Positions 1 through 59,296 of a DNA stretch of 59,296 nucleotides are shown here, piece after piece. The position numbers were made by a program, and so were the translations under genes. The notes beneath the pieces are model-generated. The model made no database searches, was not told where the DNA came from, and saw nothing but the letters and a program-made list of their open reading frames with translations. This DNA comes from an uncultured Candidatus Poseidoniales archaeon (lineage in GTDB: Archaea > Thermoplasmatota > Poseidoniia > Poseidoniales > Thalassarchaeaceae), in the NCBI GenBank assembly GCA_964414525.1, contig CAYPWN010000001.1:1-59296 (forward strand), in the 5' to 3' direction. The number at the start of each line of letters is the position of its first letter. Within the stretch, counting starts at the first letter, position 1.

Positions 1-1131
1 CAGTTCGCTACCGACACCAACGAGGGCTTCGACTTCGAGAACCCAGGGTACTCCGAGGACACGACCGAGTGGGACCAGTTCCCATACGACCCATCGGAGC
101 AGTCCGACAACGACATGGACGGAATCGGCGACAACGCTGACGCGGACGACGACAACGACGGCGTCCCAGACAGCCTGGACGCCTTCCCCCTCGACCCGAC
201 CGAGTCCGCAGACCTGGACGGCGACGGTATCGGCGACAACTCCGACAACGACACGGACGGCGACGGGATCGACAACGACGAGGACGACTTCGACAGCGAC
301 CCAGACGCAGCAGCTGACAACGACGGAGACGGTGCAGACGATGCCTCAGACGCGGACGACGACAACGACGGCGTCCCTGACGTGGCAGACTGGGCACCTC
401 TAGACGCCAGCGAGCAGTACGACACTGACGGCGACGGGATCGGCGACAACGCCGACACCGACGACGACGCAGACGGCACCCCCGACTCGGCAGACGCCTT
501 CCCGCTGGACGCCAGCGAGAGCGCTGACGCCGACGGCGACGGGATCGGCGACAACGCCGACCCCGACGACGACAACGACGGCACCCCCGACGGTCTGGAC
601 GCCTTCCCGAACGACGTCAACGAGCAGAGGGACTACGACGGAGACGGAATCGGCGACGGAGCAGACCCTGACAGGGACGAGGACGGAGTCCTGAACTCCG
701 ACGACGCCTTCCCGATGAACGAGAACGAGTGGGATGACACCGATGGGGACAACATCGGCGACAACTCTGACTCAGACATCGACGGCGACGACGTCCTGAA
801 TGCCGACGACTGGGCACCGACCGACTCCTCGGAGTGGGCCGACACCGACAACGACGGCACTGGCGACAACGCTGACAGCGACGACGACGGCGACGGTTAC
901 TCGGACAACGACGAGTACGACTGCGGTACGGACTCCAAGAACCCGAGCTCCGTGCCATCGGACTACGACGGCGACGGGACCTGCGACGCCATGGACAGCG
1001 ATCCTACTGGGGACCGAAGCAGCGCTGAGGGCGGACAAGAGGCACCTGGCTTCACACCAGGCTTCCCATCCGTCCTAGCTGCTATCTCCCTGCTAGGCGC
1101 TGCCGTGCTAGGTCGACGCAAGGAAGACTGA
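1..1131 (+). CDS. Cell-surface Ca-binding repeat protein (thrombospondin type-3-like DxDxDG repeats) with C-terminal PGF-CTERM sorting signal; 5' end cut by window edge
   Basis: Frame 1 is open from nt 1 (QFATDTNEGFDFENPG...), so the ATG at 115 is internal. It has about 8 modules of D.DGDGIGDNAD.DDDNDG.PD..DAFP.D. The C-terminus is EAPGFTPGFPSVLAAISLLGAAVLGRRKED*, i.e. a PGF motif, a hydrophobic helix and a basic tail. Confidence 0.8.
   Translation, partial: QFATDTNEGFDFENPGYSEDTTEWDQFPYDPSEQSDNDMDGIGDNADADDDNDGVPDSLDAFPLDPTESADLDGDGIGDNSDNDTDGDGIDNDEDDFDSDPDAAADNDGDGADDASDADDDNDGVPDVADWAPLDASEQYDTDGDGIGDNADTDDDADGTPDSADAFPLDASESADADGDGIGDNADPDDDNDGTPDGLDAFPNDVNEQRDYDGDGIGDGADPDRDEDGVLNSDDAFPMNENEWDDTDGDNIGDNSDSDIDGDDVLNADDWAPTDSSEWADTDNDGTGDNADSDDDGDGYSDNDEYDCGTDSKNPSSVPSDYDGDGTCDAMDSDPTGDRSSAEGGQEAPGFTPGFPSVLAAISLLGAAVLGRRKED
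106..1005 (+). repeat. Intragenic array of about 36-aa acidic Ca-binding (TSP3-like) repeats, with near-identical DNA segments
   Basis: The motif gacggcgacgggatcggcgacaacgccgac recurs (about 427-456 and 535-564). gacgacgacaacgacggcgtccc recurs (about 137-160 and 355-378). Alternative frames give spurious Arg/Ser/Thr-rich ORFs. Confidence 0.8.
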
Positions 1132-1153
1132 GCACTAGCTCGGCAAAACATAA

Positions 1154-1189
1154 CCCCGGGCCGGGGGCCACCCGGCACCCGGCTCGGGG
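1154..1189 (+). terminator. GC-rich hairpin 23 nt downstream of the surface-protein stop (candidate terminator or RNA stability element)
   Basis: ccccgggccggg (1154-1165) pairs with cccggctcgggg (1178-1189) as a 12-bp stem with one G:U pair and a 12-nt loop. There is no following oligo-T run, so a terminator role is uncertain. Confidence 0.3.
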
Positions 1190-1231
1190 CCACAACCCAA
1201 TGCTGATAAGTCACCTTTCCGACTACCGGCC

Positions 1232-1618
1232 ATGCCAGGTACCACACGCGCTGAGATAAGGACTCTCAAGATAGGCAGGTACGTCGCAATCGACGAGGAC
1301 GCGTACAAGATACTCAGCATGTCCAAGTCCAAACCGGGCAAGCACGGCTCTGCCAAGGCTAGGATCGAGCTCGAGGACATCTTCACGGGGCAGAAGCGCT
1401 CCCACGTGGGAACGGTCACAGACACGATAAACATCCCAATCATAGAGAAGGGCTCCGCGATAATCACTCACATCCAGGGGAACGAGGTCCATGCCATGGA
1501 CAACAAGACCTACCAGACCCTCATACTCCCTGTGGACGAGAGTATGAACCTGCAGTCAGGTGGCGAGATCCAGTGGATGGAGGCAATGGGCAGGTACAAG
1601 ATCAGCAGGGACCACTAG
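1232..1618 (+). CDS. eif5a: Translation initiation factor 5A (aIF5A)
   Basis: The hypusination loop SKSKPGKHGSAKA is present, with the target Lys in GKHG at nt 1340-1342. The 128-aa size and OB-fold C-terminal half are typical. Confidence 0.95.
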   Translation: MPGTTRAEIRTLKIGRYVAIDEDAYKILSMSKSKPGKHGSAKARIELEDIFTGQKRSHVGTVTDTINIPIIEKGSAIITHIQGNEVHAMDNKTYQTLILPVDESMNLQSGGEIQWMEAMGRYKISRDH

Positions 1619-1682
1619 CTCGATTTTTCCCTACAACGCCCCATTGTCCCACGAGAAGTATAAGCGTCGTTCTCAGGCGCTA

Positions 1683-4064
1683 ATGACGAGGGTCATGCCA
1701 GACGTGGAGAGGTCGGCTTACAGGCAACCGGCAACAGCATCGGGACTGGAGGCCATCGAGGCGGGGACGCTAACGTGGCTCGACGAGGACATGTACAACA
1801 ACCTGAACACCGGGGTCCTGGAGCAGTACCTGGAGGAGAAGAACCTCGCAGAGTCTTTCGAGATAAGCCACTGGGACACCAGGAAGGTCCTCATCGGCAT
1901 TCTGGTCGGGGCGGTTTTCAGCGGCGTCACAGCGTACATAGGGCTGAAAATCGGCCTAGCCGTTTCGGCCGCATGGTACGTGGCATACCTCCTGGGGATG
2001 GCCCTTCAGTGGTCGCCATCGGAGGTAAACATCGCAACAAGCGCCACAACAGGGGCAACCCACGCATCTACAGGCTTCATCTTCACGTTCCCTGCAATCT
2101 TCCTGCTAGCCTACTCTGACAACTACAAGGTGGGAGACGGGCACCTCCTCAGCTCGGTGGACACTCTGAACCTAGCATTCATTGGCATCATCGCCTCGAT
2201 GTTCGCAGGCTTCCTCGGAGTGATGTACTTCATCATCTTCAGGAGGGTGTGGCTGGTTGAGGATCCCCTCCCGATGCCTGGATTCGAGGCCACGCTGAAG
2301 ATGCTGGACATCTCTTCTGACGTGAGCTCCGGATCAGCGGAGGCGGCTAGGGAGTCACTGAAGACAGTAGGGGTCTGGACCGTCCTAACGATGGGCATGA
2401 TGTTCGTAATCGACTACCCGATACGGTGGTCGAAGAAGCTGGCGGGAGCCCCTAGCAGTATCGCCGACTGGTTCGCCATGACGCTATCCGGGGAGAAGTG
2501 GGGTTTGGCATCAGTATACACAGAGAGGTGGATTCACCAGCCTAGCGAACTAGCAGATGGCTACGCTCCCTACGGAGGTATAACTCCCTATGAGAAGGGG
2601 AACCCGATGTCTTACACGTTCCTAGGGGTCGAGATCAGCCCAACTCTATTCGCAATAGGCTGGTTCATGAAGTTCAGGGCAGCTCTTCTGGTTAACCTAG
2701 GTGCAATACTTGCATGGTTCTGGCTGATACCCCTAGCGGTACTTCAGGACGTCCCCGTCTACGACCCGGAGCAGGGGGTCTACGTCAACATCACATCCCT
2801 TGGCCCAACTGTCCAGTGGCAGGCCTTTGGCTCCATCGTGCGAACCGTGGCCATCGGTGCCATACTGGGCGGCGGATTCCTCGGACTGTTCAAGATGACT
2901 CCGACATTCGTCGGGATATTCGGAGACATCGCCCAAGCCTTCTCCGGGGAGCAGGGCGAGGAGTTCGTCGAGGGAAAGGGGTGGTACGAATGGCCATTGT
3001 TCCACATACCGATATTCATGGGCCTTTCGTTCATAGCGATAACCCTGATTTTCGTGGTCGGGGGGTATCCGCTCCTTCCATCGGTGATATTCTCGGTAGT
3101 TCTGCTCTCCACGACATTCCTCTTGGGGGCGATCGCAGTCAGGGTAATGGGGGAGACTGGGATAGAGCCGGTTTCCGGCACATCGTTCATCGTCCTCCTC
3201 ATGCTTCTGATGATATTCCTAAACCTTGACGTAGGACTCACCAAGGAAGAGTCGATACTGATGGCTCTTGTTGGAACAACAGTATTCGGGTCTGCCATAA
3301 GCATGAGCGGCACCGTAGTCGGCGACTACAAGAACAGCCTGTACATTGGGAACAGGCCCTACCACATTTCCAAGGGCAACATCATGGGGGTGGTTCCCGG
3401 GGCCATACTGGGTGCTGGGGTAGCGATATTCCTCTCGAAGCTACTTGCGGACGGCACCATAGAGCTCCTAGCCCCACAGGCCAACGCTTTCGCCTACTTC
3501 ACAACCATCCTTGCAGAGGGGCAGGGGAACTGGAGCGCACTGCTGTTGGGGATGGCCCTCGGGGCGTTCGCGGAGTGGGCGACAGGGATGGGGACTTCGT
3601 TCGGCCTAGGGATGTACCTTCCCACCCCTGCAACCTTCCCCATGCTGATCGGTGGAGCATACAGGTCCTGGTGGGAGGAACGCCGGCTCAAGCCAGTAGT
3701 AGAGTCCGTTAGGGTCGAAGAGGGAAGCGCTGCAGCGGAGAAGAGGAGCGCTCAGATGCTCCTATTCACATTCATGATCGCCGCAGGGGCCCTCACGGGG
3801 GAGGCCTTCTACGGTGTCGAGGCTGCAATACTAGCAGTCCTAGACGAAAGCGCACTAGGGGGTAACTCGTGGTGGCCATACGCTAGGCTAGTTGGTTTCG
3901 TTCTCATCAATGTCCTTCTCGGTGCACTGGTGTACGGACTTTTCAGGAGCGCAGGCATCATCGGGCCGAATAGGGGCGGACGAAATCCCCCTACCCCCCC
4001 GAGGTCACGGCCAGTGGCCAAAAGGCCCAATTCTGGCGTCATGGACGCCGAGCTGGCGGACTGA
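1683..4064 (+). CDS. OPT-family oligopeptide transporter
   Basis: It is a polytopic membrane protein. It shows OPT-like motifs YIGLKIGLAVSAAW, EDPLPMPGFEAT and GETGIEPVSGTSF. I chose the ATG at 1683 (MTRVMPDV...), because the longer ORF from 1560 overlaps the aIF5A 3' end. Confidence 0.75.
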   Translation: MTRVMPDVERSAYRQPATASGLEAIEAGTLTWLDEDMYNNLNTGVLEQYLEEKNLAESFEISHWDTRKVLIGILVGAVFSGVTAYIGLKIGLAVSAAWYVAYLLGMALQWSPSEVNIATSATTGATHASTGFIFTFPAIFLLAYSDNYKVGDGHLLSSVDTLNLAFIGIIASMFAGFLGVMYFIIFRRVWLVEDPLPMPGFEATLKMLDISSDVSSGSAEAARESLKTVGVWTVLTMGMMFVIDYPIRWSKKLAGAPSSIADWFAMTLSGEKWGLASVYTERWIHQPSELADGYAPYGGITPYEKGNPMSYTFLGVEISPTLFAIGWFMKFRAALLVNLGAILAWFWLIPLAVLQDVPVYDPEQGVYVNITSLGPTVQWQAFGSIVRTVAIGAILGGGFLGLFKMTPTFVGIFGDIAQAFSGEQGEEFVEGKGWYEWPLFHIPIFMGLSFIAITLIFVVGGYPLLPSVIFSVVLLSTTFLLGAIAVRVMGETGIEPVSGTSFIVLLMLLMIFLNLDVGLTKEESILMALVGTTVFGSAISMSGTVVGDYKNSLYIGNRPYHISKGNIMGVVPGAILGAGVAIFLSKLLADGTIELLAPQANAFAYFTTILAEGQGNWSALLLGMALGAFAEWATGMGTSFGLGMYLPTPATFPMLIGGAYRSWWEERRLKPVVESVRVEEGSAAAEKRSAQMLLFTFMIAAGALTGEAFYGVEAAILAVLDESALGGNSWWPYARLVGFVLINVLLGALVYGLFRSAGIIGPNRGGRNPPTPPRSRPVAKRPNSGVMDAELAD

Positions 4065-4066
4065 CC

Positions 4067-5017
4067 ATGGCAAGGCTACTAGATGCGCCTGCAGGGGCAT
4101 GGGCTCTTCTGGCTGTAGCCGTACTGGCCGTCTCGAGCGGAGGAGTCGTCCTACAGGAGATGGGACAGGTCCCACCGTTCCTAAGGGCCTCATGGAGGAT
4201 GCAAGGCACGGCGCTAGTGCTTCTCCCGGGTTTCGCCTACCAGGCTTACAATGCTGACTTGGGGATGGTTTCTAGGAACGACTTACTCATCATGCTTGCA
4301 TCAAGCGTTTTCCTCGCCATCCACTTCGGAAGCTGGGTGTGGTCTCTAGATAACACCAGCCTTGTTCATAGCCTCCTTTTCGTAAACACTCATCCACTAG
4401 TGGTAGTCGCCCTCATGCCAATCATGGGCAAAGTCGTCAGCAGGTCCCACATTGTGGGGGTGGTGGTGGGGTTCGCAGGCGCTGTAATTGCGCTTCTTGA
4501 GGTCGGAGAGGGGGGCGAAGCCTCCCTAGCCGGCGACGCCGCCGCCTTTCTCGGTGCGGTTTCTGTAGTGGGTTACCTGTTAGCAGGCAGGCACCTGAGA
4601 TCAGAGAGGGACATGCCGATTTTCATGTACGCCTTCCCAGTAACCCTGGGAGCGGGAGTGTGGCTCACTGCCTACTCAGTAATGGCCGAGGGGACGGATT
4701 TTTCTCAGGCTCATGTTCAGGAGTCCATCATAGGGTGGTCCGACGCTGCATGGCTGGCTTGGGTAGCCTTCCTCTCCCTTGGTCCCGGGCTATGCGGCCA
4801 CACTGGGATAAACACGGTTCTACGGTGGATATCGCCCATCGTCGTCTCGATAACACTGCTGCTGGAGCCAGTTCTCGGGGCTGCAATCGCCTGGATATGG
4901 ACCGGCGATGCAGTTTTCGGCCCATTCACTGTGTTAGGGGGGGCTTTGATGATATCCGGAGCTATGATAGTGACACTCCAGGAGAGCACTCAGGACGAAC
5001 GGGAATCGGCTTCATGA
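4067..5017 (+). CDS. EamA/DMT-superfamily transporter
   Basis: It has about 10 predicted TM helices in two similar halves and the 316-aa size typical of EamA duplications. I recognise no specific motif beyond the topology. Confidence 0.55.
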   Translation: MARLLDAPAGAWALLAVAVLAVSSGGVVLQEMGQVPPFLRASWRMQGTALVLLPGFAYQAYNADLGMVSRNDLLIMLASSVFLAIHFGSWVWSLDNTSLVHSLLFVNTHPLVVVALMPIMGKVVSRSHIVGVVVGFAGAVIALLEVGEGGEASLAGDAAAFLGAVSVVGYLLAGRHLRSERDMPIFMYAFPVTLGAGVWLTAYSVMAEGTDFSQAHVQESIIGWSDAAWLAWVAFLSLGPGLCGHTGINTVLRWISPIVVSITLLLEPVLGAAIAWIWTGDAVFGPFTVLGGALMISGAMIVTLQESTQDERESAS

Positions 5018-5039
5018 ACGATGCCAGACTGCGAGCAAC

Positions 5040-5966
5040 ATGGAGCCAGCCCCTATACTCCTGACCAATGACGACGGAATTGGCTCACGTGGCCTCAGGA
5101 GACTGATCGAGGTACTTCACAAGCGAGGGCATCCGTTAGCGGTAATGGCGCCCCTAAAGGAGCAATCAGCATGCGGCATGAAGCTGACACTCCGTGACGA
5201 CATGGCCTTCAAAGAGCACCACGAGATCGCAGACGATATCAGGGTGCACGACTCCCTCCCCCTCAGGATATTCTCCCTTGATGGCTCTCCATGTGATTGC
5301 GTAATCGTTGCAATAGACGGCGGCCTTGGAACCCTGGCTCCCGAGATATCCCCTTGGCTATGCATCTCGGGGATAAACAGAGGCCCAAACCTATCAGTGG
5401 ACGTTCTCCACTCGGGGACGGTTTCAGCAGCCAGAGAGGCATCTCTTTACGGAATGCCTTCAATTTCGGTCAGTTTGGCCACATATGAGCATGAGGATTA
5501 CACAGAGTCAGTTGATGCCACGCTTGAACTTCTAGATAGGATATCCGCAGTAATATCCGGACCCCCCAGAAACCTACTCAGGCCCGAGGGTTCTAGATCT
5601 AAACCATCCGTGGGAACGAACCCAGAGTCAATCCGATCTTGGCTAATTGATGGGAACCTATTCCTAAACCTAAATATCCCGGAGAAATGGAACGGGTCTT
5701 TCCAGACAGTTTCATTGGGTGCAAGATGGTATCACAACGCCACAGACATGCTGGACAACCCGGAATCCGGAATTGCCTTCGAGGTAGGGGCAGCGCGAAT
5801 CGTCGACGAGGACATAACCCTGACAGATTGCCATGCCATCAACTCGGGTTACTCCTCAATCACACCTCTGGCAAGCTGGCCACGAAACCACCCTCTTGGT
5901 GTACCAGACTCAGTATTGCAGGCTTCGATGGAATTCGACACCGAGGGCTTTCCGTCTTGGCTCTAA
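5040..5966 (+). CDS. surE: 5'/3'-nucleotidase SurE
   Basis: The N-terminal ILLTNDDGIGSRGL signature and GINRGPNLS, HSGTVSAAREA motifs are present. Confidence 0.85.
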   Translation: MEPAPILLTNDDGIGSRGLRRLIEVLHKRGHPLAVMAPLKEQSACGMKLTLRDDMAFKEHHEIADDIRVHDSLPLRIFSLDGSPCDCVIVAIDGGLGTLAPEISPWLCISGINRGPNLSVDVLHSGTVSAAREASLYGMPSISVSLATYEHEDYTESVDATLELLDRISAVISGPPRNLLRPEGSRSKPSVGTNPESIRSWLIDGNLFLNLNIPEKWNGSFQTVSLGARWYHNATDMLDNPESGIAFEVGAARIVDEDITLTDCHAINSGYSSITPLASWPRNHPLGVPDSVLQASMEFDTEGFPSWL

Positions 5967-6502
5967 CTGCCGTCCATAATGAAATGCAATATCGATATGC
6001 ATGAGTGGCCCTGTAACCACTCGCTCCCTAACGAGACTCTTTGGGCCCCCTCGAGAGGAACTAGGTCAGATTCGGCAAGGGGCCGGTCGTCGGAAAGGAC
6101 AAATCCAAAACTACCAGATCCACGGATTATCGAGTGAGGCCCGCCTTCCGAGTCCATGACCACTGGCGTAATTCCTTGTGCACCCCACTCGGAGATTGTC
6201 TGAGATAGGTCTCCACCAGAGTGACTAATGCCGGATGAAGCCTGCTCGAACCTCCCTCGTGGGGGTATGGGCAACCTGGCTACCGACTTTATCTGTCCAG
6301 CTATCGAGCGCTCGTCTGGCCTTAACCCACGAATACTCGAACCGTCAAACAGTATTCTCCTGGGGGCTCCCCCTCCACCTAACAGGTGTAGTATGATTCG
6401 ACTATCGCGCCTGATGCCATGTGAGACGAATAATGCCGCATTTACAGCTCTAACTAGAACGTCAGTCCTCCCTCCGGATCCAGCTAGGTCGTTAATGTTC
6501 AA
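5963..6502 (-). CDS. trmY: tRNA (pseudouridine54-N1)-methyltransferase TrmY (SPOUT, DUF358); the true start is probably upstream of the listed TTG
   Basis: Motifs DLAGSGGRTDVLVRAVNAALFVSHGIRRD, RPDERSIA and VSLGSEWLQGHSCISILHFIMD are present. The frame stays open upstream to 6568 and there encodes the family-like N-terminus ERWFAIIGHRAPSSGD (see findings). Confidence 0.7.
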   Translation of the reverse strand: MNINDLAGSGGRTDVLVRAVNAALFVSHGIRRDSRIILHLLGGGGAPRRILFDGSSIRGLRPDERSIAGQIKSVARLPIPPRGRFEQASSGISHSGGDLSQTISEWGAQGITPVVMDSEGGPHSIIRGSGSFGFVLSDDRPLAESDLVPLEGAQRVSLGSEWLQGHSCISILHFIMDGS

Positions 6503-6557
6503 ATCTCCCGAACTTGGAGCCCTGTGCCCAATGATTGCGAACCATCGCTCCAGGATT

Positions 6558-7925
6558 TCACCCCAGATCTATCTCGTCGTCCAGACCCATCATTGATTGC
6601 ATCTGGCGTCTCATCTTCCTATCTCCCCTAAATCCACGCATCATCTTCTTGCTGCGATTCCACTGGTTTAGAAGCTCCTTGACTTCCTTTTCCTCGGACC
6701 CCGAACCGCGGGCAATCCTCCTGATCCTACTCGACTTCAGAAGCAGCGGGTCGTCCTTCTCCTCTTGGGTCATCGAATCCATTACAATCCTATACTTGTC
6801 CAGATTTGTCTGCATCTGCCTCTTCTGGGTCACGCTCATGTTCCCCATCCCTCCGAACATCGTGTCTGGAAGATGCGACAGAACCTTGTCCAGCGTGCCT
6901 ATCTTGCTCATCATTTCCATCTGAGCGTACATATCTGTAAGGGTAAATCTTCCAGACATTAGCCTCTTTGTGAGGCGCATTGCCTCCTGCTCGTCAAGAT
7001 CCTCGGGAGCAAGATCAATTAGTCCCTTGATATCCCCCATTCCAAGAAGTCTGGAAATGAATCTGTCAGACTCGAATTTCTCTAAATCGCCGATCCTCTC
7101 GCCCTCTCCAACGAAAACAATAGGGGCACCGGTGGTAGCAACTGCACTAAGTGCCCCACCACCTCTGGCTGTCCCATCGAGCTTAGTTACAATGGTCCCA
7201 GTAACTCCCACTAATTCGTGGAATGTCTCAGCCATTGGGCCGGCGGCCTGGCCGACTTGAGCATCTATTACGAGAAACCTCTCCGAAGCATCGGCAACCT
7301 CGGCAATTTCAAGCAGCTCATCCTTCAAGTCACCATCCAGGCTGTCCCTTCCTGCAGTGTCGATAATGACGACATCTGCCGTTCCAACCTTCCTCAGACC
7401 ATTCTTCACGATCTTCGAAGCATCCTTGCCCTCCGGTTCCCCATAAACTTCTACTCCCGATTCTTCCAGCATCTGGCTGAGTTGTTCGAATGCGCCCGGC
7501 CTGTGCACATCAGCCTCGATGACCGCCACTTTTGCACTATGGTTCCTTCTCCACCATTCAGCAAGCTTTGCGGTAGTAGTGGTTTTACCCTGACCGTAAA
7601 GCCCCACCATCAAAACTGTCTGGTTATGTGGTCTGATGGCCCTTGCTGGGCCCAGAATCCTAACCATTTCTGAGTACACCAGGTTCATTGCATGGGTCTC
7701 AAGCTTAACGCCAGGTCGTGGTTCCTCTTCGATCATCCTTCTTTCTATTCTTTCAGTTAGCTCCTTTGCCTGCCTCACGTTGAAGTCCGCCTCCAGCAGG
7801 GCTCTTCTGAGCGATCTGCTTAGCTCCTTAACGGTGTCTTCGTCTACCTTGCGCTTACCTTTGAGGAGGCCTATGGATCCGAGAACCCTGCGCTTGAACC
7901 CCTCCAGTGCCACGTGAGTCGCCAT
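6558..7925 (-). CDS. srp54: Signal recognition particle protein SRP54
   Basis: GTPase motifs GLYGQGKTTTTAKLA, DTAGR and TKLDG are present, followed by a Met-rich M domain. I chose the ATG at 7925 (MATHVALEGF...). The 514-aa ORF to 8102 would overlap the divergent neighbour. Confidence 0.95.
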   Translation of the reverse strand: MATHVALEGFKRRVLGSIGLLKGKRKVDEDTVKELSRSLRRALLEADFNVRQAKELTERIERRMIEEEPRPGVKLETHAMNLVYSEMVRILGPARAIRPHNQTVLMVGLYGQGKTTTTAKLAEWWRRNHSAKVAVIEADVHRPGAFEQLSQMLEESGVEVYGEPEGKDASKIVKNGLRKVGTADVVIIDTAGRDSLDGDLKDELLEIAEVADASERFLVIDAQVGQAAGPMAETFHELVGVTGTIVTKLDGTARGGGALSAVATTGAPIVFVGEGERIGDLEKFESDRFISRLLGMGDIKGLIDLAPEDLDEQEAMRLTKRLMSGRFTLTDMYAQMEMMSKIGTLDKVLSHLPDTMFGGMGNMSVTQKRQMQTNLDKYRIVMDSMTQEEKDDPLLLKSSRIRRIARGSGSEEKEVKELLNQWNRSKKMMRGFRGDRKMRRQMQSMMGLDDEIDLG

Positions 7926-8014
7926 CAATGGTGTGGTTTGAACGTTATCTGGTATTATTGCTCCATAAATCCCACTAAGCGTTGGTCTGAAAGGGGAGTT
8001 TGCTTCGGAGAGAC

Positions 8015-8809
8015 ATGGCTGAGGCCCCAATAGAGATGTGGGAGATGCAATTGGCATTCGCAATTGGTTTGCTGGGGATATACGCTGGCTGGCGCGGAAC
8101 AATAGCCAAGATGACCGGTTTCTACGATCTTTCCGGAGCAGTTAAGACGCTTTTGTTCGGCTTGGTTGCGGGTGTTCTTGCTGCTGCGTTAATAGATCTG
8201 ATGATTCTGAGGAACATTAGGGAAGAATCTGTGAACATTTTGGGAATTAGCGCAATTGCCCTGATAATATCGATGTCAGAAACAGCATTCGCATTATTTA
8301 TTCTCGGACGACCTAAAACAGTCGGATTGAGGGCAAGTGCCCCGTATGGCTGGACACTCGGATTGGGATTCGGGGCTATGCGCTCTGCACATCTGAATGT
8401 TCGCCTATTTGATCCCGATGTGTGGGAGCCAACAACAGGATTCGATCCATTCAACATCGGTTTCGCATGCCTTCTCACAATCACCATTTGTGTTGGTCAT
8501 GCTTCCATCTCGTCTTGGCAGGGTTCCCGTATTGTTGAGAACGATAGGGCGCGCACCTTCATCACTAGCAGCTTAGCAAGGACTATCCTGATTGTCGCCT
8601 CAGTTCTCGCAGTTTTCACCCCTTTGACTCTTGCACTAATCGCCCCTATTGTCGCTATCTCTTGGTTTCCTGCTCAGGAATCATGGCTCCCATCGGGCCT
8701 AACCCCTGCTGCCAAACAGGCCTACAGGAGGACATTGCGACAGGCTGAAATGAACCAGTCCAGAGCAGATAGCAGAATTCGCGGAGAAATAGTCCAATCA
8801 GAAGAATAG
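8015..8809 (+). CDS. Hypothetical polytopic membrane protein
   Basis: It has about 7 hydrophobic helices and I recognise no family. The ATG at 8015 is in frame with the TTG at 8000. Confidence 0.5.
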   Translation: MAEAPIEMWEMQLAFAIGLLGIYAGWRGTIAKMTGFYDLSGAVKTLLFGLVAGVLAAALIDLMILRNIREESVNILGISAIALIISMSETAFALFILGRPKTVGLRASAPYGWTLGLGFGAMRSAHLNVRLFDPDVWEPTTGFDPFNIGFACLLTITICVGHASISSWQGSRIVENDRARTFITSSLARTILIVASVLAVFTPLTLALIAPIVAISWFPAQESWLPSGLTPAAKQAYRRTLRQAEMNQSRADSRIRGEIVQSEE

Positions 8810-8885
8810 TGGCCAAATGCGGCAATATGCAGAATTATTTTTCATGGCGCATGATTATATCCAGTCTACCGATTCAGTTGACTGA

Positions 8886-10310
8886 ATGCGAGTCATTATC
8901 GCAGGGGCCGGCGAGGTCGGACGAGGAGTGGCAGCAGCCCTAAGAGGTGAGAAGCGAGGTGTCGCCCTTGTCGACCCAGATCCTAGTGCAATTAGCGAAT
9001 CTCAGTCGCTGGATTGCCTCCTAGTTACAGGAAACGCTCTATCCCGGGACTCACTCATCCGAGCGGGTATAAGCGATGCTGAGATCATAGTATTTGCGAC
9101 CAACGATGACCACGTAAATCTGCTTGGTTGCTCATTCTCGAAAAGGGTTTTCAGTGAGCAAGTAGGCGACAGAACTGCTTCAGGCCTGATAACAATAGCG
9201 AACATCAGGGACCAATCAATTACAGATCATACAAGAGGGGCTGGTCCCCTCGAGAACTGGTCCCGATCAAACTTCATTGTGAGCCCATCCAAGGAGGTCG
9301 TCGATCAACTGGTTTCCGGACTGGTTTCGCCTTCTCTGGATGATATTATCCCACTAGGCGATAATGCATGGATAGTGGTTTCTGAGATTGAAGACGCCTC
9401 GCCATTAGTTGGAATGACCACAGGTGAAGCATCAAAGAAATCACTTGATGTTGCTGGCTATCCAAGAATAATTGCCACTAGTCAGAGGGGAGGCACTGGG
9501 AGGGTAGTGACTGGGAGCGAGATAATCCAGCAGGGAGACATGCTGGTGTTTGTCACTAGCTCCACAAGCTTCTTTGGTGAAATTGCCAGATTGGTCGGTG
9601 ACGTAGACTCAGAAATGCCTGAGAGGCCTTCAGTGGCCATATTCGGGGCGACAAGCTTTGGCAGCAGTCTTGCCAAGCATTATTTGGACAGGGGTTCGAA
9701 CGTCGTAATTATCGAGCCAGATCTGGATGCCGCTAATTCAATCGTCGGCTCGAGAATAGGGATAAACAAGAGACTCGACGTTATTCACGGCGACCCCCAG
9801 GACGAGGATCTTCTCAGAGAACTTGCCATTGAGGATCAGGATATTGCCATTGCTACCCTGTCTGACGACAATCTGAATATTTCCATTTCAATGAGGGCGT
9901 TCGACAAGGGCGTTTCTAGAACTGGTTTGATCCTGAAGGATAGGGCATTGGTGGAGGCTATCCAGAGGATTGGCCTTAGACCAGTCAGCAAGAGAAGGGT
10001 AGCTGTCAAGTCTATATTGAAAGCAATCCATATGCATGTTCCCGGATCCTACGAGCCGATTCCTAGGATGCCATCTCTTGTTTCTATATCTGCAGAAATC
10101 AATTCTGGAAGCAGGATACTCGGAAAGGACTTGGATCAGGTCGAGGACATGATTGGAGCTAGTCTGGTGATGTTGGAGAGGCCAGATAAAGAAGGTGACC
10201 TACAATCAGTTCCAGTAGGTGAAATCGGGAACTTGCTTGAGGGGGACAGAATTTACCTAATCCTGGAGATCGACGACATAGGCAAGGTCGAGAAGTCACT
10301 TGGGAGCTAA
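8886..10310 (+). CDS. trkA: Trk potassium uptake system protein TrkA (tandem RCK domains)
   Basis: The N-terminal Rossmann motif is MRVIIAGAGEVGRGVA. A second motif is VAIFGATSFGSSLA. It lies adjacent to trkH. Confidence 0.85.
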   Translation: MRVIIAGAGEVGRGVAAALRGEKRGVALVDPDPSAISESQSLDCLLVTGNALSRDSLIRAGISDAEIIVFATNDDHVNLLGCSFSKRVFSEQVGDRTASGLITIANIRDQSITDHTRGAGPLENWSRSNFIVSPSKEVVDQLVSGLVSPSLDDIIPLGDNAWIVVSEIEDASPLVGMTTGEASKKSLDVAGYPRIIATSQRGGTGRVVTGSEIIQQGDMLVFVTSSTSFFGEIARLVGDVDSEMPERPSVAIFGATSFGSSLAKHYLDRGSNVVIIEPDLDAANSIVGSRIGINKRLDVIHGDPQDEDLLRELAIEDQDIAIATLSDDNLNISISMRAFDKGVSRTGLILKDRALVEAIQRIGLRPVSKRRVAVKSILKAIHMHVPGSYEPIPRMPSLVSISAEINSGSRILGKDLDQVEDMIGASLVMLERPDKEGDLQSVPVGEIGNLLEGDRIYLILEIDDIGKVEKSLGS

Positions 10311-10311
10311 C

Positions 10312-11889
10312 ATGCGCTGGGAAGTAGTCGGGCTTGTTCTGGGATGGACTATCGGCCTAGTTGCCATACCCCTATCCGCTGTAACCTTCTACAGTGCTTA
10401 CTCGGAGGGATTGGGGCCAGCAATTAGGACATTTTCTATTCCACTGATCTTATCGGTACTATCTGGATATCTCATGGTGTCCAATTTTGGTAGCTCTGAT
10501 GCATCCAGCAGGGTTCGGGATAGAGAGGCATTCGCTTCAGTTGCTCTCGGGTGGATTCCTGTTGTCATTGTTGGTGCCTTGCCATTCTGGCTAGGTGGAA
10601 TGTTCCATGGGCCTTTCGGGGAATACTGGCTACCTGATTCTGATAATTCTATCAACGAAGTGATGTATGGGCTACTGCACTCATGGTTTGAATCAATGTC
10701 TGGATTCACTACAACTGGAGCTTCTCTTATTGACCACTCAACTAGCCCTGTTTGCTCGGGGGACTTCCAGGGGGACTGTGTACGCAGTCAGAGGAAGAGC
10801 CTGATCCTGTGGAGGTCCCTATCGCAGTGGATTGGGGGCATGGGCGTGATTATGCTAGGCCTTCTGATATTCTCACGTGCACTGGGAGGAGGGATGGCTC
10901 TAGCAAGAGCTGAGCTCACTGGTCCATCTGTTTCTAATCTTGGAACCACCCTTGAGAGCACGGCAAGGAAGCTTTGGGGAATTTACGTCGGGCTCACCAT
11001 GCTTCAAGCCGCTCTGCTATTCCAGTTTACCGAAATGGGGTCCTTCGACTCCGTGAACTATGCTCTAACAACGATGCCATCTGGGGGTTTCGGAACATCC
11101 GATATGGGGGTTATGGAGTACGGCGACCCCCTAATTGAGACGGTGATCATGGTTTTCATGCTACTTACCTGCATAAATTTCAGCCTACTATACTTCGCAT
11201 TCTCCGGCCGCTCTAATGAAATCTGGAAGGATGAGGAGCTTAGGACATACTTCCTGATTATCTGCATCGCATGGCTTGCCATGGCACTAAACCTATCTAG
11301 ATCTGGAAATTATGGGCTATTCGAATCAATTCGGTACTCCATTTTCCAGTCCATTTCAATATCGAGCACAGGTTTCTCTAGTGCCGACTTTTCCAATTGG
11401 CCGGTTTTCAGTCAGTTTGTCCTTCTTCTATTGATGATAATTGGTGCCAGCGCAGGATCCACTGGAGGGGGTCTGAAGGTGCTCAGAATTCGAATTGCAT
11501 TCGAGTTGGCCAAGAGGGAGGTAATGAAGATCATACAGCCACGAAAGGTGGTAGCAATCAGGTTTAACCAGTCGGTCGTAGAAGAGGACAGGGTTTGGAT
11601 AATACTTGGAATGGTGAGCTCATGGATGGTTTTGGTCACCGCATCAATGCTTACCATTTCGTTCCTAGAGCCATCTTTGACCTTGACAGACGTACTTTCT
11701 GTTTCCATATCCCTCCTGGGCAACACAGGGCCAGCACTGGGAACCTTTGGGCCTCTGGGGGCTGCTTCTGCATGGGCCAACCTCAGCGTTCCTTCGTTGC
11801 TAGTATCAACTATGCTAATGTGGCTTGGACGTCTCGAATTGCTCACCGTACTCGTCCTTCTCCACCCAAGGACGTGGGAGTCCGACTAG
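10312..11889 (+). CDS. trkH: Trk/Ktr-family potassium transporter membrane subunit TrkH
   Basis: Selectivity-filter-like repeats are present: SGFTTTGAS, SGGFGTS, STGFSSAD and GSTGGGLKV. The ATG at 10312 follows the trkA stop. The TTG at 10300 is an alternative start. Confidence 0.85.
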   Translation: MRWEVVGLVLGWTIGLVAIPLSAVTFYSAYSEGLGPAIRTFSIPLILSVLSGYLMVSNFGSSDASSRVRDREAFASVALGWIPVVIVGALPFWLGGMFHGPFGEYWLPDSDNSINEVMYGLLHSWFESMSGFTTTGASLIDHSTSPVCSGDFQGDCVRSQRKSLILWRSLSQWIGGMGVIMLGLLIFSRALGGGMALARAELTGPSVSNLGTTLESTARKLWGIYVGLTMLQAALLFQFTEMGSFDSVNYALTTMPSGGFGTSDMGVMEYGDPLIETVIMVFMLLTCINFSLLYFAFSGRSNEIWKDEELRTYFLIICIAWLAMALNLSRSGNYGLFESIRYSIFQSISISSTGFSSADFSNWPVFSQFVLLLLMIIGASAGSTGGGLKVLRIRIAFELAKREVMKIIQPRKVVAIRFNQSVVEEDRVWIILGMVSSWMVLVTASMLTISFLEPSLTLTDVLSVSISLLGNTGPALGTFGPLGAASAWANLSVPSLLVSTMLMWLGRLELLTVLVLLHPRTWESD

Positions 11890-13385
11890 CCAAATCTGTC
11901 AAGTGTGTATTGGGAGCCTACTGATTCTCCCTGTTCGCCTTCATCAACTACTACCTCATCAATGGCATCATATTCGACATCGAATGACTCGATTATCTCC
12001 TTTGCTATCTTTCCCGTCTTGGGGATTCCGTGAAGCGCCAAGTGGTCGTCTACGCTAAGGCCGATCTTCTTTGCCACAGAGAACTCGTTAGGAGACCCGC
12101 CAAGCTCCTTGTCGTGGGCTGCAAGTAGGTATGGCCATAGATCCTCTCTTACGGAAGAATTACTCGACTCGAGACTCCTCGAAATGCGTCGAATCAGATC
12201 ACTCGTCCTCCAAGACTCCCCCCCTCTCCTGAGGAAGTCTGGGAAACTGACGAAGACTTCCTCTGGTGTAGAGGGATTGGAGTGTGATACTGCAGCTTGG
12301 ACCGGCAATGCCGAGCCCCAGTACCATGATCTGAATGCTCTGTTGGAGAACTTCGTAGCTAGGTATGAATCAGCGCTACACATTGCCTTTGCGATTATTG
12401 ACAACCTATTGCCATCCATTATCGATTGGTTGTTCCATGAGAGCCATGCCAGCAGTTCATCGGGGTCTTTGTCAGAATTGACCATCGCGTCCAAAGCTCT
12501 AGCTCCAGAATTTTCCGTGTACACCTTCCTTAGTGCGTTGAAAACATTCACCTGTGAGTCTCTCTCAGAAGCCCCTGACAAATCTCGGAATGAGGCCAAG
12601 CTAATGTGGCCCCCGCTCGTTTTGGAGAGTGATTGCAGGTCCTTGACAAGAGCCCGCAAGTCTCCTGGGTTCTCGTCAATAATAGCCTCGAGAGATTCGG
12701 GGTCGATCCCTATTCCTTCAGAATCTAGAACCCTATTGGCCACCCTCCTCATGTCTGCTCTCTTGACTCTATCGAAGATCACATTCTCCGACATCCTTAG
12801 CACTCGATCTCTGTTTGATCTCCAACTGCTACCTCTCCCCCAGAGTCTCATCGGGTCGTTGCAGGTCATTATAACGGGGTGTTTTGTACTGCTTAGTAGG
12901 TTCAATAACTCGGCCTTTCCGCCAGAATCTCCTTTCAGCACGAAACCCTCTTCAGTTCGGCTCAGTGACTTGTTTATTCTGTCTTCGGAGATCTTTGCGA
13001 ATCCCCCGCTGAGGTGATCGACTTCATCCAATAGGATCACAGTTTTTCCCGATGCCGTGGGTCCAGTCGAGAATTGGTCCAGAGAGAAGTTTTGGGATCC
13101 CCGGGTAGCAGATGCTCTGATGGCGGCCGCATTCCTCTGCTCAGAGGCATTCAGCTCTACTACAGTCCAACCTCTCTCAGCGGCCAATGCATGAGCCAAC
13201 GTTGTTTTCCCTACGCCAGGGGGCCCCGATAGAAGCAAACCCCTCTTTTTGGGGAAACCACCCGAACTCCACCTTTCCAACCAAAATCTGACCCTTCTTA
13301 CCTTGTCTTCGTTTCCTTCAATCTCAGAAAGCGAGGATGGGCGGTATCGCTCAGTCCAGTCATGATGATGACTTTCTACTCCCAC
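11886..13385 (-). CDS. rfcL: Replication factor C large subunit
   Basis: WTERYRP, Walker A LLSGPPGVGKTT and Walker B ILLDEVD are present. The start is GTG. The 3' end overlaps trkH by 4 nt (convergent). Confidence 0.9.
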   Translation of the reverse strand: MGVESHHHDWTERYRPSSLSEIEGNEDKVRRVRFWLERWSSGGFPKKRGLLLSGPPGVGKTTLAHALAAERGWTVVELNASEQRNAAAIRASATRGSQNFSLDQFSTGPTASGKTVILLDEVDHLSGGFAKISEDRINKSLSRTEEGFVLKGDSGGKAELLNLLSSTKHPVIMTCNDPMRLWGRGSSWRSNRDRVLRMSENVIFDRVKRADMRRVANRVLDSEGIGIDPESLEAIIDENPGDLRALVKDLQSLSKTSGGHISLASFRDLSGASERDSQVNVFNALRKVYTENSGARALDAMVNSDKDPDELLAWLSWNNQSIMDGNRLSIIAKAMCSADSYLATKFSNRAFRSWYWGSALPVQAAVSHSNPSTPEEVFVSFPDFLRRGGESWRTSDLIRRISRSLESSNSSVREDLWPYLLAAHDKELGGSPNEFSVAKKIGLSVDDHLALHGIPKTGKIAKEIIESFDVEYDAIDEVVVDEGEQGESVGSQYTLDRFG

Positions 13386-13422
13386 GAAACACGATTTTAT
13401 CGGCGACTCTTGAAGATTAGCA

Positions 13423-15156
13423 CTAGAATAGGGATGACAGAGAGCGCGTTGGCAAGAGGTCTAGGAGGGAAGCAACATCCGCCCTAACTTGAGTCTGGTC
13501 ATCCCTCCTCCTGATGGTAACTGTTCCATCCTGGGTAGACTGATGATCAACGGTTACTGCCCATGGGATGCCTATTTCGTCAGCCCTGGCATATCTCCTC
13601 CCGATCGACCTGCTAGTGTCGATGATTCCATTTATTCCCGGAATAAATCCCACTTTACTGTTTATTTCCGCAGCTATCTCGCTCATCCCATCCTTGTCAA
13701 AAAGAGGTAAAATTACAACATCATAGGGGGCGATCGAGGGCTTCAGTGATAGTATTGTGTAGCTTTCATCTTCTTTCTCTATCTCCCTGTAGTTGTGGTC
13801 CAGGATGTGCCAGATTATCCTATCTAAGCCGAATGCAGGCTCGATAACATGTGGCGTGAAGTACTCGCCGTTAACGACAGTATCTTGGGATTCTCTGTCC
13901 ACCATTTCCTCTGTAATTTCAACTTCCGATCCATCGGAAAGCGTTAGATTAAACGGCATACTATCCGGAATATCGGCTATTTCCGAGAGTGCCTTGGTTA
14001 CAAGGGATGACTTTTCTTTGAAATGAGGGCCAACCACTGAGCCCACAGGAGAAAGAATGTCTATGTTTTCGCGAATTGGCGATTCGTACTGCCTCCATCC
14101 CCTTAGCAATTTTGAGCCCGAGTGCTCCTCATGTGATTCCAAGTCATGACATGTTCTGTTCGCTATCCCAACAACTTCGACCCAACCATGCTCTCCATCC
14201 AACTCACAGTCCCAGCAGTCAGAAGCATAGTGTGCCATCTCTGAGCTTTCGTGTTGCCTGAATCGTATTTTTGATGAATCAACACCAACTTTGACTAAGA
14301 AATCCAATGTCATAGCCAAGAACCAAGCTACAGTGGGGTGCTTTACAACTCCATCTTTGAACGCCTCTTCAAAAGACAACGTCTTGACACCTGCATCGGG
14401 ACCTCTGGGATCGGGGATGATGCAAACCTGCTGCCCCCACTTCCCCAGATCAGTAGTTGGGGGATATTTTGGATCGATGAAGTATTCCAACTCTGCCATG
14501 TTGAATTCCCTAAGCCTAATCATCCCCTGACGCGGACTAATCTCGTTTCTGTATCCCTTTCCTGTCTGTAGAGCCCCAAACGGGAGCTTCTGTCTGAAGT
14601 GCCTGTATAGGACTGGATATAGCATGAACATGCCCTGTGCTGTTTCGGGCCTCATGAAAGCAGTCCTAGAACCTCCCATTGCACCAATATTGGTCTGAAA
14701 CATCAGGTTCATCGGCCTAGCATCCATCCACCGAGTCGAGCCACAACTTGGGCACTTTACTCCGGTCTCGGAAATGACTCTGTCTAGCTCTTCTGATTCC
14801 AGCGAATCTGGGTTTTCATGGACATCTTTTAGCAGGTGATCCGTCCTGAATGCGCCCCCACAAGACTCACATTCGGACATCTTGTCATTGAATTCACCAA
14901 CGTGTCCGCTGGCTACAAGTACTGGCTCGGGGGTAATTGTGGGCGAGTCGACTTCTACTACGTTGGGCAAGTCGCTCCAGTGATCAATCCAGGATTCAAT
15001 AACCCGCCTCTTGATGCTGGCCCCTACTGGGCCGTAGTCGATTAACCCAGAAACACCGCCATAAATCTCGTACGAGGGAAGCACAACACCTCTTCTCCTA
15101 AGTAGGGAAGACAGTCTCGTCAATCGACTATTGTCAACCATTTCGACTTCCGACAC
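13423..15156 (-). CDS. glyS: Glycyl-tRNA synthetase (archaeal/eukaryotic alpha2 type)
   Basis: The N-terminus is LLRRRGVVLPSYEIYGGVSGLIDYGPVG. Class II motifs are present. It is 577 aa. The start is GTG at 15156 or ATG at 15141. Confidence 0.95.
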   Translation of the reverse strand: MSEVEMVDNSRLTRLSSLLRRRGVVLPSYEIYGGVSGLIDYGPVGASIKRRVIESWIDHWSDLPNVVEVDSPTITPEPVLVASGHVGEFNDKMSECESCGGAFRTDHLLKDVHENPDSLESEELDRVISETGVKCPSCGSTRWMDARPMNLMFQTNIGAMGGSRTAFMRPETAQGMFMLYPVLYRHFRQKLPFGALQTGKGYRNEISPRQGMIRLREFNMAELEYFIDPKYPPTTDLGKWGQQVCIIPDPRGPDAGVKTLSFEEAFKDGVVKHPTVAWFLAMTLDFLVKVGVDSSKIRFRQHESSEMAHYASDCWDCELDGEHGWVEVVGIANRTCHDLESHEEHSGSKLLRGWRQYESPIRENIDILSPVGSVVGPHFKEKSSLVTKALSEIADIPDSMPFNLTLSDGSEVEITEEMVDRESQDTVVNGEYFTPHVIEPAFGLDRIIWHILDHNYREIEKEDESYTILSLKPSIAPYDVVILPLFDKDGMSEIAAEINSKVGFIPGINGIIDTSRSIGRRYARADEIGIPWAVTVDHQSTQDGTVTIRRRDDQTQVRADVASLLDLLPTRSLSSLF

Positions 15157-15314
15157 ACAATCGTGGTTTTCAAGCCATCCTAGTTTGCCCGACTATTATC
15201 TCAATTGCGTGACCATTCTAGCTTCTTCGGGCTATTAGCTTGGTTTTACTCACATTTCTGAGAAGCATTCATTTATGGTATCGATTGCCTGAAACGCAAG
15301 GTGGTTTGGAAAAA

Positions 15315-18300
15315 ATGCCAGAAATAAAGTACGTATCTGAAGTTTCAGATATGGATGGCATCTTGGACAGACTATCTCCTCCGGTGAGTAATTGGTTCCA
15401 GGAAAAGTTCGAAGACTTCACAGAGCCCCAGAAGGTAGCGATTCCGAAGATCCTAGATGGCGAACACCTGCTATTGTGCTCCCCAACCGGTTCCGGAAAG
15501 ACTCTCACTGCATTTCTGTCAATAATTGATGACCTAGTGAGGAGGTCTTTAGAAGGGACTCTTACGGATACTGTTCAATGCATTTACATCTCCCCAATCA
15601 AGGCTCTAGCAAATGATATACAGAAGAATCTGATTGGGCCACTTACTGAGATCAAAGACAGGTTTCTCCCGGGGAGAGCCCAGGAAATCAAAGTCGGACT
15701 CAGGACCGGGGATACCCCTCAGAAGGAGAGGGAGAGGATGCTCCGAAAGCCCCCACATATCCTCATTACGACACCAGAATCACTTGGACTAGCTCTGGCA
15801 TCAAAGAGGTTCAGGCCACTGCTGAATGAATTGAAGTGGCTTATCGTAGACGAGATGCACTCCCTTGTCCCAACGAAAAGAGGAACTCATCTCTCTCTTA
15901 GTCTAGCACTAATGGACTCGGTTGTCGAAACAGAGGTACAGAGGATTGGAATTAGTGCTACTATGGAGCCACTGAACGATGTTGCGGAATTCCTAGTAGC
16001 TAGCGATCCAAGGGAGAGCGAGGCTCAGAAGCAGAGTGTGTCAATAGCAAAGGTATCCGGCTCAAGAGAGCTAGATATGGACATCATCCTACCTTCACCG
16101 CGGTTTACTTCTATTCCGGTGAAAGAGATATTGGACCACAATATTGACAGAATTAAGGAATTGGTTGAGGCTCACACTACAACACTTGTTTTCGTAAACA
16201 CCAGGAACATGACCGAGACATTCGTACAGCGCCTAAAGGTTGCAGGCCTGGAGGGCGTTGAGGGCCATCACGGATCAATGGACAAGTCGATCAGGCTAGA
16301 TGTCGAGCAGAGACTTAAGGAAGGCAGACTGAGGTGCGTCGTATCATCTTCAAGTCTAGAGATGGGCATCGACATAGGCTCGGTCGACTTCGTAATTCAG
16401 GTCGGGTCTCCTGGATCAATAGCAACCGCTCTACAAAGGATCGGGAGGGCTGGACATCATGTAGGGGGCCTCCCAAGGGCACGGTTTCTTCCAACTTCCT
16501 CGCATGACCTTCTAGAGATAGTTGCCCTACAGAACGGCATACTCTCGGGGAACATGGATTTGCTAAAATTTCCCGAGAACTGCTTGGATGTCCTAGCTCA
16601 ATTCCTAATCGGCCTAACAATCATCAGAGAGTGGGACATTGACGAGGCATACGAGCTGGTGCAGGCCTCTTGGCCATACAGGTCCTTGCCTTATGACGAC
16701 TACATCGAGGTACTAGACCTACTCGAAGAGGAAAGGAGAGTTTGGGTGGATTGGGAGGAGAATAGATTTGGGAAGAGGGGCTACGCCCAGATGATATATT
16801 ACACGAATATTGGTACAATTTCCCCAGACAACAACTACCTCGTCTTCACTTCGGATGGCACTATGGTGGGCCAACTCTCCTCCTCTTTCGTTTCTAGCCT
16901 TAGGAACGGTGACGTGTTCCTTCTTGGGGGCTCGACATACAGGGTCTCCAGCGTTATCGGTACTAGGGTAAATGTTACTTCGGCAACTGGTTACAGGCCC
17001 ACTATCCCTTCGTGGACAGGGGAGGCAATGAGCAGGAGTAGCGAACTCAGTGGCGAAGTTCTTGACCTTTTGGAAATTCTTTCTGTCCAATACAGAACAG
17101 GCAGGGGGATCACTCCCTTCTTAGTAGACGTACTCGGCCTGAACAAGCCGGTTGCTAATGCATTGACTCAGTTCCTAGACGAGCACTCTGCAACTACGTT
17201 CCAGGTTCCATCCAAAGATCGCATCCTAGTCGAGCAGGTAGAAGCCCCGCTCCCAACATACGTGGTAACTACATGCAGAGGCAGGGCATTCAATCTAGCA
17301 CTAGGCAATCTGTTTGCGGGCATGGCTTCTAGGGACAATATCGCAGTACACGAGCTTTCGTTCGACGAGAACGGCTTCATGGCAAAGTTGAGCCATGAGA
17401 TTGAGGTATCCTCCATCCCAGCAGTTTTCCGTGGCTCGGGAAGCGAAGACACTCTTCACAAATATCTCATCGAGTCCCAGCTCTTCGCTAAGAGGTTCAG
17501 GGAGGTCTCATCTAGGAGCATGCTGAATCCCAGACGAGTAGGTGCAGAAGAGGTAAGCCCCAAGCAGTTCCAGCAGAAAGCTGAACAGATAATGAATCGA
17601 CATCGAAAGATGGATGACTCCGTAATCGTAAGGGAGGCAATGAACGAGATCCTAACAACCGACCTAGACATGGTGCAACTAAGACAGTTCATTTCAAGGA
17701 TGGATAGTGAGGATGTAAGAATTGTACATAGGAGGGTGAAGATACCTTCCCCGCTTGGCCTGACACTGTTTATGTCTTCATTCGAGGATCTTCTTTCGTT
17801 GAGGACAAGAGCATATCTCATAAAAGACGTAGACCCGGAAATTCTCAGGAGATTGCTAGGGGCCAGATCACTTGCAACAGAACTAGATGAGCAGAAACTC
17901 AGCGAGTATTACCAGTCAAAGGTTTCTGTCCCAACTAATGCGAACGAACTCCTCAGGCTTATGGACATGGGAGGGGGCCTTGAGCGCCAACTAACCCATC
18001 CTTTGTACAGTGAGAAGCTAAAGGACATAGAGTTCGAAACTCTCAGAGGCTGGGTCCACGAATTAGCAGAGAGGGAGCTGATTACCAAAATCAGAGGAAC
18101 TGGCCTGGAAAAGATCGACGGAAAGTGGTTCTCAATGAGGATGACGGAGGTACATGGCACGCTAGGCTGTCTTGCTGTGGCAGGGGCAGCCGAGATGGAC
18201 GACCTGAGAGAGCTGTACACGGGAGGGCTAAGCTACGAGGTTGGCGAGGGTTTCGTAGGGGGGGAACCGACCAATTGGAGGAAGAAGACTCTGTCCGACC

Positions 18301-20612
18301 CCATGGACTGCTTGAGGCTGAAGCTACTCGACATGCTAGGCTCAGAAGGGCCCCAGACAATAGATTCCCTGAGCACGCGTCTCCCATTCCCAAACGCCCA
18401 GGTCGAATCAGTGCTGCAAGAGCTAGAGATGCGTAATCTGGTCTCTATCGGGTTCTTCACAAGAACAGACGAGGGAGAATTCATCCTCAGAATAGACGAA
18501 TACAGGATTACCGGTGGGCAGGTCAATGTAATCGACTATCGCACCCTTCAGACACTGATTCTTAACAAGTCTTTCTCGAAATTCGAGGAGCCCGCTGAAG
18601 CAATACGTAATCTAACTCTAGTACAGAGAAGGGAAGAGCTGCTCCACAGAGTCGAGAACTACAGATTCCGCGACTGGAAGGACATTAAGCACGACTCCGA
18701 CATCTACAACGGCAGGCTCCTTCACAACAGGGTTGGTTACACATTGGAAGAGGAACTTCCCATGTTTATGGGACTCAGAAGTGAGCCGTGGTTCGGACCA
18801 CTAGATGAGGAACTATTGGAAAAAATCCCACAAGAAGGAATCTCGAGGGCGGATTTATTTTCCGAATATCCCAAGGGTAAGGAGAATGCCCATATCCAGA
18901 GAAGTCTGAAGTCAGCCCTCTCAAATCTGGAGAGGCAGCTTACTATTGCCAAGCAGTATGTTGACGTCCCAAATCGAAAAAGATCTATGGCTATCTTCAG
19001 GAGGCTGCACGGAAAGACAAAGCCACTCCCATTCGAACAGTCCCTATCCGAACTAATTCGTCGAATAGGCCCCGTGAGGCTTCACACACTGAGGTTGTTC
19101 GTTTCTAGGCCAGTCGAAGAGCTGGCAGACACACTTCGAGAACTAGAGAGGACTGGCTCAATTGCCAGAGTAGTCGCTCTACAGCCAGACCCTACTGACT
19201 ACTACACTTCTCAGGAGGACGCTGAGCGCCTTCTTTCCCCTCTGACCGAGGATAGGAAAATGCGAATCCTATCTCAGTCGGATCCCTTCAGTAGCAGATT
19301 TATCCAAGAGGTCAGGCTTCTTTTGAAACAGGGCTGGTACTATCCGGTCTTCAAGGGAGTGGACCCGATTGGGCGAGTCCTTATGTTCGTCGTTAATGAC
19401 TATCTCGAAATTAAGGATATTAATATCCCACACTCGTATCTGGATGATTTCAAAGAAACCTTCGGAGAGTTGCTGGACAACTATAGGGACCGGCTAGTAG
19501 ACGTCTCAGTTCTTCATGCCTTCAATGGTGTCCCCGTTCATGACTGTGATGAGAATATACAGAATATCCTCTCAGAGCTTGGATTCTCATCCATGGGAGA
19601 CGGTGAGAGGTACATTAGGGGGGGGGTAGTAGAGCCAAGATCTAGGAACCAAATCAACAGAATGCTATTCTTCCACCACTGTTTGCATCAAAATAGCAGA
19701 TGGGAGAATGAGACCATTGCTCTTGAGAACTCCATCGAATTGAGAGACGATTTCTCATTGAGGGGACGTTGCGAGATGTTCCGAGTCAACCTCGACTCAA
19801 TGGTTGCAGCACACCAGTTACACCAAGGTTCTAACCTCCGAGGTCACCTAGTTTGGGCCAGATACTCGCACTTCCAAAGGCTCCTGTCCATAAAGAACGT
19901 TCCCAGAGAGCCGGAGGACGAGGAGATTCTGCAATTCTTCAGTGATAACAACGATCCAGATCTTTACATGGAGAGACACGCAATGTCTAGATCGGAGTTT
20001 CGCAAGCTCGCCTCCCCATTAGTCAGGAGCGGGCACTTAATTCAGGACTACAGAGGGGGCTTCAAGACGGTAGAACCTCTTCCCAAGATCGACTTGTGGG
20101 GGGTAAAGAGGGACTATCTCAGAGAACTAGTGAAGGACTACCCAGTCATCACGCTTAGACAGCTAGAAAGGTTAGCCGGATCCCCATTCTCCCCCGAGGA
20201 AATTAGTGACGTAATGCACGACTTCGAAGAAGATGGGACTCTGATCAAGGGATTCTTGGTAGACGATTTGCAGGATATATGTTGGGGCAGGCTCGATATG
20301 CTTGAGGAACTCGGTAGAATATCTCGGACTCGAGATTTGGTTATACCCCCATCCGATCCACTAATCCATTACTTCGGGAGCCTGCTCAGAGAGAGATTCG
20401 GGTATGGCTCTGCGTATCTGGTGTTTCACAAGGAAGAGCCAATAGCCGCATTCAAGGCAAATACCAGAAACGATAAGATAGAACTCACAGATTTCGTAGG
20501 AGACTCAGAACTAGAGAAGGAAGCCATCAGGGTGATGAAGGAATTTGCATGGGAACATGACATGCCACTTTCTGGGAAGCTATTCGATAGGATTAGGTCA
20601 AGAATTGTCTGA
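15315..20612 (+). CDS. lhr: Lhr-type large ATP-dependent SF2 helicase with a long C-terminal extension
   Basis: Helicase motifs are CSPTGSGKT (I), SPIKALANDI (Ia), VDEMH (II), SAT (III), SSSLEMGIDIG (V) and QRIGRAGH (VI). A DEAD-associated/WH region follows. About 850 further residues carry repeated winged-helix-like modules. The ATG at 15315 is preceded by aaGGTGGt. Confidence 0.85.
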   Translation: MPEIKYVSEVSDMDGILDRLSPPVSNWFQEKFEDFTEPQKVAIPKILDGEHLLLCSPTGSGKTLTAFLSIIDDLVRRSLEGTLTDTVQCIYISPIKALANDIQKNLIGPLTEIKDRFLPGRAQEIKVGLRTGDTPQKERERMLRKPPHILITTPESLGLALASKRFRPLLNELKWLIVDEMHSLVPTKRGTHLSLSLALMDSVVETEVQRIGISATMEPLNDVAEFLVASDPRESEAQKQSVSIAKVSGSRELDMDIILPSPRFTSIPVKEILDHNIDRIKELVEAHTTTLVFVNTRNMTETFVQRLKVAGLEGVEGHHGSMDKSIRLDVEQRLKEGRLRCVVSSSSLEMGIDIGSVDFVIQVGSPGSIATALQRIGRAGHHVGGLPRARFLPTSSHDLLEIVALQNGILSGNMDLLKFPENCLDVLAQFLIGLTIIREWDIDEAYELVQASWPYRSLPYDDYIEVLDLLEEERRVWVDWEENRFGKRGYAQMIYYTNIGTISPDNNYLVFTSDGTMVGQLSSSFVSSLRNGDVFLLGGSTYRVSSVIGTRVNVTSATGYRPTIPSWTGEAMSRSSELSGEVLDLLEILSVQYRTGRGITPFLVDVLGLNKPVANALTQFLDEHSATTFQVPSKDRILVEQVEAPLPTYVVTTCRGRAFNLALGNLFAGMASRDNIAVHELSFDENGFMAKLSHEIEVSSIPAVFRGSGSEDTLHKYLIESQLFAKRFREVSSRSMLNPRRVGAEEVSPKQFQQKAEQIMNRHRKMDDSVIVREAMNEILTTDLDMVQLRQFISRMDSEDVRIVHRRVKIPSPLGLTLFMSSFEDLLSLRTRAYLIKDVDPEILRRLLGARSLATELDEQKLSEYYQSKVSVPTNANELLRLMDMGGGLERQLTHPLYSEKLKDIEFETLRGWVHELAERELITKIRGTGLEKIDGKWFSMRMTEVHGTLGCLAVAGAAEMDDLRELYTGGLSYEVGEGFVGGEPTNWRKKTLSDPMDCLRLKLLDMLGSEGPQTIDSLSTRLPFPNAQVESVLQELEMRNLVSIGFFTRTDEGEFILRIDEYRITGGQVNVIDYRTLQTLILNKSFSKFEEPAEAIRNLTLVQRREELLHRVENYRFRDWKDIKHDSDIYNGRLLHNRVGYTLEEELPMFMGLRSEPWFGPLDEELLEKIPQEGISRADLFSEYPKGKENAHIQRSLKSALSNLERQLTIAKQYVDVPNRKRSMAIFRRLHGKTKPLPFEQSLSELIRRIGPVRLHTLRLFVSRPVEELADTLRELERTGSIARVVALQPDPTDYYTSQEDAERLLSPLTEDRKMRILSQSDPFSSRFIQEVRLLLKQGWYYPVFKGVDPIGRVLMFVVNDYLEIKDINIPHSYLDDFKETFGELLDNYRDRLVDVSVLHAFNGVPVHDCDENIQNILSELGFSSMGDGERYIRGGVVEPRSRNQINRMLFFHHCLHQNSRWENETIALENSIELRDDFSLRGRCEMFRVNLDSMVAAHQLHQGSNLRGHLVWARYSHFQRLLSIKNVPREPEDEEILQFFSDNNDPDLYMERHAMSRSEFRKLASPLVRSGHLIQDYRGGFKTVEPLPKIDLWGVKRDYLRELVKDYPVITLRQLERLAGSPFSPEEISDVMHDFEEDGTLIKGFLVDDLQDICWGRLDMLEELGRISRTRDLVIPPSDPLIHYFGSLLRERFGYGSAYLVFHKEEPIAAFKANTRNDKIELTDFVGDSELEKEAIRVMKEFAWEHDMPLSGKLFDRIRSRIV

Positions 20613-21641
20613 GGCTCCTCTCTCAGTGCCCGTAGCAACCAGCAAGGGCCTCATTACCCTCATCACATGCCTGTGCAGTTCTGGGAGTAGGTCGAACAGG
20701 GCTATAGCCATCAGGAACATAGCGAACAGACTAGCTACCTTAGCAGCGTAACTATGCGTGAAGTCGAAAATATCCATCCCAAACAATGACCATTTCGGAT
20801 ACGTGTCAGTAAGCCAAACGATCCCTGCGTTTCTGAAAACGTTTAGCACGTGGATCGTAGGTATTGCGATTATCAAAGCCCTCGCACGTCTTTTCCAATG
20901 TACTGAATTTAAGGCAACTATTGCGCCTATGAAAACAGCCATAGACTGCAATGCGGAGCATGCCAGGATGAATGAAACCACTCCCTCTCCTTCGCTATTT
21001 TCCATTGGAGCGTAGAACCCACCTTCCCCTAGGGGCTCACTCAGAACAAGCCTATTCCCGTCCCAGTCCGAAACTGGAATTGCACTTTGTTGGTGCCTCT
21101 CAATCATCATCGGGCCAATCTCGTAACCGCCAATCCCTGCAAATTCTAGCATAATGTCAGCGCTTACTGCTGTGAATTGAACGAATGCCATGTTCAGATA
21201 GGGTACTCCGAAAACAAGGTAGTAGGGAATCATCGACCAGACAACAAACCCCCTTGACCACACTATCGTATCATTTCCCGAGCCGTAGCTTGTCCACTCC
21301 CAATATGCCATAGCAAGTCCCGCTGGCAGGGCTCCAGCGGTCATCAAGACTAGGACCGGATCTGCTATCTCAACGAAGTGGCTAGAATATAGGTAGAAGA
21401 AAAGCCCTATCAATGGCCAGCCAAGAACCGAACAGACCATCGAATATTCCTTTGTGTGCTTATGGAAACCAATTCCTAGTAGAACTAAGCCAATCGACCC
21501 AATTAGGAGCTGCATTGTTACGTCAGAGATTCCAAGCACATCGGAAAATCCCCCCATCAACACTCCAATTGGGTCTTCCACGTTACCCTTGCTTTCATCA
21601 ACCCGTAAATAGGATGCCCCCTCCCGAACGCACAGAGCCAT
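20598..21641 (-). CDS. artA: Archaeosortase A (PGF-CTERM processing transpeptidase)
   Basis: It is a polytopic protein with Cys, Arg and His signature contexts: FILACSALQS, HVLNVFRNAGIVW and FDFTHSYAAKV. An alternative ATG at 21557 is preceded by GGAGTG and would give a size nearer the roughly 300 aa I recall for archaeosortases. Confidence 0.7.
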   Translation of the reverse strand: MALCVREGASYLRVDESKGNVEDPIGVLMGGFSDVLGISDVTMQLLIGSIGLVLLGIGFHKHTKEYSMVCSVLGWPLIGLFFYLYSSHFVEIADPVLVLMTAGALPAGLAMAYWEWTSYGSGNDTIVWSRGFVVWSMIPYYLVFGVPYLNMAFVQFTAVSADIMLEFAGIGGYEIGPMMIERHQQSAIPVSDWDGNRLVLSEPLGEGGFYAPMENSEGEGVVSFILACSALQSMAVFIGAIVALNSVHWKRRARALIIAIPTIHVLNVFRNAGIVWLTDTYPKWSLFGMDIFDFTHSYAAKVASLFAMFLMAIALFDLLPELHRHVMRVMRPLLVATGTERGASDNS

Positions 21642-22209
21642 GGGATTCGAGTTCAGAGAATTCGCCGAGACATATGTCGAATCACTAGTGGATACTCTTG
21701 GCGATATGCCATATTCATCTCTTGAGGAATTCTGGAGAATGGTGGAGTCTGCTAGGGATGATGGAGCTACGGTTCATTTCATTGGCAATGGTGGAAGCGC
21801 CGGAACTCCTACTCACAGTGCGGGGGACTGGTCGAAGGAATTGTCATTGAAGACACTGTCACATGTAGATAACACGCCATCACTAACTGCATGGGCAAAC
21901 GACACCAACTACGATAACGTATTCGTGGGACAGCTATCCACATTTGCTAATTCAGGAGACTTGGTGGTAGGGTTCAGCGGCTCTGGTAATTCACAAAACG
22001 TACTGAATGGAATTTCCTTTGCCAAGGAAATTGGCTGTAAGACCGTGGCGGTCACGGGCGACTACCAGGGATTAGGTGGCGGGAAACTCGTTGAAATTGC
22101 TGACGTCTCGATTATTATCCCCTCCAGATCTATGGAGCGAATAGAGGATCTACAGCTAGTAATCAACCATATCCTGAAAGAGGCAGTAAAATCAAATCAC
22201 GGTCTGTGA
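21640..22209 (+). CDS. gmhA: SIS-domain phosphoheptose isomerase (GmhA-like)
   Basis: FIGNGGSAGTPTHSAGDWSKE and GFSGSGNSQNVLNGISFAKEIGCKTVAVTG are present. It is 189 aa. Confidence 0.7.
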   Translation: MGFEFREFAETYVESLVDTLGDMPYSSLEEFWRMVESARDDGATVHFIGNGGSAGTPTHSAGDWSKELSLKTLSHVDNTPSLTAWANDTNYDNVFVGQLSTFANSGDLVVGFSGSGNSQNVLNGISFAKEIGCKTVAVTGDYQGLGGGKLVEIADVSIIIPSRSMERIEDLQLVINHILKEAVKSNHGL

Positions 22210-22213
22210 GAAA

Positions 22214-22849
22214 ATGCTCCCCCCACATAGGCACCGCTCTACACTAGAAGAACCCCTAGTTCTGAACGGCCTTCCCTCAGGGAAGGAATGGACGGGTAAA
22301 ATTGCGTATTTGGACAGAGACGGAGTTTTGAACAGGTGGTCAGCAGATTACGTCAATAACCCGGACGAAGTCGTAATGCTTCCAGAAGCCGGAAAGGCGG
22401 TAGCTGACCTTAGAAGGTCGGGTTTCAGGATTTGCGTAGTCACAAATCAGTCCCCAATTGGTAGGGGCCTATGGGATCATCATACTCTCCAAGAAATACA
22501 CGATGCCCTACAGTTTCAATTGCTAGAAAATGACTCTGACGCAGAAATCGACCTTTTGCTCTACAGCCCCTATTATCCTGGCCAGGAATCATGGGCAAGG
22601 AAACCAAATCCCGGGATGCTTGAGGCAGGTAGGCAATTAATCGACAATGCACATTACAACGAGGGGAATTTCCAAATCTTGTTTGGGCCAGATTGGGTAG
22701 ATAGGCCCAACGAGGAAAACTCAGTGCTGGTTGGTGACCGCCAATCTGACCTAGAAGCTGCAGAAAGATTTGGGGTGAGGGGTATCAGATGCGACCAAAA
22801 CGAAGGAATCGCTGCTGTAGTTAATCAGATTCTGGGCTCTGGGTGGTGA
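22214..22849 (+). CDS. gmhB: HAD-IIIA phosphatase (D,D-heptose 1,7-bisphosphate phosphatase GmhB-like)
   Basis: HAD motifs are AYLDRDGVLN, VVTNQSPIGRG, RKPNPGML and VGDRQSDLEAA. It lacks the Cys-rich Zn loop of E. coli GmhB. Confidence 0.65.
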   Translation: MLPPHRHRSTLEEPLVLNGLPSGKEWTGKIAYLDRDGVLNRWSADYVNNPDEVVMLPEAGKAVADLRRSGFRICVVTNQSPIGRGLWDHHTLQEIHDALQFQLLENDSDAEIDLLLYSPYYPGQESWARKPNPGMLEAGRQLIDNAHYNEGNFQILFGPDWVDRPNEENSVLVGDRQSDLEAAERFGVRGIRCDQNEGIAAVVNQILGSGW

Positions 22850-22925
22850 TTCTGTAGGACGGGTTAGGTGCCGACTTGGCCTAGACGATACTGACCATGC
22901 GGAGGTCGGATGCACTACGGAGAGA

Positions 22926-24122
22926 ATGAACGATCTACTAATGACGATTAGCACGAGTTTGGAATATACCTTGGTGGAAAGGAGACTAATCAGGCTTTGG
23001 CCCTTCGCAGAGAGAAGAACTAGGGGAAACGGCGCACTCGGGGCAATATTGGAGATTGGTGACCACCAAAAAGAGAATCTTGACTCAATTTGCCGAAAAT
23101 GGTTCTCCGGTTTGATGAACCGAATAGAAAAGTACCCTGACTCTGGGACTCCACCTTCTCCCTGTCTATTGATTTCCCACGATGCATTGCCCGTTGAATG
23201 GTATTGGGACGCTGTCAGGGGCTTCGTCGACTCCAGTTATAGGATGGAGCAGGCAGTGGATAGGAATTGCACTATTTTCCATTCAGATTCCAATTTTGGC
23301 GTGGTCGGAGCATGTGCCGCAGCCGCATGGAAACCCTCAATCGAGTCATCCTGGGAATTGATTGCATGGAGGAAAGATGAATTGATCGGCAGCCAGAGAA
23401 TGGTTTCCAAGGAGGCTGTATACGGCTTGGCCCAGAATCACCCGGAAACCTTCCTCAATAGGGATCCTACCAAGGACATCGGGATGATTGCCCCTAGGAC
23501 CCCATGCCCAGTACTATACGGAATCCGAGGATCATCTGAGTCTGTTGTTTCCAAGGCACACCATTGGTTGCAAGACAGAGAGGACGTTGAGAGTTGCCTA
23601 TCATTTGCCTCACATATTACTAACCAGCTTAGCGATGACCACATCCCACCCCCTCGAAGTGGTGCAGTCACTTCTACACCCGAGGAAACACGAGGCGGGC
23701 ATTCATTCCTATTCGCGTTCACCGGAAAAGAGAGAATCAAATTGGTCGCATTCTCGGAGGGTGGTCCAGTGAATAGGCTTCTTAGGACATTGAGGCCAGG
23801 GGACAACATTTCTTGGTCTGGATTAGAGGCACCCGATGGTTCAGTTCACCTCGAAAAACTTCGTCTTGATTTTGCCTCACCGCGCATCGTTGGAAGGCCT
23901 TTATGTTGCTCACGTACAATGAGGAGTGCAGGAAGGGGCCAGGGCCTCAGATGCCTATCTTGTGGCAAGGTGGAGGGCAAGCACTGGAAAAGTACTGAGG
24001 CAGAAACCCCATCTGGCCACCTCATTGGAGAGTGGATAGAACCTACTCCCTCGAACCGTAGGCACCTCTCAAAACCACTGGCTCACGGGAATCCGAGTGC
24101 GTCCATAATCTCGATGGAGTAG
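22926..24122 (+). CDS. tiaS: tRNA(Ile2) 2-agmatinylcytidine synthetase TiaS; coordinates are from the first ATG, but the true start is probably upstream
   Basis: LIRLWPFAERRTRGNGA, an OB-like region and the C-terminal Zn ribbon CCSRTMRSAGRGQGLRCLSCG plus RRHLSKP are present. The in-frame upstream sequence (22821-22925) encodes GLDDTDHAEVGCTT, the family's N-terminal catalytic motif (see findings). Confidence 0.8.
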   Translation: MNDLLMTISTSLEYTLVERRLIRLWPFAERRTRGNGALGAILEIGDHQKENLDSICRKWFSGLMNRIEKYPDSGTPPSPCLLISHDALPVEWYWDAVRGFVDSSYRMEQAVDRNCTIFHSDSNFGVVGACAAAAWKPSIESSWELIAWRKDELIGSQRMVSKEAVYGLAQNHPETFLNRDPTKDIGMIAPRTPCPVLYGIRGSSESVVSKAHHWLQDREDVESCLSFASHITNQLSDDHIPPPRSGAVTSTPEETRGGHSFLFAFTGKERIKLVAFSEGGPVNRLLRTLRPGDNISWSGLEAPDGSVHLEKLRLDFASPRIVGRPLCCSRTMRSAGRGQGLRCLSCGKVEGKHWKSTEAETPSGHLIGEWIEPTPSNRRHLSKPLAHGNPSASIISME

Positions 24123-24127
24123 CTCGA

Positions 24128-24361
24128 ATGTCCAGCCTAACAGAGATGCTACTAACCTTCATTCTGATCTCAACCTCAGCATATCTAATTTGGACCATTC
24201 TCAGAATAAGACAAAGGCGACTCAAACATTCTGCAGACTCAGGAAATGAACATATTGGAGAAGCCAAGGATCCACAACTTCTCATGGAACCCACTCCCGA
24301 TGCGTTGAATGAGATGGAAAAATTACTAGTTAAAGAAGGACTTTCACTTTCTGAAGAGTAA
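24128..24361 (+). CDS. Small hypothetical protein with an N-terminal TM helix
   Basis: The start is ATG, 5 nt after the tiaS stop. It has one hydrophobic helix (LLTFILISTSAYLIWTIL). No homology is recognised. Confidence 0.35.
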   Translation: MSSLTEMLLTFILISTSAYLIWTILRIRQRRLKHSADSGNEHIGEAKDPQLLMEPTPDALNEMEKLLVKEGLSLSEE

Positions 24362-24399
24362 ATGCAGAAGAATAATTTCTCAGACCCCATGCGAGAGTC

Positions 24400-24618
24400 A
24401 TGGCAAAGAAGCCCGGCCCAGTAGAGAGGATACCACGACGCCCCCCGCCTGAGTTCAGAGAGTCCGAGGAATCCATCATCAGCGGTGTTGTCGAAGACGG
24501 TTTTCTGAATGTAGCCCTGAACGACGCCAACCAGTTTGGCCCTCATGCAATGATTATGCTGCTATTTGCCGTTGCAACTGTTACCGCAATAGCATTGCTG
24601 CTACCGACCCTATTTTGA
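24400..24618 (+). CDS. Small hypothetical tail-anchored membrane protein
   Basis: The start is ATG. It has a C-terminal hydrophobic helix (MIMLLFAVATVTAIALLLPTLF). The 3' end overlaps purB by 9 nt. Confidence 0.35.
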   Translation: MAKKPGPVERIPRRPPPEFRESEESIISGVVEDGFLNVALNDANQFGPHAMIMLLFAVATVTAIALLLPTLF

Positions 24619-25965
24619 ACATCTTTTCATAGCAATTGAAACTGCACTTTCCACTATTTCAGAAGCAGATCCTAGGTGCGATTCCGGGTTGAAGAATCCC
24701 GAGAGCTCTTCCTCATCCAGCAGATCCATTATCGGCTTCGATGACTTGCATGTTATTTCCAGATTTACTCCGTTTCCCATTGCTTCCATAGAAGCCTTTC
24801 GGAGCTCCTCATGGGCTTGTTCTCTAGGCATCCCTCGATCCACTAACTCCAACATTACTTTCTCGGCCATTATTAGCCCTCCTTGATCTTCCATATTCTG
24901 TAACATTTTTTCCCTATTGACAACGAGTTTGGAAAGCACCCTTTCACACTTGGAAATTATGTCGTCAAGGAGAATCATCGAGTGAGATAGTGTGAATCTC
25001 TCGGAGGATGAGTTAGCAAGGTCTCTCTCGTGCCAGAGTAGAGCATTCTCGTAGGAGGGCACTATCATTGAACGAACGATCCTAGCAAGACCGCAAGCAT
25101 TCTCAGCAGTAATCGGATTCTTCTTGTGGGCCATTGTGGAGGAACCAACCTGCTTCTCTGTGTCGAATTCTTCCGAGACTTCCCCTATTTCTGTCCTCTG
25201 AAGGTTCCTAACTTCTTGTAGTACCTTCTCAATGCTTGTTGCTACGTTTGCCATCCAGCTGACCCATTCCACGTACCTGTCCCTTCCTACCACTTGGGTC
25301 GTTGCAACTGGGACTTCTAGGCCCAGATTTCCAAGAACAAGCTCCTGTAATTCCAGGGCCCTGTCCCCTTGAGCAGCCCCAGTTCCCACAGCACCCAGAA
25401 ATTTTCCCGTGGTACAGCGAGACGTCATCTCTTCTAACCTGTCAAGATGCCTACGAAACTCGTCTATCCAGACTGCTACTTTTAGGCCGAACGTAATGGG
25501 CACTGCCGCCTGACCATGAGTTCTGCCAAGCATAACCGTACCCTTCTCTCTTTGAGCTATTTCGCACATGGTGAGAACCAATCTCCTCAGAGACTCGTCT
25601 TGTATGCAAATGCTATCTTTGATCTGCAATGCCACAGCTGAGTCAACTATGTCATTGCTAGTTGCACCTAGGTGAACACACCACCCAGCTTCCCCAGCCG
25701 CCTCGGCCATTGCTTTGGTTAAGGCCATGATATCATGCTTCGTCTCCTGCTCCAATTCATCTACCCTGTCGGCAGTCACAATTCCGGGGTCTGAAATCTC
25801 GGCAATTGCGTCATAGTCCTCAGGAGAAACCCTCCCCATCTTGCTATGGGCCCATATCAGCGCCCTCTCCACTTCTAGAAGGCGAGCGTGCCGCCCCTCC
25901 CTAGACCATATTTCCTTAGCCTCATCTCTTCCGTACCTGTAATCTAAAGGTGAGACTGGCATCAA
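24610..25965 (-). CDS. purB: Adenylosuccinate lyase
   Basis: The N-terminus is SPLDYRYG. The fumarate-lyase signature GSSTMAHKKNP is present. It is 451 aa. Confidence 0.95.
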   Translation of the reverse strand: MMPVSPLDYRYGRDEAKEIWSREGRHARLLEVERALIWAHSKMGRVSPEDYDAIAEISDPGIVTADRVDELEQETKHDIMALTKAMAEAAGEAGWCVHLGATSNDIVDSAVALQIKDSICIQDESLRRLVLTMCEIAQREKGTVMLGRTHGQAAVPITFGLKVAVWIDEFRRHLDRLEEMTSRCTTGKFLGAVGTGAAQGDRALELQELVLGNLGLEVPVATTQVVGRDRYVEWVSWMANVATSIEKVLQEVRNLQRTEIGEVSEEFDTEKQVGSSTMAHKKNPITAENACGLARIVRSMIVPSYENALLWHERDLANSSSERFTLSHSMILLDDIISKCERVLSKLVVNREKMLQNMEDQGGLIMAEKVMLELVDRGMPREQAHEELRKASMEAMGNGVNLEITCKSSKPIMDLLDEEELSGFFNPESHLGSASEIVESAVSIAMKRCSK

Positions 25966-26000
25966 CTTCGAGCCGTCCCACCATGGTCCCCTGTTTGAGC

Positions 26001-26756
26001 CTAACTGTATCCTCCAAGCGAGCAGGAATTCAATTTGAGGAATCCCCTATAACCATTCCAGACAGGCTTCCCATCGAACAATATCGTCCCACTCATGTGG
26101 GGCCCGCTGACAACAATCGTCTCGAACTCCCCCCCTTCTCCATCGAGATTGAACCTGTGGATTTCTGAGAGATTCTTCAATCGTTTTAGCGACTCTTTCT
26201 CTAGTTTCAATCCTATCCATCTTTCGTCCATTCCCTCAGCAGAAACAGATGTGAAAACTACCCCGAAACCATGATTCAGCAGCGATTCCATATGCTGACC
26301 CGATTCTTTGTGCCATATTGGACTGAATGATCGTACTCCAATCCGCTCACACATCAACTCTAACCTAGTCTTCTGGTAGTCCGAACGCAGAGCTCCAGAG
26401 ACCAAACCATCGATTTCCAGTTTTCCAGAATGCAAGGACATTTCGCGGGGCAACTCGAAATGTTTCGGCCAAATTGTCATGAAATCCTCTTCGGGGGAGC
26501 TCTCCCCTCTAATTGCTCGCTCCAAATCGGTGATTTCTTCTTCCTCTATTCCTTTTGAGGCCACAGGGAGCCATGGAATCCCCATTGATGATGCTTGTAT
26601 TCCGGCAACTGGGGTATTTTCTAGCTGGAACATCAACGAGTCTTCTCCCGTCACCCCAACCGTAACAATGCAAACAACATCCCATCCCCGGAGTTGCGAC
26701 CACCAAGCAGCATATGTGGAGTCTTTTCCCCCCGATCCCAGAACTGCAACTCTCAT
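26001..26756 (-). CDS. dph6: Diphthine-ammonia ligase (Dph6/MJ0570-like ATP pyrophosphatase)
   Basis: The N-terminus is MRVAVLGSGGKDSTYAAWW (the SGGKDS PP-loop). It has the roughly 250-aa archaeal single-domain form. Confidence 0.75.
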   Translation of the reverse strand: MRVAVLGSGGKDSTYAAWWSQLRGWDVVCIVTVGVTGEDSLMFQLENTPVAGIQASSMGIPWLPVASKGIEEEEITDLERAIRGESSPEEDFMTIWPKHFELPREMSLHSGKLEIDGLVSGALRSDYQKTRLELMCERIGVRSFSPIWHKESGQHMESLLNHGFGVVFTSVSAEGMDERWIGLKLEKESLKRLKNLSEIHRFNLDGEGGEFETIVVSGPHMSGTILFDGKPVWNGYRGFLKLNSCSLGGYS

Positions 26757-26853
26757 ATTCTCCCCGAACGGTTAACTACCACAATGCCTCTCTGATTGAG
26801 TCTTCCCCCGACCAAGATTGATAAGAGTCCATTCTGGCATGGGCCCGATTGCG

Positions 26854-27564
26854 ATGCAGCCTAGCGGACGAGGTTACGACCACGGGGTCTCAACATTTTC
26901 ACCTGATGGAAGGCTTTACCAGGTCGAGTATGCAAGGGAATCTGTAAAGAGGGGGACTACAACAGTCGGACTCGTTTACAAGGGCGGAGTCGTGCTAATA
27001 GTCGACAAAAGGGTCCAGAGTAAACTGGTCATTACCGATTCCATAGAGAAGATGTATCAGATAGACAACCACATTGGGATTACTACATCGGGCCTTGTCG
27101 CAGATGCTAGGCAACTGGTTGACCGTGCTAGAGTCCAGTGCCAAGTCAATCGAATGACATACGGGGACAAGATCCCAGTCTCAACTCTGGTGAAGAAGAT
27201 GTGCGACTACAAGCAGTCCTTCACACAGTATGGCGGAGCAAGGCCATTCGGCACCGCACTCCTAATCGCTGGATTCGATGACGAGGGCCTTCACCTATTC
27301 GAGACAGACCCCTCCGGAGCATACCAGTCGTACAATGCCGGCGCAATCGGAAGGGGGAGGTCAACCGCAATCGATCACTTCGAGGAAAAGTGGAAGCCAG
27401 GGATGACCCAAAATGCAGCAATTAAACTGGGCCTAGAGGCCCTGAGAGAGTCGTTAGAGGATGATCTCAATCCTGACACCGTGGAAATCGCAAGTGTCGA
27501 TAAGGACGGTTACCGAAAGATGGATCACGAATCCACATTGAAGCACCTCAACAAGATGTCCTGA
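26854..27564 (+). CDS. psmA: Proteasome subunit alpha
   Basis: It begins MQPSGRGYDHGVSTFSPDGRLYQVEYARE. I chose the ATG at 26854. In-frame alternatives are the TTG at 26818 and the ATG at 26839. Confidence 0.95.
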   Translation: MQPSGRGYDHGVSTFSPDGRLYQVEYARESVKRGTTTVGLVYKGGVVLIVDKRVQSKLVITDSIEKMYQIDNHIGITTSGLVADARQLVDRARVQCQVNRMTYGDKIPVSTLVKKMCDYKQSFTQYGGARPFGTALLIAGFDDEGLHLFETDPSGAYQSYNAGAIGRGRSTAIDHFEEKWKPGMTQNAAIKLGLEALRESLEDDLNPDTVEIASVDKDGYRKMDHESTLKHLNKMS

Positions 27565-27602
27565 AACCCCACCATCTAAGCCACACCCCCCCTTGGACAA
27601 GC

Positions 27603-28292
27603 ATGGTCAGCCTAGACGACGCTGTTCTGGCTCGCCTTGAGAAGGGCGGAAAAAGATATGAGATCCTAGTAGACCCAGAATTGGTTGACCAGTGGAAAAT
27701 AGACCCCGATTCTGTTACAATAGATGACCTTCTTGCGACTGAAGAGGTATGGTCGGACGCTCGAGCAGGGGAGAGGCCAACAAGCGAGGCATTGGAGAAT
27801 ATCTTCGGGACTACGGAGATTCACGAGTGCGCATCAAAGATTCTCAGAGATGGGAACATCCAGTTAACCACTATGCAAAGGAGGAAGATGGTAGAAGAAA
27901 AGAAGCGCCAAATCGTAAATGAGATTGCCTCAACTGCCACTGATCCAAAGACCAAGCTCCCACACCCTAGAACCAGGATTGAGAACGCCCTAGACGAGAT
28001 CCGCTTTCCCGTAGACCCTTTCAAATCCACTGAAAGCCAGGTCCAGGACGCTGTTTCGGCCCTCAGACCAGTTATCCCCCTCCAATTCATTACGATAAGA
28101 ATGGCTTTCAAGGTACAAGGCAAGGACTATGGGGGGGTCAGCCAGATGCTTCGCCATTCAATACAGAAAGAAGAGTGGCTAAGCGATGGATCATGGGTTT
28201 GCGTAGTCACTGTTCCGGGGGGGATGAAGAATGACCTAATCGGCAAGGTCGCATCAAGATCCCCGGACGTAGAAGTTAGGGAATTGGACTGA
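27603..28292 (+). CDS. SBDS-family ribosome maturation protein (Sdo1)
   Basis: ARLEKGGKRYEILVDPE is present at the N-terminus. It sits in the conserved position between psmA and rrp4. Confidence 0.9.
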   Translation: MVSLDDAVLARLEKGGKRYEILVDPELVDQWKIDPDSVTIDDLLATEEVWSDARAGERPTSEALENIFGTTEIHECASKILRDGNIQLTTMQRRKMVEEKKRQIVNEIASTATDPKTKLPHPRTRIENALDEIRFPVDPFKSTESQVQDAVSALRPVIPLQFITIRMAFKVQGKDYGGVSQMLRHSIQKEEWLSDGSWVCVVTVPGGMKNDLIGKVASRSPDVEVRELD

Positions 28293-28321
28293 TTCACTTA
28301 ACATCGAATACATCAACGGTT

Positions 28322-29020
28322 ATGAACGGCAGTCCGGTCGCGCGGCTCGATAGTATGAGCGAAAGTAATGGTGCGATAGGGCCGCGTGGCGGTGGACGAG
28401 GGCAAACTCTCGTCGTACCCGGGGAAGATCTGGGTGAATCAGAGGGACTTGATCCCGGGCATGGCGTAATAGTCGTCGATGGAAGGATCAAGGCAGTAAA
28501 GCAAGGAAGAATAAGGAGCAATGGAGGGTCTGTTTCGGTCGAACCAGTACACACCCGGTACATTCCTCGACCTGGGGATCTGGTAATTGGTTACATCGAG
28601 GGATGCACAAACAACCTCTGGTTCGTAGAGTTGGGGGCGCCATTCAATGCGATATTGCCAATGAGTCTTGGCCCGGGAAAGATCGAATTCGGCGGAACGA
28701 GGTCTGTAATGGATATAGGAGACGCGATTATATGCAGAATCCAAGAAGTAGAAGAAACACACTCAAGTGTTGCAACAATGAAGGGCATGGGTCTAAGGAA
28801 GATTCGTTCAGGAGTAATTGAGGAGATTGACCCCCACTTACTCGGACGACTAATCGGGAAGGGCGGAGAATCACTCAGAAGCCTGAAAGAGGATACAGAA
28901 TGCCGAATTGTTGTGGCTGACAATGGCCGGATGTGGATAGATGGGGATTTAGAAGGAATACTGGGAGTCAGGAACCGACTTAGTCAACTATCTGCTAAGC
29001 CATCAGGGGGTGCAAATTGA
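28322..29020 (+). CDS. rrp4: Exosome complex RNA-binding protein Rrp4 (S1 + KH)
   Basis: It has the S1-like PGDLVIGYIEG...W.VELG and the KH-like GRLIGKGGESLRSL. Its stop overlaps the rrp41 start (TGATG). Confidence 0.9.
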   Translation: MNGSPVARLDSMSESNGAIGPRGGGRGQTLVVPGEDLGESEGLDPGHGVIVVDGRIKAVKQGRIRSNGGSVSVEPVHTRYIPRPGDLVIGYIEGCTNNLWFVELGAPFNAILPMSLGPGKIEFGGTRSVMDIGDAIICRIQEVEETHSSVATMKGMGLRKIRSGVIEEIDPHLLGRLIGKGGESLRSLKEDTECRIVVADNGRMWIDGDLEGILGVRNRLSQLSAKPSGGAN

Positions 29021-29739
29021 TGGGCGGATACGGAGACGTTCAGATGATAGACGAAAACGGCGTTAGGGTCGATGGAAGGGGGCCCGGGGACGTAAGGCCA
29101 ATCACAATCGAAACTGGAGTTGTTCCTGTCGCCGACGGATCGTGTAGAATGACTTGGGGGACAAATGAGGCAATTGTAGCGGTTTATGGGCCAATGGAGG
29201 CCCACCCAAGAAAGATACAGAGGCAAGATAGAGCTGTTCTGGACGTTGCATATAACATGGCGCCATTTTCCACTACGGATAGAATGAGGCCCGGCTTCAA
29301 CCGAAGAAGTAGAGAGGTCAGTAAGGTTACCAAGGACGCTCTTGAGAGCGTAGTCCTTCTCGAGCTGTACCCTCGCTCTAAGATTAGAATAAGCATTGAG
29401 ATAATTTCTGCAGAGGCTGGTACGAGATGCGTCGGTCTAACTGCTGCTTCAGTAGCACTTGCCGACGCCGGAATCCCGATGACAGACATGGTCGTCAGCG
29501 TAGCAAGCGGAAAGATCAACGATGTAGTTGTCTGCGACCTAAACAAGGAAGAGGACAACTACGGCGAGGCAGATCTTCCCATGGGAATCCTTCCAAATTC
29601 CGGCGAGTTGGTCTTCTTGCAGATGGACGGTGACCTATCCCAAGAGGAATTCAAGGAAGCATGGCAGTACAATATGGACGCAGCAGAGGAGATTCACAAA
29701 ATGATGGTTGAAGCCCTAAAGGGGGGTGGTTCACAATGA
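29020..29739 (+). CDS. rrp41: Exosome complex exonuclease Rrp41 (RNase PH domain)
   Basis: RVDGRGPGDVRPITIETGVVPVADGS is present. The ATG at 29020 lies just after the TTG at 29017. Confidence 0.95.
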   Translation: MGGYGDVQMIDENGVRVDGRGPGDVRPITIETGVVPVADGSCRMTWGTNEAIVAVYGPMEAHPRKIQRQDRAVLDVAYNMAPFSTTDRMRPGFNRRSREVSKVTKDALESVVLLELYPRSKIRISIEIISAEAGTRCVGLTAASVALADAGIPMTDMVVSVASGKINDVVVCDLNKEEDNYGEADLPMGILPNSGELVFLQMDGDLSQEEFKEAWQYNMDAAEEIHKMMVEALKGGGSQ

Positions 29740-30515
29740 CAATCCCAATTGTCCCCAACCTTCTACGTGCCCATCTTTCCGATCTTGCAGGAGCCGACTC
29801 AAGAATAGACGGAAGAGCTAGATGGGAGGGAAGAGAGCTTGAGGTGGAACACTCCGTTCTTCCCAGAGCAGAGGGTTCAGCCAGAGTCAGAATGGGTGAC
29901 ACGATCGTTTTTGCTGGCGTCAAATTCCAGATTATGCAGCCTTACCCAGACCGCCCAAATCAAGGTGGACTGATGTGTTCGGCAGAGGTCAGACCAGTGG
30001 CTGGAAGACACTGGGAATCCGGACCCCCTAGCCCGGAGTCAATAGAGCTCGGTCGAGTTGTCGACAGAGGAATTAGGGAGTCTGGCTGCATAGACGTCGA
30101 CTCGTTGTGCATTATTCCAGGTGAGAAAGCATGGCAGGTAATCCTAGATTTGTTCGCAATATCGGACGATGGCAACCTATTCGATGCATTTGCTCTAGCC
30201 GCCATCGTAGCACTACGAAATGCAGTAGTTCCGGCAGAGAGATTCGAAGTAGGGGAGGACTACTCACTAGACGTTTCCAAGACGCCCATAATGTGCTCAT
30301 ACCACAAGGTAGGGGGCAGATTCGTGTATGATGCTAGCTCTAGGGAAGAGTTGGGTGGTGATGAGAGAATACACATCACTCTGGGGGACGACGACAACGT
30401 CCATTCCCTTCAGAAGGGTCTAAAGGGAATTTTTACGACGGAGGAATTCGTCGAAATAATGGGAAATGCCCGTGAAAGGACCAAGGATTTGAGGAAATTA
30501 ATAGATTCACTGTAG
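29736..30515 (+). CDS. rrp42: Exosome complex component Rrp42
   Basis: It has an RNase PH-like fold (RIDGRARWEGRELEVE...AEGSARVRMG). It overlaps the rrp41 stop by ATGA. Confidence 0.9.
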   Translation: MTIPIVPNLLRAHLSDLAGADSRIDGRARWEGRELEVEHSVLPRAEGSARVRMGDTIVFAGVKFQIMQPYPDRPNQGGLMCSAEVRPVAGRHWESGPPSPESIELGRVVDRGIRESGCIDVDSLCIIPGEKAWQVILDLFAISDDGNLFDAFALAAIVALRNAVVPAERFEVGEDYSLDVSKTPIMCSYHKVGGRFVYDASSREELGGDERIHITLGDDDNVHSLQKGLKGIFTTEEFVEIMGNARERTKDLRKLIDSL

Positions 30516-30523
30516 GTGTAATT

Positions 30524-30892
30524 ATGGCAAAGAGAACTCAGAAAGCCGGAGCAACCGCTCGATTTGGACCTAGATACGGAGTTAGCGTGAGAAGGCGGGC
30601 AGGCTCGGCAATTGCTAAGAAGTCCAGGAACTACACATGCCCAAGCTGCCATTATGCCAAAGTCAGAAGGAAGGCTGCCGGGATATGGGAATGCAGGAAG
30701 TGCAACCACACATTCTCCGGTGGCGTTTGGGAACCTTACACTAGGGCCAGCGACGCCAATAAGAGGATTGTCAGAAGATCGATGGAAGGCGCTACGGCTA
30801 CAGATATGACTGTAATTGCACAGCAGGCGGCACTTGACTACGAAAGGAAACTTTCTGAGAGAGATTCAGATGAAGGTTCAGAAGAGGAATGA
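30524..30892 (+). CDS. rpl37ae: Ribosomal protein L37Ae (eL43) with an acidic C-terminal extension
   Basis: It begins MAKRTQKAGATARFGPRYG and has the Zn ribbon CPSC...CRKC. The SD-like taGGTGt lies upstream. Confidence 0.95.
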   Translation: MAKRTQKAGATARFGPRYGVSVRRRAGSAIAKKSRNYTCPSCHYAKVRRKAAGIWECRKCNHTFSGGVWEPYTRASDANKRIVRRSMEGATATDMTVIAQQAALDYERKLSERDSDEGSEEE

Positions 30893-31106
30893 GTCGGTGG
30901 AACTCTTACTTTCGTTAGAGCATAGCCAATCGTATGTTCTTTCCTCATCCCTCGTAACGGAGGCCGAATTCAAATGCTCAGGCGAGGAGCTATCCATTTC
31001 TATTTCGTCTGATTCATTCAGAGACTTGAGGGCCCGATGGAACTCTGTTATGAGAGCATTAATTGCCTCTGAGCAATCCCTAGATGCTACTAGAGGGGGT
31101 GCTTAG
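30870..31106 (+). CDS. pcc1: KEOPS complex subunit Pcc1-like
   Basis: It is 78 aa from the ATG at 30870. It shows the pattern ...ELSISISSDSFRDLRARWNSVMRALIASEQSL typical of Pcc1 (A.D..alRA..NS.lR). It overlaps the L37Ae 3' end by 23 nt. Confidence 0.55.
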   Translation: MKVQKRNESVELLLSLEHSQSYVLSSSLVTEAEFKCSGEELSISISSDSFRDLRARWNSVMRALIASEQSLDATRGGA

Positions 31107-31428
31107 AATTAGCGAGAAGGTATCAGCAGAGGAGATACAGTCACTTGCGAGGGACCTGCAACTCTTGAGGAATCAGATACAGACTGTCTCGTCCCAAGCG
31201 TCTGAATATTCGATAACAATAGAAGCACTGGCCAACCAAGACCCCGGCAGGCCAGTTTTCAGATCCCTTGGCAATCTGCTACTAGAGGTGGATGACAGGG
31301 AATCTCTTAAGTCCGAATTGAAAGAGGCGAAGGAATCACTCGATGAGCACCTAAGAAGACTAATCGAAAGAGAAGAGAATCTCAGAGAACAGTACGAGAA
31401 AATGGCGAATCAGTTTGAGATCGGGTGA
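31084..31428 (+). CDS. pfdB: Prefoldin beta subunit
   Basis: It has two coiled-coil arms around RPVFRSLGNLLLEVD. It is 114 aa. It occupies the canonical superoperon position. Confidence 0.85.
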   Translation: MLLEGVLRISEKVSAEEIQSLARDLQLLRNQIQTVSSQASEYSITIEALANQDPGRPVFRSLGNLLLEVDDRESLKSELKEAKESLDEHLRRLIEREENLREQYEKMANQFEIG

Positions 31429-32266
31429 TCCGGTAGTGGAAGACATTCAGGAAGAATCTGATAATATAGTCCTAGACTGCATTCTTTTTAGGAGCCTACT
31501 TTCAGAGGGAAAGACCGAACAAGCCCTAGAAGTCAGCAAGTCCATCCTAGACCAGTCACGGGTTCTGAGCGAAAGACACTACGAAACAGAGGCCTGGATT
31601 AGGATGGAAAGGGCTCTTCTCGGGGCCTGTAAACCGGAAGATGTCGGTTTGGAGCTTCGTTGGTGCGTCGATAGGCTAGCTGCAGTATCTCCCGGTTCAG
31701 CATTTCACGGGCTTTCTTTACTGAACCTGGCAGCGTGGCACTTGAACACTGGAGAGGAAATGATGGCTCTGGTAACGCTATCGGACATTTCATCAAAGGC
31801 GGGCCATCCTAATGACGTCATCGGCCTTTCTAGGCTGGAGTCTGGTAGGATACTGAGCGCCATTGGAGACAATGAGCCTGCAATGCGGCACCTATGGATG
31901 GCAATGAGGCGACTATCTTCCGATGAAATGAATGCAGAAGCAATAGTCTGTGGGATGGAGTGGCTAGACATAGCGCTGGATGATGTTGACAAATCAGCAC
32001 CTCTAATGGATGACAGGATTGCGAATGCCAAGCCAAGAGAAAAACCGGGAATGGTCATTTCTCCCTCCAATCCAGAGGACATAAGGGAAGTAGTGGAACT
32101 CATTCTCTCATCCTCGATGAGCGATCTATCCGGGGAAACCCGGGATGACTTGGGACTTGTTCTTGATGCCAGCGAGATTATTGGCGAGATATCTTGGAGG
32201 GAGTCCATGGAATCAAGAATCAAGGAGATTCAGGACTCAAGACTAATCGATGTACTCCAATCGTGA
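31415..32266 (+). CDS. Hypothetical helical-repeat (TPR-like) protein
   Basis: It is alpha-helical and acidic, with no family recognised. The start is TTG at 31415 or GTG at 31436, overlapping the pfdB end. Confidence 0.45.
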   Translation: MRSGDPVVEDIQEESDNIVLDCILFRSLLSEGKTEQALEVSKSILDQSRVLSERHYETEAWIRMERALLGACKPEDVGLELRWCVDRLAAVSPGSAFHGLSLLNLAAWHLNTGEEMMALVTLSDISSKAGHPNDVIGLSRLESGRILSAIGDNEPAMRHLWMAMRRLSSDEMNAEAIVCGMEWLDIALDDVDKSAPLMDDRIANAKPREKPGMVISPSNPEDIREVVELILSSSMSDLSGETRDDLGLVLDASEIIGEISWRESMESRIKEIQDSRLIDVLQS

Positions 32267-32628
32267 GACCTGATCTTCAGTATCTCGTCTTCTCCCCATG
32301 CTGTATTCTCAGGTGGCTTGAGACACCAGCCAACCTCCTCAATCGACTCGTCCTTAGAATCCCATGGATCGGGGATGGGCTCTTCATCGACTTTAACCAG
32401 AACAACGCAACCCCCGCCGATCAAATTAAGATCTAACGCCTTAGCAATTCCTAATTTTCCAGTTTCCTCGTATAGCTCTCTTAGAGCTGCTTCATCCGGG
32501 CTCTCTCCAACACCGATTCTGCCACCGGGTAGCTCCCAACCCCTCTGAGAATTCCTAACCATCATCCAACACTCCATGTCTTCATTAGTGGGAATTGCCC
32601 AAACAACAACAAATTCTGGGTTAGACAT
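32230..32628 (-). CDS. NUDIX hydrolase
   Basis: The Nudix box GGRIGVGESPDEAALRELYEETG is present. I chose the ATG at 32628. The GTG at 32637 is an alternative. Confidence 0.85.
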   Translation of the reverse strand: MSNPEFVVVWAIPTNEDMECWMMVRNSQRGWELPGGRIGVGESPDEAALRELYEETGKLGIAKALDLNLIGGGCVVLVKVDEEPIPDPWDSKDESIEEVGWCLKPPENTAWGEDEILKIRSHDWSTSISLES

Positions 32629-33598
32629 CCAATTCACCCAGCAATTCGTCTACTAACTCAGCTGCCCCTTCTTCTCCTTCGGCAGCCATCCTTCTAGCAA
32701 GAAAAAAGGCCTCTGAAACTCTCCCGGACTTCCTTAGCCGTAAGACCTCGGAAAAAGGACTATTGTTGACCTGTGTATCGCCTCCCTGTGTAACATTTGT
32801 TGACTCCACGGCCGAGATACTACGTAGGCGTTCGAGGAACTCCGTCCTGTCAGAAATTGGGGGGGCTTTCCACGGAACTCCAATTTTTCCTTCAAATTGC
32901 TGCGACATCCTTTCTCTGAAACTATCCCTAGCAGATGACTCTGGAAAAACCGTCTGTGCTTGGTCGTAGCAGAGCCAAGCCTCGTTGTAATCTCCACGCC
33001 TCTCGTACATCCTACCCAACTCTTGCCAGGCCTCGTGGTTACTTGGTCTGTGAGCAAGCAAGTATCTAGACAACTCGAGAAACATCTCTTCGTGCCCGCC
33101 CCGCCTTACTCTCTCGAGTCTGCGAGAGAATAGGATGTTAGCCCTCTGGTCCGAAACATCTAGACTCTTTAGACGATTTGAGAAATCAACCAATTTTGCC
33201 TCATCTTCGCAAATATAAGACCACCAAGATTCCGCATCCAGGGGGTCTGCACTCATTGCAGCATGAAGCAATTTTTCGTATGAATCAATAATACCCGGTT
33301 CATTCAACTGGGACATCAAGGTAGGATCTCTACCTAACACTGTGAAGAGGTCTTCAAGGACAGCCCTAGCTCCTTCAGAATCCCCCAGCATCACTTTTAT
33401 CTTCATCAGAATTTTCCAATTTTTCTCATTCGTGAAGTCGTAAAGAACACTAAGCCTAGCGTTCTGCTCAGCCCATGATAGATTTGCAGTATCGCTTTCA
33501 GATATCTTCAGAAATTTCTGAGCCTGGCTCCTGTGTCTGTTGCCAAGACTTCTCCTTGGGTGCTGAAGAGTTTCGGAAAGTCCCACTTCTTCGACCAT
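32621..33598 (-). CDS. TPR-repeat hypothetical protein
   Basis: It has TPR-like helices, e.g. HEAWQELGRMYERRGDYNEAWLCYDQAQTVFP. It lies between the UbiD-family gene and the Nudix gene on the same strand. Confidence 0.5.
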   Translation of the reverse strand: MVEEVGLSETLQHPRRSLGNRHRSQAQKFLKISESDTANLSWAEQNARLSVLYDFTNEKNWKILMKIKVMLGDSEGARAVLEDLFTVLGRDPTLMSQLNEPGIIDSYEKLLHAAMSADPLDAESWWSYICEDEAKLVDFSNRLKSLDVSDQRANILFSRRLERVRRGGHEEMFLELSRYLLAHRPSNHEAWQELGRMYERRGDYNEAWLCYDQAQTVFPESSARDSFRERMSQQFEGKIGVPWKAPPISDRTEFLERLRSISAVESTNVTQGGDTQVNNSPFSEVLRLRKSGRVSEAFFLARRMAAEGEEGAAELVDELLGELDV

Positions 33599-33607
33599 AT
33601 GGATTAC

Positions 33608-34909
33608 TCACAGAACTGATTCGAAAGGAGACCTGTCAATACCCGGTTCAATGGTGGCATCAATTCCAATCTTGCTGGTTGTACCATCATCCGATCTGCT
33701 AGGATCAAGGCTTGATCCTTTTTGGCTGGATAGGATAATTGTGTCTTTGTCCGGTTGCCATCTAGTCATGAGGGCCCACTCCACTCTAGACGAATCAGAA
33801 ACGTCAATGTCACTGTCTACAACAATAACTTGCTTCATTGATTTGTGACCTTCGAGAGCGGCCCGAATGGCCTTCTTGCCATCCCCAAGATTTTTCGGAT
33901 TAATCTGCACTACGGAAGAAAGCCAGCCACTACCTCCTTCAGTTAGGTACACGTCAGTGCAATCCACAACCTCTGAGACTGCATTTTTGATGGTCGGTGC
34001 TCTAGGCATCCCCATCAAAGTCATGTGCTCCACCCCGGCAGGAATCAGAGCATGGAAAATCGGAGAGTCCCGATGGTATATTGAATCGTATTCGATTACC
34101 GGCTCAAGCCTAACGTCATCGACAGTGCCAGTGATGTCAACATAGGGGCCCTCTTTGGATGTAGAATTCGTGATCCTCGCCTCCATTACGTATTCAGCAT
34201 CTGCTGGCGCAATCACTCCGTTGGGAAGCTCTACTACATTGAATTGGGAATCATACAGTCGTTCGTGCAGGGCAGCAGCTACCCTTAACTCATCCAGTGG
34301 TTCACTAAAGGACATAGCCCCTGCTAGTAGGACAACGGGGTCCGGACCATTGACTACCGCTATGCTGATTTCGTCATTTGACTCCTGAGCCTCTTCAACC
34401 ATCGTTCTAAGGTGACGGGGCACAATTCTGACGCTTGTCGAATTTTCACTCTTGATTAACTGTCTGTGGAATGATGTGTTTCTCAGACCCCCGTGCTGGG
34501 CAATTATGATCGATGCGGACTGGTATCTGCCACCATCCTCACGGTAGTGCCATGGAATAGGGAGTGACTTGATGTTGACCTCAGCCATCTTGTTTTGCAT
34601 CGCGGGGGAATCAGAAATATCAACTAAAGAAGGCTCAGACGGGTTCTCCATAGCCCAAGCGAGGATGTCTATCAACTCCCCGGGGTCAACTCCGAATGCG
34701 TCACAGAGCCTACTCCTAGTCAGGATGTTGATTGCTACTCTGTGACCGGGGCACTCCTTTATTTCATTGAATAGCATTGGCTCATTTCCGCTTGAAACGG
34801 ACAAATCCCTAATTTCGAAATTTGTACTGACTGGCCCATCGATTATCCGGCTGCCTTCAATGAGATTTCTGAATCCCATGCCCCGTTCCGGCGTACTAAT
34901 CCGCTTCAA
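33608..34909 (-). CDS. UbiD-family (prenylated-FMN dependent) decarboxylase
   Basis: The UbiD-like layout and length (about 423-433 aa) are present. The start is TTG at 34909 or ATG at 34879. The substrate is unresolved (see findings). Confidence 0.8.
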   Translation of the reverse strand: MKRISTPERGMGFRNLIEGSRIIDGPVSTNFEIRDLSVSSGNEPMLFNEIKECPGHRVAINILTRSRLCDAFGVDPGELIDILAWAMENPSEPSLVDISDSPAMQNKMAEVNIKSLPIPWHYREDGGRYQSASIIIAQHGGLRNTSFHRQLIKSENSTSVRIVPRHLRTMVEEAQESNDEISIAVVNGPDPVVLLAGAMSFSEPLDELRVAAALHERLYDSQFNVVELPNGVIAPADAEYVMEARITNSTSKEGPYVDITGTVDDVRLEPVIEYDSIYHRDSPIFHALIPAGVEHMTLMGMPRAPTIKNAVSEVVDCTDVYLTEGGSGWLSSVVQINPKNLGDGKKAIRAALEGHKSMKQVIVVDSDIDVSDSSRVEWALMTRWQPDKDTIILSSQKGSSLDPSRSDDGTTSKIGIDATIEPGIDRSPFESVL

Positions 34910-35004
34910 TGTTGGCTCGCAATACCGTTCATGGACCCAAAACTAATCTGGTTACTCCCCCGTCAGTCTCATAAACGGGCGGCAGGTCGCCGAGCCGTCA
35001 TTTT

Positions 35005-35010
35005 GAGGTG
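35005..35010 (+). promoter_or_regulatory. Shine-Dalgarno-like site (GAGGTG) for rps12
   Basis: GAGGTG lies 5 nt upstream of the TTG at 35016. It is complementary to the usual archaeal 16S 3' end (..AUCACCUCC). It supports the TTG start. Confidence 0.45.
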
Positions 35011-35015
35011 TATGC

Positions 35016-35456
35016 TTGGGTCGAGGCCTTTTCTCCGGTTCGAAGATGAAGTCAGATCGTAAGAAGTATCGATGGAAGGAAAGGCAATTCAGAAACAGAC
35101 AGGCAAAGAGAAAGCATGGCGGAGTTCTCAAGCACGATCCACTTAGGGGTAGCCCACAGGCAAAGGGTATCGTCATCGAGAAGGTTGGTTTCGAGGCAAA
35201 ACAACCTAATTCCGCAATTAGAAAGGCCGTGAAGATTAGTCTAATTAGGACCGGAAACAGACTCACTGCTTTCGCTCCTGGAGATGGGGCTATTTCGTTC
35301 ATAGACGAACACGACGAGGTAATGGTCGAAGGAATCGGTGGCAGCAAGGGAAGATCATACGGGGATCTCCCAGGAGTTAGGTACAAGGTGATCAAGGTCA
35401 ACGGAGTTTCGCTTGACGAAATGGTTCGAGGAAGAAAGGAGAAGCCTGTCCGCTAG
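35016..35456 (+). CDS. rps12: Ribosomal protein S12 (uS12)
   Basis: [30 protein letters not shown]...[18 protein letters not shown] is present. Confidence 0.95.
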
Positions 35457-35465
35457 GGTGAGAAG

Positions 35466-36095
35466 ATGGAAGACTCGAACGATAACCCCCCAGTAGAATC
35501 GAAAGATACCGAGGAAGCCCCAATTGCTGGAATTGGCACTATGGTTTTCGAGAAGTGGGACGCTAGCGAAGTTGTTTGCAGCGACCCGGGAATTTCGAGA
35601 TACGTGAACCTGAAGATGATAGGTGCTCCTCACACCGGGGGGAGGCATGCAAATGCATGGTTTGGAAAGCAAGATTTGTCGGTTACCGAGAGATTCATCA
35701 ACAACCTGATGAGATCTGGAAAGTACAGCGGTAAGAAGCAGTATTGCGCCAAGTCTCTGGAAGAGGCTTTTGATAGGATAAACGCGAAAAGCGGCGAAAA
35801 CCCGCTGCAGAAGTTCATTGATGCAATAACTGAAGCTGCTCCATGTGAGGAGACAACCCGGGTGAGAATCGGAGCAGTTAGCCAGCCAAAGGCTGTGGAT
35901 TCCTCCCCTAGCAGAAGGCTCGACGTCGCACTGAGAAATCTCGCAATAGGATCAGCATCAGCTACGATGAAGAGTAAGAAGTCCTTAACAGAGGGTATAA
36001 TCTCTGAAATTTCCAAGGCAGCGGAGGGGGACGTTAACTCCTTCGCCGTCGGAAAGAGGCATGAGGTGGAGAGAATTGCCGCCTCTGCCCGATGA
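35466..36095 (+). CDS. rps7: Ribosomal protein S7 (uS7)
   Basis: It follows S12. It contains RFINNLMRSGKYSGKK and a C-terminal ...VERIAASAR. An AGGGTGAG SD lies upstream. Confidence 0.95.
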   Translation: MEDSNDNPPVESKDTEEAPIAGIGTMVFEKWDASEVVCSDPGISRYVNLKMIGAPHTGGRHANAWFGKQDLSVTERFINNLMRSGKYSGKKQYCAKSLEEAFDRINAKSGENPLQKFIDAITEAAPCEETTRVRIGAVSQPKAVDSSPSRRLDVALRNLAIGSASATMKSKKSLTEGIISEISKAAEGDVNSFAVGKRHEVERIAASAR

Positions 36096-36176
36096 GCCTA
36101 ATCTGCCATTCTTCAGCCGTTCCCCAGCCGCTTTTCAATCGTCTTTATGAACCGTTTTCAGGTCGGCAAAATATCA

Positions 36177-36183
36177 GGGTGAT
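36177..36183 (+). promoter_or_regulatory. Shine-Dalgarno-like site (GGGTGAT) for EF-2
   Basis: GGGTGAT ends 3 nt before the ATG at 36187. Confidence 0.45.
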
Positions 36184-36186
36184 AAG

Positions 36187-38394
36187 ATGGGTCGCAAGGA
36201 GGACAACATTAAGCGTGCCACAGAGGTAATGCACATTCGGGAAAGGATCCGGAATCTCGCAATCGCAGCACACATAGACCACGGAAAGACCACACTCTCG
36301 GACAATCTCATTGCTGGCGCTGGCATGATGTCGGAGGAACTGGCTGGTAAATCTCGTGTTTTGGACTTCGATGACCAGGAAAGCGCCAGAGGGATCACAA
36401 TCAATGCGGCCAGCGCTTCAATGGTGCACGGTGTGAATGGTGAGGACTATCTCATCAATCTGATTGACACCCCCGGCCACGTAGACTTCGGTGGAGACGT
36501 TACTCGTGCCATGCGCGCTGTCGATGGGTGCATCATCCTCACGTGTGCCGTTGAGGGAGCAATGCCTCAGACGGAGACAGTTGTCAGGCAGGCCCTGAAG
36601 GAGAAGGTACGACCGGTCCTTTTCATCAACAAGGTTGACCGCCTCATAAACGAGCTTCAAGTAACTCCTGAGGACATGATGGCAAGGTTTCAGGTCCAGA
36701 TAAAGAAGGTTAACGACCTAATCAGGGCTTTCGCACCAGACGAGCACAAGTCGGATTGGCAGGTCGATGTTTCGAAGGGTACAGTGGCTTTCGGGTCCGC
36801 ATACCACAACTGGGGGATTACTGTTCCGTACATGCAGAAGTCGGGTGTTAATTTCACCCAGATTTTCGAGTACTGCAACAACGAGGAACAAAAGGAGCTT
36901 GCCAAGAAAGCTCCTGTCCACGAAGTGCTGCTTGATATGGCAGTTGAGAAGCTACCTTCGCCACTAATAGCTCAGGAATACAGAATCCCAAACATCTGGC
37001 AAGGGGAGCTTGAATCGGAAGTAGGAAAGTCAATGGTAGGGTGTAATGCAGACGGACCCCTGTCTTTGATGATAACGAAGATATGGATGGATCCCCATGC
37101 TGGCGAGGTTGCAGTTGGCAGGGTCTATTCCGGAACAATAAAGCAAGGCGAGAAAGTCTGGGCTATCGGGTCTGGTAAGTCTGAGAGGGTCCAGCAGGTC
37201 AGTATGATGGTGGGGGGGGACAGGATACAGGTCCCAGGTGTTTCAGCCGGAAACATTGCTGCATTGACTGGGGTCAGGAGTGCTGCAGCAGGCGTTACAA
37301 TCTCTATGGAGCAGGACGCAACTCCATTTGAGGCAATCAGGCACTACTCAGAGCCCGTGGTCACCGTAGCAATTGAACCAAAATCAATGAAAGATCTCCC
37401 CAAATTCATTGGAGCATTGCGTGGTCTCGCTAAGGCGGACGCATCGCTTTCCGTGGACACAAATCATGAGACCGGAGAAGCCCTTCTTTCTGGAATGGGC
37501 GAGCTCCATCTGGAGATTACAATTTACAGGCTTGAAGAGGAGCAAGGAATCAAGGTTAACCAGAGCAATCCGATTGTTGTTTACAGAGAGTCGATTTCAA
37601 GTGATAACAAAGGAAGAGCATTCGAAGGAAAGTCTCCTAACAGGCACAACCGTTTCTATGTCGAGGTTGAGCAGTTGCCCGAAGACGTTGTTTCTGCACT
37701 TAGGGAAGGAGTACTTGGGGATGGCTCGGTTAGAACAAAGGATGCCAAAGAGACGGGTAACAAATTCGCGGAATATGGGATGGACAAGGATCTAATGAGG
37801 AAGATTTACGCAATAAACGCAACATCCGTCCTAGTTAATGATACAAAGGGTATCCAGAACCTCCACGAGACTAGGGAGCTGATAATTGAAGCATTCAACG
37901 ATGTCTGCAAGAAGGGACCCATTGCGGACGAGCCTCTCACGGGGGTAATGGTACGCCTGGTGGATGCGAAGTTGCACGAAGACGCGATCCACAGGGGCCC
38001 AGCACAGACTATACCCGCTGTCAGGAACGCGATTAAAGGCGCACTGATTAGGGCAAACTCTGTGATGTTCGAGCCAATTCAGAAAATCCGGATCGATGCC
38101 CCCACAGAGTGGGCCGGGGGAATCACACGTCAACTGATAACTAGGAGAGGGGTCATTGAGGACATGCCCGTGGAGGGGGATGTTACGTGTGTGATAGGCA
38201 AAATGCCGGTCGCGGAATCTTTTGGATTCTCTAACGACATCAGGGCCGCCACTCAGGGGAGGGCCGTTTGGAACACCGAGAATGCCGGTTACGAGCAAGT
38301 TCCGCCTGATCTTTTCCATAAGACGGTGGGGGAAATACGACAGAGGAAGGGACTGAAGGAAGAAATCCCCGGGGAGTCACAATACACAGATTGA
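36187..38394 (+). CDS. fusA: Elongation factor 2 (aEF-2)
   Basis: GTPase motifs AHIDHGKTT and DTPGHVDF are present. The diphthamide loop is LHEDAIHRGPAQ, with the target His codon at 37990-37992. Confidence 0.97.
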   Translation: MGRKEDNIKRATEVMHIRERIRNLAIAAHIDHGKTTLSDNLIAGAGMMSEELAGKSRVLDFDDQESARGITINAASASMVHGVNGEDYLINLIDTPGHVDFGGDVTRAMRAVDGCIILTCAVEGAMPQTETVVRQALKEKVRPVLFINKVDRLINELQVTPEDMMARFQVQIKKVNDLIRAFAPDEHKSDWQVDVSKGTVAFGSAYHNWGITVPYMQKSGVNFTQIFEYCNNEEQKELAKKAPVHEVLLDMAVEKLPSPLIAQEYRIPNIWQGELESEVGKSMVGCNADGPLSLMITKIWMDPHAGEVAVGRVYSGTIKQGEKVWAIGSGKSERVQQVSMMVGGDRIQVPGVSAGNIAALTGVRSAAAGVTISMEQDATPFEAIRHYSEPVVTVAIEPKSMKDLPKFIGALRGLAKADASLSVDTNHETGEALLSGMGELHLEITIYRLEEEQGIKVNQSNPIVVYRESISSDNKGRAFEGKSPNRHNRFYVEVEQLPEDVVSALREGVLGDGSVRTKDAKETGNKFAEYGMDKDLMRKIYAINATSVLVNDTKGIQNLHETRELIIEAFNDVCKKGPIADEPLTGVMVRLVDAKLHEDAIHRGPAQTIPAVRNAIKGALIRANSVMFEPIQKIRIDAPTEWAGGITRQLITRRGVIEDMPVEGDVTCVIGKMPVAESFGFSNDIRAATQGRAVWNTENAGYEQVPPDLFHKTVGEIRQRKGLKEEIPGESQYTD

Positions 38395-40119
38395 TCAGTT
38401 GACCCTTGTAATCTGGAAGTCAGTCAACTCCCTCAAAACACCCACAGCACTACTCTCGACTAATTTGTCTAGGCATTGATGAGCAATAGAGTGGTGGTGG
38501 AGAGCCCTCTCTCTGGCATACTCGATAGAGCCGGACCCCCTCAATTCCTCGACTGCACTTGCTAGGTCATCGTCACTGCAAGCCCCAGAACCGTAAACCC
38601 TGTTGAAGAATGGTAACTCCTCATCGCACTGCAATGCATGAATAGCAATCAGTGTCCTTTTGCCCTGAACTAAATCTGAGCCAGCAGGCTTACCCAGAGT
38701 CTCCGTATCTCCTGTAATGTCAATAAGATCATCCATTAGTTGGAAACATAGCCCTAGGTTCAACCCCCAATCTGCCATGTTGCTTACTACAGCCCCTTCT
38801 GCTCCAGCCAGAATCGCCCCTGTCCTAGCGCATGTTTCGAACATTGCACTGGTCTTTCCAGCTATCATGGCTATGTACTCGTCTTCGGTGACTGTAGCTC
38901 GTTTCTCAAATTCAATGTCCTCTTGCTGACCTTCAGCGACCTTTCTCACCATCTCCCCTATGGAGGTAATCAGTTGTCCTAGGTTGCTGCTAGGAATATG
39001 TTCGGACTCGGCTAGAATCTCGAACCCAACAGCAAGCATCGCGTCTCCTGCATTTATTGCAGTCGCATCATCATATGCAATGTGTACTGCATCAAGCCCC
39101 CTTCTGATGGGATCCTGATCAATAATGTCATCATGTATGAGGGTGAAGTTATGGATGATTTCAATCGATGCGCCTAGGATATAGTGCCCTTCGTTCTCCC
39201 CACCAATTGCCTCCGCTACCAGTCTGGGCAAAATAGCTCTGAGCCTCTTCCCCCCTCCTTTGAACAAGTGTGTCATGGCCGAATAGAGTGTATCCTGACC
39301 CATTTTGCTCAAGCTATTCATTATTACCCCCTCCACTATATCTCGGTGTTCAGCAAGTGTATCAAGCAAACTTATCCCAGAGTATACTGAATCGCCATTC
39401 ATGTCGACTTCACCACAATACACTATCTCATTCTTCTTCGAATTTGCGATTGAATCGGGAATGCAGTCATTTGGCATGGCGAAATTCCGCCAGATTAGTC
39501 TGAACCAGGGTGCCACAATCTCGTTTTCCCACTCTCCTTCTCCCGACATCATACGCTCAATGTTTGCCCCATCAGCCCAAATCACATCAGAGATCTCGTT
39601 CTCATTCTGATTCACTTCGGTGTCGCTGATTACTACGAGGATATGGTCTATTTCTCGTTCGATCCATTCCTCACTCCACCTGCAGGAATACTCCATCAAC
39701 CCGATGTGGTGGAAGTCCCAAGAATCAGTGGTCTCTCTCGATATCCCGAGCTCCTGCTCTAGCTTCCTTTTTGCCGCATTTATTGCCCCCTCCTCACCGC
39801 CTACCTCATCCACCAAGTCAAGTGGATGGCTGCAACAACTGTTTGCCCAGACGCCCGGGAAGGTAATTTTCTCAGACGCCCTCTTCTGAATCAGGAGGCG
39901 CCCTTCGGTGTCGAAAATTAGAACACTGAACGCCCTATGGCGTTCTCCTAGGCCCTTATGGCATCCTAATTTGGACATTGTTCCCACCACATTGTCCTTT
40001 TCATCGACCAGTAGGCACATCTCTTTCATCATCAGAGACTGGGCCGCGTCGTGGTTTTCTAGGGAGTCCATGTCTGGGACCATTCTAGACAGATGGGGAG
40101 GAGGTGTGTATATGAACAC
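38395..40119 (-). CDS. Fusion protein: type-1 isopentenyl-diphosphate isomerase (N-terminal) + geranylgeranyl diphosphate synthase (C-terminal)
   Basis: The N-terminal half has HRAFSVLIFDTEGRLLIQKRASEKITFPGVWANSCCSHPL and PWFRLIW (IDI1). The C-terminal half has FARM LIHDDIIDQD and SARM FQLMDDLIDITG. The start is GTG at 40119, abutting the ipk stop, or ATG at 40083. Confidence 0.85.
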   Translation of the reverse strand: MFIYTPPPHLSRMVPDMDSLENHDAAQSLMMKEMCLLVDEKDNVVGTMSKLGCHKGLGERHRAFSVLIFDTEGRLLIQKRASEKITFPGVWANSCCSHPLDLVDEVGGEEGAINAAKRKLEQELGISRETTDSWDFHHIGLMEYSCRWSEEWIEREIDHILVVISDTEVNQNENEISDVIWADGANIERMMSGEGEWENEIVAPWFRLIWRNFAMPNDCIPDSIANSKKNEIVYCGEVDMNGDSVYSGISLLDTLAEHRDIVEGVIMNSLSKMGQDTLYSAMTHLFKGGGKRLRAILPRLVAEAIGGENEGHYILGASIEIIHNFTLIHDDIIDQDPIRRGLDAVHIAYDDATAINAGDAMLAVGFEILAESEHIPSSNLGQLITSIGEMVRKVAEGQQEDIEFEKRATVTEDEYIAMIAGKTSAMFETCARTGAILAGAEGAVVSNMADWGLNLGLCFQLMDDLIDITGDTETLGKPAGSDLVQGKRTLIAIHALQCDEELPFFNRVYGSGACSDDDLASAVEELRGSGSIEYARERALHHHSIAHQCLDKLVESSAVGVLRELTDFQITRVN

Positions 40120-40959
40120 TCAACCGGGTAATATCTTGGTCCCCAGAGTTTCTCCTGTCTGCACCAGTTCTATGATCCTCTCAGGCTCTCTACCATCTAA
40201 AATCCAGACCTGTTCGACAGATTCCGAGATCTCGCCAGCCCTCTTAATCTTCAACAATATTCCGCCCGTGACGTCTATCTCAGATTTGTGTTCTGACATG
40301 AAATCCATACTGGGCCCCCATGTAGGCAGAAGTCTAGCACCCCTTTCATTAGGCGGTCTGTCCATTATTCCCTGAGCGTCCGCCATCAAGAATATTGAGT
40401 GTGTAACCTCGGGGAGTTCCTTGGATAACCGAAGCATCAGGTCATCTCCTGAAAGAATCCCAAATTCCGACCCGTCTTCCATGTTTACTACGTCACCAAA
40501 AGTAATCGGAATCGGCTTATCGGACATGCGATTGAATCTAGCCAGATTCCCATTGAAATCCCTTCCAGTCCCCGTGACCCACTCTGATGGGGGGTGGCTT
40601 TCGCATTCAAGCCCCATATCTTCTAAACTTGATACCACGAATGCATTCAAATCCTTCATATCGGATCTTATTTTTTGAACCGCTTCTCTCTGACTGGACG
40701 CGATATCGGGGACTAGCCCATCTACAATTGACCACTCTTTAGCAAGAATGTGTCCGAACGAACCCGCACCGTGGACTAATACAATCGACGCACCTAAGCC
40801 AGATAACTTAGAAATCGCAATCGACACTGCTTCCATGCTCTCAGCATCGAATGTCCTCATGGAGTCTTTCTGAGTAATTAGCCCTCCACCTAACTTGATT
40901 ACAACCCTGGCGTCCATCTTATGCCAATTGTCAATGGACATGTATTCTAATATTTTCAA
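40120..40959 (-). CDS. ipk: Isopentenyl phosphate kinase (amino-acid-kinase fold)
   Basis: VIKLGGGLITQKD and LVHGAGSFGH are present. An internal ATG (MDARVVIKLGG) is a possible alternative start. Confidence 0.85.
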   Translation of the reverse strand: MKILEYMSIDNWHKMDARVVIKLGGGLITQKDSMRTFDAESMEAVSIAISKLSGLGASIVLVHGAGSFGHILAKEWSIVDGLVPDIASSQREAVQKIRSDMKDLNAFVVSSLEDMGLECESHPPSEWVTGTGRDFNGNLARFNRMSDKPIPITFGDVVNMEDGSEFGILSGDDLMLRLSKELPEVTHSIFLMADAQGIMDRPPNERGARLLPTWGPSMDFMSEHKSEIDVTGGILLKIKRAGEISESVEQVWILDGREPERIIELVQTGETLGTKILPG

Positions 40960-41002
40960 ACTAATGCGTACAGTTTAATCAGTAACGCTAGGTGGTTCGA
41001 CC

Positions 41003-41320
41003 GTGGAAGGTGGATCTGAGTTGGAGAGGCTTCAAAGGTGGCTCCAATCCGAGTTGTCCGAAGCCTCATTTATTGAGGATAAGAAGGAGAGGGAAAGGAG
41101 GCAGATCCAGATCCAGATAGCTATTTCGGAGATTATCAGGTACCGGGATATCGTAAGCAGCCTAGCTCTCGTCTCATCTCCATTTGTCGAGAGGGAGAAT
41201 ACTGTCAGGGACCCTAGCAACTCCGAAGTAAAACCCAACACAAAATCCGGGGAATGTCATGCATGTGGGGCTTCAAGGAGTAATGACATAGAATTCTGCC
41301 CGGTATGCGGGGAATTCTAG
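41003..41320 (+). CDS. Hypothetical coiled-coil protein with a C-terminal zinc ribbon
   Basis: The only available start is GTG. It ends CHACGASRSNDIEFCPVCGEF. Its stop abuts the kptA stop. Confidence 0.4.
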   Translation: MEGGSELERLQRWLQSELSEASFIEDKKERERRQIQIQIAISEIIRYRDIVSSLALVSSPFVERENTVRDPSNSEVKPNTKSGECHACGASRSNDIEFCPVCGEF

Positions 41321-42007
41321 TTATTCTTCTTCGCTCCAAGATTCCCGTAATAGTGACAACTCGGGATCCTCGCTGTCTACAATGCTCAGGAACTCGCCTG
41401 CTACGCTGTCCGTTAGAAAAACAGTTACTCCGGCGTGCCAAATTGTCTCGCCTGATGCTGTCATTCTTGCCGTATCAACCTCGATGATTGTGGGATCGCT
41501 GTGGTGAAAGCGTCCAGCCTCTGCTGCAGACCTAATTGTAGCCGAAAGATGAACATGAGACCTGTCTCCCGGACTAATGCCTATTTCTAGCAGATTTTCA
41601 GACTCATTGGGGTCACATGGATAGAATAGTGAGTCTGGAATGTTGGCAGACGGTAGATCCAACTCAATCTCAACAGTATGACCGTATGTCGCTCTCATCA
41701 TATTTCCACGTACTTCGTACCTGCCCTTGGGATCGGTCTCAGAGATCGCCGAAAGATGGTGTGGTCTTAGCCAATGTTGCCTTCTCCTACCATCCTTGAA
41801 CTTCCTTACTATGTCCCTCACATCGATCCAGCCATTAATGTCCATCTCAAGATCGAATTTCTCTGGGGCGTGCCTCAGCACCAGAGCAAGCTTCCTTGCC
41901 ATGCTATCCCTTTCCCTTGTACTCATCACGAACTTTCCTTCTGAGTTACATGCTGGACATAGGTCGTCGTCAGAAAAATATCCGTGCATAGAGCATTCCC
42001 TGATCAT
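41321..42007 (-). CDS. kptA: RNA 2'-phosphotransferase KptA/Tpt1
   Basis: KLALVLRHAPEKFDLEMDINGWIDV and RYEVRGNMMRATYGHTV are present. I chose the ATG at 42007, which adds a short Cys/His N-terminal segment (CSMH...CPAC). The ORF to 42196 would overlap the divergent thiolase. Confidence 0.8.
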   Translation of the reverse strand: MIRECSMHGYFSDDDLCPACNSEGKFVMSTRERDSMARKLALVLRHAPEKFDLEMDINGWIDVRDIVRKFKDGRRRQHWLRPHHLSAISETDPKGRYEVRGNMMRATYGHTVEIELDLPSANIPDSLFYPCDPNESENLLEIGISPGDRSHVHLSATIRSAAEAGRFHHSDPTIIEVDTARMTASGETIWHAGVTVFLTDSVAGEFLSIVDSEDPELSLLRESWSEEE

Positions 42008-42100
42008 GTCTCCCCCCCGTCGACGATTATTGAAGAACCCAACGGTCTCGAATGTTTGGGTTCTGGGAACCGTTATGGGCTCGCCACTTGACGAGAGCGC

Positions 42101-43237
42101 GTGAGAGCGGTAATTGCTGATTGGTGCCGGTCGCCATTCACTAGGGCCCACAAGGGCGAGCTTTCGAACGTCAGGCCCGATGAGTTGGGTGCCCAAGTAA
42201 TTCGATCTCTCATGAGCAAATCATCCTTAGAACCCTCCCTAATAGATGACATAATTGTCGGGTGTGCATATCCTGAAGGTGAGCAGGGATACAATATAGG
42301 GCGAATATTGGCATTTCTGGGGGGGCTCTCACATGAAATTCCTGGATACACCGTAAATCGACTATGCGGATCCTCTATGCAAGCTATCCTTAGCGCATCT
42401 GCTAATATCTCAGCAGGATATGGGGATTGCTTCCTTTGCGGAGGAGTAGAGTCGATGTCCAGAATACAGAGAAGGGGATTCAATTGGAGTCCCCACCCCG
42501 GACTAGTGGAAGAATACCCCGAGGCATACGTTAACATGGGCGTTACAGCAGAGAATGTAGCTTCTCTACACGGGATTTCCAGATTGGATCAGGAGTCATA
42601 CTCACTCGAGTCTCATAGAAAGGCAGCAATGTCTCATTCAGAGGGGAGATTCTCGGAAGAGATAGTCCCCATTTCTGTTAGTGGCTCTGAGGTTTATTCC
42701 GACGGGTGCATCCGATCCGATACATCACTGGATTCTATGTCTGCGTTGAAGCCTGCTTTCGTAAAGAATGGCTCAGTTACTGCAGCGACTTCATCGCCAT
42801 TGACCGATGGAGCGGTATTCTCACTAGTATGCAGTGACGACTTCGCAGAATCTCATTCATTGTCGCCTATGGCCGCAATCGTAACAGGTGCTGTTTCGGG
42901 ATGTCCCCCCGAACTAATGGGGCTAGGGCCTATTGCTGCTACTAAGATCGCCTTGGGCAGGGCCGGGTGGGAAATTGGTGAAGTAGATGTGTTCGAATTG
43001 AACGAGGCGTTCTCATCTCAGAGCATAGCATGCATTAACGAGCTCGGCATAGATTCGGACAAGGTAAACATTGATGGCGGTGCCTTGGCAATAGGCCATC
43101 CCCTTGGGGCCTCTGGAGCTAGGATTGCTTGCAAGGCAGCCAGCATATTGAAACGAACCGGCGGAAAGAAGGCCCTGGCTACAATGTGCATAGGCGGCGG
43201 AATGGGAATCGCTATAGCCCTTGAAGCTCTACCGTAA
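42101..43237 (+). CDS. fadA: 3-ketoacyl-CoA thiolase / acetyl-CoA acyltransferase (FadA-like)
   Basis: VNRLCGSSMQAI (active-site Cys), GHPLGASGARI and CIGGGMGIA are present. The start is GTG. Confidence 0.85.
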   Translation: MRAVIADWCRSPFTRAHKGELSNVRPDELGAQVIRSLMSKSSLEPSLIDDIIVGCAYPEGEQGYNIGRILAFLGGLSHEIPGYTVNRLCGSSMQAILSASANISAGYGDCFLCGGVESMSRIQRRGFNWSPHPGLVEEYPEAYVNMGVTAENVASLHGISRLDQESYSLESHRKAAMSHSEGRFSEEIVPISVSGSEVYSDGCIRSDTSLDSMSALKPAFVKNGSVTAATSSPLTDGAVFSLVCSDDFAESHSLSPMAAIVTGAVSGCPPELMGLGPIAATKIALGRAGWEIGEVDVFELNEAFSSQSIACINELGIDSDKVNIDGGALAIGHPLGASGARIACKAASILKRTGGKKALATMCIGGGMGIAIALEALP

Positions 43238-43282
43238 TCATTCATCCGACGAACTGATGAATGAGCTAGATATGGGGCCCCC

Positions 43283-44473
43283 ATGAGTGAGGACATTGGC
43301 GTACGAACGCTCAGTGGATGTTTACTTGGAAAGCAAATCGTCATGGTAGTTTCCGGAGGCATAGCAGCGACCGAGTCAATCAAACTCGCCAGAGAGTTGA
43401 GGAGGCATGGAGCTAGAGTCTTCGCAGTCATGACAAAATCAGCAGAGCAAGTCGTAACCCCTTTGGCTGTATCGTGGGGATCGGGGTTAGATGTACTAAC
43501 CGAATGGGACCCAAAGATGTCGCAACTCGGAGGATTTGATGGGTTATTGCTAGCCCCGGCGACTAGGAATACCATTGCAAAGTTCGTCCACGGGATAATC
43601 GACTCACCTGCAATGATGGCCCTCTCTGCAGCCTCGGGGAATGATACGCCAATGATGTTCGTCCCTTCTATGCACGATGATCTCTTCGACGACCGAGTTA
43701 CCACTGAATTGCTGGAATCTGTCACTGAAATGGGGGTTGATGCATTTGTTGATGACTCCAAGGAAGGAAGAAGAAAGCAACCTGATCCAGTATCAATAGT
43801 TGGAAACTTCTGCCATTTGTTGAACAGCGGTTTGCCGGGTAGGAAATCCGTAGCAGTTACTCTGGGGGGCAATCGGGCACCTATCGACTCAATCCGGTAC
43901 GTCCAGAATACTTCTACAGGCAAGACGGGTTGGGCAATTTCCGAGCATCTTCACCGAATGGGCCACACCGTTGTGTGTATAGCAGGTTTTACGACAACAG
44001 AACCCGGATTTGAATTACCTGACGTCAGACACAATCCTACACCCGATGGAATGCTCGAACTTTCAATCGACCTGGCTTGCTCGGAACAAAAACCCGACTC
44101 CTGGATCCATGTCGCGGCCGTATTAGATTATGTGCCAGAATTCAGTGAAGGCAAGCATCCTAGCCAAGATCAGAATTGGCAAATTAATCTTAAACCATCA
44201 AAGAAACATATCAGAGAACTTTCAACACTCGTTGCAGGGTCAAAGAGGATTGGCTTCAAGCTAGAAGTAGGACCTGATGAATATTTGATTGAGAGGGCAA
44301 TGGATTTGATGGTTGAAAATGACCTAGACGCAGTCGTTGCTAACCTACTACACGAGTCTTCTGGGGAAGGTGAGATTAGGTGTCGGATAGTTTTACCAGA
44401 CGGCGAGGCAAGTGAGATAGGCGATTTGGCAGATTTGTGCAAAACATTGGAAGAATTCATTTCGGCAGATTGA
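43283..44473 (+). CDS. coaBC: Bifunctional phosphopantothenoylcysteine decarboxylase / phosphopantothenate-cysteine ligase
   Basis: The flavoprotein N-terminus has GKQIVMVVSGGIAATESIKLAREL. The CoaB half has GGNRAPIDSIRYVQNTSTGKTG. Confidence 0.9.
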   Translation: MSEDIGVRTLSGCLLGKQIVMVVSGGIAATESIKLARELRRHGARVFAVMTKSAEQVVTPLAVSWGSGLDVLTEWDPKMSQLGGFDGLLLAPATRNTIAKFVHGIIDSPAMMALSAASGNDTPMMFVPSMHDDLFDDRVTTELLESVTEMGVDAFVDDSKEGRRKQPDPVSIVGNFCHLLNSGLPGRKSVAVTLGGNRAPIDSIRYVQNTSTGKTGWAISEHLHRMGHTVVCIAGFTTTEPGFELPDVRHNPTPDGMLELSIDLACSEQKPDSWIHVAAVLDYVPEFSEGKHPSQDQNWQINLKPSKKHIRELSTLVAGSKRIGFKLEVGPDEYLIERAMDLMVENDLDAVVANLLHESSGEGEIRCRIVLPDGEASEIGDLADLCKTLEEFISAD

Positions 44474-44522
44474 CCAGAATTGGAACGAATGATTGAAGCG
44501 AACTGCCACTGGGGGTTGAAAC

Positions 44523-46040
44523 GTGACGGAGCCAGACAAGGCCAAGCGAGGAATACCTCCAAAGTCTGATTTCAACTCATGGTACCCTTCGATAGTTGAA
44601 ATCTCAGACCTAGTTGACAAGAGGTATCCCATCAAGGGAATGGATGTATGGAAGCCCTACGGGCTATCAGCAATGAGCAACATCGACTCACTCGCTCGTT
44701 CGGAGATGTCTAGAACCGGCCATCAGGAATACCGCTTCCCGCTACTCGTTCCTGAGGATCTTCTAGACAAGGAAAACAAGCTGGTTTCTAGGCTTAAGGC
44801 TGCAAGAGAAGCTGGAGTCGACCCCTCAGAGCTAAGGATAGATGACGAGGAGTCTGGCTTCAAGAAAGAGGTCTATTGGGTGACTCACGGGGGGGAAAAC
44901 AAGCTTGAAATTCCCATGTTCCTAAGGCCTACTTCTGAGACTCCAATGTATACCATGTTCTCCCTATGGGTCAGGAGTCACGCCGACCTACCCCTGAAGA
45001 CCTTTCAAATTGTAAACACCTTCAGGTACGAGACAAAGCAAACACGCTCATTCATCAGAGTAAGGGAGATACATTTCTTCGAAGCCCACACAGCACACGC
45101 CGACAAAGAGGGTGCCGACATCCAGATAGAAGAAGACGCTGAGATGGTGCGGAGGATTCTGCATGAGCTATGTCTACCATCTATAGTATCAAAGAGGCCT
45201 GTTTGGGATACATTCCCCGGGGCTTGGTTCACCAAGGCCGCGGATGTCGTAATGCCGAATGGTCGAACGTTGCAAGTCGCAACATACCACCACTACAGGG
45301 ACCAATGGGCCAGGGCTTTCGATCTCTCGTATGAGGATAGGAATGGAGACACGCAGATGTGTCACCAAACGACATTCGGAATGTCAGAGAGACTCCTAGG
45401 GGCAGTAGTTGGCATGCATGGGGATGACAACGGCCTAATCATGCCGCCATCGATAGCTCCATTCCAAGTAGTTGTAATGCCTGTAGCCGCTCATTCAGAT
45501 GACACGGTAATCCCTGCAGTGCAACAGCTAGCCGAAGAGCTCTCTTCCACCGGGCTCAGAGTGAAGTTGGATGACAGAGACGTCCGACTTGGAGTCAAGC
45601 ACTATGACTGGGAGATCAAGGGCGTCCCTATTAGGATAGAACTGGGCCCGCGGGATCTCTCAGCGGGCAAATGCGTAGTTACACTAAGGACCGGGGGTAA
45701 GACGGAAATAGATTTAGATGGTGCATCAGGCGACATACGCAATCTACTCAACAACGTTTCCGATGAATTGAGAAGACGTTCCGAATTATTATTTTCTGAG
45801 TTAGTCTCCCCATTTCCCATTGGAAATGGGCAGTCAGTAATGGACATGGGGGCTGACCTTCCCGATGGAACGGTTTACGAAATTGCCTTCGATGGGAACG
45901 ACTCGGATGCCGAGACATTAGAGAAGAAAACCGGCCTAACATTGCTGGGCGAATGCGACAATCAATTCGAAGCACCCAGGCCTTGTGTAGTTACAGGCAA
46001 ATCAACTACTAAGAGGCAATACATCGCCAGAATGTACTGA
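44523..46040 (+). CDS. proS: Prolyl-tRNA synthetase (archaeal type)
   Basis: FNSWYPSIVEISDLVDKRYPIKG is present with class II motifs. It is 505 aa. The start is GTG. Confidence 0.95.
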   Translation: MTEPDKAKRGIPPKSDFNSWYPSIVEISDLVDKRYPIKGMDVWKPYGLSAMSNIDSLARSEMSRTGHQEYRFPLLVPEDLLDKENKLVSRLKAAREAGVDPSELRIDDEESGFKKEVYWVTHGGENKLEIPMFLRPTSETPMYTMFSLWVRSHADLPLKTFQIVNTFRYETKQTRSFIRVREIHFFEAHTAHADKEGADIQIEEDAEMVRRILHELCLPSIVSKRPVWDTFPGAWFTKAADVVMPNGRTLQVATYHHYRDQWARAFDLSYEDRNGDTQMCHQTTFGMSERLLGAVVGMHGDDNGLIMPPSIAPFQVVVMPVAAHSDDTVIPAVQQLAEELSSTGLRVKLDDRDVRLGVKHYDWEIKGVPIRIELGPRDLSAGKCVVTLRTGGKTEIDLDGASGDIRNLLNNVSDELRRRSELLFSELVSPFPIGNGQSVMDMGADLPDGTVYEIAFDGNDSDAETLEKKTGLTLLGECDNQFEAPRPCVVTGKSTTKRQYIARMY

Positions 46041-46607
46041 TTTCTTCCTGAAAAGAAATCCTATTAGCGTAATGATGGAGAAAACTGCGAGCAATCCTAT
46101 ATCGAATATTCCTAGATCCATGGGTTGAGTCCATGCGACTTCTGTATGGAGTCTCTCCCACGTGTAACCTTCCTCCATTACCAATTTGTAATTTCCATAA
46201 TCTGGATTACAAATGTAGGGATAGTCGGCCACCCCCATCGAACATAATACCTGTCCACCACCGATCAGTGAATTTACTGCAACGCCAATGAGTCCGAATA
46301 GTCCTGTGAACAGAACAAAATACCTGCGACCCCCTCTTTCGGAAATCTCATTCTCTTTGGAATCTGACATGTCAGGAACAAAATCTGGAAGGCTGACATC
46401 AGTAGAGATTGGAGCACTTTGCGGAGGTAGCTCTACAGCCCCAATCTCCGGAGCAGATACGCCCATTTCCTCCAGCGCTTCGCTACCATATATCCTCTCA
46501 GCCATCGAGTATAGGCTCACATCATCCTCTATCTCTGTAGGATTGATTTCTCCCGAGAGCAGCCTCTTAACAGCATCAGCGTCAGGCATTATGTAAGAAT
46601 CTGGCAA
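46002..46607 (-). CDS. Hypothetical membrane protein (acidic N-terminal region, two TM helices)
   Basis: The start is ATG. The TM helices are FVLFTGLFGLIGVAV and GLLAVFSIITLIGFLF. The 3' end overlaps proS by 39 nt. No family is recognised. Confidence 0.45.
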   Translation of the reverse strand: MPDSYIMPDADAVKRLLSGEINPTEIEDDVSLYSMAERIYGSEALEEMGVSAPEIGAVELPPQSAPISTDVSLPDFVPDMSDSKENEISERGGRRYFVLFTGLFGLIGVAVNSLIGGGQVLCSMGVADYPYICNPDYGNYKLVMEEGYTWERLHTEVAWTQPMDLGIFDIGLLAVFSIITLIGFLFRKKSVHSGDVLPLSS

Positions 46608-46645
46608 TCGTGACCCCTATCAAATGAACCCTACTATGGGCTAGC

Positions 46646-47602
46646 TCAAGTCGTGTTTTTACGCTGAATCGCCTTTCGGGCGGCAGAACAGACATCTTCA
46701 GCAGATAATCCTAGCTCTGACATTAGTTCAGAGGGGCTTCCACTTTCACCGAACCTGTCTTTGACACCCACCATCTCCAAGGGAGTGGGATGGTTAGTGG
46801 CGAGCCATTCGGAAATGGCACTACCTAGGCCGCCCATAACAGAATGGTCTTCGGCCGAAACAAAGCAACCGCAGGTCTCTGCAAGCTCCCCGATTAAATC
46901 CACATCAAGAGGTTTGATTGTATGCATATCTATCACCGATGCACCGATACCTTCGGAATATAGTGCTTCGGAAGCTATCACTGCCTGCTCTACCATCACA
47001 CCACATGCGATAATTGCCACATCACTCCCTTCACGAATCGTGCTCCCAGACCCAATCCTTAGCTCAGTGACACTATCTTCGTCATAGACCCGGGGGGTTT
47101 TGTTCCTTGCAGTCCTCATGTAGGAGGACCCATCAAGATCTAATAATTGCACAGTCAACTTCTCTGCAGAGATATCGTCGCATGGGTGAATAACTGTCAT
47201 TTTTGGTATGGTTCTATATATCGCTAGGTCCTCTATTGACTGAGCACTGCTTCCATCGGTACCTGTGTGGATTCCACCATGGCTTCCGCAAATGTGCACA
47301 TTTAGACCCGGTCTTGCAATCCCATTCCTGACTTGCTCGAATGCCCGCTCTGTGAAAATGGCGAACGTGCTTGCAAAGGGAATCTTCCCAGATGAAGCCA
47401 TTCCTGCTGCGACGAGCATCATGTTCTGTTCAGCAATGCCCAGAGAGACGGTCCTTTCTGGGAATTGGTCCCTAAAATAGCATGATTTTGTGGACTTCCC
47501 AAGATCAGCTTCCAATGCTACGACTCTAGGGTCATCTGCCAATCTCAATAGCCCCTTTCCATACCCATCTCTGGATGCTCCTCCTGTTGATGGTGCGCTC
47601 AT
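46646..47602 (-). CDS. Transketolase, C-terminal (pyrimidine-binding) subunit
   Basis: It has a Pyr-binding/C-terminal domain pattern (GIAEQNMMLVAAGMA) and is 318 aa. It overlaps the upstream N-terminal subunit gene by 4 nt. Confidence 0.9.
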   Translation of the reverse strand: MSAPSTGGASRDGYGKGLLRLADDPRVVALEADLGKSTKSCYFRDQFPERTVSLGIAEQNMMLVAAGMASSGKIPFASTFAIFTERAFEQVRNGIARPGLNVHICGSHGGIHTGTDGSSAQSIEDLAIYRTIPKMTVIHPCDDISAEKLTVQLLDLDGSSYMRTARNKTPRVYDEDSVTELRIGSGSTIREGSDVAIIACGVMVEQAVIASEALYSEGIGASVIDMHTIKPLDVDLIGELAETCGCFVSAEDHSVMGGLGSAISEWLATNHPTPLEMVGVKDRFGESGSPSELMSELGLSAEDVCSAARKAIQRKNTT

Positions 47603-48432
47603 GATAGCTCCTCCAACGCCAACGCCAACTCCTCATCGCTAGGCGCCTTTCCATGGAATGATGGGTTGTCCTCCATGAATGAAACACCCTTTCCTTTGGT
47701 GGTATGCGCAATTATCGCAACTGGAGACTCTTCGGCATCTGCCCATCTGAATGAATCCACCAAGGCACCCATGTCGTGTCCGTCAACATCCCTGACTGTC
47801 CAACCAAATGCGGAGAATTTCTCGCCTATGTCTCCAACTTCCATCTGGACCTCCATGAAGTCGTCATTCTGTATGCGGTTCCGGTCTACTATGACTCTGA
47901 GGTTAGAAGCACTGTGGTAGGAGGCGGCCATAGCAGCTTCCCAAACCTGCCCTTCCTGTGTCTCGCCATCCCCAATCATAACCCAAATAGACCTCTCACT
48001 TGAGTCCATTTTCGCAGCAATGGAACAGCCCAGGCCGAAGGATAGGCCCATACCTAGGCTACCAGCAGAGAAATCTACCCCCTTTGTCCAGTTCATGTCA
48101 ACGTGGCCCTGGCATGCCGATCCCATAGACCTGAATCCCATGATGTCTTCTTCATTCAATACCCCAATCTGGTGCAGTAAGGCGTACATTGCTGGACTAG
48201 CATGGCCCTTGCTCATGATGAACCTGTCACGGTCTTCCCAATCCGGATCGCTAGTATCGAACCTTAGAGTCGATCCATAAAGCGCAACCATGCAGTCAAT
48301 AGCTGATAGAGAACCCCCGGGATGGCCTGATTTTGCAGCATGCGTCATCCTGACTATGTCTATCCTGCATTGCTTGGCCATTTCAGTTAACTCAGAGACG
48401 CTATTGCTCAAGTCTCCCCTCACAAATATCAT
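47599..48432 (-). CDS. Transketolase, N-terminal (TPP-binding) subunit
   Basis: SGHPGGSLS and GDGETQEG are present. I chose the ATG at 48432 (277 aa). The 376-aa ORF to 48729 would overlap the divergent radical SAM gene. Confidence 0.9.
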   Translation of the reverse strand: MIFVRGDLSNSVSELTEMAKQCRIDIVRMTHAAKSGHPGGSLSAIDCMVALYGSTLRFDTSDPDWEDRDRFIMSKGHASPAMYALLHQIGVLNEEDIMGFRSMGSACQGHVDMNWTKGVDFSAGSLGMGLSFGLGCSIAAKMDSSERSIWVMIGDGETQEGQVWEAAMAASYHSASNLRVIVDRNRIQNDDFMEVQMEVGDIGEKFSAFGWTVRDVDGHDMGALVDSFRWADAEESPVAIIAHTTKGKGVSFMEDNPSFHGKAPSDEELALALEELS

Positions 48433-48505
48433 TCGCACGTGCGGGCTATTGATAGTTTTCAATGACAATGTTTCAAATCTTGGTTGTAGTCGGAGATAAC
48501 AATTG

Positions 48506-49705
48506 ATGTCCGGCTTGTACGATACGGATCCTCTTTGGAGGGAAAAGCTGTCCGATATGGATGTTCCATTATCGGTCAAAAAAGATGTACTGCTAACTGA
48601 TGTTCTGGACATGATCATTTGTGGGGAGAGAATTAGCACCGAACTTGGCGCGGAATTGCACAGGAGCCCAAACCTAACTGGGATAGCTTCCCTTGCTGAC
48701 TGCATAAAGCGGTCAAGATTCGGTTCCAACGTATTCTACAACGAGAATCTTCACGTCAATACGACAAACGTTTGCACCCTTGCATGCAGATTCTGTGCAT
48801 TTCGACGAGGATACCGAAGCGAAGACGCGTATTCCCTGTCGCCTGAGGATTTCGTCTCTAGAATACTCCCGTACAGCAGCATAATTGACGAGGTTCATGC
48901 GGTGGGGGGCCTTCATCCGACATGGACCGTAGATCATTACTCGGAAATGTATAGGCTCTCCAAGGAGAAATTCCCCCATATTAGCATAAAGTCTCTAACT
49001 GCGGTTGAAGTAAAGCATATAGCCTCCAGATCTGGTATTTCCATTTCTGAAACCCTCCGTATCCTCCTCGAATCGGGGTTAGATTCCCTACCCGGGGGGG
49101 GTGCCGAGATCCTTGTGGATTCTATCAGGGACCGAATATGCAGGGGCAAGGAGAAATCAGATGAATACCTTGAGATACATGAGATTGCTCACTCGCTAGG
49201 AATCCCAACAAACTGTACCATGCTCTTCGGAACGATAGAATCTGTCTATGATCGTATGACACATCTGAATAAGCTAAGATTACAGCAAGACTCGTCACAT
49301 GGCTTCCAGTGCTTCGTGCCATACCCGTTTTTGAAGGACAACACCAGGCTTCCAGAGGCCAAGATTGCATCACCAAGCGACGTGATTAGAGTAATTGCAA
49401 TATCCAGGATTATGCTAGACAACATCCCCCACATCAAGGCCTATAGGATGAATATCGGGGACCACCTATCTGCCATAGCGATTAACTCTGGGGCCGACGA
49501 TATCGATGGCACGGTTGGCCATGAGGAGATAATGCATGAGGCCGGCAGCACCACTAGGGTTGACTACGATAGCGACAGACTGTCAAAGCTTGTCGAGTCC
49601 TCAGGATTGACTCCAGTGAGGAGGAACTCCACTTACTCGTCATTCAGCATAAACAACTTCCAAAACTCCCGCCATGCTCTAAGCCTTCCAATCTCGGGAC
49701 AGTGA
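48506..49705 (+). CDS. Radical SAM enzyme of the futalosine pathway (MqnC/MqnE family)
   Basis: The CTLACRFCAF cluster (Cx3Cx2C) is present. The CofH/MqnC/MqnE-like length and GG..P motifs are present. It lies immediately upstream of mqnA. I cannot separate MqnC from MqnE by eye. Confidence 0.75.
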   Translation: MSGLYDTDPLWREKLSDMDVPLSVKKDVLLTDVLDMIICGERISTELGAELHRSPNLTGIASLADCIKRSRFGSNVFYNENLHVNTTNVCTLACRFCAFRRGYRSEDAYSLSPEDFVSRILPYSSIIDEVHAVGGLHPTWTVDHYSEMYRLSKEKFPHISIKSLTAVEVKHIASRSGISISETLRILLESGLDSLPGGGAEILVDSIRDRICRGKEKSDEYLEIHEIAHSLGIPTNCTMLFGTIESVYDRMTHLNKLRLQQDSSHGFQCFVPYPFLKDNTRLPEAKIASPSDVIRVIAISRIMLDNIPHIKAYRMNIGDHLSAIAINSGADDIDGTVGHEEIMHEAGSTTRVDYDSDRLSKLVESSGLTPVRRNSTYSSFSINNFQNSRHALSLPISGQ

Positions 49706-50514
49706 GTGAGATGTCTTGGGAGAGGGTTCTTGGGAGGGTCTCGTTCATCAACTGCGATCCAGTTTTCCATTCGATTGACGAAGGATGGGACGTTCTATCG
49801 GCACCCCCCTCATGGCTGACTGGGCATCTTCTACGGAGAGATTGCATAACAGCACCAATACCAACTGCAGACTACGCAAATCACCAAGAGAAACTCGACC
49901 TGATATCTGATATCGGCATTGTGGGCAGGGAGAAAGTAGGTTCCGTGCTATTGTTCGGGAACAGACCTATTGATTCGATGAGGGACATCGCTCTTCCCTC
50001 GGACTCATCCACATCCAGCATGCTACTAAGATGGCTATTGAACGAAAGGGGAGTAGACCCAAAATTTGTAGAGATGGGGCCAGATTTAGACTCGATGCTC
50101 GAAGAGTGCGACGGAGCATTGATTATCGGTGACAGGGCAATATCCGCTGCCAACTCTAATCCCTCTATGGTGCTAATGGACCTGGCAAAAGAATGGATTG
50201 AGATTACAGGTTTTCCAATGGTATTCGGTGTATTCGCAGCTCGGAGAGACTCACAAATCAGCCTAGTAAGAGAGGCCCGCGAAGTGATGCTTGAACAGTA
50301 CTACTCGTTCCTGGAGGACGAACAAGTCAGGCAGTCAGTAATTTCAACCTCTTCCCAGAAGATCAACCTTCCGCCCGACAGAGTGTCTGCTTACTTCGAA
50401 GATGAAGTCAGCAACATCCTGGATGAAGACTCCATCAAGGGTCTAGAGACATTTCTGGTCAACGTATGCGGAGTAGACTCCGAAATTTCATGGATCGTCA
50501 GTCAATCTGAATAA
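49702..50514 (+). CDS. mqnA: Chorismate dehydratase MqnA (futalosine pathway)
   Basis: It has the VitK2-biosynthesis fold pattern: GRVSFINCDPV, TADYANH, LIIGDRA and DLAKEWIEITGFPMVFGVFAARRD. The start is GTG at 49702 or ATG at 49711. Confidence 0.7.
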   Translation: MSEMSWERVLGRVSFINCDPVFHSIDEGWDVLSAPPSWLTGHLLRRDCITAPIPTADYANHQEKLDLISDIGIVGREKVGSVLLFGNRPIDSMRDIALPSDSSTSSMLLRWLLNERGVDPKFVEMGPDLDSMLEECDGALIIGDRAISAANSNPSMVLMDLAKEWIEITGFPMVFGVFAARRDSQISLVREAREVMLEQYYSFLEDEQVRQSVISTSSQKINLPPDRVSAYFEDEVSNILDEDSIKGLETFLVNVCGVDSEISWIVSQSE

Positions 50515-50981
50515 TCTAGCTTGTCGTTTGACACCCAATTAAGCAAATCGATCGCAACCTCACATGACTCAGCAATCACTACTTGACTGTCATCGACGAA
50601 TTTCTCCAGGGTAGACATTGCTACTCTGTTACCAATAGCTCCTAGAGCCTCAGCCGCCTCATGCCTGACCATCAGGTCCTCTTCATGGTCCTCGAGTCTC
50701 TCTATCAGGTGGGGGACTGCATGATCGTCCTGCATCTGCCCCAAAACGTATGCAATCTCGTGCTTGAGTAGTGCCGATGACGAGCTGAATGCCCTAGCCA
50801 GATAGTCCACTGCATCTTTGCCCCCGATATTCCTCAGAGCGAATAGTGCCCTCATCCTGTGGAACATCCTCTCCTCTTCATTGCATAGGGTCTCGCCCAG
50901 TGTGCTCACTCGCGCATCGTCGCTGGCCGGGGCAGGGTCTACAGACCCGAACTCGCTGACTTCGGGCCTTTTCTCACTCAT
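50502..50981 (-). CDS. Half-size deoxyhypusine hydroxylase-like HEAT-repeat protein (two His-Glu motifs)
   Basis: SALLKHEIAYVLGQMQD and LMVRHEAAEALGAIG lie 33 residues apart. The flanking FALRNIGG and ESCEVAIDLL are also present. The ATG at 50981 overlaps the mqnD stop (ATGAGTGA). The TTG at 50996 is an alternative start. Confidence 0.75.
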   Translation of the reverse strand: MSEKRPEVSEFGSVDPAPASDDARVSTLGETLCNEEERMFHRMRALFALRNIGGKDAVDYLARAFSSSSALLKHEIAYVLGQMQDDHAVPHLIERLEDHEEDLMVRHEAAEALGAIGNRVAMSTLEKFVDDSQVVIAESCEVAIDLLNWVSNDKLDYSD

Positions 50982-51840
50982 CTCTCTCAGCCCCAATGAA
51001 ATTCATTGACCTCGGGTCGAAGTCTGCCCTAACTAGTCCTATTTCCTTTCCCCTTTCGAGGAATAGCCTAACCGCTTCCCGACCTTCAGGTCCATAGTCA
51101 ACCGTTCGTTCATTGACGTACATCCTGACAAATTCTTCGTTAGTGTCCTCATCTATCCCTCTACCCCACTGTCTAGAAAATTCTAATGCCAAATCAGGGT
51201 TAGAAAGCGAGTACTGGATACTATTCCTAATGTCAATGGATATCTGTTCGCACATTTCGTCTCCCAGGTCCTTCCTTACTACATTGCCACCGAGAGGTAG
51301 CGGCAGACCAGTATCATTATTCCACCAAACCCCAAGGTCAACAACTAGGTTTGCGCCCTCGTTATTCCATGTTAACTGCCCTTCGTGAATTATAACGCCG
51401 GCATCATACTCCCCACTGATGACCCCGGGTAGTATTCTATCGAAAGGGACCTCTATTGTTGCCACCTCCCCCAAAGCCATGACAAGAGCCATGTATGAAC
51501 TAGTGCTGGTTCCGGGAACTGCGATTTCACAGCTTGCTACCTCGTCCAAGCTCATTTCTCTCTTCGAAACAAGGATTGGGCCGTACCCCTCTCCCATTGA
51601 GGCTCCACAGTTCATTAGAGAGTATGAATCTGATATCTCCGGGAATGATCGGATGCTCACTGCTGAAACTTCGTATGTCCCTCTCCTAGCCTCTCGGTTC
51701 AGGGTGTCAATGTCTACCAATACGTGTTCGTAGGCCCTTCCGGGGGTATCTATTGCCCCCGTGGTCAGAGCATAGAACATGAACGCGTCATCTGGATCCG
51801 GAGAGTGACCAACCCTGATCTTCACTTCGGTGTCATTCAC
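50974..51840 (-). CDS. mqnD: 1,4-dihydroxy-6-naphthoate synthase MqnD
   Basis: RVGHSPDPDDAFMFYAL, DIDTLNREA, AVPGTSTSSY, FDRILPGVISGEYDAGVIIHEGQLTW and VVDLGVWWNNDTGLPLPLGGNVVRKDLG are present. The start is GTG. Confidence 0.85.
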   Translation of the reverse strand: MNDTEVKIRVGHSPDPDDAFMFYALTTGAIDTPGRAYEHVLVDIDTLNREARRGTYEVSAVSIRSFPEISDSYSLMNCGASMGEGYGPILVSKREMSLDEVASCEIAVPGTSTSSYMALVMALGEVATIEVPFDRILPGVISGEYDAGVIIHEGQLTWNNEGANLVVDLGVWWNNDTGLPLPLGGNVVRKDLGDEMCEQISIDIRNSIQYSLSNPDLALEFSRQWGRGIDEDTNEEFVRMYVNERTVDYGPEGREAVRLFLERGKEIGLVRADFDPRSMNFIGAERDE

Positions 51841-51856
51841 GTTCTATCGGTAGAAC
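51841..51856. promoter_or_regulatory. Perfect inverted repeat GTTCTA-tcgg-TAGAAC abutting the mqnD start codon
   Basis: The 6-bp arms are separated by 4 nt and lie directly 5' of the GTG at 51840 on the minus strand. It could be a protein-binding site or a 5'-proximal hairpin. The function is unknown. Confidence 0.2.
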
Positions 51857-51904
51857 ATTAGTTGAAATGCATTTGCTTCCAGATTCCTGCCACGGAATAA
51901 TGAA

Positions 51905-52123
51905 GTGCATTTCCAAATTGGCCAATTCGTGCCAGACCCAGATAAGCTGTCAACCGCATCAGGGCAACTAGGACCAGTATGCGCCATTACTGGCAAGGCT
52001 CTGAAGTTCTCTGAAGCGATCGTATTGGACAATGAGTACGTTTGCTGGGAGGCCTACGTAGAAGCAACGGGAGCAAGCCCGTCCACCGATGGTAAAGAAG
52101 TCGGCGGACTGAAACTCAGCTGA
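51905..52123 (+). CDS. Doubtful small ORF (72 aa)
   Basis: The only start is GTG, with no SD and no recognised family. I list it only because it fills the longest otherwise non-coding gap in the window. Confidence 0.2.
   Translation: MHFQIGQFVPDPDKLSTASGQLGPVCAITGKALKFSEAIVLDNEYVCWEAYVEATGASPSTDGKEVGGLKLS
51916..51927. promoter_or_regulatory. Perfect 12-bp palindrome AATTGGCCAATT in the mqnD-priS divergent region
   Basis: The sequence is self-complementary. Its coordinates are cross-checked against both-strand ORF translations. The function is unknown. Confidence 0.2.
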
Positions 52124-52159
52124 TTGAAACCTTATTTCCCCCCTCTATCTTGATGGGTC

Positions 52160-53365
52160 ATGGCGGAAGGCTGGAGCAGGTTCGCACTGAGGTTCTCCGA
52201 ATACTACGACTCAGTCTCAACCGAATCACTCTGGGTCCCCCCCAGGCTAAGAAATAGGGAGTGGATGTTCATACCTTGGGGAGGGGGTTTTCCAGACAGA
52301 CACCGATCCTTTTCTGACAAGGGTTCGTTACATTCGTACCTAAGGAGCAGAGCACCACACTCTTGTTTCCATAGTACTGCCTATTACGAGGATCCGGCAA
52401 ACAGGAAAATGTCAGAAAAGGGTTGGCTTGGGGCGGACCTAATCTTCGATTTAGACGGAGATCACTTGCCCGGTATTTCCGACAACGATTTCCCTGGAAT
52501 GATTGAAGTCATCCAGGCCCAAGCATGGAGGCTATGGAATGAGTTCCTAGAACCCGAGTTCGGATTCAAACCCGAATACACCCAGACTACGTTCTCAGGT
52601 CACAGGGGCTTCCACATACACGTTCGAGATCCAAAACTACTTCATATGGATTCAAATGCTAGGAGAGAGATTGTGAACTACATCAGGGGAGAGGGAATCG
52701 ATGTACAATCAGTACTTACAGGACATGATATAGGCTGGGGATCGAGAGCCAGGAATGCAATGGATACAGTGATTCAGGAGCTTAGGGAAATCGAAAAGGG
52801 AGATAAAAATGGTAAGCAGATTCTGGGCAGATACCACGACATTCTTCGATCACGCGCCAAGTCACCTTCTACCAAACTAAAATCCTCTAGCAGAGCAAAA
52901 ATTGTCGAATTGGCGAATCTGGCTTCATCGGAAGACCGGATATCTAGGCTCAGGGACGACCAAACACTGTCAGTATTTGGTGATGTATGCACACCCATGT
53001 TCTGGGAACTAGTGAAGGGCGACTCTTCCGTAGTAATGGGAAGTGCTGGAGAGACTGACGAAGCAGTAACTGTTGACACTAAGCGCGTAATCAGATGGGT
53101 CGGAAGCCTACACGGAAAATCTGGACTCAGGGTGACGGAATTCCCCCTAGAACGGCTAGATCCAGACGGTAGTAGGCCCTTCGATCCACTCAATGAGGCA
53201 GTGGTATTCAAAGGAGGAAATGTTGGTGTGAGAATTATTGCCGAAGACGTGACAGCCGAGATTTCAGGCGTCAGGCTAGATCCCTCTGTCGGAGATGAAA
53301 TGGAAGTCGAGGAGTCAATGGCTATGTTCCTGTGCCTAAAAGGGTGGGCAGAGATAGTCAAATAG
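52160..53365 (+). CDS. priS: DNA primase small (catalytic) subunit PriS
   Basis: The catalytic GADLIFDLDGDH and FSGHRGFHIHV are present. It is 401 aa. Confidence 0.9.
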   Translation: MAEGWSRFALRFSEYYDSVSTESLWVPPRLRNREWMFIPWGGGFPDRHRSFSDKGSLHSYLRSRAPHSCFHSTAYYEDPANRKMSEKGWLGADLIFDLDGDHLPGISDNDFPGMIEVIQAQAWRLWNEFLEPEFGFKPEYTQTTFSGHRGFHIHVRDPKLLHMDSNARREIVNYIRGEGIDVQSVLTGHDIGWGSRARNAMDTVIQELREIEKGDKNGKQILGRYHDILRSRAKSPSTKLKSSSRAKIVELANLASSEDRISRLRDDQTLSVFGDVCTPMFWELVKGDSSVVMGSAGETDEAVTVDTKRVIRWVGSLHGKSGLRVTEFPLERLDPDGSRPFDPLNEAVVFKGGNVGVRIIAEDVTAEISGVRLDPSVGDEMEVEESMAMFLCLKGWAEIVK

Positions 53366-53423
53366 CCCGTTATAGTAAAATTCGGGTATAAACGAAACAT
53401 CTTGTTTACGAAGCCACAGAATA

Positions 53424-54434
53424 TTGAATAGTAGTGGACTGCGGAAGCCATGCGTGATTGACCCGCTTGACGAGCAAGATTCGGACTCAGAAGGGGACGC
53501 AAAACCACTACCGCCCCCTCCACCAGGAATCTCAGTCCCCCCTACTGGTATTGACCTTCCACCACCAGAATTCAACCTTCCACCCCCTGAGAGTACATCG
53601 CCACAGTTTGGATTTTCTCCGGAAACCGGGAGCGACTCAGATTTAGTCGACGCCGCTGGCGCATTGTCCTCGCAAACTACCCATGTCTCGGATGATTCTC
53701 CTAATGACTTCAAGTCAGTTTGGGACAGGAGGAAGAGCACAGACCCATCCATAGCAGGAAGCTCAAGGGACAACATATACAACAGGATAAACAGGATTTC
53801 CTCTGGGAAGGGTGACAGTCTGATGGACAGGTATTCTGACAGGTTCGGCTCAGACTTGGACAGAGAGATTATCGTACTGAGGAAGAAGGAGCAGGAGGAT
53901 CTAACTTCCATTAAGCCCACAGTGGAGCTCATCTCATCGGATAGCAACACGGAAATGTCCCTCAATGAGTTCATGGAGGCTATGGACGACGTCGACTTTG
54001 TCAATAGGGTGGCAATGAAGACTGGGGTTTCTGTGGACAAAATTGACGAGCTTGACATCAACTCGATGAAGTCATTCTTCGAGAAAGCCGATGCTGACAA
54101 CTCCGGAACGTTGGACTTCGACGAATTCGTGAATGGCATCATTCAGAGCTTCAGGAGTAGAGACGAGGACTTCTCCCACTTCTTTACTGTCGTGAACGGA
54201 TTGCTGGGTGAGCTCCCAGACGAGAAAGCGAACGCATTCATTGAATCAGACGGATTCGAGATGTTCAAGGAAGTCGGGGAGGGCCCCGAGGCAACCGAAC
54301 TAGAAACTAGGGCGGAGTTCTTCAAGATGGTTAATGAACTGCTAGTCGACTTGCCAGATCCAGTGATGAAGAGCTTCACAGAGTCACAGGACTTTGATCT
54401 CTACAAGCAGATAGCAGAAAGGTATGGTGGTTGA
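53424..54434 (+). CDS. Hypothetical protein with a proline-rich N-terminus, a canonical EF-hand and a duplicated C-terminal motif
   Basis: The N-terminus has PLPPPPPGISVPPTGIDLPPPEFNLPPPE. The EF-hand loop is DADNSGTLDFDE (54090-54125). The start is TTG at 53424 or GTG at 53454. Confidence 0.55.
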   Translation: MNSSGLRKPCVIDPLDEQDSDSEGDAKPLPPPPPGISVPPTGIDLPPPEFNLPPPESTSPQFGFSPETGSDSDLVDAAGALSSQTTHVSDDSPNDFKSVWDRRKSTDPSIAGSSRDNIYNRINRISSGKGDSLMDRYSDRFGSDLDREIIVLRKKEQEDLTSIKPTVELISSDSNTEMSLNEFMEAMDDVDFVNRVAMKTGVSVDKIDELDINSMKSFFEKADADNSGTLDFDEFVNGIIQSFRSRDEDFSHFFTVVNGLLGELPDEKANAFIESDGFEMFKEVGEGPEATELETRAEFFKMVNELLVDLPDPVMKSFTESQDFDLYKQIAERYGG

Positions 54435-54436
54435 TT

Positions 54437-55240
54437 ATGGGGCTTCTAGAGAAGGCAGGACAAATAGACTCCCAGAAATCGCCCGATGCGTTGACACCAG
54501 AGCCCGTAACTGTCACTGAGCCAGAGCCCGTAACTGTCACTGAGCCAGAGCCAGTTAAGCCCAAGAAATCCAAGAGGAAGGAAAGGAGACAGAAGAAATC
54601 TAGGCAGAGGAGGGCCAGGACACCCAAGGAGCTACCCGAAGGATTCGAGGCCGGAACAAGAGGCCAGATCGCAGTTAGGAGGCTCTCCGACTTCGCAGTT
54701 TCATGGGGTTGGTGCGTACCCCTGGTCGTGGTAAGCGCATGGGGGTCATACTTCGATCCAACATACTTCGTAGTGCTGGGCATATTGCTGATCGGGTTCA
54801 ATCTAGGATTCATGCCGTACAGCACTGGCAGGACGGTAGGCAACTGGATTAGCAGGACCACGTACGTTAATTCTAAGTCGGAAAGGCCCCATCAGTCGTA
54901 TATTCTATTCAAGGGGCTCACCTTCCCCCTAGTCCTAATTGGAATAATGCTGATTCTTACGGCGACGTCAACCGGCCTCGGGAAGACAAATGGACAGGTA
55001 TTGTTGGCATTCGGGCTTCTAATGGTGATACCTCCATTCCTAGACTACCTATTCTACCGGTTCAAGAAGGATAATCTGGGGCTATGGGACACCCTATACG
55101 GCGGGGTCTGGATGGTCAGGACGACTAAGACAGCCGAAGCCAAGGGATGGCTGAAGAAGCTGGAGCAACTAGGGGACTACTCTGACTCACAGGGATGGTT
55201 CAAGGAGAAGGATGAAGACTCCCCTGAGGCTACTGAATAG
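54437..55240 (+). CDS. RDD-family membrane protein with a repeat-containing, lysine/arginine-rich N-terminus
   Basis: It has RRLSDFAVSWGW...STGRTVGNWISRTTYV and 3-4 TM helices (RDD-like). The ATG at 54437 is preceded by GGTGG and overlaps the upstream stop. Confidence 0.55.
   Translation: MGLLEKAGQIDSQKSPDALTPEPVTVTEPEPVTVTEPEPVKPKKSKRKERRQKKSRQRRARTPKELPEGFEAGTRGQIAVRRLSDFAVSWGWCVPLVVVSAWGSYFDPTYFVVLGILLIGFNLGFMPYSTGRTVGNWISRTTYVNSKSERPHQSYILFKGLTFPLVLIGIMLILTATSTGLGKTNGQVLLAFGLLMVIPPFLDYLFYRFKKDNLGLWDTLYGGVWMVRTTKTAEAKGWLKKLEQLGDYSDSQGWFKEKDEDSPEATE
54497..54552 (+). repeat. Tandem 24-bp direct repeat (2 perfect copies plus a partial third) inside the RDD gene
   Basis: ccagagcccgtaactgtcactgag occurs twice (54497-54520 and 54521-54544), followed by ccagagcc. 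It encodes (PEPVTVTE)x2 followed by PEPV. Confidence 0.85.
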
Positions 55241-55255
55241 GGACGAAACCCCCCC

Positions 55256-56299
55256 TCATTCCTCACCATCGGAGTCGTACCTTATCTTAGCCAGCTCCCT
55301 CATGTCCTCGTGCAGCACTCCATCGTCGATTGCGTCTTGGTCCGACTCATCTACGATTTCTACGCCCAGCAGAGTCTCTATGATGTCCTCCATTGTGACA
55401 ATCCCAGCGGTTCCCCCGAACTGGTCCTTGGCAACTAGAAGCTGTTCCTTCCTCTCTAGTAGTATGTCCAGTGCCTTGTCCACAGAAGTGTCTACTGTGC
55501 ATGTGACAAGCTCCCTGCAGAGATCGCCCATGGTAGATTCGAAGTCGTCATCAGCTGCTCTTCTGAGAATCTCGCTCCTCAGTACGAGCCCGATCATCTC
55601 GTCAACATTGTCCGAATAAACGGGCATCCTGCCATGTATCATTATTGGGATTCTATCCACCACCTCTCTGACTGTCTCCGACTCATTAACTGTGGTCATG
55701 ACCACCCTAGGGGTCATTATTGCACTGACCTGCATTTCCCTAAGCTTCAGCAGGTTCTGGATGACTGCCTCCTCGTCCTCCTCTATCACATCGGATTCCT
55801 CGGCTATATCTGCCAGAACAGAAAGCTCGTTTCTTGTTACGGTCTCGGTCTCAACCTGCGGGAATGGGGCCCTCAACAGCTCAATCATCTTGACTATGGG
55901 CCATAGCATCCACATGAGGCCATTAAGGACGTGGTATGAAGGGACTGTAAGCTTCCTCCAATATAGAGCACCGATGGTCTTGGGGAGTATCTCACTTAGG
56001 AGGAGTATCGCGATTGTTAGTATGGCTGCTGAACCAGCAATAACATACTGGCCCTCGAAATTATTCTCTACTTCTGATCCGACACCCAAGGCACCAACAG
56101 TGTGGGCAATGGTATTCAGAGTCAGAATTGCGGTAAGTGGTCCCTCTGGATCCTCTTTCCAGTTCGACCAAGTTGCGCTGACCTTCCTATGCGTGTCCTT
56201 CAGTGCTACTATGTGGCCATGCGATGTCGATAGCAAAACTGCCTCAAGAATACTGCATAGAAACGATGCACCTAACGCCAGAACAGCGTAGGCAATCAT
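55256..56299 (-). CDS. CNNM/CorB-type transporter (DUF21 + CBS pair), putative Mg2+/Co2+ efflux
   Basis: The DUF21 TM domain has TLNTIAHTVGALGVG. Two CBS motifs follow. I chose the ATG at 56299 (MIAYAVLALG...). The ORF to 56446 would remove the divergent promoter region. Confidence 0.8.
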   Translation of the reverse strand: MIAYAVLALGASFLCSILEAVLLSTSHGHIVALKDTHRKVSATWSNWKEDPEGPLTAILTLNTIAHTVGALGVGSEVENNFEGQYVIAGSAAILTIAILLLSEILPKTIGALYWRKLTVPSYHVLNGLMWMLWPIVKMIELLRAPFPQVETETVTRNELSVLADIAEESDVIEEDEEAVIQNLLKLREMQVSAIMTPRVVMTTVNESETVREVVDRIPIMIHGRMPVYSDNVDEMIGLVLRSEILRRAADDDFESTMGDLCRELVTCTVDTSVDKALDILLERKEQLLVAKDQFGGTAGIVTMEDIIETLLGVEIVDESDQDAIDDGVLHEDMRELAKIRYDSDGEE

Positions 56300-56449
56300 C
56301 AAGGTGTAATCTGTCAATTCTGATGCCCCTCTGAGTCCGATGGGGAACTTGAGAAAACTCCTGCAAGGATTTCCACAGCGATTGGCTCCAGCCTCTCGCG
56401 GGCGAACATGACATAAATATCTAACTTCACGGGATAAGGGGAACATACC

Positions 56450-58642
56450 ATGCAGTACGTCGCGATTTTCATGGCCTGGCCATACGCAAATGGACCATTA
56501 CACCTCGGGCACGTCGCTGGAAACAGCCTACCGGCTGACATTCAGTACAGGTATGAGCGAGCACGTGGTAGGAGGGTATTGATGTGTAGTGGCTCTGACG
56601 AGCATGGCACCCCGATTACCATTACAGCAGAGGAGATGGGAGTTCACCCACAAGAGGTTGTGGACAAGTTCCATGAGATAAACTCGAAGGCCCTAGCAGA
56701 TCTAGGTTGCTCATGGGTTGATCCAGTAGACCCGAGGGGGATCGAGTACGGGGGCGCCCTGTACAACAGGACATCGGACGAGATGCACAAGGAAATTGTA
56801 CGAGAGGTATTCACCAAACTGCTCGATTCTAAATTCCTAGAACGAAAGACAATGCAGCAATACTGCTCTGTCAGCCCCGACGGGCTCGTCAGGTTCCTCC
56901 CAGACAGGTACGTCGAGGGGGAGTGCCCGTCCTGCTCATCTGAAGGTGCACGCGGAGATCAGTGCGACTCATGCGGTTCGACATACGAGGCACACGAGCT
57001 GGTCAACCCGCGTTCAAAGATAGACAAGGATTCTGGGATAGAGGTCCGTGACACGGACCACTTCTTCCTACGGCTAAACGACTTCCAAAATGCACTAGAG
57101 AAGCATGCCTCGGAGAGGCAGAAGGTCTGGAAGCCCAACGTAAGGGCCATGTCGAAGAACTGGCTGGACATGGGACTACGCCCGCGTGCGGTAACAAGGG
57201 ACATAGAATGGGGGATAACTATCCCTCTGGAAGGTGAAGAGTGGGATTCCAAGAGGGTGTATGTCTGGTTCGAGGCAGTACAGGGTTACTACACCTGCGC
57301 CAGGATTTGGGCATCGAGGTATGCGTCCAAGGAAAACCATCCTGATGGCGATGCAGCATGGGAGAGGTGGTGGAGGGTTTCCGACAACGGCGAGTCCCCG
57401 AAGCACATCTATTTCATGGGGAAGGACAACATCCCTTTCCACACCATAATCTGGCCTGCTATTATAATGGGCCTAAATGCATCAGACTCGTCAGCTGTTT
57501 CCCACACGCCCGGCATCGGCGACCTAGTTCTCGAAGAAAACGTCTCAGCGAACGAGTATCTGATGCTCCAGGGGGGACAGTTCAGTAAGAGCAGGAGGCA
57601 TGCCGTCTGGCTCCCCTCCTACTTGGAGCAGTACGATGCCGACGCACTCAGGTACTATCTGTCGATTAACATGCCAGAGACTCATGACACCGACTTCCGA
57701 TGGGACGAGTACGTTGACAGGGTAAACAACGAACTAATCGGCACATACGGGAACTTCATCCACAGGGTGATGACTCTGGCGCACCGACTTGGGTCGGAAA
57801 GCACAAACCCTCTGGCGCAATACGACTCGCCCACTGATCACGACGAAACAATTGGCCGGATCAGAGAACTAATCTCCAGTGCCATAGACTCGATGGAGAA
57901 GCAGAGGTTCAAGGAGGCTCTCAGGAGCATCATGGGGATTGCCCAGATTGGCAACTCACTACTCCAAGTAGCTGAACCATGGAAATACCTCAACGCGGAT
58001 GAGTCCGATGATAGGAGGGAATCGCTATCATCGTTGGCGCTATCTTGGAGGATATGTCGCTGCCTCGCGGTATGCATGCGCCCGTTTATCCCGTTCTCCT
58101 CCGACAGGCTATGGACGATGATGGGAATAAAGTCAGATATAGACCGCGTACTCTGGGACGATTCCTTCGACACGGATTCAGATCTTTCGTGGAACAATGA
58201 AAAGCCCGAGCCCCTTTTCACTCGTCTCGATCTCGAAGAGATCCTTGCTAGGGAGTCCTCACTTGCAGACAGTAAGGACAATGACGATGATGCGGGTCCC
58301 GATGACGGGGGGGGTTACATCGAGTTCGAAGACTTCATGAAAGTTGAGATGAGGACTGGGAGGATAGTGTCCGTTGAGGATCACCCCAACGCGGACAAGC
58401 TATTCGTAATCTCCATCGACGAAGGGTCTGGCTCTAACAGAACTGTATGCGCCGGACTGAAGGGTCATTACGAGGCATCGGAATTGGAGGGATTGGACGT
58501 CGTATTCGTTGCCAATCTTGAGCCCAGGAAGCTCAGGGGCGTGATTTCTGAGGGAATGATCCTAGCTGCAGACGACGGTGAGGGAGGGGTTAAGGTACTC
58601 ACAACCGAAGGCGAGATCATATCTGGGTCAAGGGTCAGGTAA
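56450..58642 (+). CDS. metG: Methionyl-tRNA synthetase with a C-terminal tRNA-binding (Trbp111/EMAP-like) domain
   Basis: PYANGPLHLGHVAGN (HIGH region), the Zn knuckle CPSC...CDSC, KFSKSRRH (KMSKS-like) and the C-terminal KVEMRTGRIVSVEDHPNADKLFV are present. Confidence 0.95.
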   Translation: MQYVAIFMAWPYANGPLHLGHVAGNSLPADIQYRYERARGRRVLMCSGSDEHGTPITITAEEMGVHPQEVVDKFHEINSKALADLGCSWVDPVDPRGIEYGGALYNRTSDEMHKEIVREVFTKLLDSKFLERKTMQQYCSVSPDGLVRFLPDRYVEGECPSCSSEGARGDQCDSCGSTYEAHELVNPRSKIDKDSGIEVRDTDHFFLRLNDFQNALEKHASERQKVWKPNVRAMSKNWLDMGLRPRAVTRDIEWGITIPLEGEEWDSKRVYVWFEAVQGYYTCARIWASRYASKENHPDGDAAWERWWRVSDNGESPKHIYFMGKDNIPFHTIIWPAIIMGLNASDSSAVSHTPGIGDLVLEENVSANEYLMLQGGQFSKSRRHAVWLPSYLEQYDADALRYYLSINMPETHDTDFRWDEYVDRVNNELIGTYGNFIHRVMTLAHRLGSESTNPLAQYDSPTDHDETIGRIRELISSAIDSMEKQRFKEALRSIMGIAQIGNSLLQVAEPWKYLNADESDDRRESLSSLALSWRICRCLAVCMRPFIPFSSDRLWTMMGIKSDIDRVLWDDSFDTDSDLSWNNEKPEPLFTRLDLEEILARESSLADSKDNDDDAGPDDGGGYIEFEDFMKVEMRTGRIVSVEDHPNADKLFVISIDEGSGSNRTVCAGLKGHYEASELEGLDVVFVANLEPRKLRGVISEGMILAADDGEGGVKVLTTEGEIISGSRVR

Positions 58643-58658
58643 TCGGAACCAGAATCGA

Positions 58659-59296
58659 TCAATCTCGCCTACTCGCAAACATCGATGAAACCAGAAGTCC
58701 AGTAATCGCTGCGATGTAGCCGAACCCAGGTGTGAACACGCCACCAGTGGGCATGTCCGCCCACAAGTCGTAGAACATAATCTGGAAGTCCTTGTCCCTG
58801 TACTCGTCATCGTCGGGGCAGGGGTCGATAACCCGCTCCGTCCTGGTGACAGAGTAAGCGTCCCCTGAGGAGGTGTACCCGTCGTTGTCATTATCGGACC
58901 ATGACAGCGTCCATTGGTAGCACTGGTCTGTGTGGGTGGAGGTCTGTTCGCTGAGCTTCATACTATCAACAACATGGGTGACTTCTTCACCCTCATCATT
59001 TCCTTCAGTGTAGGTCACGCGCAATTCTATCTCTGTAAGGCTCACATCCTCGAAGTGCTCGTCTGAGAGTTCAGCCGACCAGGTCTTGGTACTGCCTGAG
59101 TCCTCTTCGACTTCGTTGTCTATCTTCATTGTCATAGAAGTTCTTGGGAGGTCGATATCAATTGCAATATCGATCAACGTGGGATCCAAGATTTCTATCG
59201 AGCACCTAGCCATTCCATTAAACTGCGAAATTTCGAGATGATTCAGATGGGGCGGGTTTCCGACGAATTCGAGTCTAGCGTCCAATCCAAGTGTCT
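58659..59296 (-). CDS. Secreted acidic protein with a PGF-CTERM sorting signal; 5' end beyond the window edge
   Basis: The frame is open to nt 59296, and the listed TTG at 59285 is internal. The C-terminus is GGVFTPGFGYIAAITGLLVSSMFASRRD*. Confidence 0.7.
   Translation of the reverse strand, partial: TLGLDARLEFVGNPPHLNHLEISQFNGMARCSIEILDPTLIDIAIDIDLPRTSMTMKIDNEVEEDSGSTKTWSAELSDEHFEDVSLTEIELRVTYTEGNDEGEEVTHVVDSMKLSEQTSTHTDQCYQWTLSWSDNDNDGYTSSGDAYSVTRTERVIDPCPDDDEYRDKDFQIMFYDLWADMPTGGVFTPGFGYIAAITGLLVSSMFASRRD

What the first reader, a model, noticed from the sequence alone, without database searches (positions are those of the whole stretch)
50502..50996. Half-size deoxyhypusine-hydroxylase-like di-iron HEAT protein, translationally coupled to mqnD
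What the ORF shows: the 159-aa ORF (ATG 50981) contains exactly two His-Glu motifs, in the contexts SSALLKHEIAYVLGQMQD and DLMVRHEAAEALGAIG. They lie 33 residues apart (the first His codon is at 50762-50760). The flanking FALRNIGG and ESCEVAIDLL are also present.

Comparison with eukaryotic DOHH: these are the hallmark sequences of eukaryotic deoxyhypusine hydroxylase. From memory, that enzyme is about 300 aa. It is built from two four-HEAT dyads, each contributing two HE motifs with the same 33-residue spacing, and all four ligate the di-iron centre. This ORF spans only one dyad. An active site would therefore require a homodimer. That is what one would expect of the pre-duplication ancestor of the eukaryotic enzyme, or of a secondarily halved transfer.

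Why it matters: DOHH is generally treated as eukaryote-specific, and the enzyme that makes mature hypusine in those archaea that have it is unresolved. The substrate is present in this window, since aIF5A carries an intact GKHG loop at 1340-1342.

Context and alternative role: the gene's ATG overlaps the mqnD stop by 8 nt (ATGAGTGA). Its 3' end overlaps mqnA convergently. It is therefore embedded in a quinone-biosynthesis cluster. An alternative role as an O2-dependent hydroxylase acting on a naphthoquinone intermediate cannot be excluded.
Basis: partly seen in the sequence, partly recalled or inferred. Interest (0 to 1): 0.75.

Follow-up and report, generated by a model that had tools for sequence, protein, structure and literature searches.

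The report
Half-size archaeal deoxyhypusine hydroxylase homolog
Marine Group II archaea carry a gene for exactly one half of the enzyme that eukaryotes use to finish the hypusine modification of translation factor 5A, an enzyme the literature says archaea lack, and its sequence looks like the unduplicated ancestor of the two halves of the eukaryotic enzyme.

Summary
Window 50502-50981 (-) encodes a 159-aa four-HEAT protein. It matches human deoxyhypusine hydroxylase (DOHH, 4d4z) at E=1e-70 and aligns to both halves (118 and 120 bits). Its two conserved His-Glu motifs fall on the di-iron ligands. Generic HEAT arrays score only 20-45 bits per stretch.

All 105 related loci, from both Poseidoniales families (MGIIa and MGIIb), encode a 137-164 aa product; the few under 155 aa sit at contig ends. 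None is full length. The full-length relatives I checked are eukaryotic.

The archaeal core is equidistant from the eukaryotic N and C halves: 148.8 versus 148.9 bits against their profiles, and it has the shortest branch. It also carries the linker motif SVDPAP and the C-terminal tail. That argues against a recent truncated transfer and fits a pre-duplication-like form. The tree itself is unresolved.

A head-to-tail tandem of the archaeal sequence, modelled with a eukaryotic alignment, reproduces the human DOHH fold (TM 0.95, rmsd 1.1 A).

mqnD lies immediately upstream in 64 of 65 loci, but the whole 12-kb neighbourhood is syntenic, so this says little about function.

Most likely it is a homodimeric di-iron hydroxylase acting on deoxyhypusine-aIF5A (confidence about 0.6). 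Activity, dimerisation and the presence of deoxyhypusine synthase (DHS) are untested. JGI auto-annotation already names it; I found no paper describing it.

The parts
50502..50981 (-). Half-size DOHH homolog: 159 aa, four HEAT hairpins, ATG at 50981, TGA stop at 50502-50504.
   Evidence: ORF. Pfam HEAT_2 and HEAT_PBS. Human DOHH 4d4z at E=1.1e-70, aligned to both halves. Eight helices per copy in the AF2 model.
50757..50762 (-). His74-Glu75, the first conserved HE motif (KHEIAYVLGQ). It is equivalent to human H56/E57 and H207/E208.
   Evidence: Alignment. Invariant in 146 archaeal sequences. Coordinates checked.
50658..50663 (-). His107-Glu108, the second conserved HE motif (MVRHEAAEALG), 33 residues after the first. 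It is equivalent to human H89/E90 and H240/E241.
50928..50945 (-). N-terminal SVDPAP motif. It is homologous to the inter-domain linker of eukaryotic DOHH (human S146-P151).
   Evidence: Query residues 6-28 align to the human linker PYLSVDPAPP. S.DPAP is invariant in the archaeal family. Human P152L in this linker is a disease variant (PMC11203672).
50505..50537 (-). C-terminal tail WVSNDKLDYSD. It aligns with the C-terminal tail of eukaryotic DOHH (e.g. EYVNSDSFEYAD).
   Evidence: MAFFT alignment. Loss of the human tail (Y280*) lowers activity (PMC11203672).
50974..50981 (-). ATGAGTGA: the start codon of the DOHH-half gene overlaps the mqnD stop codon by 8 nt.
   Evidence: mqnD ends within about 30 nt upstream of the ortholog in 64 of 65 loci.
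50974..51840 (-). mqnD-like gene (VitK2_biosynth, 1,4-dihydroxy-6-naphthoate synthase family), the first gene of the two-gene unit.
   Evidence: Pfam PF02621 at 1.5e-69. Synteny.
49702..50514 (+). mqnA-like gene (VitK2_biosynth), convergent, overlapping the 3' end of the DOHH-half gene by 13 nt.
   Evidence: The convergent arrangement is seen in 50 of 68 loci. It is absent in MGIIa, where the [mqnD-DOHH-half] block is inverted.
48503..49705 (+). MqnE/MqnC-like radical SAM gene of the futalosine pathway.
   Evidence: Pfam Radical_SAM and CofH_C. NCBIfam MqnE 367 bits and MqnC 317 bits, both below their cut-offs.
1232..1618 (+). aIF5A, the presumed substrate. Lys37 (codon 1340-1342) sits in the SKPGKHGSAKA hypusination loop.
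   Evidence: Pfam IF5A-like_N. Translation. Codon checked.

Best explanation
Proposed mechanism. The gene encodes a single-dyad (four-HEAT, two His-Glu) version of deoxyhypusine hydroxylase. Two identical chains are proposed to pair about a two-fold axis into the clam-shell seen in the eukaryotic enzyme. Each chain would supply one His/His/Glu iron site (H74, H107, E108), giving a symmetric di-iron centre. That centre would activate O2 and hydroxylate the deoxyhypusine side chain on Lys37 of aIF5A, producing hypusine in these aerobic surface-ocean archaea.

Expression. The gene is expressed as the distal gene of an operon that begins with mqnD.

Evolution. The protein sits at or near the node where the eukaryotic N and C halves diverged. 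It looks like the unduplicated form from which the eukaryotic enzyme arose by tandem duplication and fusion.

Shown here:
- specific homology to DOHH;
- conservation of the ligand and substrate-contact residues;
- half size in every locus;
- presence in both Poseidoniales families;
- equidistance from the two eukaryotic halves;
- compatibility of a tandem with the DOHH fold.

Inferred, not shown: dimerisation, iron binding, the substrate, and the direction of evolution.
For: Homology and residues.
- Human DOHH 4d4z scores E=1.1e-70, with both halves matched at 118 and 120.5 bits. A profile of the half sequences gives E=4.7e-112.
- The HE motifs align to H56/E57, H89/E90, H207/E208 and H240/E241. 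The LGQ glycine aligns to the substrate-binding glycines. The residue roles come from PMC9117371.
- Generic HEAT arrays reach only 20-45 bits per stretch and lack the HE motifs. NCBIfam NblB and CpcE hits are far below their cut-offs.

Same level of constraint as eukaryotic orthologs.
- Core identity is 43.0% to N halves and 44.6% to C halves. Eukaryotic DOHHs are about that similar to each other (N-N 40.6%, C-C 47.3%), which suggests similar constraints.
- The archaeal core scores 148.8 bits against the N-half profile and 148.9 bits against the C-half profile. N halves score 115 against the C profile, and C halves 127 against the N profile.
- Three-point branch lengths are A 0.33, N 0.62 and C 0.56.

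Conservation and distribution.
- 53 columns are invariant across 146 archaeal sequences, including S.DPAP, KHEIAY, RHEAAEALG and ESCEV.
- The protein is more conserved (68-87% identity) than mqnD or mqnA (54-76%) across 22 species.
- It is half size in all 105 loci.
- It occurs in Thalassarchaeaceae and in Poseidonia.

Structure. A tandem A-A model has pLDDT 92 and pTM 0.90. It superposes on 4d4z at TM 0.95 and rmsd 1.1 A over 287 columns.

Context. aIF5A with an intact loop is in the window. GC and GC3 lie within the range of the neighbouring genes.
Against: - No biochemical or proteomic evidence exists.
- Early amino-acid analyses found mainly deoxyhypusine in Euryarchaeota, including Thermoplasmatales (PMC5178350).
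- DHS was not found in the 0.97 Mb of sequence held here. Its presence rests on the literature statement that all archaeal genomes have it.
- The tandem model was steered by a eukaryotic alignment, and AlphaFold was trained after 4d4z was released. The same tandem without an alignment gave pLDDT 54 and pTM 0.36.
- The only conserved operon partner is a menaquinone gene, not a translation gene.
- A second half-size paralog elsewhere in the genome could not be excluded.
Confidence: 0.6

Rival explanations
1. Same fold and di-iron chemistry, but a different substrate. The protein would be an O2-dependent hydroxylase acting on a naphthoquinone or menaquinone intermediate, or on another small molecule, and would be co-expressed with mqnD for that reason.
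For: - mqnD lies immediately upstream and co-directional in 64 of 65 loci.
- The start codon overlaps or abuts the mqnD stop.
- In MGIIa the gene is the last of a co-directional mqnE-mqnA-mqnD cluster.
- The two-gene block stayed together through a local inversion between the two families.
- A UbiD-like decarboxylase and a polyprenyl synthase are also in the window.
Against: - From my knowledge of the pathway, the known futalosine route needs no hydroxylation after MqnD: the remaining steps are prenylation, decarboxylation and methylation.
- The whole 12-kb neighbourhood is equally syntenic, including priS, MetRS, CNNM and an EF-hand protein. Adjacency therefore carries little functional information.
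- The protein is as similar to eukaryotic DOHH as eukaryotic DOHHs are to each other, and it keeps the residues assigned to substrate binding. That would be unexpected after a change to a chemically unrelated substrate.
- Eukaryotes keep the family without having any mqn pathway.
Confidence: 0.15
2. A secondarily halved gene. A full-length DOHH was acquired from a crown-group eukaryote and truncated to its linker plus C-terminal half. It is now either a relic or has been re-purposed.
For: - The protein carries the SVDPAP linker motif at its N-terminus and the C-terminal tail, both of which flank the eukaryotic C half.
- C halves give the higher phmmer score in most full-length relatives when the tails are included.
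- The NJ tree on the full data places the archaeal clade next to the C halves.
- Within the limits of my searches, no other prokaryote was seen with the family.
Against: - Over the four-HEAT core the archaeal protein matches the N-half profile as well as the C-half profile (148.8 versus 148.9 bits). It matches the N profile better than N halves match their own profile.
- Core identity is 43.0% to N halves against 44.6% to C halves.
- Diagnostic positions are mosaic. LLKHE, GQMQ and ALGAIG are N-like; ESCEVA.D is C-like.
- It never nests stably inside a eukaryotic group. A+C support is 21% and quartets are close to one third each.
- Base composition is native.
- Strong purifying selection in both families argues against a relic.
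Confidence: 0.1
3. An obligate heterodimer, or a non-catalytic HEAT scaffold. The protein would pair with a second, diverged half-size paralog encoded elsewhere, or would simply act as a protein-binding HEAT module without metal chemistry.
For: - Whole genomes could not be searched.
- Only the best-scoring relatives are listed by the large searches, so a paralog at 40-50% identity would have been hidden.
- HEAT_PBS proteins are mostly non-enzymatic.
Against: - No second copy is present in the 59-kb window or in any of the 111 loci.
- A partner-specialised subunit should look N-like or C-like, but this one is equidistant.
- All six ligand-equivalent residues and the surrounding motifs are invariant. 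Nothing would maintain that in a plain scaffold.
Confidence: 0.07

Closest known systems
Eukaryotic deoxyhypusine hydroxylase (human DOHH, PDB 4d4z/4d50; yeast Lia1; EC 1.14.99.29)
   Same: - PBS-type HEAT hairpins.
- His-Glu motifs 33 residues apart, aligned to the di-iron ligands.
- Conserved LRN, LGQ, MVRHEAAEALG and ESCEV motifs.
- The SVDPAP linker motif and the C-terminal tail.
- 43-45% core identity to each half.
- A tandem of the archaeal sequence models onto 4d4z at TM 0.95.
   Different: - One dyad (159 aa, four HEAT repeats, two HE motifs) instead of two (about 300 aa, eight repeats, four motifs). A di-iron site therefore needs two chains.
- Archaeal host.
- Encoded in an operon with mqnD.
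- Sequence intermediate between the N and C halves.
- Activity untested.
Retroviral aspartic protease versus pepsin (a homodimer of a half-size chain versus a duplicated, fused two-lobe enzyme)
   Same: This is an analogy from general knowledge. In both cases an active site lies on a two-fold axis. It is built either by two identical small chains or by two diverged halves of one chain that arose by tandem duplication and fusion.
   Different: The fold and chemistry are unrelated. Here the homodimer is inferred, not observed.
PBS-lyase HEAT-repeat proteins (CpcE/CpcF, NblB, E. coli YibA, MTH187, and the synthetic alphaRep designs derived from them)
   Same: The same repeat type (Pfam HEAT_PBS and HEAT_2). 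These are the next-best structural and sequence matches.
   Different: - They have no His-Glu motifs.
- Scores are 20-45 bits per four repeats against 118-120 bits.
- TM is below 0.5 to the tandem model.
- NblB and CpcE model scores are 41 and 30 bits against cut-offs of 300 and 330.

Membership tests
Deoxyhypusine hydroxylase (DOHH, EC 1.14.99.29) | Sequence similarity specific to DOHH rather than to generic HEAT repeats. | tested here: met
   phmmer gives E=1.1e-70 to 4d4z, with 118 and 120.5 bits to the two halves. Generic HEAT arrays give 20-45 bits per stretch. In the 1.84-billion-protein library, the best non-archaeal hits are two-stretch proteins of about 300 aa, several of them named DOHH.
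Deoxyhypusine hydroxylase (DOHH, EC 1.14.99.29) | His-Glu motifs positioned on the di-iron ligands (H56, H89, E90, H207, H240, E241) and on the substrate-binding residues (E57, E208, and the glycine of LGQ). | tested here: met
   The residue-by-residue alignment places H74/E75 on H56/E57 and H207/E208. It places H107/E108 on H89/E90 and H240/E241, and G81 on the LGQ glycine. These residues are invariant in 146 archaeal sequences. Residue roles are from PMC9117371.
Deoxyhypusine hydroxylase (DOHH, EC 1.14.99.29) | Eight HEAT repeats in a symmetrical dyad with four HE motifs in one polypeptide. | tested here: not met
   The protein is 159 aa with four HEAT hairpins and two conserved HE motifs. 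All 105 related loci encode 137-164 aa products. The feature could be met only by a dimer.
Deoxyhypusine hydroxylase (DOHH, EC 1.14.99.29) | Two halves packing into the clam-shell fold of 4d4z. | tested here: inconclusive
   A tandem fusion modelled with a eukaryotic alignment gives pLDDT 92 and pTM 0.90, with TM 0.95 and rmsd 1.1 A to 4d4z. The model is steered by that alignment. The same tandem without an alignment gives pTM 0.36. No multimer prediction was available.
Deoxyhypusine hydroxylase (DOHH, EC 1.14.99.29) | Binds two Fe and hydroxylates deoxyhypusine on (e/a)IF5A using O2. | not testable with these tools
   This needs biochemistry or proteomics. aIF5A with an intact KPGKHGS loop is present. 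DHS was not found in the sequence held.
Deoxyhypusine hydroxylase (DOHH, EC 1.14.99.29) | Match to a curated DOHH model (HAMAP MF_03101 / InterPro IPR027517 / KEGG K06072). | not tested
   These models are not in the libraries on hand. Pfam and NCBIfam have no DOHH-specific model. JGI's pipeline names many orthologs 'deoxyhypusine monooxygenase', while NCBI names them 'HEAT repeat domain-containing protein' or 'hypothetical protein'.
PBS-lyase HEAT proteins (CpcE / NblB equivalogs) | Score above the curated equivalog cut-off. | tested here: not met
   NblB scores 41.3 bits against a cut-off of 300. CpcE scores 29.8 bits against 330.
Futalosine-pathway (Mqn) enzymes | Homology to a known Mqn enzyme. 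| tested here: not met
   The only Pfam hits are HEAT_2, HEAT_PBS, HEAT_EZ and HEAT. The link to mqn is positional only.

The most novel reading that the evidence does not exclude
The Poseidoniales protein is a surviving representative of the unduplicated, homodimeric ancestor of DOHH. On this reading the eukaryotic enzyme arose by tandem duplication and fusion of such a half-size gene. The C-tail of copy 1 and the SVDPAP N-tail of copy 2 became the inter-domain linker. The gene was either inherited from an archaeal ancestor or exchanged with the eukaryotic stem lineage before LECA. Marine Group II archaea would then make true hypusine with it, giving the first identified archaeal deoxyhypusine hydroxylase.
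Probability: 0.35. Interest if true: 0.85.

Novelty: new variant of a known kind. Interest (0 to 1): 0.7.

Why it matters
Contradiction with the literature. Reviews and primary papers up to at least 2021 state that no DOHH homolog exists in archaea (PMC5178350, PMC7773846, PMC8153317). Here there is a clear, strongly conserved homolog in the most abundant planktonic archaeal order.

Three questions become testable:
- Do some archaea use a DOHH-type enzyme to make hypusine?
- Can a di-iron DOHH site be built by a symmetric homodimer? If so, this would be a minimal 159-aa model of the enzyme.
- How did the eukaryotic two-dyad enzyme originate? The archaeal sequence matches both halves equally well and already carries the pieces that form the eukaryotic linker.

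What it does not solve. It does not explain how Crenarchaea such as Sulfolobus make hypusine, because the gene was seen only in Poseidoniales.

Tried and rejected
- Tree rooting. I used NJ with Kimura distances on 112 core sites, with generic HEAT arrays as outgroup. The archaeal clade has 94% support and DOHH versus outgroup 96%. A+C has only 21%, A+N 5% and N+C 2%. Quartets split close to one third each. After adding MGIIa sequences the archaeal clade itself is recovered in only 70% of replicates. I therefore make no claim about branching order. No ML program was on hand.
- Structure prediction. The tandem as a single sequence gave pLDDT 54 and pTM 0.36, which is uninformative.
- Distribution outside Poseidoniales. 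The genome-contig scan used patterns from the window protein and reached only close relatives: 22 Poseidoniales species and one spurious Desulfamplus HEAT hit at 32%. The metagenome scan keeps only the best 80 of at least 568 relatives. The representative search lists only the best 150, which are dominated by two-domain eukaryotic proteins. Half-size relatives at 40-50% identity in other lineages would have been invisible.
- Viral contigs. No relatives were found.
- DHS. None was found in the window or in any held locus. The query there was human DHS written from memory, so that negative is weak.
- Recent horizontal transfer by composition. Rejected: GC is 0.523 and GC3 0.581, within the range of the neighbouring genes.
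- Full-length relatives on long contigs (P0416, P0427). I checked whether they might be prokaryotic. Their neighbours are eukaryotic genes: an IP3 receptor, eIF2B-epsilon and C2H2 zinc fingers.
- Literature. Park et al. 2006 (PMC1324997) and Kim et al. 2006 (PMC1868894) are not held.
Full report
**1. The observation**

The ORF lister gives 50502-50996 (-), 164 aa from a TTG. The ATG at 50981 gives 159 aa beginning MSEKRP. That is where all homologs begin.

All the quoted sequence contexts are present. H74 is encoded at 50762-50760 and H107 lies 33 residues downstream. The start codon overlaps the mqnD stop in ATGAGTGA (50974-50981). The stop region overlaps the end of mqnA by 13 nt.

One detail needs correcting. 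There are three His-Glu dipeptides, not two. The third (H99-E100, 50682-50687) is not conserved in orthologs.

aIF5A lies at 1232-1618 with the loop SKPGKHGSAKA. The Lys37 codon is at 1340-1342.

**2. Is it DOHH-like or just a HEAT protein?**

Pfam sees only HEAT_2 and HEAT_PBS. NCBIfam gives weak NblB and CpcE hits far below their cut-offs. Neither library contains a DOHH model.

Against the PDB the picture is clear. Human DOHH (4d4z) matches at E=1.1e-70. The query aligns without gaps to both halves of the enzyme: chain positions 10-138 at 117.9 bits and 144-285 at 120.5 bits.

The chain carries a five-residue tag. Allowing for that offset:
- H74/E75 fall on H56/E57 and on H207/E208.
- H107/E108 fall on H89/E90 and on H240/E241.
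- G81 falls on the glycine of LGQ.

These are the residues reported to anchor the di-iron centre and to bind the deoxyhypusine substrate (PMC9117371).

The next PDB hits are synthetic alphaRep designs. Long natural HEAT_PBS arrays in the 1.84-billion-protein library score only 20-45 bits per four-repeat stretch and have no HE motif.

**3. Distribution and size**

The first homolog search returned 2961 proteins at E<=1e-10. The best 120 are mostly 157-163 aa (two reach 173 and 196 aa). They come from marine metagenomes and from MAGs named Thalassarchaeaceae, Thalassarchaeum or Euryarchaeota. JGI names several of them 'deoxyhypusine monooxygenase' and NCBI 'HEAT repeat domain-containing protein'.

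In the representative library the top 150 fall into three groups:
- about 113 two-stretch proteins of roughly 300 aa, some named DOHH, from Geosiphon, EukProt and metatranscriptome contigs;
- generic HEAT arrays;
- only three half-size clusters, two of which I looked up and found to be Thalassarchaeaceae.

A second search, seeded with the most divergent ortholog (56% identity), recovered 162-aa proteins from 'Candidatus Poseidonia'. The family is therefore present in both Poseidoniales families, MGIIa and MGIIb.

Full-length relatives on long contigs have eukaryotic neighbours.

Across 105 loci from GTDB genomes, single-cell genomes and metagenomes, the encoded product is always 137-164 aa. 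The few products below 155 aa lie at contig ends.

I could not see below the best-scoring hits of any large search. Absence from other prokaryotes is therefore not established.

**4. Relation to the two halves of the eukaryotic enzyme**

I split 70 full-length relatives into N and C halves and aligned them with the archaeal sequences.

| Comparison over the four-HEAT core | Result |
|---|---|
| Archaeal vs N halves, identity | 43.0% |
| Archaeal vs C halves, identity | 44.6% |
| N vs C halves, identity | 37.0% |
| N vs N, identity | 40.6% |
| C vs C, identity | 47.3% |
| 246 archaeal cores vs N-half profile | 148.8 bits |
| 246 archaeal cores vs C-half profile | 148.9 bits |
| N halves vs own profile / vs C profile | 144.6 / 115.2 bits |
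| C halves vs own profile / vs N profile | 159.1 / 126.9 bits |
| Three-point branch lengths A / N / C | 0.33 / 0.62 / 0.56 |

The archaeal group is also the closest of the three to the generic HEAT outgroup.

Diagnostic positions are mosaic. LLKHE, GQMQ, ALGAIG and the tail Trp are N-like. ESCEVA.D and MF are C-like.

The archaeal protein also carries an N-terminal F/Y-x-SVDPAP segment, which aligns with the eukaryotic inter-domain linker. Its C-terminal tail aligns with the eukaryotic C-terminus. Joining two copies head to tail would therefore create the eukaryotic linker from the tail of copy 1 and the N-tail of copy 2.

Trees do not resolve the order of events. Bootstrap support is 21% for A+C, 5% for A+N and 2% for N+C. 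Quartets with the outgroup split close to one third each.

My reading is as follows. A recent truncated transfer from a crown eukaryote is disfavoured. The protein sits at or near the duplication node and has changed little, as expected of a chain that must play both roles in a homodimer. Whether it branched before or just after the duplication is open.

**5. Structure**

A tandem of the window protein, aligned with 69 full-length relatives, gave an AlphaFold model with pLDDT 92 and pTM 0.90 and eight helices per copy. Foldseek places it on human DOHH at TM 0.95, rmsd 1.1 A over 287 columns and 43% identity. The next hits have TM below 0.5.

This shows compatibility, not proof. The alignment was eukaryotic, and 4d4z predates AlphaFold's training. 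Without an alignment the model is poor.

**6. Genomic context**

Across 22 GTDB species, the order is MetRS-CNNM-RDD-EF-hand-priS-mqnD>DOHH-half><mqnA<mqnE-transketolase-ProRS. This order is conserved throughout. The DOHH-half protein is the best conserved of the mqn block, at 68-87% identity against 54-76% for mqnD and mqnA.

In 80 metagenome loci plus further contigs:
- mqnD ends just upstream, co-directionally, in 64 of 65 informative cases.
- The convergent mqnA is present in 50 of 68.
- In some lineages a 700-790-aa WD40 gene is inserted nearby.
- In MGIIa the two-gene block [mqnD-DOHH-half] is inverted relative to its flanks, giving mqnE>mqnA>mqnD>DOHH-half>priS on one strand.

The gene is therefore always the distal partner of mqnD in one transcription unit. 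Functionally unrelated neighbours are equally syntenic, however, so the linkage is weak evidence for a role in quinone synthesis. From my knowledge of the futalosine pathway, it needs no hydroxylation after MqnD.

No DHS gene lies in the window or in the loci held. The literature states that DHS is present in all archaeal genomes (PMC5178350).

Base composition gives no sign of recent transfer. No viral relatives were found.

**7. What is known**

Papers from 2016 to 2021 state that no DOHH homolog or ortholog has been identified in archaea. They also state that hypusine in Crenarchaea is unexplained, while Euryarchaeota, Thermoplasmatales included, showed mainly deoxyhypusine in old amino-acid analyses.

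Full-text searches combining DOHH or deoxyhypusine with Marine Group II, Poseidoniales, Asgard and related terms found no description of an archaeal or half-size DOHH. Automatic annotation at JGI already attaches the enzyme name.

**8. Verdict**

The best explanation is a homodimeric, single-dyad deoxyhypusine hydroxylase acting on aIF5A in aerobic Marine Group II archaea (confidence about 0.6).

The main rival is the same chemistry on another substrate linked to menaquinone synthesis (about 0.15). Smaller probabilities go to a secondarily halved eukaryotic gene (about 0.1) and to a heterodimer or non-catalytic scaffold (about 0.07).

It fails one defining feature of canonical DOHH: eight repeats and four HE motifs in one chain. 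I therefore file it as a new variant of a known kind rather than as a member.

Noticed in passing
L101-L106 and L107-L108 compared with window 49702-53365: Between the two Poseidoniales families, the two-gene block [mqnD-DOHH-half] is inverted relative to its flanks. MGIIb has priS< mqnD> DOHH> <mqnA <mqnE. MGIIa has mqnE> mqnA> mqnD> DOHH> priS>, all on one strand.
   Followed up: partly
L024 7542-9902; L107 4749-6989; also L092 and L095: In several lineages a 700-790-aa WD40 beta-propeller gene is inserted into the mqn cluster. It sits between the DOHH-half gene and mqnA in some MGIIb lineages, and between mqnA and mqnD in an MGIIa-type contig.
   Followed up: no
L099 20-496: This ortholog of the DOHH-half gene contains two in-frame stop codons (DVL*LRS and LIN*LQD). 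It could be a pseudogene, a sequencing error or recoding. It is the only such case among 105 loci.
   Followed up: no
window 51905-52123 (+): A small 72-aa ORF lies just upstream of priS in the priS-mqnD intergenic region. A gene of similar size (64-69 aa) is called at the same relative place in L024, L026 and L107. In L107 it has a weak YrzR zinc-ribbon hit.
   Followed up: no
window 48503-49705 (+) and 47599-48729 (-): The only radical SAM gene of the mqn cluster scores for both MqnE (367 bits) and MqnC (317 bits), below both curated cut-offs. Which step it performs is therefore unclear. Its listed TTG start overlaps the listed start of the transketolase N-terminal gene by 227 nt, so one or both starts are probably internal.
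   Followed up: no
window 33608-34909 (-) and 38395-40119 (-): Further quinone- or isoprenoid-related genes lie 11-17 kb from the mqn cluster. One is a UbiD-family decarboxylase, possibly the decarboxylase of the late futalosine steps. The other is a polyprenyl synthetase fused to an N-terminal NUDIX domain.
   Followed up: no
window 53424-54434 (+): A 336-aa protein with a single EF-hand calcium-binding motif is conserved in synteny across Poseidoniales but diverges fast (29-81% identity).
   Followed up: no
window 15240-20612 (+) and 115-1131 (+): There is a 1790-aa ORF that I did not analyse. There is also a 338-aa protein with thrombospondin type-3 repeats and a PGF-CTERM archaeal surface-anchor signal.
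   Followed up: no
L023 6001-6216: The only non-Poseidoniales hit of the genome scan is a Desulfamplus HEAT-repeat stretch at 32% identity over residues 45-119. It is a generic HEAT match, not a DOHH relative.
   Followed up: partly
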